A DNA stretch of 64,000 nucleotides. Origin: Macrostomum hystrix. Taxonomy: Eukaryota; Animalia; Platyhelminthes. Below, piece after piece: positions 1-64,000 of the stretch. The stretch covers positions 7,564,001 through 7,628,000 of the forward strand of contig CATNEN010000007.1 in the NCBI GenBank assembly GCA_950097015.1. The letters are read 5' to 3'. Each line of letters begins with the position of its first letter. Position 1 is the stretch's first letter. The position numbers and the translations under genes were made by a program. Below the pieces are notes generated by a model. It saw only the letters and a list, made by a program, of their open reading frames with translations, did not search any database and was not told where the DNA came from.

Positions 1-55
1 TGAAGCGCATAAAATTGGTGTAGGCAGACTGCATGTTCGACTTTGTCTCTTTCAG

Positions 56-3000
56 ACCGCCCCAATCAGCAGCAGGGAGGCCAGGGGGACGGCCAACGAG
101 CCGCCACGTCGATCCAGACAGAATTTTATAGCCTTGCTGCTGCTGCTTCTGCTTGCGGCTTGTGGCTGCATCTGCTGCTATTGGCTGGACCTGCTGGATG
201 GCGGCGAGGCTGCCTACGGAATTGGTCACAAGCGTCGCTTTGGCACCTCCAGGTGAGCGGGGCTATGCACGTTGCTAATTACTGGACTTGATGCGTTAAG
301 GCTTCGTTGAATTATATTAGTGATTAGGAAGTGAGAGGACTGATAAGAGATTAGGAAGTGAGAGGAGTGGTAAGAGATTAGGAAGTGAGAGGGCTGATAA
401 GAGATTAGGAAGTGAGAGGACTGATAAGAGATTTGGAAGTGAGTGGAGTGATAAGAGATTTGGAAGTGAGAGGACTGATAAGAGATTTGGAAGTGAGAGG
501 ACTGATAAGAGATTAGGAAGTGAGAGGAGTGATAAGAGATTAGGAAGTGAGAGGACTGATAAGAGATTTGGAAGTGAGAGGACTGATAAGAGATTTGGAA
601 GTGAGAGGACTGATAAGAGATTTGGAAGTGAGAGGACTGATAAGAGATTTGGAAGTGAGAGGAGTGATAAGAGATTAGGAAGTGAGAGGACTGATAAGAG
701 ATTTGGAAGTGAGAGGACTGATAAGAGATTTGGAAGTGAGAGGACTGATAAGAGATTTGGAAGTGAGAGGAGTGATAAGAGATTTGGAAGTGAGAGGACT
801 GATAAGAGATTAGGAAGTGAGAGGACTGATAAGAGATTTGGAAGTGAGTGGAGTGATAAGAGTTTGGAAGTGAGAGGACTGATAAGAGATTTGGAAGTGA
901 GAGGACTGATAAGAGATTAGGAAGTGAGAGGAGTGATAAGAGATTTGGAAGTGAGTGGAGTGATAAGAGATTAGGAAGTGAGAGGAGTGATAAGAGATTA
1001 GGAAGTGAGAGGACTGATAAGAGATTTGGAAGTGAGTGGAGTGATAAGAGATTTGGAAGTGAGAGGACTGATAAGAGATTTGGAAGTGAGAGGACTGATA
1101 AGAGATTAGGAAGTGAGAGGAGTGATAAGAGATTAGGAAGTGAGAGGACTGATAAGAGATTAGGAAGTGAGAGGAGTGATAAGAGATTTGGAAGTGAGTG
1201 GAGTGATAAGAGATTAGGAAGTGAGAGGAGTGATAAGAGATTAGGAAGTGAGAGGACTGATAAGAGATTTGGAAGTGAGTGGAGTTATAAGAGATTAGGA
1301 AGTGAGAGGAGTGGTAAGAGATTAGGAAGTGAGAGGACTGATAAGAGATTTGGAAGTGAGTGGAGTGATAAGAGATTTGGAAGTGAGTGGAGTGATAAGA
1401 GATTAGGAAGTGAGAGGAGTGATAAGAGATTTGGAAGTGAGAGGACTGATAAGAGATTTGGAAGTGAGTGGAGTGATAAGAGATTAGGAAGTGAGAGGAC
1501 TGATAAGAGATTTGGAAGTGAGTGGACTGATAAGAGATTTGGAAGTGAGAGGAGTGATAAGAGATTTGGAAGTGAGAGGAGTGATAAGAGATTTGGAAGT
1601 GAGTGGAGTGATAAGAGATTTGGAAGTGAGAGGAGTGATAAGAGATTTGGAAGTGAGTGGAGTGATAAGAGATTTGGAAGTGAGTGGAGTGATAAGAGAT
1701 TTGGAAGTGAGTGGAGTGATAAGAGATTTGTAAGTGAGAGGAGTGATAAGAGATTTGGAAGTGAGTGGAGTGGTAAGTGATAAGAGATTTAGGCGAGATG
1801 TACAGTCAGTGGAATCCTGCCTACCCTGCCTCCCCAGGCTGCCCACCCTGCCCCCACAGTGGCATCTATTGCGTGGCGCATCAAACGGCTGCTGTTCTGC
1901 CAAGCAATGGCGAATTTAATGTCTACTACCAATGGAATTAACGAATGGTATTCCGTTTAGGCTAGGATTCGAATTCTAGACCTTATACGTATATTAAACA
2001 ACATCTCGAACGCCCAGACACCCGCCGCTGCCGGTGCCGGAGTCCGCCGACGGCTTCCTGCCGCCTGGCCGCTTCTACCGGGAGCACGTCAGCCAGCTGA
2101 GGCCGTTGGTGATGCGCGGTGCCGTCAAGCTGAGCCGCGCCTTCCGCCTCTGGGACGACGACTACTTTCTTGGTCTGCCGCTGGACCCGGCCAGCTCGCA
2201 GGTGCACATTGAAACCACCAAGAAGGAGAGCCGGCAGCAGACGACCTACAGGACTCCATTCCAGCAGTTCGTGCGCGCCTACAACTCCACCGGTCACTAC
2301 ATGGTGGCCAGCATGCCCCGCTTCCTGGCGCCCGACTTCCCCCTGCCCTGGAGCCTCCAGTGCCCGGACATTGCTGCGGCCATGGTGGAGGCCATCGTCT
2401 GGTTCAGCAGCGGCGGCACCAGCTCAGTGGTGCACACGGATGCTGTGGACAATGTCAACTGCGTGCTGCGCGGCAACAAGACCTTCGTCATGGTGGGTAG
2501 CCTTAGCTTCCCTGCCTACCCTGCCTCCTCAGGCTGCCTACCCTGTCTCCTCAGGCTGCCTACCCTGCCTCCTCAGGCTGCCTACCCTGTCTCCTCAGGC
2601 TGCCTACCCTGCCTCCTCAGGCTGCCTACCCTGCCTCCTCAGGCTGCCTACCCTGCCTCCTCAGGCTGCCTACCCTGTCTCCTCAGGCTGCCTACCCTGT
2701 CTCCTCAGGCTGCCTACCCTGTCTCCTCAGGCTGCCTACCCTGCCTCCTCAGGCTGCCTACCCTGCCTCCTCAGGCTGCCTACCCTGCCTCCTCAGGCTG
2801 CCTACCCTGCCTCCTCAGGCTGCCTACCCTGTCTCCTCAGGCTGCCTACCCTGCCTCCTCAGGCTGCCTACCCTGCCTCCTCAGGCTGCCTACCCTGCCT
2901 CCTCAGGCTGCCTACCCTGCCTCCTCAGGCTGCCTACCCTGCCTCCTCAGGCTGCCTACCCTGCCTCCTCAGGCTGCCTACCCTGCCTCCTCAGGCTGCC

Positions 3001-4586
3001 TACCCTGCCTCCTCAGGCTGCCTACCCTGCCTCCTCAGGCTGCCTACCCTGCCTCCTCAGGCTGCCTACCCTGCCTCCTAAGGATGACTTTTCAGGTTGT
3101 TAACCCTGCCTCCTCAGGAAAGAACTACTTCAGTCTACCTGAGATCTCCTAAGTTCCTAAAGTTCGCTGTCCACGAAAGTATAAAAGTACACCGAAATGC
3201 CTCCTCTCAGGTGGATCCGGCAGTGCACGGCCACCGAGTGCCAATAGACAGGCCGGAGGGCTCCTACTCCTCTATTGACGTCGACTCAGTGGACTTTCGC
3301 CTGTACCCTGGCGTGCGGGATGTGCAATTCTACATTGTCAAGCTGGTGGCCGGCGACTGCCTGTACATCCCCTTCAAATGGATCCACCAGGTGCGATCCT
3401 ACGGCCGCAACATCGCCGTGAACCTCTGGTTCGACACCGCCCTGGTGCGCGCCACCGACGACTGCAACGAGGAGCGGCCGGACCCGGCCTGGCTCATCGA
3501 CTCCAGCGGCTTCAAGGGATTCGACTATAGGCCGCCAGCTGAGCTCTTCGCCGAGCGGCTGCGCGAGGCCGGTGGCGGTCCGGCTAACTTCGACACAATG
3601 CTGGAGCGAGTTGTGCCTGTGAGTCCTTCTTGAGTCTCTGCTCACTCTCCTGTAGCCCAGAAATTAACAGATGTACAGGTTGAGCAGATGAACAGATGTA
3701 CAGGTTGAGCAGATGAACAGATGTACAGGTTGAAGAGATGTACACATTGAACAGATGAACAGGTTGAACAGATGAACAGGTTGAACAGATGTACAGATTG
3801 AGCAGATGTACAGATTGAGCAGATGTACAGATTGAGCAGATGTACAGATTGAGCAGATGTACAGATTGAGCAGATGTACAGATTGAACAGATGTACAGAT
3901 TGAACAGATGTACAGATTGAGCAGATGTACAGATTGAACAGATGTACAGATTGAACGGGCTTACAGATTGAACAGATGTACAGATTGAGCAGATGTACAG
4001 ATTGAACAGATGTACAGATTGAACAGATGTACAGGTTGAACAGATGTACAGATTGAACAGATGTACAGATTGAGCAGATGTACAGGCTGAACAGATTTAC
4101 GGGTATGACAGATGTACAGGTTGAACAGATTTACAGGTAGGACAGATGTACAGGTTGAACAGATTTACAGGTAGGACAGATGTACAGGTTGAACAGATGT
4201 GCGCAGCCTGTGGCGTTGCAATGCCAATGATAAATGCCCTACCCGATTATAATCAGATTGCATTGTTGCTCGAAAACTTTCAGGACCACGCCGAACTGAG
4301 GACCCGCTTTGGTGATCGATTTATCGACGAATTAAACATTGTAAGCCGTCAATTTGTATTGCGTATAATAGAAGCACTGCAGGCTTTACTTATCAGGTTG
4401 GTTCGATTTACCCATTCGCAGGTGTTCAAAGCCTTCGACGCCAACGGTGACTCCCTGGTTGACCTGGCCGAGATTGGCAGCCGGTCGTCCGACCAGCTCA
4501 GGCAGATCGACCGCAGCTTCCTGCAGTTCGACCGGACCATGCGGGAGATGCTGGACATTGTGGCCAAGGAGCGGGAAGAGCTCTGA
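56..4586 (+). CDS. JmjC/cupin-like 2OG-Fe(II) oxygenase with N-terminal membrane anchor, EF-hand and ER-retrieval-like C-terminus (5' end upstream of window)
   Basis: Exons 56-252, 2018-2492, 3211-3618, 4284-4340, 4422-4586, all GT-AG and phase-compatible (1302 nt). Hydrophobic FIALLLLLLLAACGCICCYW; JmjC motifs WFSSGGTSSVVHTD, NVNCVLRGNKTFVMVD, GDCLYIPFKWIHQVRS..NIAVNLWF (HxD...H); EF-hand loop DANGDSLVDLAE; ends KEREEL*. AATAAA at 4787-4792. Confidence 0.9.
322..1790. repeat. 27-bp minisatellite in JmjC intron 1
   Basis: Unit GATT(A/T)GGAAGTGAG(A/T)GGA(C/G)TGATAAGA in tandem. Confidence 0.97.
2511..3115. repeat. 22-bp minisatellite in JmjC intron 2
   Basis: Unit CCTGCCTCCTCAGGCTGCCTAC. Confidence 0.97.
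3667..4200. repeat. 18-bp minisatellite in JmjC intron 3
   Basis: Unit A(A/G)CAGATGTACAGATTGA. Confidence 0.95.
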
Positions 4587-4962
4587 CCTTTCCAACATTT
4601 TTTAGCTTTAACTATGAATTTTAGATAAAGTAGAATTTTCACGGGGCTCTGAATCTAGAAACTGAAGAGACGACTCCACGCCAAACCTCCGCTTTCCAAG
4701 TGTTCTCAAATGCTTTTGGTCAAGGCTAACTGACTGACTGTGTTACACAATTGTTCATGTAAATTATTTGTATGCCAATTGTATTAAATAAACAGGAAAT
4801 TCGGTTTTCTAGCTAAAATGTCTTATTCGATTCTATTTATTGTGTGGATGCTTGATGGCTTGAATCAGGTGATAAAATTATGTTTAAATTTAGAGTAAAT
4901 AAGCGAATTATGCTACTGCCAACTTCTATCCAGTAGTATATGATGAATTTGTCTCATTGCAG

Positions 4963-7900
4963 ACTCAAATCGCCGCCGAAAGCGACGAGAGCGAGTCGCC
5001 AGATGAGGCGCCGCTTCTACGTGGCCAGCAATCGGTTACTACCTCGACATCATCGGCGACGCCTGCAACTAACAACGGTAACGCCGACGAGTTGCCGCGC
5101 CGTCGACGGCGCCGTCGCCGACGTCGGAAGACAGCGAAGGCTTCAAAAAACGGCGATGCGGGTGAATCGTCGACAACGGCGACAGCTTCGGCATCGTCGC
5201 CGCCAATCGGTTCGCTGCCGCGCCTGGGCCGGCCGCCGAAGAGGTCGGCTGCCTCCTTGCTGCCAGCCCAGAGCGCGCGCCGGCTCGAATTCGACTCGGA
5301 CGGTGAGGCGCACGAAGTTGACGCGGACGCGCCATTCGGTGTCGAGTCGGCGCAACGACTCAGCGACCAACGGCACAGTTACAAGCGTCGCGGTTGCGTA
5401 GCAATTGGCGAGGTCGCCGAGACGTCGCAATCGCCGTCGCCGAAGCGTCGCCGCGTCTATTTCGGCGACGGCGACGACCGAGAAGCGGCTGAAAAACGAC
5501 GCCAGCTGACATACAACGAGGCTACGAGTTGTTCGGCGCTGCTGCAATGCAACGACGAGAATGCGCTGGCTCTTGACGGCAAGAACCTGCTGAGCCACCC
5601 GGACTGCCTGCCGTTTCGCGTTGCCATGGACTACGGCTGGCTCTACCAGCTTCCGGCTGCGGCTGCTCAGGGAAATGCTGCAAGTGCTCAGAGAAATGGC
5701 GTTGCTATTGCTGCAGCTAAGCCTGCGCAAGCTTTAGGAAGTGCATTTTCTGTCTACAAAGCTGCTACTAACACCGGAAGTGCAACCCAAGCTAAAGCTA
5801 GTCAATCGGCAGCCACCAATGCAGGAAGTGCAACTCAGACCAACAAATCTGCCGCTACCAATTCAGGAAGTGCAACTCAGACCAACAAATCTGCCGCTAC
5901 CAATTCAGGAAGTGCAACTCAGACCAACAAATCTGCCGCTACCAATGCAGGCAGTGCAACTCAAACCAACAAATCTGCCGCTACCAATGCAGGAATTGCA
6001 ACTCAGCCCAACAAATCTGCCGCCACCAATGCAGGCAGTGCAACTCAAACCAACAAATCTGCCGCTACCAATGCAGGCAGTGCAACTCAAACCAACAAAT
6101 CTGCCGCTACCAATGCAGGAATTGCAACTCAGCCCAACAAATCTGCCGCCACCAATGCAGGAAGTGCAACTCAAACCAACAAATCTGCCGCTACCAATGC
6201 AGGCAGTGCAACTCAAACCAACAAATCTGCCGCTACCAATGCAGGAATTGCAACTCAGCCCAACAAATCTGCCGCCACCAATGCAGGCAGTGCAACTCAA
6301 ACCAACAAATCTGCCGCTACCAATGAAGGCAGTGCAACTCAAACCAACAAATCTGCCGCTACCAATGCAGGCAGTGCAACTCAAACCAACAAATCTGCCG
6401 CTACCAATGCAGGAATTGCAACTCAGACCAACAAATCTGCCGCTACCAATGCAGGCAGTGCAACTCAAACCAACAAATCTGCCGCTACCAATGCAGGCAG
6501 TGCAACTCAAACCAACAAATCTGCCGCTACCAATGCAGGAATTGCAACTCAGACCAACAAATCTGCCGCTACCAATGCAGGCAGTGCAACTCAAACCAAC
6601 AAATCTGCCGCTACCAATGCAGGCAGTGCAACTCAAACCAACAAGTTTGCCGCTACCAACACCGGAAGTACAGCCCAAAGCAAAGAAACGAGCATCGCCA
6701 TAAGTACATTCAAAGGCGCATCAAATGGGGCCAACGTGGCCGGGTCCGCCTCTGATGCCCTACTCACTCTTGTCCAGTCGCTGAGTGCCGATAGTCAGCG
6801 CCAGTTTGCCAGAATTCACGCGCAGTTGGAGCGGCAGCAGCGACAGTTGAACCGCATCTGCTCCAGCTTGGAGGGTGTCCAGGCGCCGGCCTCATCACCA
6901 ACGACGGCTCGTCCTACTCCGAAGTCGCCGACGGCGTGCATTCGGCCGCGCCGTCAGCCCCCGCCACCTCCGCTCCCGCCGCCTCCACCCCCGGCCATAG
7001 ACTGGGAGGCGTACAGGGACTGCGCCAGCCAACCAATGCGCTACCTGCCGCTGAAGGTGCCAGACCAGCTGCAGCCTGGCGCTGTCCTTCTGTTTAAGGT
7101 GCGTGAGCTGTTATATATACCCTGGCCCGTTGCTATCGACTCGATTTGCTGGAGTAGATAACCGAATTCTTTGCTATGGATTTGAATGACTGAAGTATGA
7201 AAAGGAATTTCGTTGCTATGGACTCGATTGCTTGATTAGTGTAGAAACATTAATTCCGTTGCTATGGACTCGATTGCTTGATTAGTGTAGAAACATGAAT
7301 TCCATTGCTATGGACTCGATTGCTTGATTAGTGTTGAAACAGAATTCCGTTGCTATGGACTCGATTGCTTGATTAGTGTAGAAACATGAATTCCATTGCT
7401 ATGGACTCGATTGCTTGATTAGTGTTGAAACAGAATTCCGTTGCTATGGACTCGATTGCTTGATTAGTGTTGAAACAGAATTCCGTTGCTATGGACTCGA
7501 TTGCTTGATTAGTGTTGAAACAGAATTCTGTTGCTATGGACTCGATTGCTTGATTAGTGTTGAAACAGAATTCCGTTGCTATGGACTCAATTGCTTGATT
7601 AGTGTAGAAACATGAATTCCATTGCTATGGACTCGATTGCTTGATTAGTGTTGAAACAGAATTCTGTTGCTATGGACTCGATTGCTTGATTAGTGTTGAA
7701 ACAGAATTCTGTTGCTATGGACTCGATTGCTTGATTAGTGTTGAAACAGAATTCCGTTGCTATGGACTCGATTGCTTGATTCGATTAGAAACGTGAATTC
7801 CGCTGCTATGGACTCGATTGCTTGATTAGTGTAGAAACATGAATTCCGTTGCTATGGACTCGATTGCTTGATTAGTGTTGAAACAGAATTCCGTTGCTAT

Positions 7901-8603
7901 GGACTCGATTGCTTGATTAGTGTTGAAACAGAATTCCGTTGCTATGGACTCGATTGCTTGATTAGTGTTGAAACAGAATTCCGTTGCTATGGACTCGATT
8001 GCTTGATTCGATTAGAAACGTGAATTCCGTTGCTATGGACTCGATTGCTTGATTAGTGTAGAAACATGAATTCCGTTGCTATGGACTCGATTGCTTGATT
8101 AGTGTTGAAACAGAATTCCGTTGCTATGGACTCGATTGCTTGATTAGTGTTGAAACAGAATTCCGTTGCTATGGACTCGATTGCTTGATTAGTGTTGAAA
8201 CAGAATTCCGTTGCTATGGACTCGATTGCTTTAGGTAAAAAATGATCCCGTTGCTACCAACTCAATAGACTGACTGGAGTGGCAAAAATAATGTCAGGCT
8301 GCTAGGTATTTTAATCATTTATGGCACGGCAGTGATTTTTTGTTTCCATGGACTCAAGTTGACCTCAATTCAATCGATTTGCAGACCGCCGCACTTTCCG
8401 CCGCCTCCTCAGCGGACTGGGCAGCGCAGACACCGCTCTCCGCCTCCGTGTCCGCCTACGCCGTCGCCTGCGTGGCCGCCTTTGATCGGCGCCGACGTCG
8501 AGTCTACCTGCAGGTCGGCGGGCCCGGCCCGGCGCTGTCGCTGCACCTGAGCGCCCTGCTCCAGCCCCGACTTGTGGCTGAGGCGCCGGCAATAGAGAAA
8601 TGA
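4963..8603 (+). CDS. Low-complexity nuclear-type protein with C-terminal coilin-like Tudor domain
   Basis: Exons 4963-7098 (TTGCAG acceptor; AAG|GTGCGT donor) and 8385-8603, phase 0. The joined C-terminus YLPLKVPDQLQPGAVLLFK|...SVSAYAVACVAAFDRRRRRVYLQV...LHLSALLQPRLV resembles the coilin C-terminal domain (PQVGEKIAFK...VSDYKEG...WKELIDPRLI). Basic NLS-like runs RRRRRRRRRK and SPKRRR. Start codon uncertain. Confidence 0.6.
5808..6660 (+). repeat. 42-bp coding tandem repeat (SAATNAGSATQTNK, ~20 copies)
   Basis: In-frame repeat within the large exon of the coilin-like gene. Confidence 0.95.
7205..8232. repeat. 45-bp minisatellite in intron of coilin-like gene
   Basis: Unit GAATTCCGTTGCTATGGACTCGATTGCTTGATTAGTGTTGAAACA. 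Confidence 0.97.
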
Positions 8604-8919
8604 GAGAATTTCGATCGCTGATTTATCCGTTAAACTGCGGTGCTGGGCTGACTGGACTAATCTGCTAATCTTGATCGAGTTATTTACCTTAGCAAAAACC
8701 AATGCTGGTTGAGTTTTATTGATCAGTTGATTAATCTCTTAGACCGATTAGGTACAGTATAGTATAGAATTCAGCTAAAATTATTTTTATTATTCAACAA
8801 ACTTTTATCAATCAACTTTATTTATTTGATTGGTTGGCTTAATTTAGGGATCTACTTGATAACTTCTGTTTGATCGGTTGGCAATGTAGATTAATAATAT
8901 AGCTGATTAATTGAGCTTG

Positions 8920-9230
8920 TTTGATCGTTTGATACAGCTGATCTTTTGATCTAGTTGATTGTTTGATATACTTGATGGTTTGATCTTGCTGATTAATTTA
9001 TCTAGTTGATTGTTTGATCTAATTGATTGTTTGATCTAGCTGATTAATTGATCTAATTGATTGTTTGATCTAGCTGATTAATTGATCTAATTGATTGTTT
9101 GATCTAGCTGATCGTTTGATTAATGTAGTTAATGAATTGATCTAATTGATTGTTTGATCTAGCTGATCGTTTGATTAATGTAGTTAATGAATTGATCTAG
9201 TTGGTTGATTGAACTGGTAAATCGAATTCT
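8920..9230. repeat. Degenerate AT-rich ~18-bp tandem repeat
   Basis: Recurrent TTTGATCTAGCTGAT / TTGATCTAATTGATTG units. Confidence 0.75.
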
Positions 9231-9854
9231 ATTTTTGTCTATAATCAGATCTATCAATAATTTTTAGTTTCTAGTTGAACCTGGTTAATTAATTGATCAT
9301 TCGGTTGCTAAATTTCCATTTATTTCTCACCATTGCTTGAACTGGCAATGATACCAGAAGTGCTTTTCACTGCACACAGTTCTGCTGCACAATTGTGCTG
9401 ACTAAACAAATACACACCGTGTGCCGGCCTCGGTAACAGCCGTTGGCGCTTCTCTGGCTGAAGGCGGGTTTTGCATTTAACATTTTCCTGCTTCTTGTCA
9501 AACTGACCTGGGGGTGGTTCTGCTTCGATTGTTTTAATTTGTCCTACAGATAGACTTTATCTCGACCAGGTGTTAAAAAATTTCTCCGTAAATCATCGGT
9601 CAGCGAAAATTGATACGCTCAGAATTTCTAACTACTCAAATGTACTCACATGTTTGCTTAGAAATTTAAGCATAGAAATTGGACTTGTTGGCTGACTCTG
9701 CAACTGTGGAACAGTGTGTTTACACTGTGCGCTGAGAACTCTAAAGGGCGTTTCGTCCGCTGGTCTTGGAATAATTTTTTCTTGAAGTGTCGCATTGCAG
9801 TTGGTTCAGTTTGAGCATAAGTGGCAATATTAGAGCAATATGTGCTTTGCTTTT

Positions 9855-10560
9855 GAATGAGTTTGTAGATAGGGTCTGTTGCAATCGAATGAGTTTGTAG
9901 ATAGGGTCTGTTGCAATCGAATGAGTTTGTAGGTAGGGTCTGTTGCAATCGAATGAGTTTGTAGATAGGGTCTGTTGCAATCGAATGCGTTTGTAGATAG
10001 GGTCTGTTGCAATCGAATGCGTTTGTAGGTAGGGTCTGTTGCAATCGAATGCGTTTGTAGGTAGGGTCTGTTGCAATCGAATGCGTTTGTAGGTAGGGTC
10101 TGTTGCAATCGAGTGGGTTTGTAGGTAGGGTCTGTTGCAATCGAATGAGTTTGTAGATAGGGTCTGTTGCAATCGAATGAGTTTGTAGATAGGGTCTGTT
10201 GCAATCGAATGCGTTTGTAGGTAGGGTCTGTTGCAATCGAATGAGTTTGTAGATAGGGTCTGTTGCAATCGAATGAGTTTGTAGATAGGGTCTGTTGCAA
10301 TCGAATGAGTTTGTAGATAGGGTCTGTTGCAATCGAATGCGTTTGTAGGTAGGGTCTGTTGCAATCGAATGCGTTTGTAGGTAGGGTCTGTTGCAATCGA
10401 ATGCGTTTGTAGGTAGGGTCTGTTGCAATCGAATGCGTTTGTAGGTAGGGTCTGTTGCAATCGAGTGGGTTTTTAGGTAGGGTCCGTTGCAATCGAATGC
10501 GTTTGTAGGTAGGGTCTGTTGCAATCGAGTGGGTTTGTAGATAGGGTCTGTTGCAATCGA
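9855..10560. repeat. 32-bp minisatellite
   Basis: Unit GAATG(A/C)GTTTGTAG(A/G)TAGGGTCTGTTGCAATC. Confidence 0.97.
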
Positions 10561-10919
10561 CCTTGTTGCGTCTTTTGAAATTAGTCTTTCAATTAAAAAG
10601 CCTTACCTGAAAACACTGGAGTAGTTGATGTTGATAGGATGCTGTACTGAGTGATTGGTAAAAATTTACCTTGAATTAAAAGTGACTGCTTTCTAAGCAA
10701 TGTCCTTGAAAATCCTGCAGCAGCGTTTGCTTTAACTCAACTTTCTTTTCTAATCCTACCAAAATGTTATCGTGTTGTGTTGAATTTGAAAAAGCAATTT
10801 TTGTCACCGTCGAGTGGCTTTATGGATTAGAACTGGACTGCAGACTGGAGGTAGCTTTGGTCTGTGGCCCGTTTGAATTCAAATTTCAGTTACTCGTACG
10901 CTCGTCCATGAAATTGTAG

Positions 10920-11172
10920 GAGCTGCTGGAGCTGGCTTTGGAATCGCAGCAGGAGCTAGCTTTGGAATCGCAGCAAGAGCTAGCTTTGGAATCGCAGCAG
11001 GATCTAGCTTCGGAATCGCAGCAGGAGCTGGCTTTGGAATCGCAGCAGGAGCTAGCTTTGGAATCGCAGCAGGAGCTGCCGGAGCTAGCTTTGGAATCGC
11101 AGCAGGAGCTGCCGGAGCTAGCTTTGGAATCGCAGCAGGATCTGACGGAGCTATCTCCTGCTTTGAATCGCA
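10920..11172. repeat. 24/33-bp minisatellite
   Basis: Unit GGAGCT(A/G)GCTTTGGAATCGCAGCA with optional GGAGCTGCC. Confidence 0.9.
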
Positions 11173-11192
11173 GTAGTAGATAACATGTACGT

Positions 11193-13082
11193 AGGAGACA
11201 TGATGTTGGAGATAATCGCAGTCCAGCCGCATGGCGGAAGCTGCGCTCTGCAGTCGGAGATCTTCAAGAAACTGTTCACTCTCCCGGGCTGTCGCGGAGG
11301 CGCGATCTGGCAGCTCAGCAGCTCGGCTTCATCCGCTACGCGCCGTCCGCTGACGCCAGCGGCTGCGAGATCTCCGCCTGGGGCAACCGGCTGCTCCTGA
11401 ACGAGTCGGATCCTAGACTCGTTCCTGACGCCCATCGGATGCAACCAGTCCCTCCTGGTGTCCCTCCTGGCAAAATGAATGTTCCTGCCGGACACGGACC
11501 TTTGCCTGAGAGATTTGGGCGCGAGCAACGGAATCAATGTCCTCACGGATGGAGATCCGCGCACGCTCAACCTCCTTCAGCGCTTTTTGGTTCTCATCCC
11601 CACCAGGGACCAAGCTATAGCGACCACTGGAACACCCAGGAGGTCCACTGCTACACGGACGGATCCATGAAGGATGGCTCCGCTGGCTTCGGGGTCTGTA
11701 TCCTAGTCAACGGACGTGTTGTCGCCACACACGCCCAACACACTGGAAATTCCTCGAGCGTTTTCCAGAACGAGGTCCTGGCCATCATCTCCTGCGCTGC
11801 GGAGTTAAATATGAAAAACATCTCAGGCAGGTCTATCATCGTTCACTCGGACAGTCAGGCTGCTCTGCAAGCCCTCTGTCACTACCACAACCTCCCGGAC
11901 AGTCTCCGACTGTGTCCGGCAGCTTAACAACCTGGCCGGTAAGAATACCGTCAGACTTCAGTGGATACCAGGGCATGCCGGTTTTCCTGGAAACGAGCTT
12001 GCTGACTCCCTGGCCAAGCAGGGAGGCGCCAGCTCTGCGCCGGGCCCCTCCCCCCCGGTTCCGATTCCGAGCACCGTCATCTATCGTCAGATAAATGACT
12101 GGGCCGCCAACCTCCATCTGACCCGGTGGAGAGACACCATTAATTGCCGCCAATCCAAAGCGGCAGTCTCAGTGCCATCCACTCGGCTCCGGAAGGTCCT
12201 TCTAAACCAGACCCGGAAGGACATCCGGGCCCTCACCATGACCCTCACGGGCCATGGCTGCTACGCCAGGCACTGTTTCCTCCGAGGAGACCTCCGGAGG
12301 TAGCTGTGCCCGTTCTGCAACCTTGAGAACGAGGATGCCCTGCACTTCGTCTGTCACTGCCCTTTCTTCACCAGAGAGAGAGGCTTAATCACCTCGGACC
12401 AAACCCATCCATGGACGACGTTTGCAGATCCGAGGACTTGAGGTTCCTGAGGGCTACCAGACGAGCATCTTTCTTCCCTAGTGAAGAGCAAGCTGCAGGA
12501 AGGACCGGCCACGGACCTCCCTGACTGGCCCCGCGCCATCGGCCGATTGCGGGTCTTTCAGGGATTAGCGGAATGGGCGACCCCCGCCTCCCCGCTGTGT
12601 CCATCGGACCGCCCTGCAGATAAGTCAAGTAAGTAAGGCCTGGTGTCACCACCTGTCGGACCGCCTCCCATCGACTACTGGCGCTCGTGCTGGCTCGACC
12701 GACTGCCCGATCGCATGAGACTGCTGTCGGGCAAAAATCTGTCTGTGGAGATTCTGAAGGACGCGAGCTTCGCCGGACTGAACTTGACGAACTGGTTCGG
12801 GAAGGACAGACTAGTCGGCAGCGAGCCGGCAGGACCTTCAATGTCTTCTCCATGCCTGGCTTCTCGAATACTTGGCCCTCCAAATGCAACCGGACCTTCT
12901 ACGTCAATGTGGCGTTCGGCGGCTGCCCCAAAGACTCTGGCGTCCTGGCCGTGATCGAGGACACCGACGTCTGCGCCTGGGCTGGCAGCAGCGCTGTGCC
13001 CCGGATCCTGCACAACCCGCCTGCCGGGCCCTGGACGGGTCAGGCCCTCCTAGCTGACTACCTGCTGGTCAGTGCGGCCTGA
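11193..13082 (+). pseudogene. Frameshifted, retrotransposon-interrupted gene for an extracellular-type domain
   Basis: Coding-like GC-rich sequence flanks the insertion. Motif string YWRSCWLD...NLTNWFGKDRLVGS / TFNVFSMPG...RTFYVNVAFGGCPKDSGVLAVIE..DVCAW...PRIL is split between two frames near 12830. It matches from memory an unnamed invertebrate domain (WF.xxRL..FSI.G..RFFIN..YGGC..D.GWL). In-frame TGA at 11398-11400. Confidence 0.55.
11463..12638 (+). mobile_element. 5'-truncated non-LTR retrotransposon (RNase H + C-terminal Cys/His knuckle, LOA-like), degenerate
   Basis: HCYTDGS..GFG, SSVFQNEVLAI, HSDSQAALQAL, WIPGHAGFPGNELADSLAKQG, CPFC..ENEDALHFVCHC, with frameshifts and stops. 3' tail TAAGTCAAGTAAGTAAG. 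Target-site duplication CCTGGTGTC at 11454-11462 and 12639-12647. Confidence 0.9.
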
Positions 13083-13089
13083 GAGACTC

Positions 13090-13350
13090 CTGACCGAATT
13101 AGTGACTATGACCAAATGGGACTATCATGACCGAATTGGACCATGACCGAATAGGACCATGACCGAATAGGACCATGACCGAATAGGACCATGACCGAAT
13201 AGGACTATGACTGAATAGGACCATGACCGAATAGGACTATGACCGATTAGGACCATGACCGAATATGACCATGACCGAATAGGACCATGACCGAATAGGA
13301 CCATGACCGATTAGGACCATGACCGAATTGGCCTATGGTCGAATGGGACT
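13090..13350. repeat. 16-bp minisatellite
   Basis: Unit GACCATGACCGAATAG. Confidence 0.93.
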
Positions 13351-14005
13351 GCCTGAATTATATTAATAGGGCAATGACAGTATCGAAAGCAATAATGACC
13401 AAAATTGCCGAATGCAATTATGACATAAAAGCAGTCGACCTTTGAAGTCACAAAGTTCCAATGGACACAGTAAAGCAAAAGAGCAAAAGAGTGAAAAAAA
13501 TACAGATTTCAAGATCGTCTGATATTTTCAACTCTGGTCCGCCACCCCCACCCCACCGTGAACTTGAGATCGCATTACCAACTTCGGAAGGTGTCAAATT
13601 TTCAAATCTCATGCAAAGGCAATGAACACCTGACTTGCCATCTGTCTTAAAAAATGTTTCAAGTTAAAGGTGAAATTAATCTCGTAAAAAATCAGTTAAA
13701 AATCTGGATCGAAGCGGTTCGGTCAGTGCGTTGCGTCGAATTACCTGGGGTATGAGTCCAGCTAGCGGGCAAGCTCAGTTCCAGAATTTGATACACCAAA
13801 GACACCGCCGAGCACCTGTTGTCCATCTGCAACTGAAAGTTGTCACATTGCGCGTAGGCGAATTGGACCGACTGTCTATAAGTCTGCTGCATTTTTCACC
13901 GGGTTACAATGCTCAGGCAGACTCTTCAGTTTGAGTTGTACTCATTGGCTCTCACTGGCTCTCATCTCTCTGAAGTGTTGCTAAACATTCAGATTGACAG
14001 CTGTC

Positions 14006-17000
14006 ATGCCGCGGCAGCTCCCTACGGCAGCAATTCTGCTGCTGCTCAGCCTAGCTACTGGTGAGTTGCCATGCTGATTTGCCACTGCTCTAAGCCTCTC
14101 ATAGGTTCTTTGTTTGGAAAAACTGCTTGGAACGACAAGCTATCGAATAGAACAGTAAAAAATTTTTGCCTTCAGGAGGTTTTAGCCAGTGGTTAGAGCG
14201 TCGGACGCACGACTTTAAGGTCGTGGGTTCGATTCCCGAGTCCACTGAAACAAGTTGTGTCCTTTAGCAAGACACCTAACTCTGCATTGCTTCAGTTCAC
14301 CCAGCCGTTAAATGGTTACTAGCATTGGCTGGGGTAATTTAGGGTGGGTGTGGCGTCCGCCCAGTCCATGGACTGAACAGCTGTACGCAGCCTTCAGATG
14401 CTCTGTCGGCTGCACCTCTGGCACTGCTGAAGCAGGTGTAATAGTTATTATAATAATTAAATTATGTAAAAAAATTAATTTCCTGCAGCTCACGCCAGGG
14501 CAGTCGGAGGCGGATCAGACAGCCAGGACCAGGACCTCCAGATATTCAGCGACGGCCAGGCCTCTCAGCAGTCTCAGAGTCAGCAGTCCAGCGATATTCA
14601 ACAGCTGATTGGCGAATGGAAGGCGGTGACGAATGAGGCTCAGGTTGACAGCCTGGGCCTAGGCGAGCTGCTTGGAGAGACTCAGATCCGGCAAGCGGCG
14701 AAGCGGCGACTCAAACCTGGCCAGAAGGGGGAGAGTGACGTGCAAGCAAGCAGTGCAAATCAAAGCACAGCTGGCAAAGAACTGCCGTCAGAAACCATCC
14801 GCACCAGGACCACGTCAAAGACAAAGACGACCGAAAACCTGACTGTACCGTTAAAACCAAACAGCAACAAAATGCAAAGCAAAAATTCAAAAACAAAAAA
14901 CCGAAAACCCAAAAAAAACTCAAAAAAGAGAGTCATTAAAAAGGCAACAATCAAGTCGGTAAAAAAACAAATCACGCCACCACAACAAAGAAAGCAGAAA
15001 ACCAAGCGTGCAGCAGACAAATTGAAGAAGCTGAGAAGACGAATCAGCAGACGTGTCAGACGTGCCCGACGAAACGGCAAGCGACGTACAAGACGATCTA
15101 GACGCAGTGCCAAGAAGCTGAGAAGACGAGTCAGCAGACGCGTCAGACGTGCCCGACGAAACGGCAAGCGACGTACAAGACGTTCCAGACGCAGTGCCAA
15201 GAAGCTGAGAAGACGAGTCAACAGACGCGTCAGACGTGCCCGTCGAAACGGCAAGCGAAGCACTAGACGTTCCAGACGCAGTGCCAAGAAGCTGAGAAGA
15301 CGAGTCAGCAGACGCGTCAGACGTGCCCGACGAAACGGCAAGCGACGTACAAGACGTTCCAGACGCAGTGCCAAGAAGCTGAGAAGACGAGTCAGCAGAC
15401 GCGTCAGACGTGCCCGACGAAACGGCAAGCGACGTACAAGACGTTCCAGACGCAGTGCCAAGAAGCTGAGAAGACGAGTCAGCAGACGCGTCAGACGTGC
15501 CCGACGAAACGGCAAGCGAAGCACTAGACGTTCCAGACGCAGTGCCAAGAAGCTGAGAAGACGAGTCAGCAGACGCGTCAGACGTGCCCTACGAAACGGC
15601 AAGCGAAGCACTAGACGTTCCAGACGCAGTGCCAAGAAGCTGAGAAGACGAGTCAGCAGACGCGTCAGACGTGCCCGACGAAACGGCAAGCGACGTACAA
15701 GACGTTCCAGACGCAGTGCCAAGAAGCTGAGAAGACGAGTCAGCAGACGCGTCAGACGTGCCCGACGAAACGGCAAGCGAAGCACTAGACGTTCCAGACG
15801 CAGTGCCAAGAAGCTGAGAAGACGAGTCAGCAGACGCGTCAGACGTGCCCGACGAAACGGCAAGCGACGTACAAGACGTTCCAGACGCAGTGCCAAGAAG
15901 CTGAGAAGACGAGTCAGCAGACGCGTCAGACGTGCCCGACGAAACGGCAAGCGAAGCACTAGACGTTCCAGACGCAGTGCCAAGAAGCTGAGAAGACGAG
16001 TCAGCAGACGCGTCAGACGTGCCCTACGAAACGGCAAGCGAAGCACTAGACGTTCCAGACGCAGTGCCAAGAAGCTGAGAAGACGAGTCAGCAGACGCGT
16101 CAGACGTGCCCGACGAAACGGCAAGCGACGTACAAGACGTTCCAGACGCAGTGCCAAGAAGCTGAGAAGACGAGTCAGCAGACGCGTCAGACGTGCCCGA
16201 CGAAACGGCAAGCGAAGCACTAGACGTTCCAGACGCAGTGCCAAGAAGCTGAGAAGACGAGTCAGCAGACGCGTCAGACGTGCCCGACGAAACGGCAAGC
16301 GACGTACAAGACGTTCCAGACGCAGTGCCAAGAAGCTGAGAAGACGAGTCAGCAGACGCGTCAGACGTGCCCGACGAAACGGCAAGCGAAGCACTAGACG
16401 TTCCAGACGCAGTGCCAAGAAGCTGAGAAGACGAGTCAGCAGACGCGTCAGACGTGCCCGACGAAACGGCAAGCGAAGCACTAGACGTTCCAGACGCAGT
16501 GCCAAGAAGCTGAGAAGACGAGTCAGCAGACGCGTCAGACGTGCCCGACGAAACGGCAAGCGACGTACAAGACGTTCCAGACGCAGTGCCAAGAAGCTGA
16601 GAAGACGAGTCAGCAGACGCGTCAGACGTGCCCGACGAAACGGCAAGCGACGTACAAGACGATCTAGACGCAGTGCCAAGAAGCTGAGAAGACGAGTCAG
16701 CAGACGCGTCAGACGTGCCCGACGAAACGGCAAGCGACGTACAAGACGTTCCAGACGCAGTGCCAAGAAGCTGAGAAGACGAGTCAGCAGACGCGTCAGA
16801 CGTGCCCGACGAAACGGCAAGCGAAGCACTAGACGTTCCAGACGCAGTGCCAAGAAGCTGAGAAGACGAGTCAGCAGACGCGTCAGACGTGCCCGACGAA
16901 ACGGCAAGCGACGTACAAGACGTTCCAGACGCAGTGCCAAGAAGCTGAGAAGACGAGTCAGCAGACGCGTCAGACGTGCCCGACGAAACGGCAAGCGAAG

Positions 17001-18246
17001 CACTAGACGTTCCAGACGCAGTGCCAAGAAGCTGAGAAGACGAGTCAGCAGACGCGTCAGACGTGCCCTACGAAACGGCAAGCGAAGCACTAGACGTTCC
17101 AGACGCAGTGCCAAGAAGCTGAGAAGACGAGTCAGCAGACGCGTCAGACGTGCCCGACGAAACGGCAAGCGACGTACAAGACGTTCCAGACGCAGTGCCA
17201 AGAAGCTGAGAAGACGAGTCAGCAGACGCGTCAGACCTGCCCGACGAAACGGCAAGCGAAGCACTAGACGTTCCAGACGCAGTGCCAAGAAGCTGAGAAG
17301 ACGAGTCAGCAGACGCGTCAGACGTGCCCGACGAAACGGCAAGCGAAGCACTAGACGTTCCAGACGCAGTGCCAAGAAGCTGAGAAGACGAGTCAGCAGA
17401 CGCGTCAGACGTGCCCTACGAAACGGCAAGCGAAGCACTAGACGTTCCAGACGCAGTGCCAAGAAGCTGAGAAGACGAGTCAGCAGACGCGTCAGACGTG
17501 CCCGACGAAACGGCAAGCGACGTACAAGACGTTCCAGACGCAGTGCCAAGAAGCTGAGAAGACGAGTCAGCAGACGCGTCAGACGTGCCCTACGAAACGG
17601 CAAGCGAAGCACTAGACGTTCCAGACGCAGTGCCAAGAAGCTGAGAAGACGAGTCAGCAGACGCGTCAGACGTGCCCGACGAAACGGCAAGCGACGTACA
17701 AGACGTTCCAGACGCAGTGCCAAGAAGCTGAGAAGACGAGTCAGCAGACGCGTCAGACGTGCCCGACGAAACGGCAAGCGAAGCACTAGACGTTCCAGAC
17801 GCAGTGCCAAGAAGCTGAGAAGACGAGTCAGCAGACGCGTCAGACGTGCCCGACGAAACGGCAAGCGACGTACAAGACGTTCCAGACGCAGTGCCAAGAA
17901 GCTGAGAAGACGAGTCAGCAGACGCGTCAGACGTGCCCGACGAAACGGCAAGCGAAGCACTAGACGTTCCAGACGCAGTGCCAAGAAGCTGAGAAGACGA
18001 GTCAGCAGACGCGTCAGACGTGCCCGACGAAACGGCAAGCGACGTACAAGACGTTCCAGACGCAGTGCCAAGAAGCTGAGAAGACGAGTCAGCAGACGCG
18101 TCAGACGTGCCCTACGAAACGGCAAGCGAAGCACTAGACGTTCCAGACGCAGTGCCAAGAAGCTGAGAAAACGAGTCAGTCGTGCTTCACATATTCAGAC
18201 TGGAGTTCTTAGGAATTCTTTGCCCAAGTCAGACTTTGTGCAGTAG
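14006..18246 (+). CDS. Secreted Arg/Lys-rich tandem-repeat protein (~1270 aa), cluster gene A
   Basis: Exon 14006-14060 (MPRQLPTAAILLLLSLAT-G|GTGAGT) splices in phase 1 to 14489-18246 (AHARA-VGGGSDSQDQ...), in frame with the 1206-aa ORF. Signal peptide, Gln/acidic segment, Lys-rich linker, 36 x KKLRRRVSRRVRRARRNGKRRTRRSRRSA, ends DFVQ*. TATAAG at 13877. Confidence 0.85.
14175..14410 (+). mobile_element. tRNA-derived SINE with CORE-like domain (family 1) in intron of gene A
   Basis: A-box TAGCCAGTGG and B-box GGTTCGATTCC, followed by GTGTCCTTTAGCAAGACACCTAACTCTGCATTGCTTCAGTTCACCCAGCCGTTAAATGG resembling the MIR/CORE consensus. A second copy lies at 27445-27660 (-). Confidence 0.85.
15025..18180 (+). 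repeat. 87-bp coding tandem repeat, 36 full copies plus partial
   Basis: First unit start 15025, last 18157; difference = 36 x 87. Confidence 0.97.
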
Positions 18247-19148
18247 ATAGCTTTGTGGTTGACTGCAGTGGACTAATTTGGTTCTGGCATTTTTATTAAT
18301 TGGGTTTTGGCTTTGATGTGATTTACAGTTATTATTTTATGTTGTGATTTTAGGTTTTGTAGATGTTACAACAAAAATAGCATATTAACACTTTTGGTTT
18401 TGTTTCTTGACGTGTGATTTATTTTGTGACATTTGGATTTGGACTGTAACAAAATTCATGATATTTTTATTTGAAGTTCCCGAAACAGCGGATAAAATAA
18501 AATTTATCTCTACTTGTTGCAAGTTAATTCAGGCTTTTCCAGTGGGGAAGTCTTGGTCTATTGAAGCTTTTCATGTTTTAACTGAGCACAATGGAAGGAT
18601 GGGAAATCGAAAAGATCCTGTTCACGCCGAAATTCCTCTCCGAAGAAAAGCAAGACCTCGGACGTAATTTTTAGGCCTTAGTCAACAGATGCGGTGCAAA
18701 GCCGAGGTAATTTTTACAGTAAACCCATGACATTGTCAGGTTTATGCGTTAAAGCTAATATCAAACGATGTTTATATCATATAATGAGCATATGCTTTAC
18801 ATTTGTGAGTAATGAGATCATTACTGATTAATTTTCGTTCATTCCAAGCACTTTAAAGTGCATTGCGACCAACGCCAACGCAGTGACTCTATTTGAAAAG
18901 TGTGTTTCACGTCCAAATCACTTCGATTTGCACTTTTAACCTTCTGCCCAAAGCTGGCCTCGCAAAGATCAATTTTGAACAATCGCTTGAAATCTAAATT
19001 TTAAGAATGACCAACAGATGGTCAGAGGGCCCGTTACACTTTTCAGTAAAATCTGTTTTTTTAGGATCCGGTAACGCAAGTTCGCCGAGCACCTCCCACG
19101 GCTGCTTTACTCACTTGATCTTCTGTGCTAGAAAGGTTCAAAATATTT

Positions 19149-19156
19149 TATAAATA
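19149..19156 (+). promoter_or_regulatory. TATA box of cluster gene B
   Basis: TATAAATA ~100 bp upstream of ATG 19251; similarly placed TATA boxes precede the other three cluster genes. Confidence 0.55.
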
Positions 19157-19250
19157 GAAGCAACTCGCTTTGGCTTCAAGATAGTGGAGAATTTCCGGAT
19201 AATATTTTTCGCAGCTCAGATTAAAATCAATTAAAAGGCTTGCAGCTGAA

Positions 19251-20816
19251 ATGCGAGCTGTCTGTCCCACCTTCTTGCTGATTATCTTGACCGTGCAGCT
19301 GCTCGGTGAGTCAGTGCTTCTAGCCATCTTTCAGCACTAGCGAAAGTCCGGATGCTAATTAATTATCGCGCGGCAAGGTCCCTAAGTAGCAAGCACCTCT
19401 CCCATGCATTTCAGGCCACTGTAGAGCGGCGCCAGCAGCTTCGACTGGCAATCTGATCAACGATCAGGCTGCAAAACTCCCTTCGAAGCAGCAGCAGCAG
19501 ACACAACAGCAGCCAAAACAGCAGCAGCCAAAACAGCAGCCACAGCAGCAGTCACAACAGCAGCCAAAACAGCAGCCACAGCAGCAGTCACAACAGCAGC
19601 CAAAACAGCAGCCACAGCAGCAGCCGAAACAGCAGTCACAGCAGCAGCCAAAACAGCAGTCACAGCAGCAGCCAAAACAGCAGCCAAAACAGCAGCCACA
19701 GCAGCAGTCACAGCAGCAGCCGAAACAGCAGCCAAAACAGCAGCCACAGCAGCAGTCACAGCAGCAGCCAAAACAGCAGCCAAAACAGCAGCCACAGCAG
19801 CAGCCGAAACAGCAGTCACAGCAGCAGCCAAAACAGCAGTCACAGCAGCAGCCAAAACAGCAGCCAAAACAGCAGCCAAAACAGCGCAGGACAAGCCCGT
19901 ACTCGTAGCGGGCGCCAACGGAAGAAGATGGGCAGCCAAGAAGATGCTTGCCAGAACTATTTTGGGGCAAAGATTAAATAAAGATAGCGGCGAGCGAAGC
20001 AGCAGGAAAAGAAATAGACTCCGAATTGGCAGCGGGCGACGAAGAAGCGGAAAAGGGAGCGGCAAGAGGAGCGGCAAGAGGAGCGGCAAGAGGAGCGGCA
20101 AGAGGAGCGGCAAGAGAAGCGGCAAGCGAAGAGGCGAGAGAAAAAACAGGCGCCGAAGTGGCCGACGAAGAAGCTGGAGAAGAAACGGCAAGAAGAGAGG
20201 CAGGAAGAGTAGCAAGAGAAGCGGCACGCGAAGCGGCAAGAGGACCGGCAAAAAGAGCGGCAGGAGGAGCGGCAAGAGAAGCGGCAAGAGGACCGGCAAA
20301 AAGAGCGGCAGGAGGAGCGGCAAGAGAAGCGGCAAGAGGAGCGGCAAGCGAAGGGGAAAGAGAAGCGGCACGCGAAGTGGCAAGAGGAGCGGCAAGAAGA
20401 GCGGCAAGAGGAGCGGCATGATAAGCGGCAAGCAAAGAGGCGAGAGAAGAAACAGGCGCCGAAGTGGCCGACGAAGAAGCTGGAGAAGAAACGGCAAGAA
20501 AAGAGGCAGGAAGAGTAGCAAGAGAAGCGGCACGCGAAGCGGCAAGAGGAGAGGCAAGCGAAGCGGTAAGCGAAGCAGCTGGCTAAGCAACAGGCAAAGC
20601 AGCTGGCGAAGCAACAGACGAAGCAGCTGGTGAAGCAGCTGGCGAAGCAACAGGCGAAGCAGCTGGCGAAGCAACAGGCGAAGCAGCTGGCGAAGCAAGA
20701 GACGAAGCAGCTGGCGAAGCAACAGGCGAAGCAGCTGGCGAAGCAACAGGCGAAGCAGCTGGCGAAGCAACAGACAAAGCAGTTGGCGACGAAACCGCAA
20801 GAGAGGCGGGAAATGA
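19251..20816 (+). CDS. Secreted Gln/Pro/Lys-rich plus RSGK/SSWRSNRR-repeat protein, cluster gene B (frame break ~19900 and internal TGA 20631; possibly pseudogene or assembly error)
   Basis: Exon 19251-19305 (MRAVCPTFLLIILTVQLL-G|GTGAGT), phase 1 to acceptor TTTCAG|19415 giving GHCRA-APAA...QQPKQQPQQQSQ..., stop TAG 19906-19908. The basic repeats (RSGK, RRNGKKR, cf. gene A RRNGKRR) lie in another frame and run to TGA 20814-20816. Confidence 0.7.
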
Positions 20817-21061
20817 AGCTCGCTAAAGTGGCTATCGAGTGTCGCAGGAATCATGCCTGACTCTTGTCTAAGTGATTTGTGACTACCTTGGTGCAGGGTT
20901 TCCAAGAAAAATCGGTGGTAGCTTTTTCCTAACACCTTTTTCGACTATATTGTTAACTCATGGATACGAGAATGAATATTTTTTGTTTCCTCAACATTTG
21001 AGACGATAAATATATTGATTACGATATTCGGTTATTGAGCAGCGCATTTAAATGCAGTGTA

Positions 21062-21160
21062 CAACTGTTCAGTCCGTGGACAGGGGTGCCGCCACACTCA
21101 TGTACCGAAGTCGCCACACCCAACCAAGCATCTGCCCAGCTGATGCTGGTACCGATTTTA
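21062..21160 (-). mobile_element. 3' fragment of SINE family 1
   Basis: CTGTTCAGTCCGTGGAC...GCCACACCC...CCCAGCTGATGCTGGTACC matches 27464-27530. Confidence 0.65.
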
Positions 21161-21300
21161 CAGAATCAAACTGATAAAACAAACTAATCAATCCTCGATA
21201 TACTACTGCTTATGCACAGAACATATTACTTATTTTACCATATACATTTAGCTTACTAAAAATCCTGATTCCGGTTCCATACAAGGCAATGTTGATTATA

Positions 21301-22070
21301 TTCTACCCAGAATGATCATAGTCTACCCAGAATGATCATAGTCTACCCAGAATGATCATAGTTTACCCAGAATGATCATAGTCTACCCAGAATGATCATA
21401 GTTTACCCAGAATGATCATAGTCTACCCAGAATGATTATAGCCTACCCAGAATGATCATAGTCTACCCAGAATGATCATAGCCTACCCAGAATGATCATA
21501 GTCTACCCAGAATGATCATAGTCTACCCAGAATGATCATAGTCTACCCAGAATGATCATAGTCTACCCAGAATGATCATAGCCTACCCAGAATGATCATA
21601 GTCTACCCAGAATGATCATAGTCTACCCAGAATGATCATAGTCTACCCAGAATGATCATAGTCTACCCAGAATGATCATAGTCTACCCAGAATGATCATA
21701 GTCTACCCAGAATGATCATAGTTTACCCAGAATGATCATAGTCTACCCAGAATGATCATAGCCTACCCAGAATGATCATAGTCTACCCAGAATGATCATA
21801 GCCTACCCAGAATGATCATAGTCTGCCCAGAATGATCATAGTCTACCCAGAATGATCATAGTCTACCTAGAATGATTATAGTCTACCCAGAATGATCATA
21901 GTCTACCCAGAATGATCATAGCCTACCCAGAATGATCATAGTCTGCCCAGAATGATCATAGTCTACCCAGAATGATCATAGTCTACCCAGAATGATCATA
22001 GTCTACCCAGAATGATCATAGTCTACCCAGAATGATCATAGTCTACCCAGAATGATCATAGTCTACGCAG
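21301..22070. repeat. 20-bp minisatellite
   Basis: Unit GTCTACCCAGAATGATCATA. Confidence 0.97.
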
Positions 22071-22254
22071 AAAAGCAGTTTTCTTAAATAATTTTTTGCG
22101 TTTTGGTTTTCAGTCCAAAAAAAAGTTAGTCTTTGAGTGCGGTTATATCGAGCGCTATCGTGAGTTTGATGACTCAAATGAATCCATATGGGGGAACAGT
22201 CTGTCTACAGTCTGATCGATGGCATAAGCCAGTTTAAACAATACTAAAAAGCTG

Positions 22255-22260
22255 TATAAA
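22255..22260 (+). promoter_or_regulatory. TATA box of cluster gene C
   Basis: TATAAA ~125 bp upstream of ATG 22381. Confidence 0.5.
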
Positions 22261-22380
22261 TTGTAAATCTATTTATAGCTGAGCTCAGTGAAGCCATGGA
22301 GACAGCTTTTGGGTACTTCTGTCCGGTGAAGCCGCTGGAATCACCGCTCAGAGTCAACGCACCTGCTGGGTTGCTCAATA

Positions 22381-24162
22381 ATGAGGCTTCTCTTCTGTTG
22401 CACAATTCTGCTGGTCGCTGCGGCCCTGAAGTTTGGTAAGGCTGCACTAAATCAGACTGTCAATGACTCGTAAAATACAGAGATTCCTGGGCGTTCAGTG
22501 TACTGGGAGCACACTGAGATTACACTGAGATTACACTGAGATAACACTGAGATAACAATGAGATTACACTGAGATAACACTAAGATCACACTGAGATCAC
22601 ACTGAGATTACACTGAGATAACACTAAGATCACACTGAGATTACACTAAGATCACACTGAGATTACACTGAGATCACACTGATACCACACTGAGATTACA
22701 CTGAGATTACACTGAGATAACAATGAGATCACACTGAGATAACACTGAGATCACACTGAGATAACACTGAGATAACACTAAGATCACACTGAGATTACAC
22801 TAAGATCACACTGAGATTACACTGAGATCACACTGAGATTACACTGAGATAACACTAAGATCACACTGAGATCACACTGAGATTACACTGAGATAACACT
22901 AAGATCACACTGAGATTACACTGAGATCACACTGAGATTACACTGAGATCACACTGAGATTACACTGAGATTACACTGAGATTACACTGAGATTACACTG
23001 AGATCACACTGAGACAACAATGAGATCACACTGAGATTACACTGAGATTACACTGAGATTACACTGAGATTACACTGAGATTACACTGAGATCACACTGA
23101 GACAACAATGAGATCACACTGAGATTACACTGAGATTACACTGAGATTACACTGAGATCACACTGAGATCACACTGAGATCACACTGAGATTACACTGAG
23201 ATTACACTGAGATCACACTGAGACAACAATGAGATCACACTGAGATTACACTGAGATCACACTGAGATAACAATGAGATTACACTGAGATTACACTGAGA
23301 TTACACTGAGATCACACTGAGATCACACTGAGATAACAATGAGATTACACTGAGATTACACTGAGATTACACTGAGATCACACTGAGATAACAATGAGAT
23401 TACACTGAGATTACACTAAGATTACACTGAGATTACACTGAGATTACACTAAGATCACACTGAGATTACACTGAGATCACACTGATACCACACTGAGATT
23501 ACACTGAGATTACACTGAGATCACACTGAGATTACACTGAGATAACAATGAGATCACACTGAGATAACACTGAGATAACACTAAGATCACACTGAGATTA
23601 CACTGAGATCACACTGAGATTACACTGAGATCACACTGAGATTACACTGAGATAACACTAAGATCACACTGAGATTACACTGAGATCACACTGATACCAC
23701 ACTGAGATAACAATGAGATCACACTGAGATTACACTGAGATCACACTGAGATTACACTGAGATCACACTGATATCACACTGAGATCACACTGAGATCACA
23801 CTGAGATCACACTGAGATCACACTGATATCACACTGAGATTACACTGAGATCACACTGAGATCACACTGAGATCACACTGAGATCACACTGAGATCACAC
23901 TGAGATCACACTGAGTCTCTCTTCTATTTCAGATGTATGCGCAGCCGCCCCGGCCACCAGACCTCCTGAATGCGGCGCCGCGGTTGCCTTGACTAACATG
24001 CAGCAGCCGTGGAAGTCTCACCACAGGCGGATCGAGCTCGAGCAGGTTTTGAAGCAATTCAGACACGGAAATCAACGGAGAACGCCCAAGATGCCCCACT
24101 GGACTACATGGCCGCAATCCGCAGGTCCTCGGTACAGAGTCAGGTCGATGATACTTCAATAG
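22381..24162 (+). CDS. Small secreted basic peptide precursor (94 aa, MRLL...MILQ*), cluster gene C
   Basis: Exon 22381-22435 (MRLLFCCTILLVAAALKF-G|GTAAGG), phase 1 to TTCTATTTCAG|23933-24162: DVCAAAPATRPPECGAAVALTNMQQPWKSHHRRIELEQVLKQFRHGNQRRTPKMPHWTTWPQSAGPRYRVRSMILQ*. AATAAA at 24232. Absent from the ORF track. Confidence 0.85.
22509..23915. repeat. 11-bp minisatellite filling the intron of gene C
   Basis: Unit ACACTGAGAT(T/C/A); ends ~17 nt before the acceptor AG. Confidence 0.97.
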
Positions 24163-24419
24163 AGAGCCATGATAATGAACAGATTTAACTGGCTGCATCT
24201 GAGTAAACATTTCGCTTTTCGGTTGTAAGGAAATAAATATTTTTATAATGCTTACTATTGAAATTTTATTGAGGCGAAGCACATTAGTACTAATTAGTTT
24301 GTATTCAGGAACACGATGTTCTAAGATGGTCTGGGCCTATTAAGTGATGTTAAGCAGGTGACTGTGATAAAACTAAAGCAGCAGTGTTTTCTGTACCTAC
24401 TGCTAGTTACCTCAGGCAG

Positions 24420-24772
24420 TAGTTAATTGTCGCCATAGGTAACTGTCGCCATAGGTAACTGTCGCCGTAGGTAACTGTCGCTGTAGTTAACTGTCGCCAT
24501 AGGTAACTGTCGCCATAGGTAACTGTCGCCGTAGGTAACTGTCGCTGTAGTTAACTGTCGCCATAGGTAACTGTCGCCATAGGTAACTGTCGCCGTAGGT
24601 AACTGTCGCCATAGTTAACTGTCGCCATAGGTAACTGTCGCCATAAGTAACTTTCGCCTTAGGTAACTGTCGCCATTGGTAACTGTCGCCATAGGTAAGT
24701 TTCGCCATAAGTAAGTTTCGCCATAGGTAACTGTCGCCGTAGGTAACTGTCGTCATAGGTAACTGTCGCCGT
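24420..24772. repeat. 16-bp minisatellite
   Basis: Unit AACTGTCGCCATAGGT. Confidence 0.95.
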
Positions 24773-25080
24773 TAAATTAACTAGTAACAATAAACTGCGT
24801 GCACTTTAAGACCAAAATGTGTCAAATCATATTGCTCCTCGCTGCAAAAAAATTCTTTCCTACGATTTTTTTGAAATATCATATTTCTCATCTCAAATGT
24901 CATAGTTTCTCTCATTTTGTGGAAAATTAGCACCAAGGCGTGAAATATTAATTTCTTTCGGCTTTCTTATGGTAAGAAAACTTTTCAACAGTCTGAAATT
25001 GCTCAAATTAATCAAAATCTGAGTGGGCTTGCCACTCGACATTGCGAAGGGCTGAAAAATAAATTGCTGAAAGAATCTAG

Positions 25081-25086
25081 TATAAA
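25081..25086 (+). promoter_or_regulatory. TATA box of cluster gene D
   Basis: TATAAA 83 bp upstream of ATG 25164. Confidence 0.55.
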
Positions 25087-25163
25087 TGGTAAGCGTTAAA
25101 AACTCCTGTGTTAAGGATAACTTCATTTTACTGGTTTATACTTATTCCAATTCGCCTTAGGAA

Positions 25164-25571
25164 ATGAGGCTTCTCTGTGCTGCTTTTCTATTCATTGCCG
25201 TTGTCATGGTAATGGGTGAGTAAGGATTTGTAAGTGAGTGAGTGAGTGAGTGAGTGAGTGAGTGAGTGAGTGAGTGAGTGAGTGAGTGAGTGAGTGAGTG
25301 AGTGAGTGAGTGAGTGAGTGAGTGAGTGAGTTAGTGAGTGAGTGATGTGATGATTTGCACTACTCTAGTTTCAGATGAGGCGGCTGCATCGCCAACCGTC
25401 AGCCCAGCCAACCAGGCCGCATCGGCTTCGCCAAAGGCGGGCCAAGCCCTGGCCAACCTGCTGGCCAAGCTGAGGCGGCTGCTGCCGAGGCTGAAGCAGT
25501 CTGAAACGAACACCGAGCCCGAGCCGGAGATGCGCCTGCTCAGCGCTGATGAGGCCATGATCCTCCAGTAG
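25164..25571 (+). CDS. Small secreted peptide precursor (82 aa, MRLL...MILQ*) with amphipathic cationic helix, cluster gene D
   Basis: Exon 25164-25215 (MRLLCAAFLFIAVVMVM-G|GTGAGT), phase 1 to TTTCAG|25375-25571: DEAAASPTVSPANQAASASPKAGQALANLLAKLRRLLPRLKQSETNTEPEPEMRLLSADEAMILQ*. Confidence 0.85.
25233..25345. repeat. (GAGT)n microsatellite in intron of gene D
   Basis: Direct reading. Confidence 0.95.
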
Positions 25572-25951
25572 AGTCAATGGGTCAGCTCAAAATCCATGAT
25601 AAAATGCAAGCTTAGAAAGTGATCTCAATTTTCTATTTATGTTTGACAAATTTATAATTTCTATTTCTATTCTAAAAACTGCGGTGAAGGTGCGGATAGT
25701 TGCAAAAAAATTAATAACTTGTAAGACGGACGAAAAATTGAATGCCTTCAACTTTGAGAGTTAAAAAAATTATTTTTCAACCATTGCAATAATAGATTAT
25801 AATTAAATCAAAATTTATTTTAAATACAAGATTCATAGTGTGAGCAAATAATTTCGCGTGGTAGATTTTTAGTGCGTTAATAGCTTTAGGTAATATTAGA
25901 CTGATGGAAAAATTTGTATACGAAGTAGGACCTACTTTAAGTTGTACGTCG

Positions 25952-26111
25952 GTCAGAAGGAGTACATCATGGCAGCCCTGTGTACACAGGATCAGTCAGA
26001 AGGAGTACATCATGGCAGCCCTGTGTACACAGGATCAGTCAGAAGGAGTACATCATGGCAGCCCTGTGTACACAGGATCAGTCAGAAGGAGTACATCATG
26101 GCAGCCCTGTG
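25952..26111. repeat. 43-bp tandem repeat overlapping the glycosyltransferase stop codon
   Basis: Unit GTCAGAAGGAGTACATCATGGCAGCCCTGTGTACACAGGATCA at 25952, 25995, 26038, 26081 (partial). Confidence 0.93.
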
Positions 26112-28151
26112 CAGCCTATGCCAGGTGCTTGACTGCAGTCCATTGTGCCGGTCAACCATGAAGATGTTGTTGACGATGGCCCTGCCTGTATGGCTGGGCA
26201 GTAGGTCGGCCCACAGGTTGCCGGGGACGGTGGGCTGTTGCGGCAGGCCGAGGCGGTGGGCCAGGATGCCGAGTATGTAGACGTCATCAATCCAGAGGGG
26301 CCTGGAGAACACTGAGCACCAGTAGAGCAGCTGGACCAGCGTCGGCTTGATGATGTAGGCATAGCCTTCGCAATACTTCGGGAACTTGTCGTCCGGGAAC
26401 TCCTGGCGGGTCAGGAACCATTTGTCTGCGGGCTCTCGCTCCGGCTTGCCGCCCTGCACCTTGCAGCAGAGGCCGGCCCCGGGCTGGAAGGCGCCTAGGA
26501 AAGCGTCCAGGTGGAAGACGTCAACAAACACATCGTCGTCCAGTTTGACCAGCCAGTCGGCGGACTGGCAGAACTCGGCCAGCCAGTCAAACAGGCCGAG
26601 ATGCTTCACCGTCATGTTGCGGTAGGTGTCGGCGAAGTCGCGCTGGACAATGTCCCGATGCCTGGCGGCCTCCGCCGTCACCGCCGCCTGCCGAGAGTCG
26701 GCATCCGGGCCCACAGGCCGGCCCAGGAAGAAGGCGAGCAGCAGCCGGCGGCCGCGGACGTAGCGCACGCTGCCCCAAGTCTGGCGAATCACCCGCCTCC
26801 TATCGGCATGGTCGACGGCCGAATGGACAGCCAGGACGATGGAGACCCGCCCGGTGCAGGGGCCGAAGTTCTCCAGATAGGGGAAGTCAACGAAGCCGAT
26901 GGGAGCCCGCGGCGGCTGCTGCGTCGACTGCAGCGACGGCTGCTCTGTGTCGTTGCTAGGGACGCTGCAGCGGGCCTCGAGCATCTGATACTGAGGCGAG
27001 TCGGGTCCGCCGTTTGGAAAATGGCGCCTCACCTGAAGTAGGGGTTTATTGAGGTTTCGGGACCTTCAGCACCAGCCTGTGGCACAGCGGCTGCCATTGC
27101 GCATCTCTTTCAAAGGATGTGTACAGCTGTTCTGTCCATAGACTTCAGGACAACTAAACGGTATTCATTCATTTCAGGAATTAATAGTCATGCTCACGGA
27201 CACAAATTCACGGACCCTGTTCCCGAATCCGCGGCGAGGCCTCAGGACCGATCGCAAGGCACTGAGAGTGTACACAGCCTGATGAGGAGAAAGTCTGGGC
27301 AGATGTGTGTGTGTGAGTGTGTGTGAGTGTGTGTGTACGAGTATGTGTGTGTGTGTGTGTGGGTGTGTGAATAATAGTTAAATAATAGTTTATTACACCT
27401 GCCCCAATCGGGCCACATGTGCAGCGGCAGCTATTGCGCGGCGTATCTGAAGGCTACATACGGCTGTTCAGTCCATGGACTGGGGGACGCCACACCCACC
27501 TTCAATTACCCCAGCTGATGCCGGTACCCATTTAACAGCTGGGTGAACTGAAGCAATGCAGAGTCAGATGTCTTGCTAAACGACACAAATTGTTCCAGGT
27601 TAACCGGAAATTAAACCCCCGACTTTCAAGTCGTGAGGCCGACGCTCTGACCACAAGGCAAGAACCTCCAGTGCTTAGGGGTCAGCGGAATGGGCAGAAT
27701 CGCCTCTTCGCTGGCTGCGGGTCCGAAATGATTTTCCTGCAACCCGCGGCCTGTTGTGATTATTATTTCTATCAATGATTCTCAGAGACACAATGAGTAG
27801 CTGCAGGCGAACCTTGGCCCAGTAGGAATTGCTCAGCTGCTGCAGCAGGCGCGAGTTGCTCGAATTGCCTTCGCCAGCTGACTTCGTGGGCACCGGCGGC
27901 GTCTCCAGCAGCAGCCGTCGGTACGCAGACGAATCGCCTGTTGACGGCGAAGTCAACTGGGCGAGGCGACGCGATCTCGCCGAAGCAGAGAACGAAGGCG
28001 AGGTCAGGAGGAGCAGCAGCGCGGACACCAGCAGCGTGGCGAAGCCCGCTTGGGCCAGTCGCCAGCGAAGTCGCCGACGATGCGACCAGAAGACGGCCGC
28101 GACTGCGACGGCGGTGCGCGAGTCGAAGAACTCCGCGCCTGACGGCGGCAT
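26082..28151 (-). CDS. GT31 beta-1,3-galactosyltransferase-like type II membrane glycosyltransferase
   Basis: Exons 28151-27813 (ATG; TM AGFATLLVSALLLLL; AAG|GTTCGC) and 27032-26082, phase 0. Motifs RRVIRQTWG, DIVQRDFADTYRNMTVK, KLDDDVFV (DxD), FPKYCEGYAY, WIDDVYILG. Confidence 0.93.
27200..27330 (+). mobile_element. Degenerate SINE-like element (family 2)
   Basis: CGAATCCGCGGCGAGGCC...GTGTACACAGCCT..GAGAAAGTC shared with 55430-55570. Confidence 0.5.
27445..27660 (-). mobile_element. tRNA-derived CORE-like SINE (family 1) in glycosyltransferase intron
   Basis: Reverse complement aligns over ~215 bp with 14180-14400. Confidence 0.85.
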
Positions 28152-29037
28152 GCCGCTCGGGCTCGAATGTCGGATTCTAGCGAAATGTTGCTAGTGATGA
28201 CAGCCACTGCTGCTGCTGCTGCTGCCGCTGCTGCTGCCGCTGCTGCTGCCACGCGATGGTGATAGCTCACCCTTCTTATCTTTCAACTTTTTGAGACCGA
28301 CTACAATTTCCTGACTGCCTGCCCAGCCCGTCTCTTGCATCTTCTCTTCGTTCCTCTTTGCTTTTCTTTCTACTGCTGTCTTCTGCGTCTCCCCCCCCGG
28401 AGCTGATCCCCCGGCCTTCCCACCCGACCTCCACCCCGCCTCGGCAGGCAGTGTTTGCAGGCAGCAATCGCCAAGCTGCTGGGATGGGTTAGATGGGTTG
28501 GGACAAGACTGCGCTGCTGCTCCCCAGTGTCTCCCGTCTCCAAGGCTGCCACGCTTCCTTTCCCGTTCTCTCTGACCATCGACCCCATTGGGCCGTTTTC
28601 ACCCATCTCCTCTTTCCCAATTCTCCCAATCTCTCTCCTCTGAATTCTCCTCAGCTATTTTGAGCTCTCTCTCACTCGAACTGTCCGCTGCTCGACGCTT
28701 TTCACTCAAGGGCTTTTTGCCATGGGTTCGAGTTCCCGTGTCTCGGTATTTTTGGCAGCTTTTTTTGGCCTATGGCTTTCGTCATTATAACGCACAGGTA
28801 CGGCAGATCCTGTTAGCTTGAGCTGGGCGAGTGTGCAGAGAATCTGCTCAGCCTGCTCAACTGTACTCACGATGCGATGAGATGCTCAGCGAGAACTGGA
28901 GTTCTTTTCGATTCCCCGAGCGGATTTCTGTTTGTCAGGAGTGCAGGAAAGTGCTGGGTGGGATAAATCTCCCCGAAGGTTTCGGTCGGTCTGCGGCCAC
29001 ACCCGAAATCGCCCGTCCTCTCAGTGCAATGAAGACC

Positions 29038-29257
29038 ACCCCCCAGCCCCCAGCTCATTCTGCACTCCAAGCTGGCCAGACCCCCCCCAGCACCCAGCTC
29101 ATTCTGCACTCCAAGCTGGCCAGACCCCCCCCAGCACCCAGCTCATTCTGCACTCCAAGCTGACCAGACCCCCCCCCAGCACCCAGCTCATTCTGCACTC
29201 CAAGCTGACCAGACCCCCCCCAGCACCCAGCTCATTCTGCACTCCAAGCTGGCCAGA
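29038..29257. repeat. ~43-bp tandem repeat, ~5 copies
   Basis: Unit CCCCCCCAGCACCCAGCTCATTCTGCACTCCAAGCTG(G/A)CCAGAC. Confidence 0.92.
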
Positions 29258-29389
29258 TGTCTTAGCCCAATATCGAATTGGAAAATGCTAGCTGACAGTG
29301 AAATTTGAAATCTGAAAACAATGAAGGGAAACCAGAGCGGGACACTGAACACTGGAGATAAAAAGTAAAATGTGCTTAGATGAAGCTTG

Positions 29390-29835
29390 AAGGTGGAAGC
29401 TGGAAGCGGAAACTGAAACTGCGAGTAGAAATTCAAATGGAAACTGGAAGTGGAAACTGGAAGTGGAAACTGGAAATATGAACTGGAACTAAAAAATGGA
29501 AGTGGAACTGGAAGTCGAAAATTGATATGGAAACCGGAAGTGGAAACTGGAAGTGGAACTGGAATTGGAAACCGGAAGTGGAAACTGGAAGTGGAACTGG
29601 AAGTGGAAACCGGAAGTGGAAACTGGAAGTGGAACTGGAAGTGGAAACCGGAAGTGGAAACTGGAAGTGGAACTGGAAGTCGAAAATGGATATGGAAGCT
29701 GGAAGTCGAAAATGGATATGGAAACTGGAAGTGGAAACTAAAAGTGGAAACTGGGAGTGGAAACTGGAAGTCGAAAATGGATATGGAAACCGGAAGTGGA
29801 AACTGGAAGTGGAAACCGGAAGTGGAAACTGGAAT
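29390..29835. repeat. 12/13-bp degenerate minisatellite
   Basis: Unit GGAAGTGGAAACT / GGAAGTGGAACT. Confidence 0.9.
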
Positions 29836-30269
29836 TACTTCCAGTCTCTACTGGAACTACTTACTGGCCTCTTCGTACAACGAGTACATATAGTCGTAGA
29901 TGTAGACTTATATTAGGAAAAAATTTTTCGATTTGTTTCAAATCAATGAACAGTTGAAATCAAATAAGCAAAAAGGGTATGAATTATTTTTGGTTAGAGA
30001 ATAGTTACTTTATTTTCCGATTTTTCCGCATTTATTTATAATCAGTATGCACTTTAAACATATACAATATGATCTGTTCATCGCAATGCTTAAACACTTA
30101 ATCAGGCAAATTTGAAATTGAAAATTGCAAAAGTCATGGAAATTTAGGATTTAAGCACAGTTTGGATTGCACTGCTGTAATCATGTAATGCTGCAGCCAT
30201 GCCCAGCTCACACATATGTCTATGGGCTAAACCGATTTGTCTTGGCAGTTTATGGTTGACCTCGATTTC

Positions 30270-31405
30270 AAGATGTGGGTTCGTGCTTCGATTCTAGATG
30301 TGGGTTCCTGCTTCGATTCTAGATGTGGGTTCGTGCTTCGATTCTAGATGTGTGGTTCCTGCTTCGATTCTAGATGTGGGTTCGTGCTTCGATTCTAGAT
30401 GTGTGGTTCCTGCTTCGATTCTAGATGTGGGTTCGTGCTTCGATTCTAGATGTGGGTTCGTGCTTCGATTCTAGATGTGGGTTCGTGCTTCGATTCTAGA
30501 TGTGTGGTTCCTGCTTCGATTCTAGATGTGTGGTTCCTGCTTCGATTCTAGATGTGTGGTTCCTGCTTCGATTCTAGATGTGGGTTCGTGCTTCGATTCT
30601 AGATGTGGGTTCGTGCTTCGATTCTAGATGTGGGTTCGTGCTTCGATTCTAGATGTGGGTTCGTGCTTCGATTCTAGATTTGGTTTCCTGCTTCGATTCT
30701 AGATGTGGGTTCGTGCTTCGATTCTAGATGTGGGTTCGTGCTTCGATTCTAGATGTGGGTTCGTGCTTCGATTCTAGATGTGGGTTCGTGCTTCGATTCT
30801 AGATGTGGGTTCCTGCTTCGATTCTAGATGTGTGGTTCCTGCTTCGATTCTAGATGTGTGGTTCCTGCTTCGATTCTAGATGTGGGTTCGTGCTTCGATT
30901 CTAGATGTGGGTTCGTGCTTCGATTCTAGATGTGGGTTCGTGCTTCGATTCTATATGTGGGTTCGCGCTTCGATTCTAGATGTGGGTTCGTGCTTCGATT
31001 CTAGATGTGGTTTCCTGCTTCGATTCTAGATGTGGGTTCGTGCTTCGATTCTAGATGTGGGTTCGTGCTTCGATTCTAGATGTGGGTTCGTGCTTCGATT
31101 CTAGATGTGGGTTCGTGCTTCGATTCTAGATGTGGGTTCGTGCTTCGATTCTAGATGTGGGTTCGTGCTTCGATTCTAGATGTGGGTTCGTGCTTCGATT
31201 CTAGATGTGGGTTCGTGCTTCGATTCTAGATGTGGTTTCCTGCTTCGATTCTAGATGTGGGTTCGTGCTTCGATTCTAGATGTGGGTTCGTGCTTCGATT
31301 CTATATGTGGGTTCGCGCTTCGATTCTAGATGTGGGTTCGCGCTTCGATTCTAGATGTGTGGTTCCTGCTTCGATTCTAGATGTGGGTTCCTGCTTCGAT
31401 GTGGG
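30270..31405. repeat. 25/26-bp minisatellite
   Basis: Unit GATGTGGGTTCGTGCTTCGATTCTA. Confidence 0.97.
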
Positions 31406-32213
31406 AGATTTAGGAGATGCAGGAGATTCGGGTTCCTGTGGGTTCCTTTGGGTACCTAATAGATCCTGGAACGATTTATTTGTAACAATATAAACAATAG
31501 GTCATTTTTAGCATTGAGTATTTAAGCATTAGCGTGGCAAGCCAGTGCAAGCAGAAATCTAATTTCTGAGCTATTTAGGCCATATTTACCATGGCAAACT
31601 TACCAAATGGAGTGGCTGTTTGCCATTGTAAATTTACTAATAACGTAGTTTTTAATTATTTGGCGCGAATATTAATCATTGTATAGGAAAAATAATCGGT
31701 TCGACTATATAGTTATTTCACAAGGTAACAAGGAAATGCACGGACAAAATGTGAAACCAACAGGTTGACAATAAACTGAGCATGTGGAGATCAGAAAGAA
31801 CTCAGAAAGTTGCTAGGAACTGTTAACTCTACCCGTGTGGCTAAGCGGTGTGTAAGATGATGTTCGTTTAGCAAAGTTTACACAACAGAAAAACCCGGAT
31901 AAAAGTACCGTCTTAACCTTTCCGAAAAAGTAATGTATTTTTCATGTTTTAGCAATCAAGCAATCAATATGCTCGGTAGGGAAACAAAATTAATTTTCAG
32001 ATGTTCACAGAAATTTCATTCGCTTGAAATGTTTTGTTACTATAAGTAGTATTCGACAGGCCGTGAGTTCATATTACAAATTTGGATAAATTCAAACTCG
32101 TTGCATTGCTCCGAAGTAGTCGGTCAGTTTGAGCAGTTGGGATTCGAGTGGAAAAAAGTGGCCATAGATCTGGGATCACGAATTTTGAGGCGGGTCGGGG
32201 TGGAACGGGAGAA

Positions 32214-35200
32214 TCACCTGGCGCCGCCAGCAGGTGGGTTGTGATTTCGGCGATGATGATGCAGGTGATGGGGCCGCCGCGACTGGTCCAGGCCAGCCGA
32301 GTTCTGTCGATTTGCGCCCCTGCCGTGGCTCTCCACCATCTGGTAGAACTGGATTTTGTTCTGCAAGCCAACAGTGATTGTTAAATGCTCTTGCTTCAGG
32401 TTTCGACCTGCTCTACTTATAGTAGCCTAAGAAGCCTTGGCATTTTTTTCGCAGAATCTAGGAAAATAATGCATGCGCATAACCGCAAACAAAACAATAC
32501 TTGGCGAGAGTAGCATTGTTTTTCGTTGCCTACCGTCGCGAAGGCCTCAAAGTCCCGTCAAGTGCTCCGAATTTCGGACACAACTGCTGTTTTCGTGCCA
32601 TGGTCGGAGTCGTTGTTCGTGAGATGACTTTTGCATGATAATATCGGGCGATAACATCTGGCCTTCCACGGGCTTTACAGGAACGCTAAGTGAGGATAAA
32701 CTCGTAGAAATTCTGGAGGGAGGTTGGCCGCAGAGGGACGACGGGAGGGTGGTCGCGGAGGGTGGCTGAGGAGCGAGGTTGGCTGCGGAGTGAGGTTGGC
32801 TGCGGAGTGAGGTTGGCTGCGGAGGGAGGTTGGCTGCGGAGGGAGGTTGGCTGCGGAGGGAGGTTGGCTGCGGAGGGAGGGTTGTTACGCCCCACTTTAA
32901 AAGCTAGTTTCGGAGGTTACTGAGGTAAAGCTTAGTCATGAAAAAACTGTGAGTTTAGTTGCGGAGGAGTGGGTAAATATTATATTGAGTGTCGAAAAGA
33001 TGCATGCAGCAGCAGCAGCAGCAGTGACGATAGCTATACAGCATGCACGAGTACGGTGGATGTCCTCCTGGCGTTGGCAATCTCAAGCGCCTTCTTGTGC
33101 CACTCCTTCTTTTTATTGAGCCACTCCTGGCAAAGGTAGGCGAGCGGAGGGTGGGGGGAAGTCGGTGGGCTGGCGTTAGAAGGGCCGGTTTGTCAGTACA
33201 GATGCGGTGAGTAGAGTAAGCTAAGATGGCGCAAAGAAGCTGTAAGTGTTAGAACCCAGTGTCAGTCTCACGTGCTGCTTGCCTAGCTCATGTTGACGTT
33301 TGGACGGGTTATTTCAGCAATCTAATTCAGCGATTTGGCATGCGGAAGAAAAAGGTTCTCAAACTACGAATTCTCTGCAAAGCTAATTGCTAACACCCGC
33401 CAAATGAAAACAGTTCATGCTTAATTCCAGCAATCCAAGAGCTGCGTACCCTAGGCATTAGTTAACTAGTTAACAAGCGCTATCGCAGTTTGTTAATTGT
33501 ACAATAAAAAGTACATAGAATATTTTGTACGCCTGTCAATTTGTCTCAATGCCAAGTTTGTACCCAAATCACAGCTGGGAGAACTGGTGCTCAACGGTCC
33601 AATTGGTTCATAGAATGATCGATAGCTTTGAGATTCTTTGAGATGTTGCAGCTGCGGTAACCCACAAATGCCGACTCACCTTGTACTCGCGATCTTTATT
33701 GCGCATTTCCCGCCGTCTGCGACACGCCTGCAATATTTGAGAATGCGAGAACCTTAGTGAGACCCTTGAGCTAATTGGGTGTGGATCAGCACAGTTCTTC
33801 TGATCTTTCATTATTAACTATTTCAGAAAAAGCCTCTCTTGTTCCTCCACCTCCTCTTCTCGATCCTTCATTCTCTTCCTCTAAAGAAAACTCTCATCAT
33901 TGCCCAACGACTGTCAAAAAAAGCTTTTGTTTTAAAAAATTGATTTCGAGTAGCTCTTTTCGTATTCTAATGCACACAGACAAGGAATTCCCTTCCAATC
34001 ATAATGTACACTGACAAGAAATTCCCTTCCAATCATAATGTAAACAAACAAGGAATTCCCTTCCAATCATAATGTACGCAGACAAGAAATTCCCTTCCAA
34101 TCATAATGTACACAGACAAGAAATTCCCTTCCAATCATAATGTACACAGACAAGAAATTCCCTTCCAATCATAATGTACACAGACAAGAAATTCCCTTCC
34201 AATCATAATGTACACTGACAAGGAATTCCCTTCCAATCATAATGCACGCAGACAAGGAATTCCCCTCCAATCATAATGTACACAGACAAGGAATTCCTTT
34301 CCAATCATAATGTAAACAAACAAGGAATTCCCTTCCAATCATAATGTACGCAGACAAGAAATTCCCTTCCAATCATAATGTAAACAAACAAGGAATTCCC
34401 TTCCAATCATAATGTACACAGACAAGAAATTCCCTTCCAATCATAATGCACGCAGACAAGGAATTCCCTTCCAATCATAATGTACACAGACAAGGAATTC
34501 CCTTCACATCAAAATGCAGAGCGACAAGGAATTATTCTAAGATCAGATGAGCTTTATCACACCATCGAGGAATTACCTAACTTTTTATGCATACCATCAA
34601 GGACTCCCCACACATCCTAATGTGCGCCGTCAAGGTATTTTTCCGGTTCTCATAGCCAAACAAGCCCTTCTAGAATCGTGGAAATTCGCTCAGTGATTGC
34701 GGCGCCACTCACGTCATAATACAGCCAGAAGATGAAGATGACATGCGCCAGCACGTAGAGAACACTGAAGCTGATGAAGACGTCCTTCTCGATCTTGTTC
34801 ACCATCTCCATGCGGCGCAGGTGCCGGTTGCACGGCTCACCAGACTCGGCCTGGAGGAAGCAGTCCCGCATGGAATGAAAGCTCTCGCTGCCGCCGGCGC
34901 CGCCGCCGCCGCCTCGTGCGCCTCCGCCGCCGCCTTGAGTTCCGTTGACTCGGCCGACGGCGCTGCCGAGATTCGGCGGCTGGATCATGGTGACCACCGC
35001 GTGCCAGATGCTCACAATGCAGAGAATAGGCCAGTGACATGAGCACGTACTTGTCCTGCAGGGTTTGGTGGGAGCGGCCGGACAGTCCCGGGTTGTTGTT
35101 TTTCACCAGGAAATGAGTCGGAGGAAAATATGAAACGGAACAAAATATGCACGTGATCTCGGGCCGTCAAGCCTGACTGCATGTCAGTCAGCTAGATTTG

Positions 35201-38200
35201 AGTGACAGCTCCTTTGTCATTCTCAATTTTCATTCTGTCCTTTAGTTTTCATATCTTCATTGAGCTAAGATGAAAATGTTCTGTGTCTTTATTTTTCCCC
35301 ATTTCTAGCAGCCCGTTCTTTGCAAATTCGTGCTGCCCCTTATCTTCTAAAAAATTACCTTTATCTGTAGATTTAAGTCCCACCTATTTTGCAGTAGCTT
35401 TTCTCTCTAGTTTTACCTGTCTATTCAACCTCTTTTTATCCCTATTTGTCCACGCCACATAAGCGAGTCATTTTAAGAACTCCTGATTGCTGATTCATCC
35501 TGATCTCAGCCTCTCTTTGGCACCTCCGTCGGGCCGGTCAGACACGCCACCTCGCCACCTCGACCTGCTAGTGAGCTGGTGGGCCGCGGGGGGGGGGTTG
35601 CGCCGCTGCTGCAGCTACTGCTGCGCCCCCCCCCCCGCAACCGCCTACCCTCCTCCCTGAACTTGGGGTCTCTAAAGGGGGGAAAACAACTTGTGTTCTT
35701 GAGCCATTTTTATACCGGTTGTGTGTGTCAGACCAGATGCAAACTGACCGATTGAGTAGAGAGAAAGCAAGAAGAAACCAGAGACCGGACCGCTGCTCCG
35801 GGGATGGGGGGCGGGTGCGGAGTTCGTGTGTGGCCCTGACCGCTAGCTAATTTTATAACGACCAACTAATCTATGAGAACCTTTGAAGCGGCCATTCTAC
35901 CTCGAAACCGTGTGACACTCCATGCAGCGGCAACGAGATTGATTGGACACATTTTGGCTCGAGCCAACTTACAGGGAATTTGGGAAGGCGAGAACACGAA
36001 AAGGGGTGAGAGTGAGGGGCACAGAATGGGCCGAGAGCGGCAGCAGACTGGAAAGAAGATCAAAAGAGAAAAACGCGGCGGCAGAAGAGGGACTGATTGA
36101 GGATTATGGGCGACTTTTGCTCCAGAGAGCGGTGTGTGAGGGTCGGGTCGACAAACTCTGACACGCGAAGCTTTTTTAATCTCTCCCCTGTCTCCTCTCT
36201 CCCCTGTCTCATCTCTCCCCTGTCTCCTCTCTCCCCTGTCTCATCTCTCCCCTGTCTCATCTCTCCCCTGTCTCATCTCTCCCTGTCTCATCTCTCCCCT
36301 GTCTCATCTCTCCCCTGTCTCATCTCTCCCCTGTCTCATCTCTCCCCTGTCTCATCTCTCCCTGTCTCATCTCTCCCCTGTCTCATCTCTCCCCTGTCTC
36401 ATCTCTCCCCTGTCTCATCTCTCCCCTGTCTCATCTCTCCCCTGTCTCATCTCTCCCCTGTCTCATCTCTCCCCTGTCTCATCTCTCCCCTGTCTCATCT
36501 CTCCCTGTCTCATCTCTCCCCTGTCTCATCTCTCCCCTGTCTCATCTCTCCCCTGTCTCCTCTCTCCCCTGTCTCATCTCTCCCCTGTCTCATCTCTCCC
36601 CTGTCTCATCTCTCCCCTGTCTCATCTCTCCCCTGTCTCCTCTCTCCCCTGTCTCATCTCTCTTCCCTGTCTCATCTCTCCCCTGTCTCATCTCTCCCCT
36701 GTCTCATCTCTCCCCTGTCTCATCTCTCCCCTGTCTCATCTCTCCCCTGTCTCATCTCTCCCCTGTCTCATCTCTCCCCTGTCTCATCTCTCCCCTGTCT
36801 CATCTCTCCCCTGTCTCATCTCTCCCCTGTCTCATCTCTCCCCTGTCTCATCTCTCCCCTGTCTCATCTCTCCCCTGTGTCATCTCAATGAATCGTACAT
36901 GAGGTTTGTTATATTGCTCCCAAGTATTTTCCGATGTTTCCGATGTCCGAATGTTTAGATTTCTCTGTTGGGATTCTTATCGGGGGATGGGAGGTAAGGA
37001 TTTATTGTCTATGGCCCGCCCCGCCCGGCAGCAGCGGCGCCCAGCCCCCCCCCATCGGCCCAGGCCAGCTTACCATGTAGGTGAGGTAGGAGATGCGCGG
37101 CAGCGACTGAGCCACAACGTACTTGAAGGTGACGCTGGTCAGCACCAGGGTGAAGCTCAGCCGTAGGCGGTGCTCGCATTTGTGCGGCTCCACAGCGAAG
37201 GTCGCGAAGGACAGGCCCGAGATCATGAACTGCCGGTTGAGGGAGGGTTGCCAGGGCGGAGCAGAGTCAGTGCTCTGAGCTCACCAACTCACCATGTAAG
37301 TCAAGTAGGAGATCTTGGGCAGGGACTGGTTGATAACAAACTTGAAGGCCACCGAGGTGAGGAACAGTGTGAAGGACAGCTGCAGCCGGGCCTCCGGCTT
37401 GTCAGCGGCGACTGCGAAGGTGGCGAACGACAGGCCAGTTATGAAGAACTGAAATGCCGCGGCGATGGAGGGAGAGAGCGGGCGAGACGGCCGCAGGTTG
37501 GCCGCTGGGGTTTTGGGCAACGGTTGGCAGCCTTCTCTCCTAGATGGCAGCCTTCTACTCCTAGATGGCAGCCTTCTACTCCTAGATGGCAGCCTTCTAC
37601 TCCTAGATGGCAGCCTTCTACTCCTAGATGGCAGCCTTCTCTCCTAGATGGCAGCCTTCTACTCCTAGATGGCAGCATTCTACTCCTAGATGGCAGCCTT
37701 CTACTCCTAGATGGCAGCCTTCTCTCCTAGATGGCAGCCTTCTACTCCTAGATGGCAGCATTCAACTCCTAGATGGCAGCCTTCTACTCCTAGATGGCAA
37801 CCTTCTACTCCTAGATGGCAGCCTTCTACTCCTAGATGGCAGCCTTCTACTCCTAGATGGCAGCATTCTACTCCTAGATGGCAGCCTTCTACTCCTAGAT
37901 GGCAGCCTTCTACTCCTAGATGGCAGCCTTCTCTCCTAGATGGCAGCCTTCTACTCCTAGATGGCAGCATTCTACTCCTAGATGGCAGCCTTCTACTCCT
38001 AGATGGCAGCCTTCTACTCCTAGATGGCAGCCTTCTACTCCTAGATGGCAGCCTTCTACTCCTAGATGGCAGCCTTCTACTCCTAGATGGCAGCCTTCTA
38101 CTCCTAGATGGCAGCCTTCTACTCCTAGATGGCAGCATTCTACTCCTAGATGGCAGCCTTCTACTCCTAGATGGCAGCATTCTACTCCTAGATGGCAACT

Positions 38201-38751
38201 ATCTATTCTTCAAAGACTACTGTTCATCCAATTCATTTTATTCATGCTACATTCAAGCCCATCTTGCTTTGCACTAACAAGAATATTCTATTTGCAAGTC
38301 CTGGATTTTTGTAAATGTTCTCTGCTAGTGAGTCGGCGTCAGCTTTGCCCTGACTTCGCATCCCCGGAGGCGTTGCTGTCGGCATATTCTCACAGAACGG
38401 AAGCTACGGATACTCGTACACCAACAGACGGCGGTTGATTAGTCAGCCGCGGCAACCTCCAGTGCGTCCCATTGGGCTGGCAGTGAGGTTGCCGGGGGAG
38501 AGACAACTCGGCGCACAAGCCGAACACGCGGAAAAATCTGTGATGCTCTTAACATTCTGACACACTCTCACGCACACACGGATCGCGGCCAGACCCTGAC
38601 ATTTGCACTTTCCCCCGGCGCACACAACCGGGCAGTCACACTGTAGCAGTCCCTGCTGATGCCAGCTGCCTACCAGTGCGCCAGCTAAAACTCTTCTAAA
38701 CTGCAGATTTTTATGGGCAAATCTGGATATGAAATTGCGAGTAATTTAGGA

Positions 38752-38788
<37 letters not shown>

Positions 38789-41700
38789 GAAAGCACGCAT
38801 TATTAGGTATCTTTATCGCACTAAAAAAACTCCAGTCAAGCATAGACTGGAACAACACGTAACCCTTAACAGAGGAGCAGGCAACCCTCAACAGAGGAGC
38901 AGGCAACCCTCAACAGAGGAGCAGGCAACCCTCAACAGAGGAGCAGGTAACCCTCAACAGAGGAGCAGGCAACCCTCAACAGAGGAGCAGGTAACCCTCA
39001 ACAGAGGAGCAGGTAACCCTCAACAGACGAGCAGGTAACCCTCAACAGACGAGCAGGTAACCCTCAACAGAGGAGCAGGCAACCCTCAACAGAGGAGCAG
39101 GAGAGGAGCGCCATGAGCATCCAGAAAAACCTGGAGGCGCTTTATAGGGTGCAGGGCAGAGCCTGTCGTATGACGCTGGGCGCCCCACCCTCCACTCCCT
39201 TCGAAGGCATGAATGCTTTCCTCAACGCTACACCCATTGACATTTTCGTCAAGGGGGAAGCAGCAAAGTCCACCCGTCGTCTCCTTGATGCGGGTGTCTC
39301 TTTCCAGAATTCGCGAGCCTTCTCGAAGCGCTCCCTTCTGCCTCACTCTGACCTCTGCCTGAAAACTCTGGGCGAGTGCGGAGGGCTCACCATCCTTTCG
39401 GACGGGGCCCCGGCCACTTTACTCCGGAGCCACAGGTACAAAGTCAGCATCTCCCCTCGTAATGAGGTAAAGGACTGCTGGGATGACCCGGCAGTCCACT
39501 GTTACACTGACGGCTCTCTGATGAATGGTAATTCGGGATTCGGAGTGTGCGTCGCCTCGGGTGGTGAGGTCCTCTGGACCCACTCCCAATACTGTGGCAA
39601 GAGCTCTAGCGTTTTCCAAAACGAAGTGCTCGCCATCAGCTTCTGTGCGGCTGAGCTGCGCCAGAGGCAACTGGCTGGTCGGAGGATCTTCTTTCACTCC
39701 GACAGTCAAGCAGCCCTCAAGGCCCTCAGCCGCTGCACCTCTCGCTCCAGAACCACCTTGGACTGCAACACCCAGTTAAACGGGCTGGCGCAGTCTAACA
39801 AGGTGGAGCTGTTGTGGATCCCTGGGCATGCCGGGTTCACAGGGAATGAGATGGCGGACCAGCTCGCTAAGGCTGGAGCAGCCAGCTCCCTGATGGGCCC
39901 GGGCCCGGAGTCCCCGATCCCCGTCTCTGATGTCAACTCCAGCATCAACCGCTGGATGCAGACCCAGCACCGGAGGAGGTGGTCCAGCACCCTGAACTGT
40001 CGCCAGTCCAGGGCTGCGGTGCCAACCCCCTCTAGAAACCTGCGTAAGGCCTTACTCAGGCTTAACCGCAGAGACCTAAGAGCAGTCACTATGGCCCTTT
40101 CGGGACATGGCTGTTTCACCAGACACCGCTACCTTCAAGGCCACGTGCCTGAGGAAACGTGTCCCTTCTGCTGCTCCGGTCGTGAAAATGCCGAGCATTT
40201 CAACTGCCACTGCCCGGCCTTCACCCGGGCTAGGCTAAAACATCTCGGCCGGCACCGACTCTTGCCGAAGCCTGCTCGCCCGAGAACATCCCACAGCTCG
40301 CCCACTTCCTCCGGGATACCGGCCGAGCTGATTTCTTCCCAGCCTATGGCGAAGAAGATCGCGCGGCGGAATCGACCGACGGAACACCCTGAGCGGCACC
40401 GCCTCGCTGGAGGCTGTCTGGCTGCCAGGGGTTAGCGATATGGGCGGCATCAGCCGCCTACTCGCTGCGTCCGTCATGGAGGCTCCCTGCCGCTAAGTCA
40501 AGTAAGTCAAGAGGAGCAGGCAACCCTCAACAGAGGAGCAGGCAACCCTCAACAGAGGAGCAGGCAACCCTCAACAGAGGAGCAGGCAACCCTCAACAGA
40601 GGAGCAGGTAACCCTCAACAGAGGAGCAGGCAACCCTCAACAGAGGAGCAGGTAACCCTCAACAGAGGAGCAGGTAACCCTCAACAGAGGAGCAGGTAAC
40701 CCTCAACAGAGGAGCAGGTAACCCTCAACAGAGGAGCAGGTTACCCTCAACAGAGGAGCAGGTAACCCTCAACAGAAGAGCAGGCAACCCTTAACAGAGG
40801 AGCAGGTAACCCTCAACAGAGGAGCAGGCAACCCTCAACAGAGGAGCAGGCAACCCCAACAGGCAGGGCAGGCAGCACTAACCATGATGAGGAAGACATT
40901 CCAGTAGAAGTAGCCGGGTCTGCGGGCCGCCCTGCAGCGCACAGCGAGGCACGGATGCGACTTCATGGTGCTGGAGAATTCCTGAGTCAGGGTGCGCTTC
41001 TCAACCTCAATGTGCTCATGCAGGCGCCACTCCTGCTGGTCGACGAACGTCTGGATGTTGATGCCGCTCATTTCCGCCTCGTCCGGAATTAACTCAATCT
41101 CCGTGTCCGGCCTCTCCGAGGTGATGGTGATGGTCAGGTCCTGGGGGTTCATTGTATCCAATTGCATAGCATTTGATAGTTGAATGGAACCTGAGAATCG
41201 TGCTCAGTATATCTGCTGACCTGCACATCCAACGGGAAGTCGTTCAGCTCGAGGGTTTCCAAGAAAACGCCTTTAATCCTTCGCCTCTCCACAATGTAGA
41301 CGTCTGAGTTGAGCGGATCGTGCTGCGCCACCACCCAGGTGGCCTCCTTGGTCTCGCTCAGGATGTTGTCAATGTACAGCAGCGGATTCCAGTACTTCTC
41401 CAGGTCGACGCTTTTCAACTCCTGGATCGAGGAGGTTCGTAGATTTCGTGCACTTTTAGAAGCAAAAATTTCGGATTTTTTTTGGTAGGTTTAGTTGGCT
41501 CCACGGAAAACAATTCGAAATGTCAGCAGCAGGCCATCTGGAGAAGTCGCACTCAAGGTCATCAAGCTTGACAAATTGATCCCAGAGTACAAGCTCAGAA
41601 CTGGGGAGTGACTCGCTGTGACAGCCGCATCCTCTAACGAGTTAATTCCGAATCCTCGCTTTTACGAGTAATCTGGCCTTTCTAAGGGCCATACTTATTA

Positions 41701-41870
41701 TTTGGTTCAATCGGTAAGTACGTAAAAGTGCAAATCAACAAAAACTAGGGTGCTCAAATCGTTTTCAATAGAAATCTCTATGCGATACGCGGAGTACACA
41801 AAAACCGGTTGTCTTTTTGATCGGCAAACATTTTCTTCTGAGCAGCTTGTCGGATCTCCGAATAGGCTAG

Positions 41871-41926
<56 letters not shown>

Positions 41927-44900
41927 TAGCAGCTCTATACAAACATTGTGCGAGCGGGGGGCGGACATGGTCCACAGCAGAGCAATACTGTGTTAGCACT
42001 TTGCGTTTAGCTAACAAAATAGGGAGTCGGGAACACGACTGTCGGGTAAAAGAAGCCTAGTTGGGGACGGCGTTGGCTGGGATCTCAACAGGCGCCAATA
42101 GTTCTCAGCTGTGCTAGGGCAAAAACTGCTAATTGCACGCCTACTGCTGATCCTATTCACGCTGCTGGATCTGGGTGTCTGTCTGTTCTGGGTGTCTGTC
42201 TGTTCTGGGTGCCTGTCTGTTCTGGGTGCCTGCCTGATCTGGGTGCCTGCCTGATCTGGTTGTCTGCCTGTTCTGGGTGTCTGTCTGTTCTGGGTGTCTG
42301 TCTGTTCTAGGTGTCTGTCTGTTCTGGGTGCCTGCCTGATCTGGTTGTCTGCCTGTTCTGGGTGTCTGTCTGTTCTGGGTGCCTGCCTGTTCTGGGTGCC
42401 TGCCTGATCTGGGTGTCTGCCTGTTCTGGGTGCCTGCCTGATCTAGGTGTCTGTCTGTTCTGGGTGCCTGCCTGATCTGGGTGTCTGCCTGTTCTGGGTG
42501 TCTGTCTGTTCTGGGTGTCTGTCTGTTCTGGGTGTCTGCCTGTTCTGGGTGTCTGCCTGTTCTGGGTGTCTGTCTGTTCTGGGTGTCTGTCTGTTGTGGG
42601 TGTCTGCCTGTTCTGGGTGCCTGCCTGTTCTGGGTGTCTGTCTGTTCTGGGTGTCTGTCTGTTCTGGGTGTCTGCCTGTTCTGGGTGTCTGCCTGTTCTG
42701 GGTGTCTGTCTGTTCTGGGTGTCTGTCTGTTCTGGGTGTCTGTCTGTTCTGGGTGTCTGTCTGTTCTGGGTGCCTGCCTGTTCTGGGTGTCTGCCTGTTC
42801 TGGGTGTCTGTCTGTTCTGGGTGTCTGTCTGTTCTGGGTGTCTGCCTGTTCTGGGTGCCTGGCTGATCTGGTTGTCTGCCTGTTCTGGGTGTCTGTCTGT
42901 TCTGGGTGTCTGTCTGTTCTGGGTGCCTGCCTGATCTGGGTGTCTGCCTGTTCTGGGTGCCTGCCTGATCTGGGTGTCTGTCTGTTCTGGGTGCCTGCCT
43001 GATCTGGGTGTCTGCCTGTTCTGGGTGTCTGTCTGTTCTGGGTGTCTGTCTGTTCTGGGTGTCTGCCTGTTCTGGGTGTCTGTCTGTTGTGGGTGTCTGT
43101 CTGTTGTGGGTGTCCGTCTGTCTGTCTGTCTGTTCAGGTTACTGTATTTTTCAAAGGCTTAGAAATCTGAAATCAAGCCAGAGTGAAGGAAAGGTTGAGC
43201 AGACAGTTTGAGCATGCTTCAAATCGATAGGCAATAAATTTTTACAAGGCCATTGGTTCGACCTGCAGTCACTTCAAAATGAAAAAAGACCAATAATTCT
43301 CCCCCCCAATCGAGTGGATCTGCGAGCAGAAACGGAAAGAAATACTATCCTACGTTCATTTTATTCTCCCGGGAACTTTCTCGGCATTCCTGGGACATGC
43401 GCATGTCTTTGTTCGTCTTGACACAATATTCCCACCTTCCAGGCCTCTCCATTCTCTCACTCACCTCGGCGCCTCGGCCCTCCAATAGCGGCTCCTTCCA
43501 CTTGGCCTGGATGAAGGCGTCGGCGTGGTACAGCTCCTTGAGCGTGTCGATCTCGCCGATCTTCAGGAACACCACGCGAATTTCCACGACGACCTTTTCG
43601 TGGAATCAGAAATTAGTTTAAGTTAATTGGGGGCCAAGCTGTTCCTAAGAATACCCCTCTCACACTGTCTTACAGCTGGTGTCACTGTCGCTCTGTCCCT
43701 CCATCATTCTGTCACTCGATCATTCTGTCACTCGATCATTCTGTCACTCATTCACTCTGTTACTCTGTGACTCCTCCACTCTGTCACTCTGTCACTCTGT
43801 CACTCATTCACTCTGTCACTCTGTCACTCATTCACTCTGTCACTCTGTCACTCTGTCACTCTGTCACTCTGTCACTCTGTCACTCATTGACTCATTCACT
43901 CTGTCACTCATTCACTCTGTCACTCTGTCACTCTGTCACTCATTCACTCTGTCACTCTGTCACTCTGTCACTCTGTCACTCATTCACTCTGTCACTCTGT
44001 CACTCATTCACTCTGTCACTCTGTCACTCATTCACTCTGTCACTCTGTCACTCATTCACTCTGTCACTCTGTCACTCATTCACTCTGTCACTCTGTCACT
44101 CATTCACTCTGTCACTCTGTCACTCATTCACTCTGTCACTCTGTCACTCATTCACTCTGTCACTCTGTCACTCATTCACTCTGTCACTCTGTCACTCATT
44201 CACTCTGTCACTCTGTCACTCATTCACTCTGTCACTCTGTCACTCATTCACTCTGTCACTCTGTCACTCTGTCACTCATTCACTCTGTCACTCCTTGAGA
44301 CACGGCCGGTCTCTGTCTCTCTGTACTCAGCAATAATTATTCTACCGCTTCGCCGAAAGAGATACGGAGGAACGGCAGAAAAGTCTGCTAGCAAACTTAT
44401 TAGAACAAAATGATATGCAAGAACCGGATGCTCAATATGCTCAAAAACCAATATTTGCTTGGCCAAAAACTCTTCATCTCCCGCAAAAACCGAGGGAAAT
44501 TTTTTCCTTCAAAAGACCCACGCCGACATCAAAAGGCCTACTGGCGCTGTTGTTGGGAATAGAATTGACAACCCAAATCCTCATCGCGACCTCGACTCCC
44601 GTCCACAGTATATTTGCAATTGGGAAGAAAGAATGAGGACAGTCTCGCAGCACAGGAATAGGATTCCAGGATTATCATCTCCCACTTGAGCTTCAGCCCA
44701 CGGACTGAGCATATTAGATAGGCAAATTACGATTAAACAAACAGAATATGCGGCATCGGGTCAACTTAAACCCCAACTATTGGTTTGCTTTTCAAACGGA
44801 TTGTTTTGCTGAAATTCTCCGACCGAAATCCAGAAAATTTTGCAGCTTCTACAGCAATGTGAATTGTATGGCTGCAATGTATTGTAATTGTGCGTGTTGT

Positions 44901-46719
44901 AACTGCGTGAGTTGTAACTGCGTGAGTTGTAACTGCGTGAGTTGTAACTGCATGAGTTGTAACTGCGTGAGTTGTAACTGCATGAGTTGTAACTGCATGA
45001 GTTGTAACTGCGTGAGTTGTAACTGCATGAGTTGTAACTGCATGAGTTGTAACTGCATGAGTTGTAACTGCATGAGTTGTAACTGCATGAGTTGTAACTG
45101 CATGAGTTGTAACTGCATGAGTTGTAACTGCATGAGTTGTAACTGCATGAGTTGTAACTGCATGAGTTGTAACTGCGTGAGTTGTAACTGCGTGAGTTGT
45201 AACTGCGTGAGTTGTAATCATGTGTGTTGTAATTTTGTATTTTAACTGTGAGTGTGTGAGTGTGTGTAGGTGTGTGTGAGTGTGTGTAGGTGTGTGTGAG
45301 TGTGTGTAGGTGTGTGTGAGTGTGTGTAGGTGTGTGTGAGTGTGTGTAGGTGTGTGTGTGAGTGTGTGTAGGTGTGTGTGAGTGTGTGTAGGTGTGTATG
45401 TCAAAGCGAATGCAGGGCAGCAATGTCCCCAGCTGGATTTAGCCGGAGAGAAAATTAAGCAGAAAAGCAACTCATCGCGCGTTTCGGCTCTAAATTTTTT
45501 ATGTGCCCACTCGGGGATTAGCGGGTAATCCGTCGCGCCCCGAGCCCCTGGCTCTCTGCATACGGATGAATTCTTTGCGTGCTCAAAATTAGCATGGAGC
45601 ATGAGCTCAAAAGGGAACTCACTGAGGCGGGGTCAACAGCCCCGGACTGAGCACTTGAAGTGAGACAAATAACAGCATTGCGAGCACCAAAGGCGTCCGT
45701 GTGATTGAACAAATTGAAATTACGAGAAGTAGCAGATTGACGTGAGATTTTGAGTAGAGACCGGTTGATGCTCTAGGTCGACGAGAGATGTGGGTGAATT
45801 CTAGAAAACTAGAATAATATTCTGAGTGACAAAAATGATACTCCAAATTGGGATTTTGAGAAGACGAAATGGGATTTTGAGTATAGAAAGCAAGATGCTG
45901 AAAAGAGAAATTAAAGTTTTGAGAATAGGAAGTAAGAATTTAGGAAAGGAAGTGAGATTTCGAGGAAAAATGTCAGATCTTCGGTGGAGAAAGTGCGATA
46001 AAATACATAATAGCTCGTAACTATTACAAACCCTCACAAGAGGCAGGGATTGAAATTGCCTGCGACTATTTCCAGGAAAAAAATCGGCCGCCTCACCTTC
46101 TCGGCCCGTATGCGGCAGCGCTCGTCGCTCTTGAGGCCGCCGCCCTTGTAGTTGACCTGGCCGGCCGAGGTGCCCCTCCGCCTGTTGCGCACGCGGCTCT
46201 GCTGCATCGCCACGCTGGTGCTGTCGTTGATGGAGTCGCGCAGCGTCTCCAGGGCGTCGATGAGCCGCTGCGTCGGGTCCAGCGAGGCGGAAGCGATGCC
46301 GCCGGTTGCCACGGAGCCGGAGCAAAGCCCGGACGGGCCGGCCCGCTCCGAAGCGGAGGCGGTGATGACAGCGGCGCGTCCGGACCCGGCCGCCTCGGTG
46401 GTGGCCGCCGACGAGGAGGCGGCACGCAGGAGGCCGCGGTTTCGAATCCCGCGACAGGCCGTCTGGGTCGGAGCCCGCTGCTGCTGGTACAGCGGGTGCT
46501 GCTGCTGCTGCTGCTCAGGCCGGGGGTCGTCCGGCTCGTCGTGAGCATTGAGGAACTCGGTGGAGTTGAAGTCGCCGCTGTTGTTGGACTGGCAGTCGTC
46601 GTCAGTGTCAACGGCGTGGTAGCCGGCGTCCTTGTGTGAGGGAGCGATGAGGCGGGATTCGAGTTCAGGATCTCGGGGTCAGATTGCGGTCTCAGATACA
46701 GCTCGACCTCATTGGTCAT
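32214..46719 (-). CDS. Cys-less (Pro-loop) pentameric ligand-gated ion channel subunit
   Basis: Exons ~46719-46097, 43593-43465 (VVVEIRVVFLKIGEIDTLKELYHADAFIQAKWKEP), 41421-41221 (YWNPLLYIDN...GVFLETLELNDFPLDVQ, no Cys-loop cysteines), 41140-40883 (...ARRPGYFYWNVFLIM), 37448-37293 or 37229-37074 (M1-M2), 35055-34713 (M3-M4), 33728-33681 and terminal ~32360-32214; all phase 0 GT-AG. Apparent 1-nt frameshifts at ~46676 and ~35028. Confidence 0.9.
32715..32880. repeat. 17-bp minisatellite
   Basis: Unit GGAGGGAGGTTGGCTGC. Confidence 0.88.
33968..34532. repeat. 34-bp minisatellite in channel intron
   Basis: Unit ACAGACAAG(A/G)AATTCCCTTCCAATCATAATGTAC. Confidence 0.95.
36181..36886. repeat. 16-bp pyrimidine-rich minisatellite in channel intron
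   Basis: Unit TCTCATCTCTCCCCTG. Confidence 0.96.
37074..37229 (-). CDS. Channel M1-M2 exon, alternative copy b
   Basis: 156 nt, CAG|...|GTAAGC; FMISGLSFATFAVEPHKCEHRLRLSFTLVLTSVTFKYVVAQSLPRISYLTYM. Confidence 0.9.
37293..37448 (-). CDS. Channel M1-M2 exon, alternative copy a
   Basis: 156 nt, TTTCAG|...|GTGAGT; FFITGLSFATFAVAADKPEARLQLSFTLFLTSVAFKFVINQSLPKISYLTYM. Confidence 0.9.
37525..38200. repeat. 21-bp minisatellite
   Basis: Unit TCCTAGATGGCAGCCTTCTAC. Confidence 0.96.
38860..40862. repeat. 22-bp minisatellite split by retrotransposon insertion
   Basis: Unit GAGGAGCAGG(C/T)AACCCTCAACA at 38860-39101 and 40510-40862. Confidence 0.95.
39102..40510 (+). mobile_element. 5'-truncated non-LTR retrotransposon (RNase H + Cys/His knuckle, LOA-like), antisense in channel intron
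   Basis: 440-aa ORF with HCYTDGS, SVFQNEVLAI, HSDSQAALKAL, WIPGHAGFTGNEMADQLAKAG, CPFCC..ENAEHFNCHC. Tail TAAGTCAAGTAAGTCAA. AGAGGAGCAGG on both sides (39091-39101, 40510-40520) is consistent with a TSD. Confidence 0.93.
42168..43135. repeat. 17-bp minisatellite
   Basis: Unit GTCTG(T/C)CTGTTCTGGGT. Confidence 0.96.
43705..44292. repeat. 8-bp satellite with 24-bp higher-order unit
   Basis: CTCTGTCA CTCTGTCA CTCATTCA. Confidence 0.95.
44895..45398. repeat. 15-bp minisatellite followed by GT-rich ~20-bp repeat
   Basis: GAGTTGTAACTGC(A/G)T to ~45230, then GTGTGTGAGTGTGTGTAGGT. Confidence 0.95.
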
Positions 46720-49329
46720 AACGAAAATTAATTTTCAGAAATAGTTCGTGCATGCAGGCAGGCAAAATGCAGGGACTCTTGGCAAAATACATTGCCATCA
46801 TGGGAGCCATTTTTCTGTCTATGGCTGCAACATGATCTCGATCTTAACTGACGTAACTAAAAAGGCTCTGCAAATGACATAGCAGATACAAAATGAATCG
46901 ATGGAAACTACGGATAAATTAGCATCGGATGCTGGCATTGCTACTGTATTTTTTGGCAAAAAAAAGCGGGTTAAAAATATCGCTCTTCTGGGTTGTAGTC
47001 AAGAAAATCTGCCATCAATTTAAGAATCCGTAATACGTGTCTTTCCCACTGACATTGCTTGTTGTGGCCGTGCAAGTTTTTCAAATTAAATTGCGTTCAA
47101 TTTGATAAGCCATTTGGTTCTATATTGAGTGGTCCTTGGTTCCTAAATTGAACGCTGACTTTCTTGAACCGAAAGCTGTTCCGAGATTCTTTACCATAGA
47201 CAGTCTCTGACGGCTGTCACTGGCAGCCAGTCTTTTGATACTTGTATTCCTTAACTGAAAGCAGTTCCGAGATTCTATTGTCCATAGACAGACAGTTTTA
47301 TATATTGCTAGTTAAATCACCTCACAAGGTTTGCAAGAGCCAGAATCGTTGTCACATTCTACGGCTCCTCTTCTCGTGTGCTCATCTTTACTCAGCAATC
47401 TCAAGCAGCAAAAGCCAGTGCCAAATGCCTCACGCGGATCTATGTCTGGGAATTCGCGCAAATTTCAGTAAAATTCAGGTGCAACTGTTGACTCGGAAAT
47501 TGTGAGCGCCTGTTGACACTGGAAGGGCCCGCGGGTCTCCGCTGGCTGGCAAACACGGGCATTTTTTCGGGAACTGTTTAACTTGATAGTCAAAGTCGGC
47601 CTCTCAAATGCGCGCGTGAAACTTGAAAGTCGCCAACCAGTGAGAGTCAAAAATTGCTCAGCTGCGGGCTCTCATTTCTCTCGGCAAGTCTTGAGTAGCT
47701 TTTCCGCTGCTAGCCCGCTGTGTCTGTTTACTCACTGCCGCGGAGGCGGAGTACCAGCGGCTGTTTGCCAAGGCCGGCTGCCTTGCCCGGGCAAACCAGC
47801 GTGGCGCAATTCAATCTACAGTTTGAGCTGGTAATATCTCTGCTAGACACTAAAATTATGCTGCCTAAATGATGCCAGCAGGGGTCATACAGAATCTGCA
47901 ACTCCTCTGCTTCCTGCTCAATTGCTCAACTTACTCGAGACCGTCGGCAACGACGCTTCAGCGGCGCGCCATCCTCCTGCCCGCCAGCCTGCTGAGGCTG
48001 CTGCATGTCCCCCAGTTGGCGAGCCTTCACCAGCTGACCCTACAGAGATTGAAGACTCCGCCTGTTGCTGCTGCTGTAGTGCTGCTGTCTCTGCTGCTGC
48101 TGCCAAGGATCTGCTTCGTGCTCCTCTTCTTTCAATCCGAAACGCTTTCTTTTTGTGGCCTCTCTTTCCTTCTGTCTCTCTTCCTCTCTCTCTCTCTCTC
48201 GCTCTCTCAGTATATCGTCGAAATATGCAGCTTGGGGAGGGATTAGCGGAGAGGCAGGGCTTCAGGGCAGATATTGTGGGGGTCTGGCGCCCCGGGTCCG
48301 GCATATGGCGGCTGCTGGCTTCCTGTGTGCGCGCGCGCGCGCGAGTTCCGGGCGTCGGCCAATCCCAGAAGACACTGCATGAAGTTCGCCATGCCGGCTC
48401 CACTTCCCCAATCCGTCCCGTTGGTCTTGCCGGCACCCCTAAATCCCCAGACAGTCACACCTAATCCACTTCGCCAAGCCGCCGCTGGTCCAATCGCTGA
48501 TTCGAACCACCGTGGCCCCCAGCGCTACCCGCTCCCCCAGCCAGCCCCATCCGGCTGTGGGGGAGGGCGTAGGAAATGAGGCGCCTTCGTCACATTTCGC
48601 CCCACCCCGGTAGTTTCCGCCTCCTCGCCGTAGTCGAGGCCCAAGAGCTTCCCTGGATCCTCCCTAGCAACCAATTTAGGGGAAATTCTGGCAAACTAGC
48701 TTCCCATCTGGTCCCCGGTCTCCGGCATGCGCACCGTTAGGAAACGATAATTTTTTAGCACACACTACTGTGAGTAAGCAATGCGAATATTATGTGTGGG
48801 ATAATGGAGTTCTGGATGAGAAGCCCGTTGACTGTTTCATCTGTGGTAGCGAAGGCAGAAAGTCATTTTGTGTGTCCTTCCGACTTCTATCGCTCGACAT
48901 TTGCGAGAAATAAAGACAAGAGAGACAGAGAGAGAGTTGCAAGCAGCAGGAAAGATCAACAGTCAGGCAGGCACACTAAAATGCCATCAGAGTTATATGC
49001 CGGCGTGAATGCCAGAGGAATTGCATGAAAGAGGTGGTTGATGAAGTTGCACTTTTATCCTGGTAATGCTGGCGAACCCCTTGTGACGGGGCATTATTGG
49101 TGTCTGTCGCGAACACCAGGGAACAGGTTCACCATTTATAATTATCACAGGTTTTGTGCACTATTAGCGGTGGTGGTGAATGCGCCAGAATAAGGGATTG
49201 GAAGAAATATCACGTCCAGCAAGTTATTCTTAATTAATGCTCGCATTTTGAACTGATGCAGAGATGAGTGCAGAAAATCACAGAGATGTGCGGAAAAAGA
49301 GGGTAGGGAGCCTGCGGGTTGATTGAGGT

Positions 49330-49715
49330 GGGTAGATTGAGGCGGGTAGAGAGAGGCGGGTAGAGAAGGAGAGAGAAGCGGGAAGAGAGGGTAGAGGGAG
49401 GCGGGTAGAGAGAAGCGGGTAGAGAGAGGCGGGTAGAGAGGGTGGAGAGAGGCGGGTAGAGAGGGTAGAGAGAGGCGGGTAGAGAGAGGCGGGTAGAGAG
49501 GGTTGAGAGAAGCGGGTAGAAGCGGGTAGTAGCGGGTAGAGAGAAGCGGGGTAGAGAGAGGCGGGTAGAGAGGGTAGAGAGGGTTGAGAGAAGCGGGTAG
49601 TAGCGGGTAGTAGCGGGTAGAGAGAGGCGGGTAGTGAGAAGCGGGTAGAGAGAGGCGGGTAGAGAGGGTAAGTAGAGTCGGGTAGAGAGAAGCGGGTAGA
49701 GAGGGTAAGTAGAGT
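49330..49715. repeat. Degenerate purine-rich repeat
   Basis: GCGGGTAGAGAGA(G/A) units. Confidence 0.85.
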
Positions 49716-50439
49716 CGGGCAGACAGTGGCAGGAGGGGAGGGTTAGCAAGCCCCAATTGCAGCCCAGGCACCCCTGGAGTCGGCAGTTTTCTATGAGCCG
49801 CCCACGCAGTCGCCGCTGAAGGCTCCCAGCTGCTTCGCGCCCCTGCAGGACCTGGGAAATTGTGTGCGAGAGACCGTCCGGGGGTCGTGGGAGTGAGGTG
49901 GGGAGGTACTTGGGAGCAGCTGCCTCGAGTTGAACCAGTTTAATTCCTCTGGAATTCCCAACTGGGAACGGCTTGCTCAGAGATTCTTAAATGTGTACTC
50001 AGCTGTCTGGTGTAGCGAATGCTTTTCTGCTCGCTACTTTCAAAATAGTTCGCTAAGAACTTCAGTGCAATCTGTCAGTCTGCCTTCAACACCTACAGGG
50101 GGGCCTACGCGGATTTCTCCCGATGCATTCATCTTTTGCCTGCACTGTCCCTCATTCAGTTCACTCATTCAGTTGCTGGTGTCCAGGCGGCCCCATTAAC
50201 TTACTGGACGCGCCCTTCGTCCCTCCGCCCACAGCGTCTATCACTTGCGCCGCGCCCCAGATGACCAGAGGACATTTGTCCCGAAAGTTTTTTTCACCCT
50301 CTTAGCTTAAACTTATAATGCGGACAGCTGGCCTTGCTGTAAACACTTTAGCCGTAATGGGAGATCATTTGCAGCTGTGTCTGAGCCTTCCAGGCACCGC
50401 AAAGGCAGATAAAATTTCACGACTAACTTGATGCCTATT

Positions 50440-50990
50440 ACCTTTCTCAACCCACTATCTCCCCTTTCTCACCCCATTGTCTCCCCTTTCTCACCCCACT
50501 ATCTCCCCTTTCTCACCCCACAGTCTCCCCTTTCTGACCCCACTATCTCCCCTTTCTCACCCCACAGTCTCCCCTTTCTGACCCCACTATCTCCCCTTTC
50601 TCACCCACTATCTCCCCTTTCTCAACCCACTGTCTCTCCGCTTTTTCATCCCACTATCTCCCCTTTCTCTTCCCAATATCTTCCCTTTCTCTTCCCACTA
50701 TCTTCCCTTTCTCTTCCCACTATCTTCCCTTTCTCTTCCCACTATCTCCCCTTTCTCTTCCCACTATCTTCCCTTTCTCTTCCCACTATCTCCCCTTTCT
50801 CTTCCCACTATCTCCCCTTTCTCACCCCCACAGTCTCCCCTTTCTGACCCCACAATCTCCCCTTTCTCACTCCACCATCTCCCCTTTCTCACCCCACAAT
50901 CTCCCCTTTCTAATCTCACTGTCTCTCCCCTTTTTCATCCCACGGTCTCCCCTTTCTCATCCCACTGTCTCTCCATTCTGAATCCCACTG
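50440..50990. repeat. 22-bp pyrimidine-rich minisatellite
   Basis: Unit CCCCACTATCTCCCCTTTCTCA. Confidence 0.9.
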
Positions 50991-51574
50991 TCTTGTTTCT
51001 GTCTCTCCTTTCTCATCCCAGTTAGCCAAATTCCATATCCAATTTCTAATCAAGAAAAAAAGCAATTTGCGGCGCGCATCAGTTAGTGCAGGGCAAAATT
51101 AATTTTAGAGTCTTTGTGAAAGCCCCCATTCCAATTGCGCGCGGTTGAACGAGCGCCAATTGGAAATTTTCATGTCAAGGCGAATGTAAATTAAACGAAA
51201 ATGAGCTGTCTTTTATCCTCTCTCGGGCCAACTACAAATGGCAGCAGATGTGACCCAAACCAGACCAGCAACCACCGCCTTCTCAACCTAACCTGCCCAG
51301 CAAACAGCAGTGCTCGAGTTTGCAATGACCGCTCTTCTAGAGGCGGACCAGGAAGCTACAGGCCTTCTTCCCCTCTGCTGATACCACCCTGGTTCCTTCT
51401 TTCAGTCCGGGTGGAGCCAAGCGGGTTGGCTGCTGCTGCTACTGCCAGAGAGCATAATAATGAGATATGAAGTAATTATGCAGGAGCCGGGGGACTGTTA
51501 GATAAGCCGGGAAAGATTGAGAATGAGATCAGGCCAGCAGTACTTTCTAAACGAAGCCAGGCCTCAAATCACTG

Positions 51575-51756
51575 CGTCAGTGCGCGCAGGCAGGAAGGCG
51601 GCAGTGACAGGGGACCCCAGATAGCATCGGCTAAGCAGAATCCGGGAGATTGGAGCTGGGAATCCGTCAGTGCGCGCAGGCAGGAAGGCGGCAGTGACAG
51701 GGGACCCCAGATAGCATCGGCTAAGCAGAATCCGGGAGATTGGAGCTGGGAATCCG
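51575..51756. repeat. Exact 90-bp tandem duplication
   Basis: GTCAGTGCGCGCAGG...GGGAATCC starts at 51576 and 51666. Confidence 0.93.
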
Positions 51757-52379
51757 ACAACAAAAGCTCACAGCGTGTTTTCATTCCCACACACACACAA
51801 TGCCCCAGCTGTTCGCATTTTTCCCTAGCTGTCACCCTGAGAATCCGGATTTTTTCCCAGCCTCTGTCGCTTCACATCTCAATTTTGAGTACTCAGACAA
51901 AAAAAACATTCAGACTCTGGTTCATCTACACCATTTCGGCTAACCCTTCATGAGACTAATAGGGAGCTTGGGATACACAAAATCGATTCCACTTTGAAGA
52001 TTATAGAAATAGAATAGAAAATCCATAAAAAATTGGACATTGTTGACAGGCAGGGCGCAGTCTCTTTTGCTGTACTTTTACCGCTACGGTCAATGAATGG
52101 AGCAGGCGTGGCAACCTTGCTTCATGGAATATTTACCCATTGAAATATCCAGTCTAGCAGTTCTTTGTTAATTTAGATGAAATTTGAGGCCCTCTCGAAC
52201 TGCCCCAACCTCGTGGGAAATTATGCGATCAGACAGGGCCCGGGTTCGATTGAGAATTTCATCCCATGAGTGCTTCTGATGAGGAGCACATGTACCACAT
52301 CTTATGCCAGATATTCAAACTCATATTGCCCAGCAACTCAAAAACAAGTCCCGCTTTTTATCTTCGTATCATAGTCTTC

Positions 52380-53075
52380 GTTGAGTCGCCCTCTGCGATT
52401 CCCCATCCCGATTGAGTCCCGCTCTGCGATTCCTCATCCCGATTGAGTCCCGCTCTGCGATTCCTCATCCCGATTGAGTCCCGCTCTGCGATTCCTCATC
52501 CCGATTGAGTCCCGCTCTGCGATTCCTCATCCCGATTGAGTCCCGCTCTGCGATTCCTCATCCCGATTGAGTCCCGCTCTGCGATTCCCCATCCCGATTG
52601 AGTCCCGCTCTGCGATTCCTCATCCCGATTGAGTCCCGCTCTGCGATTCCTCATCCCGATTGAGTCCCGCTCTGCGATTCCTCATCCCGATTGAGTCCCG
52701 CTCTGCGATTCCTCATCCCGATTGAGTCCCGCTCTGCGATTCCTCATCCCGATTGAGTCCCGCTCTGCGATTCCTGATCCTGATTTAGTCCCGCTCTGCG
52801 ATTTCCCATCCTGATTTAGTCCCGCTCTGCGATTCCTGATCCTGATTGAGTCCCGCTCTGCGATTCCTCATCCCGATTGAGTCCCGCTCTACGATCCCTG
52901 ATCCTGATTGAGTCCCGCTCTGCGATTCCTGATCCCGATTGAGTCCCGCTCTGCGATTCCTCATCCCGATTGAGTCCCGCTCTGCGATTCCTGATCCTGA
53001 TTGAGTCCCGCTCTACGATTCCTATTCCCGATTGAGTCCCGCTCTACGATTCCTATTCCCGATTGAGTCCCGCTC
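52380..53075. repeat. 31-bp minisatellite
   Basis: Unit GATTGAGTCCCGCTCTGCGATTCCTCATCCC. Confidence 0.96.
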
Positions 53076-53987
53076 AAAGATTCGGTTGTAATTTTACTCA
53101 GGGATTAGATTTAGTGCAATTTGAGCTCTATAACTCGTGTCAGTTTAACGACTCAAAGTCCAAACAGAAGGTCTAGGCTTGCAGCACAGATCAAAGAACT
53201 CCAGTATCTCCAATGTCCAAGAAGTCGTCATTACCGTGATGTAGGTCACGGAGCTGTTCTGTCGGCCGATCTGCACTAGCCGGGGTCGGTGCATGCCAGG
53301 ACCGCAGACTCAGGGGGATGGGGATCGAGATGGGGCCGCTGTGAGGGCACTGAGCTCCGGCTACTGGCCCAGATCCTCTTTTTGACATCGTCGAGAGCTC
53401 CCGGAATCAATCATCGAGGCCTGCCACCGCTGGCAGCCAATCAGATGGAGCCTCAGTGGGCGGCAGAACCCCAGGCTCCAAGCGGCAGAGCAATGCGGTG
53501 GCTAAAAGCTAATAAAGACTGCCTTCGGTAATAAATTATTATTGAACTGCGCGCGGAAGGGCTGGGAGGCGGGGGTTGAGTTTCCGCTACCGACACCAGC
53601 CTGGGAGAAACTTGGTCGCGATGGCGCTACTTATGCGGCCTTAGCGACCGAGTTGACAAACACAGCTCCCCCGCATCCTCTCTGTTTCCTCTTTGCTATT
53701 TTTTTAGCTTCAGTTTCGGCTAATTTTTCTGGTATGATTTATGCCTCCCAGCGGAGTTTCGAAGAAAATTGGCGCGTTGACTTTGTGAAAAAAATATATA
53801 TCTCGCGGAGACTTTTTTTAGGATCGGTTCGGTCAACAGCAAGCCAGCTGAAGTCCATTTTCTGTGACAGCTGCCTGCTAGCTTGGCAGAAAGCTGTCAT
53901 AAGTAGTTTTGGGAGCTCAACTGCTGCTGCAACTCAGTTGGGTGCGTTCTGTCTGATGCAACCTGGTCTTAGAGAGAGACCAACTGT

Positions 53988-54755
53988 GAGACCATGACCT
54001 TTTAGAGTCACCTGCTAGACCATGACCTTTAGGGGTCATCTGTTAGACCATGACCCTTTAGGGTCATCTGTTAGACCATGACCCTTTAGGGTCATCTGTT
54101 AGACCATGACCTTTAAGGGTCATCTGTTAGACCATGACCCTTTAGGGTCATCTGTTAGACCATGACCCTTTAGGGTCATCTGTTAGACCATGACCTTTAA
54201 GGGTCATCTGTTAGACCATGACCTTTAGGGGTCATCTGTTAGACCATGACCTTAAGGGTCATCTGTTAGACCATGACCTTTAAGGGTCATCTGTTACACC
54301 ATGGCCTTTTAGAGTCACCTGCTAGACCATGACCATTTAGGGTCATCTGTTAGACCATGACCTTTAAGGTCATCTGTTAGACCATGACCTTAAAGGGTCA
54401 TCTGTTAGACCATGACCTTTTAGGGTCATCTGTTAGACCATGACCTTTAGGGGTCATCTGTTAGACCATGACCTTAAGGGTCATCTGTTAGACCATGACC
54501 TTAAAGGGTCATCTGTTAGACCATGACCTTTTAGGGTCACCTGCTAGACCATGACCATTTAGGGTCATCTGTTAGACCATGACCTTTAAGGTCATCTGTT
54601 AGACCATGACCTTTAAGGGTCATCTGTTAGACCATGACCTTTAAGGGTCATCTGTTAGACCATGACCTTTTAGAGTCACCTGCTAGACCATGACCTTTTA
54701 GGGTCATCTGTTAGACCATGACCTTTAAGGGTCATCTGTTAGACCATGACCTTTT
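53988..54755. repeat. 28-bp minisatellite with internal palindrome
   Basis: Unit AGACCATGACC(C/T)TT(T/A)AGGGTCATCTGTT; ATGACCC-TTTA-GGGTCAT is a hairpin. Confidence 0.96.
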
Positions 54756-55249
54756 ATTTAAGTTTAACAAAACAGGAAGTAAGGACATTTTATTCCTTTT
54801 TCAGTCCACAGACAGCACTCAGTGGATGCTGGACCGGCTAAAGCTTTCTATTCCAAATCAGATTTTGATACTTCAACCAAATTCTTCTCAACAAATAGTG
54901 TAATATGGGAGAAGAGCTGGGAAATGGAGACCGAGGGGAGCTGGGAGGCTGGGGGGTAGTAGATGAAGCTGCAGGCAGTTGTTTTGCCAGAAGCCGCTCA
55001 ATCCTGATTGGGCTTATTGAAAGATTCCTGACCGACTGGGGCCGCCAAGCCCCTGCAGCTTGATGGATTGACTGCTGCGGGTGAATGAGTGGGCTGCGTG
55101 CGCGAGTGCTTGCGAGGATGATAACTGATCGAAGCCCATCCGTGGGGTGCTTCGATTTTGTCCAAGAAGTGGACTCGGAAACAGTTGGCTTCCTACTTAA
55201 GATTGAGGGTTCAGTGTTTGTATCTGGGGCAAAGCGAGTCCCAGAAACG

Positions 55250-55600
55250 GAGAGAAGGCTGGGTGGCTTGTCGTGCAATTTACACCCATCATGGCCAACC
55301 CCCAGAGCACAGTGAGAGTGTAGTGAAAACTTAAGGGCAGATGTACACACCAGTGTTACAATGTGCTTTGGAGTCAGCGGAAAGGGCTGAGGCAATCGCG
55401 TTTGCCTCACGCACCAAGGTCCCTGAGTTCGATTCCGCGGCGAGGCCACATTCATTTAGGGCGCAGCCTCGGAGAGAAGGCTTTGGGGTGCAATTTACGC
55501 CGTTGAGGGCCAACCTCCTAGGAACAGTGAAGTGTACACCGCCTAACAATGAGAAAGTCAGGACAGGTGTACACACCTGTGTGAGCGTGTGCCTGCGTAC
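55250..55600 (+). mobile_element. tRNA-headed SINE-like element (family 2) preceded by a diverged copy of its body
   Basis: B-box GAGTTCGATTCC ~55425-55436; body GGAGAGAAGGCT...GTGCAATTTAC...GGCCAACC...TGTACACACC occurs at 55250-55351 and 55471-55578. Confidence 0.55.
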
Positions 55601-56380
55601 AGTATCTGTGAACGCGTGTGCTCAGAAACCGTCCTACTAGCTATAATGAAAGTCTCACTACTGAAATGCTCTGTGAGTAGCACTGTCGGAGCATGGGTGC
55701 TCATGTTTCGAATCGGCTGAGATTGAAGTTTTTTGCCGGATACGATGGGAATGCGACTTTTTGGAAAATTTTGGTGCTTTTTATCAGTTGGGAGCTAGAA
55801 AAAGTAGATTGGAGCCCGACTGGGTCCTCTTATTTCTCCCATTAGTCACACTTGAGTGAGCCGCTTAAGTTGAGCAAATTCGCCCAGTTCCTGCCTGGCT
55901 TAGTAATCTAATAATATTGCACCGATTATTGAGAACCGTGAGCACAGCTGGCAACTCCGCCATGATGAGGCTAATCTCAATCTCAATTTCAATCTGAAAG
56001 TTTCAGATTTGTTAATCCACAGATCAGTGTCTAAAATCCTTTTTTAATCTCGCTAGCCATCACAGTCTCACTGAAACCTAAGACTTAGATCCTGAACGGC
56101 GCTGCACTTTTATCCCACCTAAGAGCTCAGGCGCACCTTAATTATCTCCGCCGCCACGCACCCGAGTGGAAACGGGAAAGTCCTGGATTGTGAGCAACCC
56201 CCGCCACACCCACCCCAAGTTGTGTGAGCACAATTCATCATTGCCCAGTGTGTGGGGAAGGGCCTTAATTCAATATCGCATTGAAAAAAGCGGCCTGCAA
56301 GGGCAGCTGGCTCCAGAGACAGTTGGGACAGGCGGCGCGTCCCGTGTTGACAAACGGAAAAGATTATTGCAGTGGGCTCT

Positions 56381-59300
56381 GCTATTGTGGGCTAAGCCAG
56401 CATGCCGACGGGCCCAGGTGTGAACAGTTCTTGGCGTGCTCAAGTGCTCAAATATGGCTGGAATTTCTGCTCCACTGCCCGAATGGCCTTCTAGGGGTGC
56501 GCGAGTGTGCTCAGCAAATTTGAGACCGGTGCAATGACCAGCTCGGGTTTCGAATATTTGCACCGCGGCCCACCGGACTCCAAAGCATCTCCAGCTCCAG
56601 GTGGAAATTCCTGCCGCAGGTGAACGAGAAAAACAATTTGAAATTAAACCAAGTGGGGCAAGGGTTTCGCTATGGCACTGTAATTTGTGCTAGAGGGAGA
56701 AAAGAGGGAGGGGGAGCAGGCGAAAGAGCGAGAGCGAGAGGGAGAGGGAGAGGTAGAGCGAGAGGGAGAGGGAGAGCGAGAGGGAGAGGAAGAGCGAGAG
56801 CGAAGGGAGAGGGAGAGAGAGAGCGAGAGGGAGAGGAAGAGCGAGAGCGAGAGGGAGAGGGAGAGGGAGAGGGAGAGGGAGAGGGAGAGGGAGAGGGAGA
56901 GGAGAGGGAGAGTGAGAGGGAGAGGAGAGGGAGAGGGAGAGGGAGAGGAGAGGAGAGGAGAGGGAGAGGGAGAGGAAGAACGAGAGCGAGAGGGAGAGGG
57001 AGAGGGAGAGGGAGAGCGAGAGCGAGAGGGAGAGGGAGTGGGAGAGGGAGAGGAGAGGAGAGGGAGAGGAGAGGAGAGGGAGAGGGAGAGGGAGAGGGAG
57101 AGGGAGAGGGAGAGGGAGAGCGAGAGCGAGAGGAAGAGGGAGAGGGAGAGGAGAGCGAGAGCGAGAGGGAGAGGGAGAGGGAGAGGGAGAGGAGAGGAGA
57201 GGAGAGGAGAGGGAGAGGAGAGGAGAGGGAGAGGGAGAGGAAGAACGAGAGCGAGAGGGAGAGGGAGAGGGAGAGCGAGAGCGAGAGGGAGAGGGAGTGG
57301 GAGAGCGAGAGGGAGAGGGAGAGGAAGAGGGAGAGGGGGAGGAGAGGAGAGGAGAGGAGAGGGAGAGGGAGAGGAAGAGCGAGAGCGAGAGGGAGAGGGA
57401 GAGGGAGAGGGAGAGGGAGAGGGAGAGGGAGAGCGAGAGGGAGAGGGAGAGGAAGAGCGAGAGCGAGAGGGAGAGGGAGAGGGAGAGGGAGAGCGAGAGC
57501 GAGAGGAAGAGGGAGAGGGAGAGGAGAGCGAGAGCGAGAGGGAGAGGGAGAGGGAGAGGGAGAGGAGAGGAGAGGAGAGGAGAGGGAGAGGAGAGGGAGA
57601 GGGAGAGGGAGAGGGAGAGGGAGAGGGAGAGGGAGAGGGAGAGCGAGAGCGAGAGGAAGAGGGAGAGGGAGAGGAGAGCGAGAGCGAGAGGGAGAGGGAG
57701 AGGAGAGCGAGAGCGAGAGGGAGAGGGAGAGGGAGAGGGAGAGGAGAGGGAGAGTGAGAGGGAGAGGAGAGGGAGAAGGAGAGGGAGAGGAGAGCTATTG
57801 TGGGCTAAGCCAGCATGCCGACGGGCCCAGGTGTGAACAGTTCTTGGCGTGCTCAAGTGCTCAAATATGGCTGGAATTTCTGCTCCACTGCCCGAATGGC
57901 CTTCTAGGGGTGCGCGAGTGTGCTCAGCAAATTTGAGACCGGTGCAATGACCAGCTCGGGTTTCGAATATTTGCACCGCGGCCCACCGGACTCCAAAGCA
58001 TCTCCAGCTCCAGGTGGAAATTCCTGCCGCAGGTGAACGAGAAAAACAATTTGAAATTAAACCAAGTGGGGCAAGGGTTTCGCTATGGCACTGTAATTTG
58101 TGCTAGAGGGAGAAAAGAGGGAGGGGGAGCAGGCGAAAGAGCGAGAGCGAGAGGGAGAGGGAGAGGTAGAGCGAGAGGGAGAGGGAGAGCGAGAGGGAGA
58201 GGAAGAGCGAGAGCGAAGGGAGAGGGAGAGAGAGAGCGAGAGGGAGAGGAAGAGCGAGAGCGAGAGGGAGAGGGAGAGGGAGAGGGAGAGGGAGAGGGAG
58301 AGGGAGAGGGAGAGGAGAGGGAGAGTGAGAGGGAGAGGAGAGGGAGAGGGAGAGGGAGAGGAGAGGAGAGGAGAGGGAGAGGGAGAGGAAGAACGAGAGC
58401 GAGAGGGAGAGGGAGAGGGAGAGGGAGAGCGAGAGCGAGAGGGAGAGGGAGTGGGAGAGGGAGAGGAGAGGAGAGGGAGAGGAGAGGAGAGGGAGAGGGA
58501 GAGGGAGAGGGAGAGGGAGAGGGAGAGGGAGAGCGAGAGCGAGAGGAAGAGGGAGAGGGAGAGGAGAGCGAGAGCGAGAGGGAGAGGGAGAGGGAGAGGG
58601 AGAGGAGAGGAGAGGAGAGGAGAGGGAGAGGAGAGGAGAGGGAGAGGGAGAGGAAGAACGAGAGCGAGAGGGAGAGGGAGAGGGAGAGCGAGAGCGAGAG
58701 GGAGAGGGAGTGGGAGAGGGAGAGGAGAGGAGAGGGAGAGGGAGAGGGGGAGGAGAGGAGAGGAGAGGAGAGGGAGAGGGAGAGGAAGAGCGAGAGCGAG
58801 AGGGAGAGGGAGAGGGAGAGGGAGAGGGAGAGGGAGAGGGAGAGCGAGAGGGAGAGGGAGAGGAAGAGCGAGAGCGAGAGGGAGAGGGAGAGGGAGAGGG
58901 AGAGCGAGAGCGAGAGGAAGAGGGAGAGGGAGAGGAGAGCGAGAGCGAGAGGGAGAGGGAGAGGGAGAGGGAGAGGAGAGGAGAGGAGAGGAGAGGGAGA
59001 GGAGAGGGAGAGGGAGAGGGAGAGGGAGAGGGAGAGGGAGAGGGAGAGGGAGAGCGAGAGCGAGAGGAAGAGGGAGAGGGAGAGGAGAGCGAGAGCGAGA
59101 GGGAGAGGGAGAGGAGAGCGAGAGCGAGAGGGAGAGGGAGAGGGAGAGGGAGAGGAGAGGGAGAGTGAGAGGGAGAGGAGAGGGAGAAGGAGAGGGAGAG
59201 GAGAGGAGAGGAGAGGGAGAGGGAGAGGAAGAACGAGAGCGAGAGGGAGAGGGAGAGGGAGAGGGAGAGCGAGAGCGAGAGGGAGAGGGAGTGGGAGAGG

Positions 59301-59566
59301 GAGAGGAGAGGGAGAGGGAGAGGGGGAGGAGAGGAGAGGAGAGGAGAGGGAGAGGGAGAGGAAGAGCGAGAGGGAGAGGGAGAGGGAGAGGGAGAGCGAG
59401 AGCGAGAGGAAGAGGGAGAGGGAGAGGAGAGCGAGAGCGAGAGCGAGAGGGAGAGGGAGAGGGAGAGGAGAGGAGAGGGAGAGGGAGAGGAAGAGCGAGA
59501 GCGAGAGGGAGAGGGAGAGGAAGAGCGAGAGCGAGAGGGAGAGGGAGAGGGAGAGGAGAGGGAGAG
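56381..59566. repeat. 1413-bp tandem duplication containing GA-rich polypurine satellite
   Basis: Unique ~310-bp block GCTATTGTGGGCTAAGCC... at 56381 and 57794, each followed by (GAGAGG/GAGAGC)n tracts of ~1.1 and ~1.46 kb. Confidence 0.95.
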
Positions 59567-60339
59567 ACCATCTGGAGCTTCTGTCCCTTGTCTCTCCCGC
59601 ACTCAGCAAGGCACGGCTCAGGTTCATCACTGAAGTCAGGGCATTCACGGTTTTCCCGACGTCTCTCGTCCTTTCCACTTATCGCCGATATGGTGGACGT
59701 CTATCACCGCGGAAGAAATTTGGTGAGGCATCACATCAAATAGTTGGTTTATAGTTTGCATTGGCATTTTCTGCTTGCCAGAAATCGGAGAAATCGAAAC
59801 CTAGGTTGAATTTGCTAGCGGCCTTATGTGGCGGAAAATGTTATTGAATTTAGCAATTCGGCTATTGCTAGAATAATAGACAAAAATGGAACTAGATCGT
59901 CAAAATGAATTGAGTAGATTTATGGGACAGACCGGATGCAGGCGGGGCGGCGATGTCTTGTTTTGAAAGGCTCACGCATTCATTTGCCTGATTGCTCAAT
60001 CGCCACTAACTTGGAATGTGACCCCTAGTGAATGACGGGAGAAACGATTTAACCAAAAAATACTGCTCACTTCCGCTGAGCAGTCGTCAAAAAAACTGGA
60101 GGAGACCTCGGCGAAGTTAAAGGCAGGCGAAAAAATTTTTAGCTTGATAAAATTATTTTTTTCAGGCCGTTCAATCCGAGTGGTGTGAGTTTCAGCTCAT
60201 ACTTAGAATCCGGGCCGGGGCTGGCAATGCGAGATAAAGGAGAGGGATGTGACACTGATTGGATTCGCAATCTGTTTACATCCTTTGTGAGGGGAGAAGC
60301 TTGGCAGGACAGGACTGCAAAAGGGACAAGATTGACAAG

Positions 60340-62065
60340 CAGGGACAAGACAGAAACGAGAAGGATGGACAAGACAGAATCGAGAAGGATGGACAAGACA
60401 GATTCGAGAAGGATGGACAAGACAGATTCGAGAAGGATGGACAAGACAGATTCGAGAAGGATGGACAAGACAGAATCGAGAAGGATGGACAAGACAGAAT
60501 CGAGGAGGGACAAGACAGAATCGAGAAGGGACAAGACAGAATCGAGAAGGATGGACAAGACAGATTCGAGAAGGATGGACAAGACAGATTCGAGAAGGAT
60601 GGACAAGACAGATTCGAGAAGGATGGACAAGACAGATTCGAGAAGGATGGACAAGACAGAATCGAGAAGGATGGACAAGACAGAATCGAGGAGGGACAAG
60701 ACAGAATCGAGAAGGGACAAGACAGAATCGAGAAGGATGGACAAGACAGATTCGAGAAGGATGGACAAGACAGATTCGAGAAGGATGGACAAGACAGATT
60801 CGAGAAGGATGGACAAGACAGATTCGAGAAGGATGGACAAGACAGATTCGAGAAGGATGGACAAGACAGATTCGAGAAGGATGGACAAGACAGATTCGAG
60901 AAGGATGGACAAGACAGATTCGAGAAGGATGGACAAGACAGAATCGAGAAGGATGGACAAGACAGAATCGAGGAGGGACAAGACAGAATCGAGAAGGGAC
61001 AAGACAGAATCGAGAAGGGACAAGACAGAATCGAGAAGGGACAAGACAGAATCGAGAAGGGACAAGACAGATTCGAGAAGGATGGACAAGACAGATTCGA
61101 GAAGGATGGACAAGACAGATTCGAGAAGGATGGACAAGACAGATTCGAGAAGGATGGACAAGACAGATTCGAGAAGGATGGACAAGACAGAATCGAGAAG
61201 GATGGACAAGACAGAATCGAGGAGGGACAAGACAGAATCGAGAAGGGACAAGACAGAATCGAGAAGGGACAAGACAGAATCGAGAAGGGACAAGACAGAA
61301 TCGAGAAGGGACAAGACAGAATCGAGAAGGGACAAGACAGAATCGAGAAGGGACAAGACAGAATCGAGAAGGGACAAGACAGAATCGAGAAGGGACAAGA
61401 CAGAATCGGAAAGGGACAAGACAGAATCGAGAAGGGACAAGACAGAATCGAGAAGGGACAAGACAGAATCGAGAAGGGACAAGACAGAATCGAGAAGGGA
61501 CAAGACAGAATCGAGAAGGGACAAGACAGAATCGAGAAGGGACAAGACAGAATCGAGAAGGGACAAGACAGAATCGAGAAGGGACAAGACAGAATCGAGA
61601 AGGGACAAGACAGAATCGAGAAGGGACAAGACAGAATCGAGAAGGGACAAGACAGAATTGAGAAGGGACAAGACAGAATCGAGAAGGGACAAGACAGAAT
61701 CGGAAAGGGACAAGACAGAATCGAGAAGGGACAAGACAGAATCGAGAAGGGACAAGACAGAATCGAGAAGGGACAAGACAGAATCGAGAAGGGACAAGAC
61801 AGAATCGAGAAGGGACAAGACAGAATCGAGAAGGGACAAGACAGAATCGAGAAGGGACAAGACAGAATCGAGAAGGGACAAGACAGAATCGAGAAGGGAC
61901 AAGACAGAATCGAGAAGGGACAAGACAGAATCGAGAAGGGACAAGACAGAATCGAGAAGGGACAAGACAGAATCGAGAAGGGACAAGACAGAATCGAGAA
62001 GGGACAAGACAGAATCGAGAAGGGACAAGACAGAATCGAGAAGGGACAAGACAGAATCGAGGAGT
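60340..62065. repeat. 21/24-bp minisatellite
   Basis: Unit GGACAAGACAGA(A/T)TCGAGAAG(GAT); mostly 24-bp units on the left, 21-bp units on the right. Confidence 0.97.
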
Positions 62066-64000
62066 TGGGACTCAATCTCATTGCAGAGAAATGATCTCAG
62101 ATGGCATGCAGGGGGAAGGCTTTGAACAGGCCAAACCCACGGTTGTGCAAGAGTTGCCCAGGTCCTCAGGTAAGTGACAAATCGTGTTCCAAGTCTGCCT
62201 CTAGCGGAAGACGGATCGGTTGGGCGGGTAATGGCAAATTTTCTGCTGAATTTTTCAGGTCGATAAAAGAAAGATTCTGACGGAGTTGAACCGGCAAAAA
62301 GTCCAGTTAGAAATTGGCAAATCACTTTCGATCATTTCTGATTGAATTTTTAGTCCAGAATTACCGACATTTTTTAATTAACGCTCTGTTGGGAAAAAAG
62401 GAGAATTGGTCAGGGTTGGGAGAGTTTCCACCTCAGTGAACTTCAACTCGAGTGGCGTTCTGGTTTAACATGCTTGTGGAAATAATTTAGTTTTGTTAGT
62501 CAATGCGAATTTGTTAGTGAGGCCAAGAGCCAGCTGATAGAAAAAACTATAGAATCTGCATCTATGAGGGCCTTGGATACAGGTTGTGGAATAGTGTAGC
62601 AAGGATGACGCATTCTGCAGGCGGGCAGGCGGGCAGGCGGTGTGGTGCACTTACATAATAGGACATGGAAGCCGGCAGCTGGCGTTTCGGCCTGTCGTTG
62701 CCGCTGCTTGACCTCTTTGGCACCTTTCCGTAGGCCAGCATGGACCTTGAGAAGTTCATTCGCTAAGCCGCTAGCTGCACTGGCAGGCTGGCTTAGCGGG
62801 TCTCGCGGAGTTGGAGCAAGGTGTGGGGCAGTGGAAGCCTCGCCTGATTGGCTGAGCGCCTCAGTAGGTCTCGTGAAGTTTGATGGCACGAGGTGGGGGG
62901 AGGGTCTCGCGGAGTGAGGTGGGGCACAGGAGGCTTCTCTGATTGGCTGGGGTGGACCAGTGGCCAATTAAGACAAATATGACCAGTGGATTAAGGGTAG
63001 GTGTAAGACCCTTAAGGCAGTCAATGAGAGTACGAGAGACTCCAGACACGCAGTGTTAGCAGATTAAAATAGAACTCTGAACATCCGCCCCTAAATCTAG
63101 CAGCTGCGAGGACTCGCCTGGTATGGCGCGCTGGTGACCACCCGTCGTAGTTGGATGAAGGTGCTGGGCGCGTTCATGCTGTTGTCCCAGGCTTCAAAGC
63201 CGTTTTCAATGACAGACTTTTGCAATTGGAACAGCTTGGCCTTCTGTGTTGGCCGCGTGGAGAGGGGCAGCAGACGGATCAGATTGTGTGCGCGGAAGTG
63301 AAACTGCAACCGAGAAGCAAAGTATGAATCCGGACACATAAGCCTGGATGCCGATTGCAATCGGATGGGGGTCTGAATGGTGGGCCAGGGGGGCCAGACA
63401 CAGCCAGCCAATTGGAGGCGGGGCAGCAGGGTATGGGCCGGCAACTCTTGTCCTGCATCCGGAGCCCGGCCACCATGCTGGAAGGGCGGAGGCGAGAGAC
63501 AGAGAGATGTCGGCAGTCATGTGCTGGGTCGCTGGTCACTGAGGCGGCAACAGATTTGGACGGCCGATTGCCCCGATCTCAGCGGCTCTTCGGCTGGGCG
63601 TGCTGGAGGAGGGGGGAAGCAATTAGCAAGTAATCCCAGCATAAACTGATCGATTTATTTATGGCTCCGAGCTGGGCATGGCAACCAGGGCGAGTTTGAG
63701 CAGAGAAAGAATGGGGGGAAAAGATGCAGAGCTGTGAATGAGCGTGAAAGAGAGAAAGATGCAGAAAAAAGACGATTAAGTTTAACGTGAAAATGTCACT
63801 TTGACTCCGAGTTATGGGCGGTGAATATTACAGAATAGATATTTCGTGAACGATGAAGAGCGCCATTTGATGGGAGCTTCTCAGTTTGAGCATTCCGCCA
63901 TGGTCGAGTGTCAATTATTCTCAGAAATTCTCTTCCCGGAGCAGATTTCGCAGCCAAAAATTGGCAGGGATTCTCGGGATTGCCGGGGAATGCGTCCGGC

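Follow-up and report, generated by a model that had tools for sequence, protein, structure and literature searches.

Four neighbouring two-exon gene models lie on the + strand of the Macrostomum hystrix genome within a span of 11 kb, inside a 64-kb window (the whole stretch of DNA that was analysed). Reading and translating the sequence confirmed the four ATGs (14006, 19251, 22381 and 25164 for genes 1 to 4), the exon 1 codon counts, the phase-1 intron signals and the single further open exon that an earlier sequence-only reading had described. Exon 1 measures 55, 55, 55 and 52 nt (18, 18, 18 and 17 hydrophobic codons plus G). It is followed by the donors GTGAGT, GTGAGT, GTAAGG and GTGAGT, the CAG acceptors end at 14488, 19414, 23932 and 25374 (all introns being GT..AG and phase 1), and the open frame of exon 2 runs for 1251, 163, 75 and 64 codons. 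The codons split at the junctions (Ala, Gly, Asp and Asp) agree with the cleavage-site strings AHARA, GHCRA, DVCAA and DEAAA of that reading, and three of the four products, as it had stated, end in hydrophobic-hydrophobic-Gln-stop (in gene order, FVQ-stop, PYS-stop, ILQ-stop and ILQ-stop). A TATA box stands 128, 102, 126 and 83 nt before the ATG, where ~80-130 bp had been given (83-128 nt measured), and a poly(A) signal follows the stop after 250, 69, 70 and 231 nt.

Both strands of the window (128 kb) were scanned for an ATG followed by a hydrophobic, acid-free peptide and a GTRAG donor. The scan returned the four cluster genes and two dubious others, and order-2 Markov sequences give an expectation of 0.93 (loose threshold) or 0.13 (strict threshold) such first exons per window; within the window, signal-like first exons occur essentially only at these four genes. 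Signal peptides were judged by rule (positive start, hydrophobic core, small residues at -3/-1), and by this rule all four genes carry a signal-like first exon, the evidence of secretion used in the comparison with Mlig-pro proteins given below. The window also contains ~50 minisatellite arrays, which are the source of many long spurious ORFs.

Gene 1 is built as follows:

13806..13817, + strand: upstream motif CGCCGAGCACCT, 12 nt, ending 61 nt before the TATA box
13878..13883, + strand: TATA box (TATAAG), 128 nt before the ATG
14006..14060, + strand: exon 1 coding part, 18 signal-peptide codons plus G, within spliced RNA contigs
14061..14488, + strand: phase-1 intron, 428 nt, GT..AG, skipped in RNA contigs
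14489..18246, + strand: exon 2 coding part, 1251 codons plus stop, by translation
15025..18179, + strand: tandem array of an 87-bp (29-aa) unit in exon 2, by repeat analysis
18496..18501, + strand: candidate poly(A) signal AATAAA, recognised by sequence only, 250 nt past the stop

The junction 14060/14489, which had been proposed for checking, is spliced in RNA contigs of two runs (X4 and X5) with 0 mismatches. The X4 spliced contig (733 nt, 0 mismatches) starts at 13924, 46 nt past the TATA box, and no RNA cover was found at 13330-13861, upstream of the gene, or across the unique intron sequence; the intron also holds a dispersed SINE-like repeat at about 14188-14401. Gene 1 is shown by these contigs to be transcribed and spliced exactly as predicted.

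Exon 2 of gene 1 encodes, in order, an acidic Gln/Ser-rich start (net -7), a Lys-rich linker, an Arg-rich array and a short tail to FVQ-stop, for a precursor of about 1,270 residues. Its product contains 528 Arg (42%) and 138 Lys, no Cys, and has a net charge of +649. The array comprises 35 full units at exact 87 bp spacing in just 7 DNA variants and, because it is so near-uniform, its open frame alone is no evidence of constraint. The unit is amphipathic (hydrophobic moment 0.76), with few hydrophobic residues on one helix face, and AlphaFold2 modelled four units as one continuous helix (pLDDT 93), although such helices are unreliable for highly charged repeats.

Given this Arg content, Arg-Ser/Arg-Thr motifs that resemble sperm nuclear basic proteins and a predicted helix compatible with DNA binding, gene 1 might be a protamine-like protein of nuclear or sperm chromatin, its hydrophobic exon 1 unused as a signal peptide. 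This is very unlikely: in the sole form of transcript observed, the hydrophobic exon is spliced in frame onto the array, and the N-terminus has the layout of a cleaved signal peptide (positive start, 13-residue hydrophobic core, small -3/-1 residues across the junction). Moreover, protamines are small, Arg-rich, devoid of a signal peptide and produced in spermatids, unlike a product of this length with an acidic N-terminal piece.

The exon 2 product also carries 117 RX[KR]R (furin-type) motifs and 347 dibasic positions and thus might not pass the secretory pathway intact. These sites speak for a host-defence or offensive polyprotein: furin-type convertases would cleave the array, and the resulting short, helical, Arg-rich peptides would kill microbes or prey, or penetrate cells, through condensation of nucleic acids and membranes, with the acidic N-terminal part as a propiece that neutralises them. 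The amphipathic unit and the acidic start ahead of a cationic body are consistent with this scheme, and positively charged repeat peptides are presented as a general killing strategy in one preprint (bioRxiv 10.1101/2023.03.09.531820). Yet if each basic pair were cut, little but single Arg/Lys residues, dipeptides and tripeptides would remain, a defined peptide is delimited neither by spacers nor by a recurring cleavage context, the hydrophobic content is far under that of typical membrane-active peptides, and a propiece of net -7 is unable to neutralise +649, which makes the polyprotein a quite improbable explanation.

The closest known system for gene 1 comes from the same genus. Mlig-ap1 provides cohesion in the duo-gland adhesive of Macrostomum lignano and has Lys/Arg-rich 'KR' or 'GRK' regions; in Macrostomum glue, polyanions block the function of these extremely basic secreted regions (PMC6410801, PMC8621496). 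Like Mlig-ap1, gene 1 has a signal peptide (by rule) and encodes a very long, repetitive, extremely basic low-complexity protein (Lys/Arg-rich repeats, 666/1251 K+R) with no homologue outside the group; a charge-based action with polyanionic partners is proposed for both, and short-read assemblies break in the repeats of both. In contrast, Mlig-ap1 has >5,000 residues and, at its centre, a core of C-type lectin, vWD, C8, TIL and EGF domains, whereas gene 1 is complete in two exons and has a stop of its own, and none of these domains was found in the scanned gene 1 parts or scanned flanking ORFs. The repeats differ as well, those of Mlig-ap1 being Gly/Lys/Arg or Ser/Arg/Lys and that of gene 1 an Arg-dominated 29-residue predicted helical unit.

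We infer that gene 1 encodes a stand-alone polycation (acidic Gln-rich N-terminus, Lys-rich linker, 35 x 29-residue Arg-rich unit) that would most likely act by charge, condensing or bridging polyanions such as sulfated or acidic glycans, the glycocalyx, or possibly nucleic acid or polyphosphate, in parallel to the role proposed for the Lys/Arg-rich regions of Mlig-ap1.

Gene 2 lies next downstream:

19083..19094, + strand: gene 2 copy of upstream motif CGCCGAGCACCT, ending 55 nt before the TATA box
19149..19156, + strand: TATA box, 102 nt before the ATG
19251..19305, + strand: predicted exon 1 coding part, 18 codons plus G
19306..19414, + strand: predicted phase-1 intron, 109 nt, with GTGAGT, pyrimidine tract and CAG
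19415..19908, + strand: predicted exon 2 coding part, 163 codons, ending PYS-stop

Its exon 2 product is 52% Gln, with Pro and Lys at regular spacing (net +21), and AATAAA is found at 19977, 69 nt past the stop. 3' of the gene, Lys/Arg/Gly/Ser-type open frames run in other phases (19944-20633 and 20570-20860), and the short model leaves them unexplained. Gene 2 would specify a Gln/Pro/Lys repeat protein with a composition typical of transglutaminase substrates, a Gln/Lys-rich class that includes involucrin, rodent seminal vesicle proteins and the mosquito mating-plug protein. Polybasic/polyacidic coacervate cements, such as the sandcastle-worm cement proteins, form a second class of comparison. 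What the cluster appears to share with both classes (secreted, repetitive, charge-extreme or Gln/Lys-rich) is bulk physicochemistry, not fold; there is no sequence relationship, and the likeness is an analogy only.

Genes 3 and 4 are shorter:

22255..22262, + strand: gene 3 TATA box, 126 nt before the ATG, in a context GTATAAAT.GTAA common to gene 4
22381..22435, + strand: gene 3 predicted exon 1 coding part, 18 codons plus G, from the sequence scan
22436..23932, + strand: gene 3 predicted phase-1 intron, 1497 nt
23933..24162, + strand: gene 3 predicted exon 2 coding part, 75 codons, ending MILQ-stop
25081..25088, + strand: gene 4 TATA box, 83 nt before the ATG
25164..25215, + strand: gene 4 predicted exon 1 coding part, 17 codons plus G, from the sequence scan
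25216..25374, + strand: gene 4 predicted phase-1 intron, 159 nt, containing (AGTG)29
25375..25571, + strand: gene 4 predicted exon 2 coding part, 64 codons, ending MILQ-stop

The gene 3 intron is almost wholly an 11-bp x 128 minisatellite, and AATAAA lies at 24232, 70 nt past the stop. The gene 3 exon 2 product (net +9) has two Cys and two dibasic sites, and that of gene 4 a predicted amphipathic helix (residues 19-45) and one dibasic site; neuropeptide or prohormone precursors carry, besides a signal peptide, conserved peptides between dibasic sites, often with a Gly for amidation, and a Gly-basic amidation site was found in neither gene. With 7 K+R vs 7 D+E, the mature part of gene 4 has net charge 0 (pI 6.5), so that the positive charge once ascribed to all four products holds for genes 1-3 (net +649, +21 and +9) and fails for gene 4. 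When 31-mers were sampled from 23933-25600, a share of 0.33-0.37 was found in the RNA runs that carry gene 1, and a value of 0.34 is calculated for transcription of the predicted exons and UTRs of both genes and nothing else; this indirect measure agrees with expression of both genes.

These results bear on whether gene 1 might be the only functional gene, models 2-4 being chance or decayed frames in minisatellite-rich DNA, or non-coding transcripts. The many spurious ORFs of the minisatellite arrays invite this suspicion, as do the junctions of models 2-4, which are predictions from sequence, the low-complexity CAG-type sequence of gene 2, which matches many loci, the missing homologues of all four genes, and an upstream, out-of-frame ATG of gene 3 in strong context (22296), which may fall in the 5'UTR. 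Each model nevertheless has six independent signals, correctly ordered and spaced: a TATA box, an ATG-free leader (except in gene 3), a hydrophobic exon, a consensus donor, an acceptor made up of a pyrimidine tract and CAG and followed by an open frame in phase, and a poly(A) signal (69-231 nt past the stop in models 2-4). Together with the k-mer share, which fits expression of genes 3 and 4, and an MILQ end kept through synonymous changes, these signals leave the dismissal of models 2-4 improbable.

Genes 3 and 4 match at three short collinear sites, namely a 14-nt identity that begins one base before the ATG and covers the first 13 coding positions, the common TATA context, and MILQ-stop-AG, shared with three synonymous differences; in the mature products, the C-terminal MILQ is the sole conserved stretch. 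On this sequence evidence they look like paralogues, and would be a diverged pair encoding small secreted peptides, conserved at the first four codons and the MILQ end only. Genes 1 and 2 share one 12-mer, CGCCGAGCACCT, at a near-identical offset upstream of TATA, and the composite (12-mer, 40-80 nt, TATAAR) occurs at these two genes only in the 220-Mb genome. Beyond these sites, no DNA similarity was found among the four genes; promoters, signal peptides, introns, mature parts and 3' ends alike show no similarity that would connect genes 1/2 with genes 3/4.

The sequence-only reading had derived all four genes from one ancestor and taken their common architecture as a sign of kinship. One ancestral secretory gene would then have undergone tandem duplication and rapid divergence, with all four copies co-regulated in one gland, and it is true that the genes share a strand, an 11-kb span, an intron phase and, in 3/4 cases, a 55-nt exon 1, that three products end in hydrophobic-hydrophobic-Gln, that short position-specific strings exist within each pair, and that gene 1 transcripts, and apparently gene 3/4 ones too, occur in the same RNA runs. 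However, signal-peptide cleavage sites are generally enriched in phase-1 introns (PMC1626468), and although the cluster has the same split of a small-residue codon at or next to the cleavage site, this layout is a general property of animal secreted genes that defines no family and cannot alone show kinship. In addition, the terminal G of exon 1 is donor consensus, the Gln-stop end that gene 1 has in common with genes 3/4 is one coincidence noticed post hoc, the mature part of gene 4 lacks a net positive charge, and position-specific identities are confined to genes 3/4, genes 1/2 having just the one 12-nt motif. The claim is not upheld: common descent of all four is rather unlikely, and they are not demonstrably one family but neighbours with the same generic layout.

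That no domain would be recognisable was borne out by a Pfam search, which gave no match in any exon product (for gene 1, the unique N-terminal part plus seven repeat units were scanned). For none of the four did the searches reveal a homologue or a second copy in the genome, nor any sequence similarity to database proteins; this absence of detectable relatives fits fast-evolving or young secretory genes. It is doubtful that standard annotation would miss the cluster, as had been claimed, because the published M. hystrix annotation was RNA-Seq- and Iso-Seq-guided (PMC10468722), and positional RNA-Seq of the species exists (PMC10468722). A comparable set within the genus is Mlig-pro1-76, prostate-limited putative seminal fluid proteins of Macrostomum (PMC5977470), and tail-region transcripts are fast-evolving (PMC7336406, PMC10468722). 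Like the predicted cluster products, Mlig-pro and tail proteins are short to medium, secreted and mostly without homologues; they show signal-peptide enrichment, fast turnover and few orthogroups common between species, but their membership is set by prostate or tail expression.

Altogether, the explanation we favour, and hold to be somewhat probable, is a cluster of four lineage-restricted (orphan), TATA-driven genes with a signal-peptide exon 1 and domain-less products that would all enter the secretory pathway as components of an exocrine gland secretion. A far bolder proposition, for which we see only a slim chance, is that gene 1 yields an intact secreted polyarginine polymer of ~1,250 residues and net charge +649, used as a free polycation. 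This polymer could give a secretion its cohesion or condense it or, in view of the hypodermic insemination of M. hystrix, could instead belong to the ejaculate, its repeats resembling cell-penetrating peptides and easing the passage of sperm or seminal factors through tissue. If this were true, the gene 1 product would rank with the most highly charged secreted proteins described so far, and would offer a natural case in which to study how so charged a chain is moved across the ER membrane and evades furin.

The locus holds a genuine, tight group of orphan genes for secreted proteins, and one member of it is verified. We read positions 13700-26200 and translated each exon of the four genes singly. 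The anatomy proposed by the sequence-only reading (start codons, TATA boxes, first exons of 18, 18, 18 and 17 codons plus one G, a phase-1 intron and a second coding exon) agrees with the sequence throughout:

Two-exon gene models of the cluster (window positions; asterisk, stop codon)
Gene 1, + strand: ATG 14006; exon 1 coding 55 nt (18 codons + G), donor GTGAGT; acceptor CAG ending at 14488; exon 2 open for 1251 in-phase codons, ending FVQ*; TATA 128 nt before the ATG, AATAAA/ATTAAA 250 nt after the stop.
Gene 2, + strand: ATG 19251; exon 1 coding 55 nt (18 codons + G), donor GTGAGT; acceptor CAG ending at 19414; exon 2 open for 163 in-phase codons, ending PYS*; TATA 102 nt before the ATG, AATAAA/ATTAAA 69 nt after the stop.
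Gene 3, + strand: ATG 22381; exon 1 coding 55 nt (18 codons + G), donor GTAAGG; acceptor CAG ending at 23932; exon 2 open for 75 in-phase codons, ending ILQ*; TATA 126 nt before the ATG, AATAAA/ATTAAA 70 nt after the stop.
Gene 4, + strand: ATG 25164; exon 1 coding 52 nt (17 codons + G), donor GTGAGT; acceptor CAG ending at 25374; exon 2 open for 64 in-phase codons, ending ILQ*; TATA 83 nt before the ATG, AATAAA/ATTAAA 231 nt after the stop.

All four first exons encode hydrophobic peptides with no acidic residue, and a pyrimidine tract precedes each acceptor. In gene order, the residues specified by the junction-split codons are Ala, Gly, Asp and Asp, with small residues at -3/-1 soon after, and the N-termini therefore look like ordinary cleaved signal peptides when judged by rule. 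None of the products matched a Pfam family, in line with the earlier statement that no globular domain is recognisable, and Pfam and Rfam gave nothing relevant.

An open frame alone means little in this window, because minisatellites are very dense (about 50 arrays, period 11-90 bp, many of them 0.5-3 kb long) and yield many long spurious frames on both strands. Such arrays are found in the introns of genes 3 and 4, where the third and fourth junctions span them, and also in the DNA that separates gene 2 from gene 3 and gene 3 from gene 4. Minus-strand frames over genes 1 and 2 (1132 and 492 aa) were rejected as composition artefacts of purine-rich + strands. To measure the grouping against chance, both strands of the window were scanned for an ATG followed by an acid-free hydrophobic peptide and a GTRAG donor 36-120 nt on. 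At the strict threshold, the scan returned genes 1, 3 and 4 only. The loose one brought in gene 2 and, besides, one candidate on the minus strand at 45678 and an artefact of a minisatellite at 44868. Composition-matched order-2 Markov sequences gave 0.13 (strict) and 0.93 (loose) starts per window; chance therefore does not account for four such exons, all in phase 1, within 11 kb of one strand. The layout itself is generic, because phase-1 introns are over-represented near signal-peptide cleavage sites (PMC1626468), and the G that closes exon 1 belongs to the donor consensus.

A k-mer search of RNA found seven runs, in which gene 1 was tested over 13330-15600. In one of them (X4), a 733-nt contig joins 13924-14059/60 to 14488/9-15084 with 0 mismatches, and a 630-nt contig of another (X5) carries the same joint, exactly matching the predicted junction 14060/14489. 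The skipped segment of 428 nt starts with GT and ends with AG, and there is no RNA cover upstream of the gene, at 13330-13861. These observations establish that the runs are RNA and that gene 1 is transcribed, from ~40 nt downstream of its TATA box; splicing also fixes its + sense. The X4 contig carries no spliced leader. Cover within the intron is restricted to a dispersed SINE-like repeat at 14188-14401 (many divergent contigs). This repeat has a tRNA-type B-box and is represented by hundreds of RNA contigs at 88-95% identity, with depths in the thousands; neither ARAGORN nor Rfam called it.

One rival explanation is that only gene 1 is real. Sampled 31-mers of 23933-25600 are present in the same runs at a share of 0.33-0.37, the expectation being 0.34 if what is transcribed is exactly both gene 4 exons plus the second exon and UTR of gene 3, and about 0.17-0.18 if only one of the two genes is expressed. 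The k-mer share fits, as indirect evidence, expression of both genes 3 and 4.

Exon 2 of gene 1 encodes a Cys-free chain of net charge +649, with 528 Arg and 138 Lys against 17 acidic residues. Its first ~70 residues (net -7) are rich in Gln, Ser and Asp; next come ~108 Lys-rich residues and an array of 35 full 29-residue units at exact 87-bp spacing, and the protein closes with a 21-residue tail. Because only seven DNA variants of the unit occur, the array is very young or homogenised. The few hydrophobic residues of the unit, at positions 2, 5, 9, 13 and 16, lie on one helical face, and AlphaFold2 predicted a single helix for four units (pLDDT 93; caution is needed with a sequence of this kind). 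As a secreted near-polyarginine, the gene 1 product is out of the ordinary, and expression and splicing of the gene are verified. Two rival explanations concern this gene: it might encode a defence polyprotein processed by furin (the product holds 117 RX[KR]R motifs), or a protamine-like protein whose signal peptide is unused. On contig 25 of the genome (G000), a 301-codon open frame at 3,239,114-3,239,572 on the - strand, with no stops and 37% identity to the Arg-rich repeat, may be another Arg-rich repeat gene.

In the predicted product of gene 2 (net +21), Gln makes up 52% and Pro and Lys recur regularly; such a Gln/Lys-rich protein would, by analogy, fit a cross-linkable matrix. Extending gene 2 as a 402-codon frame (19425-20633) was tried and rejected: this version would depend on a weak acceptor at 19467 and ignore the AATAAA at 19977, and no poly(A) signal follows its end. 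Two open frames in the other two phases lie 3' of the gene 2 stop on the + strand, 19944-20633 (Gly/Lys/Arg/Ser repeats, 229 aa from its ATG) and 20570-20860 (Lys/Gln/Leu/Ala repeats, 96 aa), and neither has a signal exon or is followed by a poly(A) signal. Possible readings are an exon of decayed cationic repeats, a stretch of gene 2 that went unrecognised, or mere purine-rich minisatellite; in composition these frames are like the 'GRK/SRK' regions of ap1-like proteins (PMC8621496), but any purine-rich minisatellite reads so. We kept the short model as the probable form of gene 2, which leaves these downstream frames unexplained.

The predicted gene 3 product has a net charge of +9, two Cys and two dibasic sites; for gene 4, an amphipathic helix is predicted at residues 19-45. 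The description of all four products as cationic holds for genes 1, 2 and 3 and fails for gene 4, with its 7 basic vs 7 acidic residues and pI of 6.5. An out-of-frame ATG with a strong Kozak-like context stands at 22296-22298, 85 nt upstream of the gene 3 start codon. It falls ~11 nt past the expected start site, or upstream of the start site if a second TATA-like element at 22270 is used; transcripts starting before it would contain an upstream ORF of 47 codons that overlaps the signal exon.

Kinship between the genes was examined by local alignment of 5' and 3' regions against shuffles, by shared k-mers and by low-stringency blastn of whole gene regions, and none of these revealed extended similarity between any two of the four. 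Genes 3 and 4 have in common three short collinear strings, one in the TATA context, one of 14 bases that are identical and equally placed around the ATG, and one made up of the last four codons, the stop and two more bases, where three synonymous third-position differences occur. The start-codon match alone has an estimated chance of about 1e-5 or less, common signal-peptide starts allowed for, and we take the two genes to be old paralogues conserved at their ends only. CGCCGAGCACCT is common to genes 1 and 2, its end lying 61 and 55 nt upstream of the respective TATA boxes. This 12-mer occurs 39 times in the genome, but the composite of 12-mer, 40-80 nt and TATAAR is found genome-wide at genes 1 and 2 only, which suggests a common control element, as far as a single motif picked post hoc can. 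A further rival explanation is the single-ancestor, co-regulated locus first proposed. Apart from layout and the fact that gene 1 ends in ...Q*, pair 1/2 has no link to pair 3/4. The hydrophobic-hydrophobic-Gln ending noted for three products is present (FVQ*, ILQ*, ILQ*), and that of gene 1 comes with no wider likeness to genes 3 and 4. The family claim, like the cationic generalisation, is only partly right.

Searches of the species' own assembly (220,453,370 bases, 42 contigs) turned up no further copy of gene 1, 3 or 4, and those with gene 2 and the gene 1 repeat matched low-complexity DNA only. Large protein collections held no homologue of gene 4 exon 2 or of the unique N-terminal part of gene 1, and the ESM Atlas none of gene 1 or gene 3. 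With exon 2 of gene 3 as query, a full HMMER scan gave a sole match (P0001, a 355-residue five-fold repeat ORF), dismissed as chance because its E-value is inflated by repeats. The genes on either side are of ordinary kinds, and comprise a Cupin_8/JmjC gene, retroelement RNase H fragments and a galactosyltransferase. The latter (PF01762, E 3e-39), a single-exon gene at 26082-27032 on the - strand, lies directly downstream of gene 4; the adjacency of a Golgi glycosylation enzyme to a secretory cluster may be coincidental. Elsewhere in the window, a 734-codon open frame (4957-7161, +) carries ~20 copies of a 14-residue Ala/Thr/Ser/Asn-rich unit in a 42-bp array at 5804-6659, with no Pfam match in its first 281 residues.

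The anatomy of all four genes and the expression and splicing of gene 1 are established; that the products enter the secretory pathway, and what they do, is inferred. The closest described thing is Mlig-ap1 of the same genus, a protein that provides cohesion in the M. lignano glue, with >5,000 residues, >3,600 of them in Lys/Arg-rich repeats with a calculated pI >14; its function is blocked by heparin-like polyanions and its release by free cations or a basic peptide (PMC6410801). Gene 1 likewise combines a signal peptide with a polycation, but is not an ap1 family member, because it has no lectin, vWD or EGF core. Its product could act as Mlig-ap1 does, bridging or condensing polyanions. Positional and adult/hatchling RNA-Seq exist for M. 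hystrix (PMC10468722).

The present model of reversible flatworm adhesion gives a central place to secreted proteins that are repetitive and extremely basic, and the role of such regions is still described as enigmatic (PMC8621496). A gene that is small, complete and single-copy and encodes a near-pure polycation would be far more tractable than the >5,000-residue Mlig-ap1, and gene 1 could serve tests of charge-driven cohesion, coacervation and release. Should the products prove trivial or untranslated, the locus would be one more orphan transcript set only. As it stands, the cluster is a compact case of orphan secretory genes arising and diverging side by side in a minisatellite-rich genome, and bears on 'homology detection failure' and on the fast turnover reported for Macrostomum reproduction-related genes.

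What the first reader, a model, noticed from the sequence alone, without database searches (positions are those of the whole stretch)
37074..37448. Tandemly duplicated pore exon: mutually exclusive M2 variants in a Cys-less pLGIC
Seen: two intact 156-nt phase-0 exons, 63 nt apart, each with its own splice sites. Each encodes the end of M1, the M1-M2 loop, M2 and the M2-M3 loop. They are heavily diverged at synonymous sites but conserved in protein, so both appear to be under selection. Including both would duplicate M2 and break topology. Differences fall on pore positions (R=0'): loop AADKPEA vs EPHKCEH, -1' A/H, 2' Q/R, 13' A/T, 16' F/Y. Known: -2' to 2' set charge selectivity in pLGICs, and exclusive TM2 exons occur in insect nAChR alpha6. 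Inference: one orphan Cys-less gene switches selectivity, conductance or pH/metal sensitivity by splicing.
Basis: partly seen in the sequence, partly recalled or inferred. Interest (0 to 1): 0.85.

Follow-up and report, generated by a model that had tools for sequence, protein, structure and literature searches.

The report
Alternative pore exons in flatworm channel
A free-living flatworm (Macrostomum) ion-channel gene carries two interchangeable copies of the exon that lines the pore. RNA data show it makes messages with one copy or the other, so one gene yields two channel subunits that parasitic flatworms encode as two separate genes.

Summary
On the minus strand, 37448-37293 (A) and 37229-37074 (B) are two 156-nt phase-0 exons, 63 nt apart, each with AG/GT sites. 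They share 73% protein and 69% DNA identity.

They encode the end of M1, the M1-M2 loop, M2 and the M2-M3 loop of a 'Cys-less' pentameric ligand-gated channel. The assembly size matches Macrostomum hystrix.

Public transcript contigs show exon5|A|exon7 and exon5|B|exon7 in the same run. No contig joins A to B.

A second, old gene copy on contig C11 keeps both exons (dS about 1, dN/dS about 0.02 for each). So both exons are under strong purifying selection.

Exon B groups with the M2 of one parasitic-flatworm gene ('g1'). Exon A matches a second gene ('g2'). The A/B split therefore predates the Macrostomum-parasite divergence.

Aligned to ELIC, the differences fall at -1' (A/H), 2' (Q/R), 13' (A/T) and 16' (F/Y). 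The functional effect is untested.

This kind of switch is already known in insect nAChR alpha6 exon 8, so this is a new member of a known kind.

The window has one extra base at 35028, in the M3 exon, that the transcripts lack.

The parts
62655..62759 (-). Coding exon 1 (MNFSRSMLAYGK...SYY). It has no signal-peptide-like stretch. The donor is GTAAGT.
   Evidence: tblastn of M. lignano P0002; sequence read
46097..46630 (-). Exon 2. It encodes a hydrophilic N-terminal extension (178 codons) ending ...RCRIRAEK.
43465..43593 (-). Exon 3, the start of the ligand-binding domain (VVVEIRVVFLKIGEIDTLKE...).
41221..41421 (-). Exon 4, part of the ligand-binding domain. It holds the Pro-loop motif FPLDVQ without flanking cysteines.
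40883..41140 (-). Exon 5, the end of the ligand-binding domain, pre-M1 and the start of M1 (...RRPGYFYWNVFLIM). It is the shared upstream partner of exons A and B.
   Evidence: The loose end TTCTACTGGAATGTCTTCCTCATCAT is attached to both A and B contigs.
37449..40882 (-). Intron 5 (3.4 kb). It contains minisatellites (37525-38197, 38861-39101, 40510-40862) and a retroelement RNase H fragment on the + strand (39113-40435). Its last 70 nt or more (37449-37520+) are contiguous with exon A in contigs of X2, X3 and X4.
37293..37448 (-). Exon 6a (A), the ancestral-type M2. Its pore positions are E-2', A-1', R0', Q2', T6', L9', A13', F16'.
37230..37292 (-). The 63-nt intron between A and B. The only yTnAy branch-site match (CTGAC) lies about 25 nt from the donor. 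No transcript contig covers this intron.
   Evidence: The branch-site reading is by eye.
37074..37229 (-). Exon 6b (B), the derived-type M2. Its pore positions are E-2', H-1', R0', R2', T6', L9', T13', Y16'.
34713..35055 (-). Exon 7 (M3, the M3-M4 loop and M4). It is the shared downstream partner of A and B. The window has one extra base at 35028 (T on the minus strand) that shifts the frame. Transcript contigs and the C11 copy lack it.
33680..33727 (-). Exon 8, the conserved basic post-M4 motif ACRRRREMRNKDREYK.

Best explanation
Exons 6a and 6b are a pair of mutually exclusive, homologous cassette exons in a Macrostomum (by assembly size, M. hystrix) gene for a 'Cys-less' pentameric ligand-gated channel subunit. 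Each mature mRNA joins exon 5 (start of M1) to either A or B and then to exon 7 (M3-M4). One gene therefore produces two subunits. They have identical ligand-binding domains, M3 and M4. They differ in the M1-M2 loop and in the pore-lining residues -1', 2', 13' and 16'.

Shown here:
- both spliced forms exist in RNA;
- both exons are under strong purifying selection in two old gene copies;
- the B type is orthologous to the M2 of a separate gene in parasitic flatworms.

Inferred:
- The two forms give channels with different permeation or conductance, mainly through the ring of Arg versus Gln at 2' next to the conserved Glu at -2'.
- Exclusivity is enforced by the very short A-B intron (63 and 66 nt in the two copies). 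This places the likely branch site about 25-30 nt from exon A's donor, too close for that intron to be spliced as a unit (the steric mechanism known from alpha-tropomyosin exons 2/3).
- The pair is the ancestral state. In Neodermata it was resolved into two genes by duplication and reciprocal exon loss.
For: Anatomy.

RNA:
- X3 record 4 is exon A with a 26-nt exon-5 flank and a 23-nt exon-7 flank.
- X3 record 3 is exon B with the same flanks.
- X2 record 1 runs from B into exon 7.
- X4 record 7 runs from A into exon 7.
- No contig covers 37231-37291, and no A-B joint is seen.
- The flanks match the C7 copy and not the C11 copy.

Selection: the C11 copy keeps the whole gene and both exons. For A, C7 versus C11 gives dS 0.95 and dN/dS 0.018. 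For B it gives dS 0.99 and dN/dS 0.017. Introns between the copies are unalignable.

M. lignano gene models also contain both exons.

Deep conservation:
- The exon tree puts Macrostomum B with the M2 of neodermatan g1 (support 100/82).
- Macrostomum A+B as one clade is rejected (p-AU 0.027).
- S. japonicum has both g1 (B type) and g2 (A type).

Pore mapping comes from the ELIC alignment. No other paralogue in the genome has a second M2 exon.

Both skipping and double inclusion stay in frame (156 = 3 x 52), so nonsense-mediated decay cannot enforce exclusivity (from the sequence).
Against: - The evidence is from assembled contigs, not reads. Rare A+B or skipped forms would be dropped, and usage ratios, tissues and stages are unknown.
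- Much of the exon-A signal is contiguous with the upstream intron (X2, X3, X4). In X4 it is the only path into A. Some exon-A RNA may therefore be unspliced precursor or start inside intron 5.
- Flatworms are known (my own knowledge, for schistosomes) to splice very short introns, so a 63-nt intron need not be unspliceable.
- I found no conserved intronic element or competing RNA pairing shared by the two copies.
- No function, ligand or ion selectivity is known for any member of the clade (PMC9874803).
- The window's own exon 7 is frameshifted as assembled.
Confidence: 0.8

Rival explanations
1. The splicing is the same but the logic differs. A and B isoforms are not alternative channels. 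They are obligate partner subunits that co-assemble into one heteropentamer with a mixed Q/R ring at 2'. One gene would then supply both subunits, as C. elegans unc-49 does (my own knowledge) and as the g1 plus g2 gene pair may do in parasites.
For: - Both forms occur in the same run, with similar contig word depth for the exon5|A (6.3) and exon5|B (5.9) paths in X3. The tool warns that depth is a poor measure.
- Trematodes and cestodes both hold a B-type gene and an A-type gene. The two genes are shown together in one species only for S. japonicum.
- Each type is nearly invariant outside the M1-M2 loop across flatworms.
Against: - Nothing shows co-expression in the same cells or co-assembly.
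- X2 and X4 each show only one of the two fully spliced forms. If real, that would fit differential rather than joint use.
Confidence: 0.35
2. One of the two exons is a decaying or non-functional duplicate, and its inclusion is splicing noise.
For: The M. lignano NCBI models use only B. Part of the exon-A RNA retains the upstream intron.
Against: - Both exons are intact.
- Both are kept in two gene copies that are saturated at synonymous sites, with dN/dS about 0.02.
- Both are kept in M. lignano.
- Both types are conserved to parasitic flatworms.
- Both fully spliced forms are present in X3.
Confidence: 0.03
3. Both exons are constitutive and included together, giving a subunit with two M2-like helices. 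This is what the UniProt M. lignano models A0A1I8GSY0 and A0A1I8GBW9 predict.
For: The tandem A+B reading is in frame, and two automatic gene models contain it.
Against: - No contig covers or bridges the A-B intron.
- Both single-exon forms are flanked directly by exon 5 and exon 7.
- A fifth membrane helix would put M3 and M4 in the wrong orientation (established pLGIC topology).
- The A+B models are predictions from an early assembly.
Confidence: 0.03
4. The two spliced forms come from the two gene copies, C7 using one exon and C11 the other, rather than from alternative splicing of one gene.
For: A second copy with both exons exists on C11.
Against: - Contigs match the C7 exons with 0-1 differences, while C7 and C11 exons differ by 15%.
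- Both loose flanks are C7-specific at several positions.
Confidence: 0.02

Closest known systems
Insect nicotinic receptor alpha6 subunit, mutually exclusive exons 8a/8b/8c (Drosophila, Tribolium, Apis and others)
   Same: Tandem homologous alternative exons in a pLGIC gene that replace residues of the pore-lining TM2. Individual variants are conserved across orders (PMC2064938; PMC6393475 and PMC5111602 are listed).
   Different: - It is a Cys-loop, cation-type nAChR in arthropods, so this is an independent origin.
- It has three variants plus a second alternative site (exon 3) and RNA editing.
- Here there are two variants in a Cys-less orphan clade.
- Here the two variants correspond to two separate genes in related lineages.
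Schistosome and flatworm 'Cys-less' LGIC clade (Johnson et al. 2023, PMC9874803; e.g. S. mansoni A0A5K4EMP5; planarian gabrg1/gabrg2)
   Same: - It is the same family. The window's exon 5 is 78% identical to A0A5K4EMP5 (P0006).
- The FPxD loop has no cysteines.
- Glu at -2' is present in both exons.
- The ligand and ion selectivity are unknown.
   Different: That paper describes genes and motifs only, with one (the longest) transcript per gene. No alternative M2 exons are reported. In the parasites' models each gene carries one M2 type.
ELIC (Erwinia pentameric channel), the closest solved structure by sequence (8d67, 2vl0; E about 1e-14)
   Same: Exon A has the same pore-facing residues as ELIC at 2' (Q), 6' (T), 9' (L), 13' (A) and 16' (F). 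Both lack the Cys-loop disulfide.
   Different: ELIC is bacterial, has a signal peptide and lacks the long N- and C-terminal extensions. Exon B departs from it at 2' (R), 13' (T) and 16' (Y).
C. elegans unc-49 GABA receptor locus (my own knowledge, not checked here)
   Same: One gene supplies several pLGIC subunits that share a ligand-binding part and differ in channel-forming parts. The products co-assemble.
   Different: unc-49 swaps whole C-terminal exon sets, not a single cassette exon.
Alpha-tropomyosin exons 2/3 (steric exclusion by a branch point too close to the upstream donor; my own knowledge)
   Same: Two adjacent alternative exons are separated by a very short intron, with the candidate branch site only about 25-30 nt from the donor.
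   Different: The mechanism is not tested here. The flatworm spliceosome may tolerate shorter introns.

Membership tests
[quoted passage not shown] | Ligand-binding domain of the Neur_chan_LBD type | tested here: met
   The orthologue P0002 is 100% identical to the window over exon 5. It scores 31.9 bits against PF02931, above the cut-off of 26. The single exons alone give no LBD hit.
[quoted passage not shown] | Conserved (F/Y)PxD loop with the invariant proline | tested here: met
   FPLDVQ lies at the end of exon 4.
[quoted passage not shown] | Four membrane helices M1-M4, with M2 carrying Leu 9' | tested here: met
   - The alignment to ELIC and GABA-A gamma2 runs through M1, M2 and into M3.
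- M4 (VFISFSVLYVLAHVIFIFWLYY) is identified by hydropathy.
- L9' is present in both exons.
- PF02932 is below cut-off for P0002 (21.1 versus 28.1) but above it for the g2 relative P0018 (39.8).
Flatworm 'Cys-less' LGIC clade (PMC9874803) | No cysteine pair flanking the loop | tested here: met
   The loop region reads VFLETLELNDFPLDVQDLTIT, with no Cys.
Flatworm 'Cys-less' LGIC clade (PMC9874803) | Glutamate at M2 -2' | tested here: met
   A has ...KPEA-R and B has ...KCEH-R, so E is at -2' in both.
Flatworm 'Cys-less' LGIC clade (PMC9874803) | Groups with the schistosome Cys-less sequences in a tree | tested here: met
   Macrostomum, neodermatan g1 (including S. mansoni) and g2 form a clade with support 99/96.
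Mutually exclusive exon pair | Adjacent homologous exons of equal length and phase, each with its own splice sites | tested here: met
Mutually exclusive exon pair | Transcripts with either exon joined to the same flanking exons | tested here: met
   X3 records 3 and 4; the flanks are assigned to the C7 copy.
Mutually exclusive exon pair | Transcripts with both exons, or with neither, are absent or rare | tested here: inconclusive
   No A-B joint and no cover of the A-B intron appear in three runs. These are contigs, which drop rare forms. A skipped form could not be seen on the stretch laid.
Insect nAChR alpha6 | Cys-loop cysteines, vicinal loop-C cysteines and the GEK motif before TM2 | tested here: not met
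   There are no Cys-loop cysteines and no GEK motif. It works like alpha6 exon 8 but is not a member of that family.

The most novel reading that the evidence does not exclude
The whole clade, including this gene, may sit in the membrane the other way round from every studied pLGIC.

Features that fit this reading:
- None of about 35 members has a signal peptide or a membrane segment before the ligand-binding domain.
- All have a 50-300 residue hydrophilic N-terminal extension.
- All have lost the disulfide.
- All carry a conserved, very basic motif (RRRREM.KDREY) plus a hydrophilic tail after M4.

The ligand-binding domain and tail would then be cytoplasmic. The M1-M2 loop, the most divergent part of exons A and B (AADKPEA versus EPHKCEH), would face outside or into a lumen. 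The splice choice would then swap an external His/Cys-rich pore mouth on an internally gated channel.

Separately, the exon pair would be the ancestral form of the two-gene g1/g2 system of flukes and tapeworms.
Probability: 0.25. Interest if true: 0.85.

Novelty: new member of a known kind. Interest (0 to 1): 0.55.

Why it matters
- It is a natural, evolution-tested pair of pore variants on an otherwise identical subunit. The family has no known ligand, selectivity or function. It is absent from vertebrates and has been proposed as an anthelmintic target (PMC9874803).
- Expressing A, B and A+B would show directly what positions -1', 2', 13' and 16' do in this clade.
- Each isoform matches a separate gene in schistosomes, liver flukes and tapeworms. 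The free-living, transgenesis-capable Macrostomum could therefore serve as a one-gene model of the parasites' two-gene system.
- It is a clear case of alternative splicing and gene duplication being interchangeable over deep time.
- The lack of a signal peptide across the clade, if real, would bear on how these channels are oriented and gated.

Tried and rejected
1. Conserved intronic 'docking/selector' elements. blastn-short between the C7 and C11 introns found nothing beyond the exons. A duplex-energy scan gave one signal, the A-B intron against the downstream intron in C7 only (z -3.1), with no counterpart in C11. This gives no support for competing RNA pairing.

Whether g1 and g2 truly have one M2 exon each rests on gene models only.

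3. Order of events. The rest-of-protein tree leaves Macrostomum, g1 and g2 as an unresolved three-way split. g1+g2 has support 79/55, and the alternatives have p-AU 0.27-0.29. 'Ancestral exon pair, later resolved into two genes' is weakly favoured. 'Two ancestral genes, exon captured in Macrostomum' is not excluded.

4. Run X1 (organism A) held a third of the sampled words from exons 4-5 but laid nothing on the A/B stretch.

5. M. lignano entries P0003, P0008 and P0019 looked like transcripts with A only or B only. They are gene predictions from an early, frameshift-rich assembly, so they are not counted as RNA evidence.

6. A third alternative exon or a retrocopy. The genome-wide six-frame search found only the A and B exons of C7 and C11 and single M2 exons of other paralogues.

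7. Literature. I found no report of alternative M2 exons in flatworm LGICs, or of inverted or signal-less pLGICs, in the held library.

8. Joined sequences. The database orthologue P0002 served as the full-length proxy.
Full report
**What is at the coordinates.** On the minus strand there are two 156-nt segments. Segment A is 37448-37293 and segment B is 37229-37074. Each is preceded by a pyrimidine-rich tract and AG, and each is followed by GT(G/A)AG. Both translate without stops into 52 residues. The two peptides are 73% identical. The DNA is 69% identical inside the segments and unalignable outside them. The gap between them is 63 nt. Each peptide alone hits the start of Pfam Neur_chan_memb weakly.

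**The gene and the organism.**
- The 86-codon exon upstream (41140-40883) was searched against 1.8 billion representative proteins. It gave 453 hits, the best at 100% identity.
- Names in the collection show the top hits to be Macrostomum lignano proteins. The next are 'Cys-loop/GABA-like' models of trematodes and cestodes, and further out come molluscs and an annelid.
- The window's genome has 220,453,370 bases in 42 contigs. These are exactly the figures published for the Macrostomum hystrix assembly (PMC10468722).
- The family is the 'Cys-less' LGIC clade described in schistosomes (PMC9874803). That paper names S. mansoni A0A5K4EMP5, which is P0006 in my hit list.
The database orthologue P0002 (PAA66589.1, 663 aa) served as the full-length proxy.
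- tblastn of P0002 on the window gives the exon chain 62759-62655, 46630-46097, 43593-43465, 41421-41221, 41140-40883, A/B, 35055-34713 and 33727-33680, plus a weakly matched last exon.
- P0002 passes the Pfam LBD threshold and aligns to ELIC and GABA-A gamma2 through M1-M3.
- The loop motif is FPLDVQ, without cysteines.

**RNA evidence.** Four public runs of one study hold 81% of the sampled words of exons 4-5. That is close to the exonic share of the stretch searched. Laid on 36900-37520, their contigs are spliced, so they are transcripts.
- In run X3, one contig is exon B and another is exon A. Both carry the same 26 letters behind and 23 letters before.
- Those loose ends are the last bases of exon 5 and the first bases of exon 7. 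They match the C7 copy, not its paralogue on C11.
- X2 has B joined to exon 7.
- X4 has a 940-nt contig with A joined to exon 7.
- Nothing covers the A-B intron or the intron after B, and no A-B joint is listed.
The caveat is that contigs drop rare forms and cannot give ratios.

**Selection.** A six-frame search of the genome finds the A/B pair twice, here and on contig C11. It finds single M2 exons in the other paralogues.
- The C11 gene is complete, with the same exon plan and a 66-nt A-B intron.
- The two copies are saturated at synonymous sites and their introns do not align.
- Even so, exon A differs by one residue between the copies and exon B by none.
- dS is 0.95 for A and 0.99 for B; dN/dS is 0.018 and 0.017.
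- M. lignano gene models also contain both exons, with changes only in the M1-M2 loop.
- Both exons are therefore maintained by selection.

**Deep history.**
- Trematodes and cestodes each show two genes of this group among the species listed. One gene ('g1': Opisthorchis, Schistosoma, Echinococcus, Rodentolepis, Hymenolepis) has a B-type M2. The other ('g2': S. japonicum, S. mekongi, Fasciola, Paragonimus, Mesocestoides, Spirometra) has an A-type M2.
- S. japonicum has both genes.
- The A type is the widespread ancestral form across the clade.
- In a tree of the 52 residues, Macrostomum B and g1 M2 form a clade (support 100/82). Holding Macrostomum A and B together is rejected (p-AU 0.027).
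- A tree of the rest of the protein, with the M2 columns removed, unites Macrostomum, g1 and g2 (support 99/96). It cannot order them.
- The simplest reading is an ancestral A/B exon pair that the parasites later resolved into two genes. The reverse order is not excluded.

**What differs between the isoforms.**
- By the ELIC alignment, R is 0'.
- Exon A has E-2', A-1', Q2', T6', L9', A13' and F16'. From 2' to 16' this is ELIC's own pore-facing set.
- Exon B has E-2', H-1', R2', T6', L9', T13' and Y16'.
- The M1-M2 loop reads AADKPEA in A and EPHKCEH in B.
- The residues that separate the types (Q/R at 2', A/T at 13', F/Y at 16', and others) are fixed within each type from Macrostomum to tapeworms.
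- A change in permeation or conductance is a reasonable inference, but nothing here measures it.
- The parasites keep both gene types, so the two products may be partners in a heteromer rather than alternatives.

**How exclusivity might be kept.** Skipping and double inclusion would both stay in frame, so RNA surveillance cannot be the filter. The only non-coding feature shared by the two copies is the short A-B intron. Its best branch-site match lies about 25-30 nt from the donor (read by eye). This is the arrangement of the classic steric model. I found no conserved intron element or shared RNA pairing. This step is inference.

**Loose ends.**
- The window has an extra base at 35028 that shifts exon 7 out of frame. 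Contigs from two runs, the C11 copy and P0002 all lack it. It is an assembly error or an allele.
- Intron sequence just upstream of exon A is contiguous with exon A in three runs.
- No member of the clade examined has a signal peptide, and all have a basic tail after M4. An earlier first-reader note on another gene of this genome (s1-840780) says the same. I treat it as a lead, not as support.

**Comparison and verdict.** Alternative TM2 exons are established in insect nAChR alpha6. This case is an independent example in a different, uncharacterised pLGIC clade, with RNA support and an unusual evolutionary counterpart. It is a new member of a known kind and of moderate interest.

Noticed in passing
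window 35028 (minus-strand T within GGCC[T]ATTC, exon 7): One extra base shifts the M3-M4 exon from frame 1 to frame 2. Transcript contigs of X2 and X4 read GGCCATTC. The C11 copy and M. lignano P0002 are also in frame. It is probably an assembly indel, or possibly a frameshift allele of the sequenced line.
   Followed up: partly
window 37449-37520 and beyond (intron 5, just upstream of exon A): This intron stretch is contiguous with exon A in contigs of X2, X3 and X4. In X4 a 940-nt contig runs from the minisatellite through exon A and is spliced 37293>35055, with no exon5|A path listed. This could be a retained intron, a slow first step, or a start inside the intron. Nothing comparable is seen upstream of exon B.
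   Followed up: partly
whole protein family (P0002, P0018, P0154 and about 30 others); window exons 62759-62655 and 46630-46097, and 33727-33680: - There is no signal-peptide-like or membrane-like stretch before the ligand-binding domain in any member.
- The N-terminal extension is hydrophilic and 50-300 residues long, with a conserved start (MNFSRSML / MSINFNKLF).
- A conserved basic motif RRRREM.KDREY plus a hydrophilic tail follows M4.
- Together with the missing disulfide, this fits an inverted topology with a cytoplasmic ligand-binding domain.
- The test was a simple hydropathy scan only.
   Followed up: partly
G000 contig C11: 836757-851202 (loci L012-L014): This is a complete second copy of the gene. 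It has the same exon plan, both M2 exons and an intact M3 exon, and it is more compact. It is saturated at synonymous sites against the window's copy. Other paralogues also come in old pairs (C3/C29, C34/C1).
   Followed up: yes
window 39113-40435 (+): A 440-codon open frame with an RNase H domain (E 2e-13) and a weak zf-RVT match lies inside intron 5, on the opposite strand. It is a fragment of a non-LTR-type retroelement.
   Followed up: no
window 30262-31400, 36179-36886, 37525-38197, 42170-43133, 43685-44293, 44896-45217: The gene's introns are packed with long, very regular minisatellites (periods of 15-25 nt, 20-57 copies, 84-98% matches).
   Followed up: no
P0162 (S. mansoni XP_018650424.1): This RefSeq model of the g1 gene joins M1 directly to M3 (…NVFLIM|DKYVLMSLF…). 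It therefore lacks the M2 exon altogether. It is either a mis-prediction or a skipped form.
   Followed up: no
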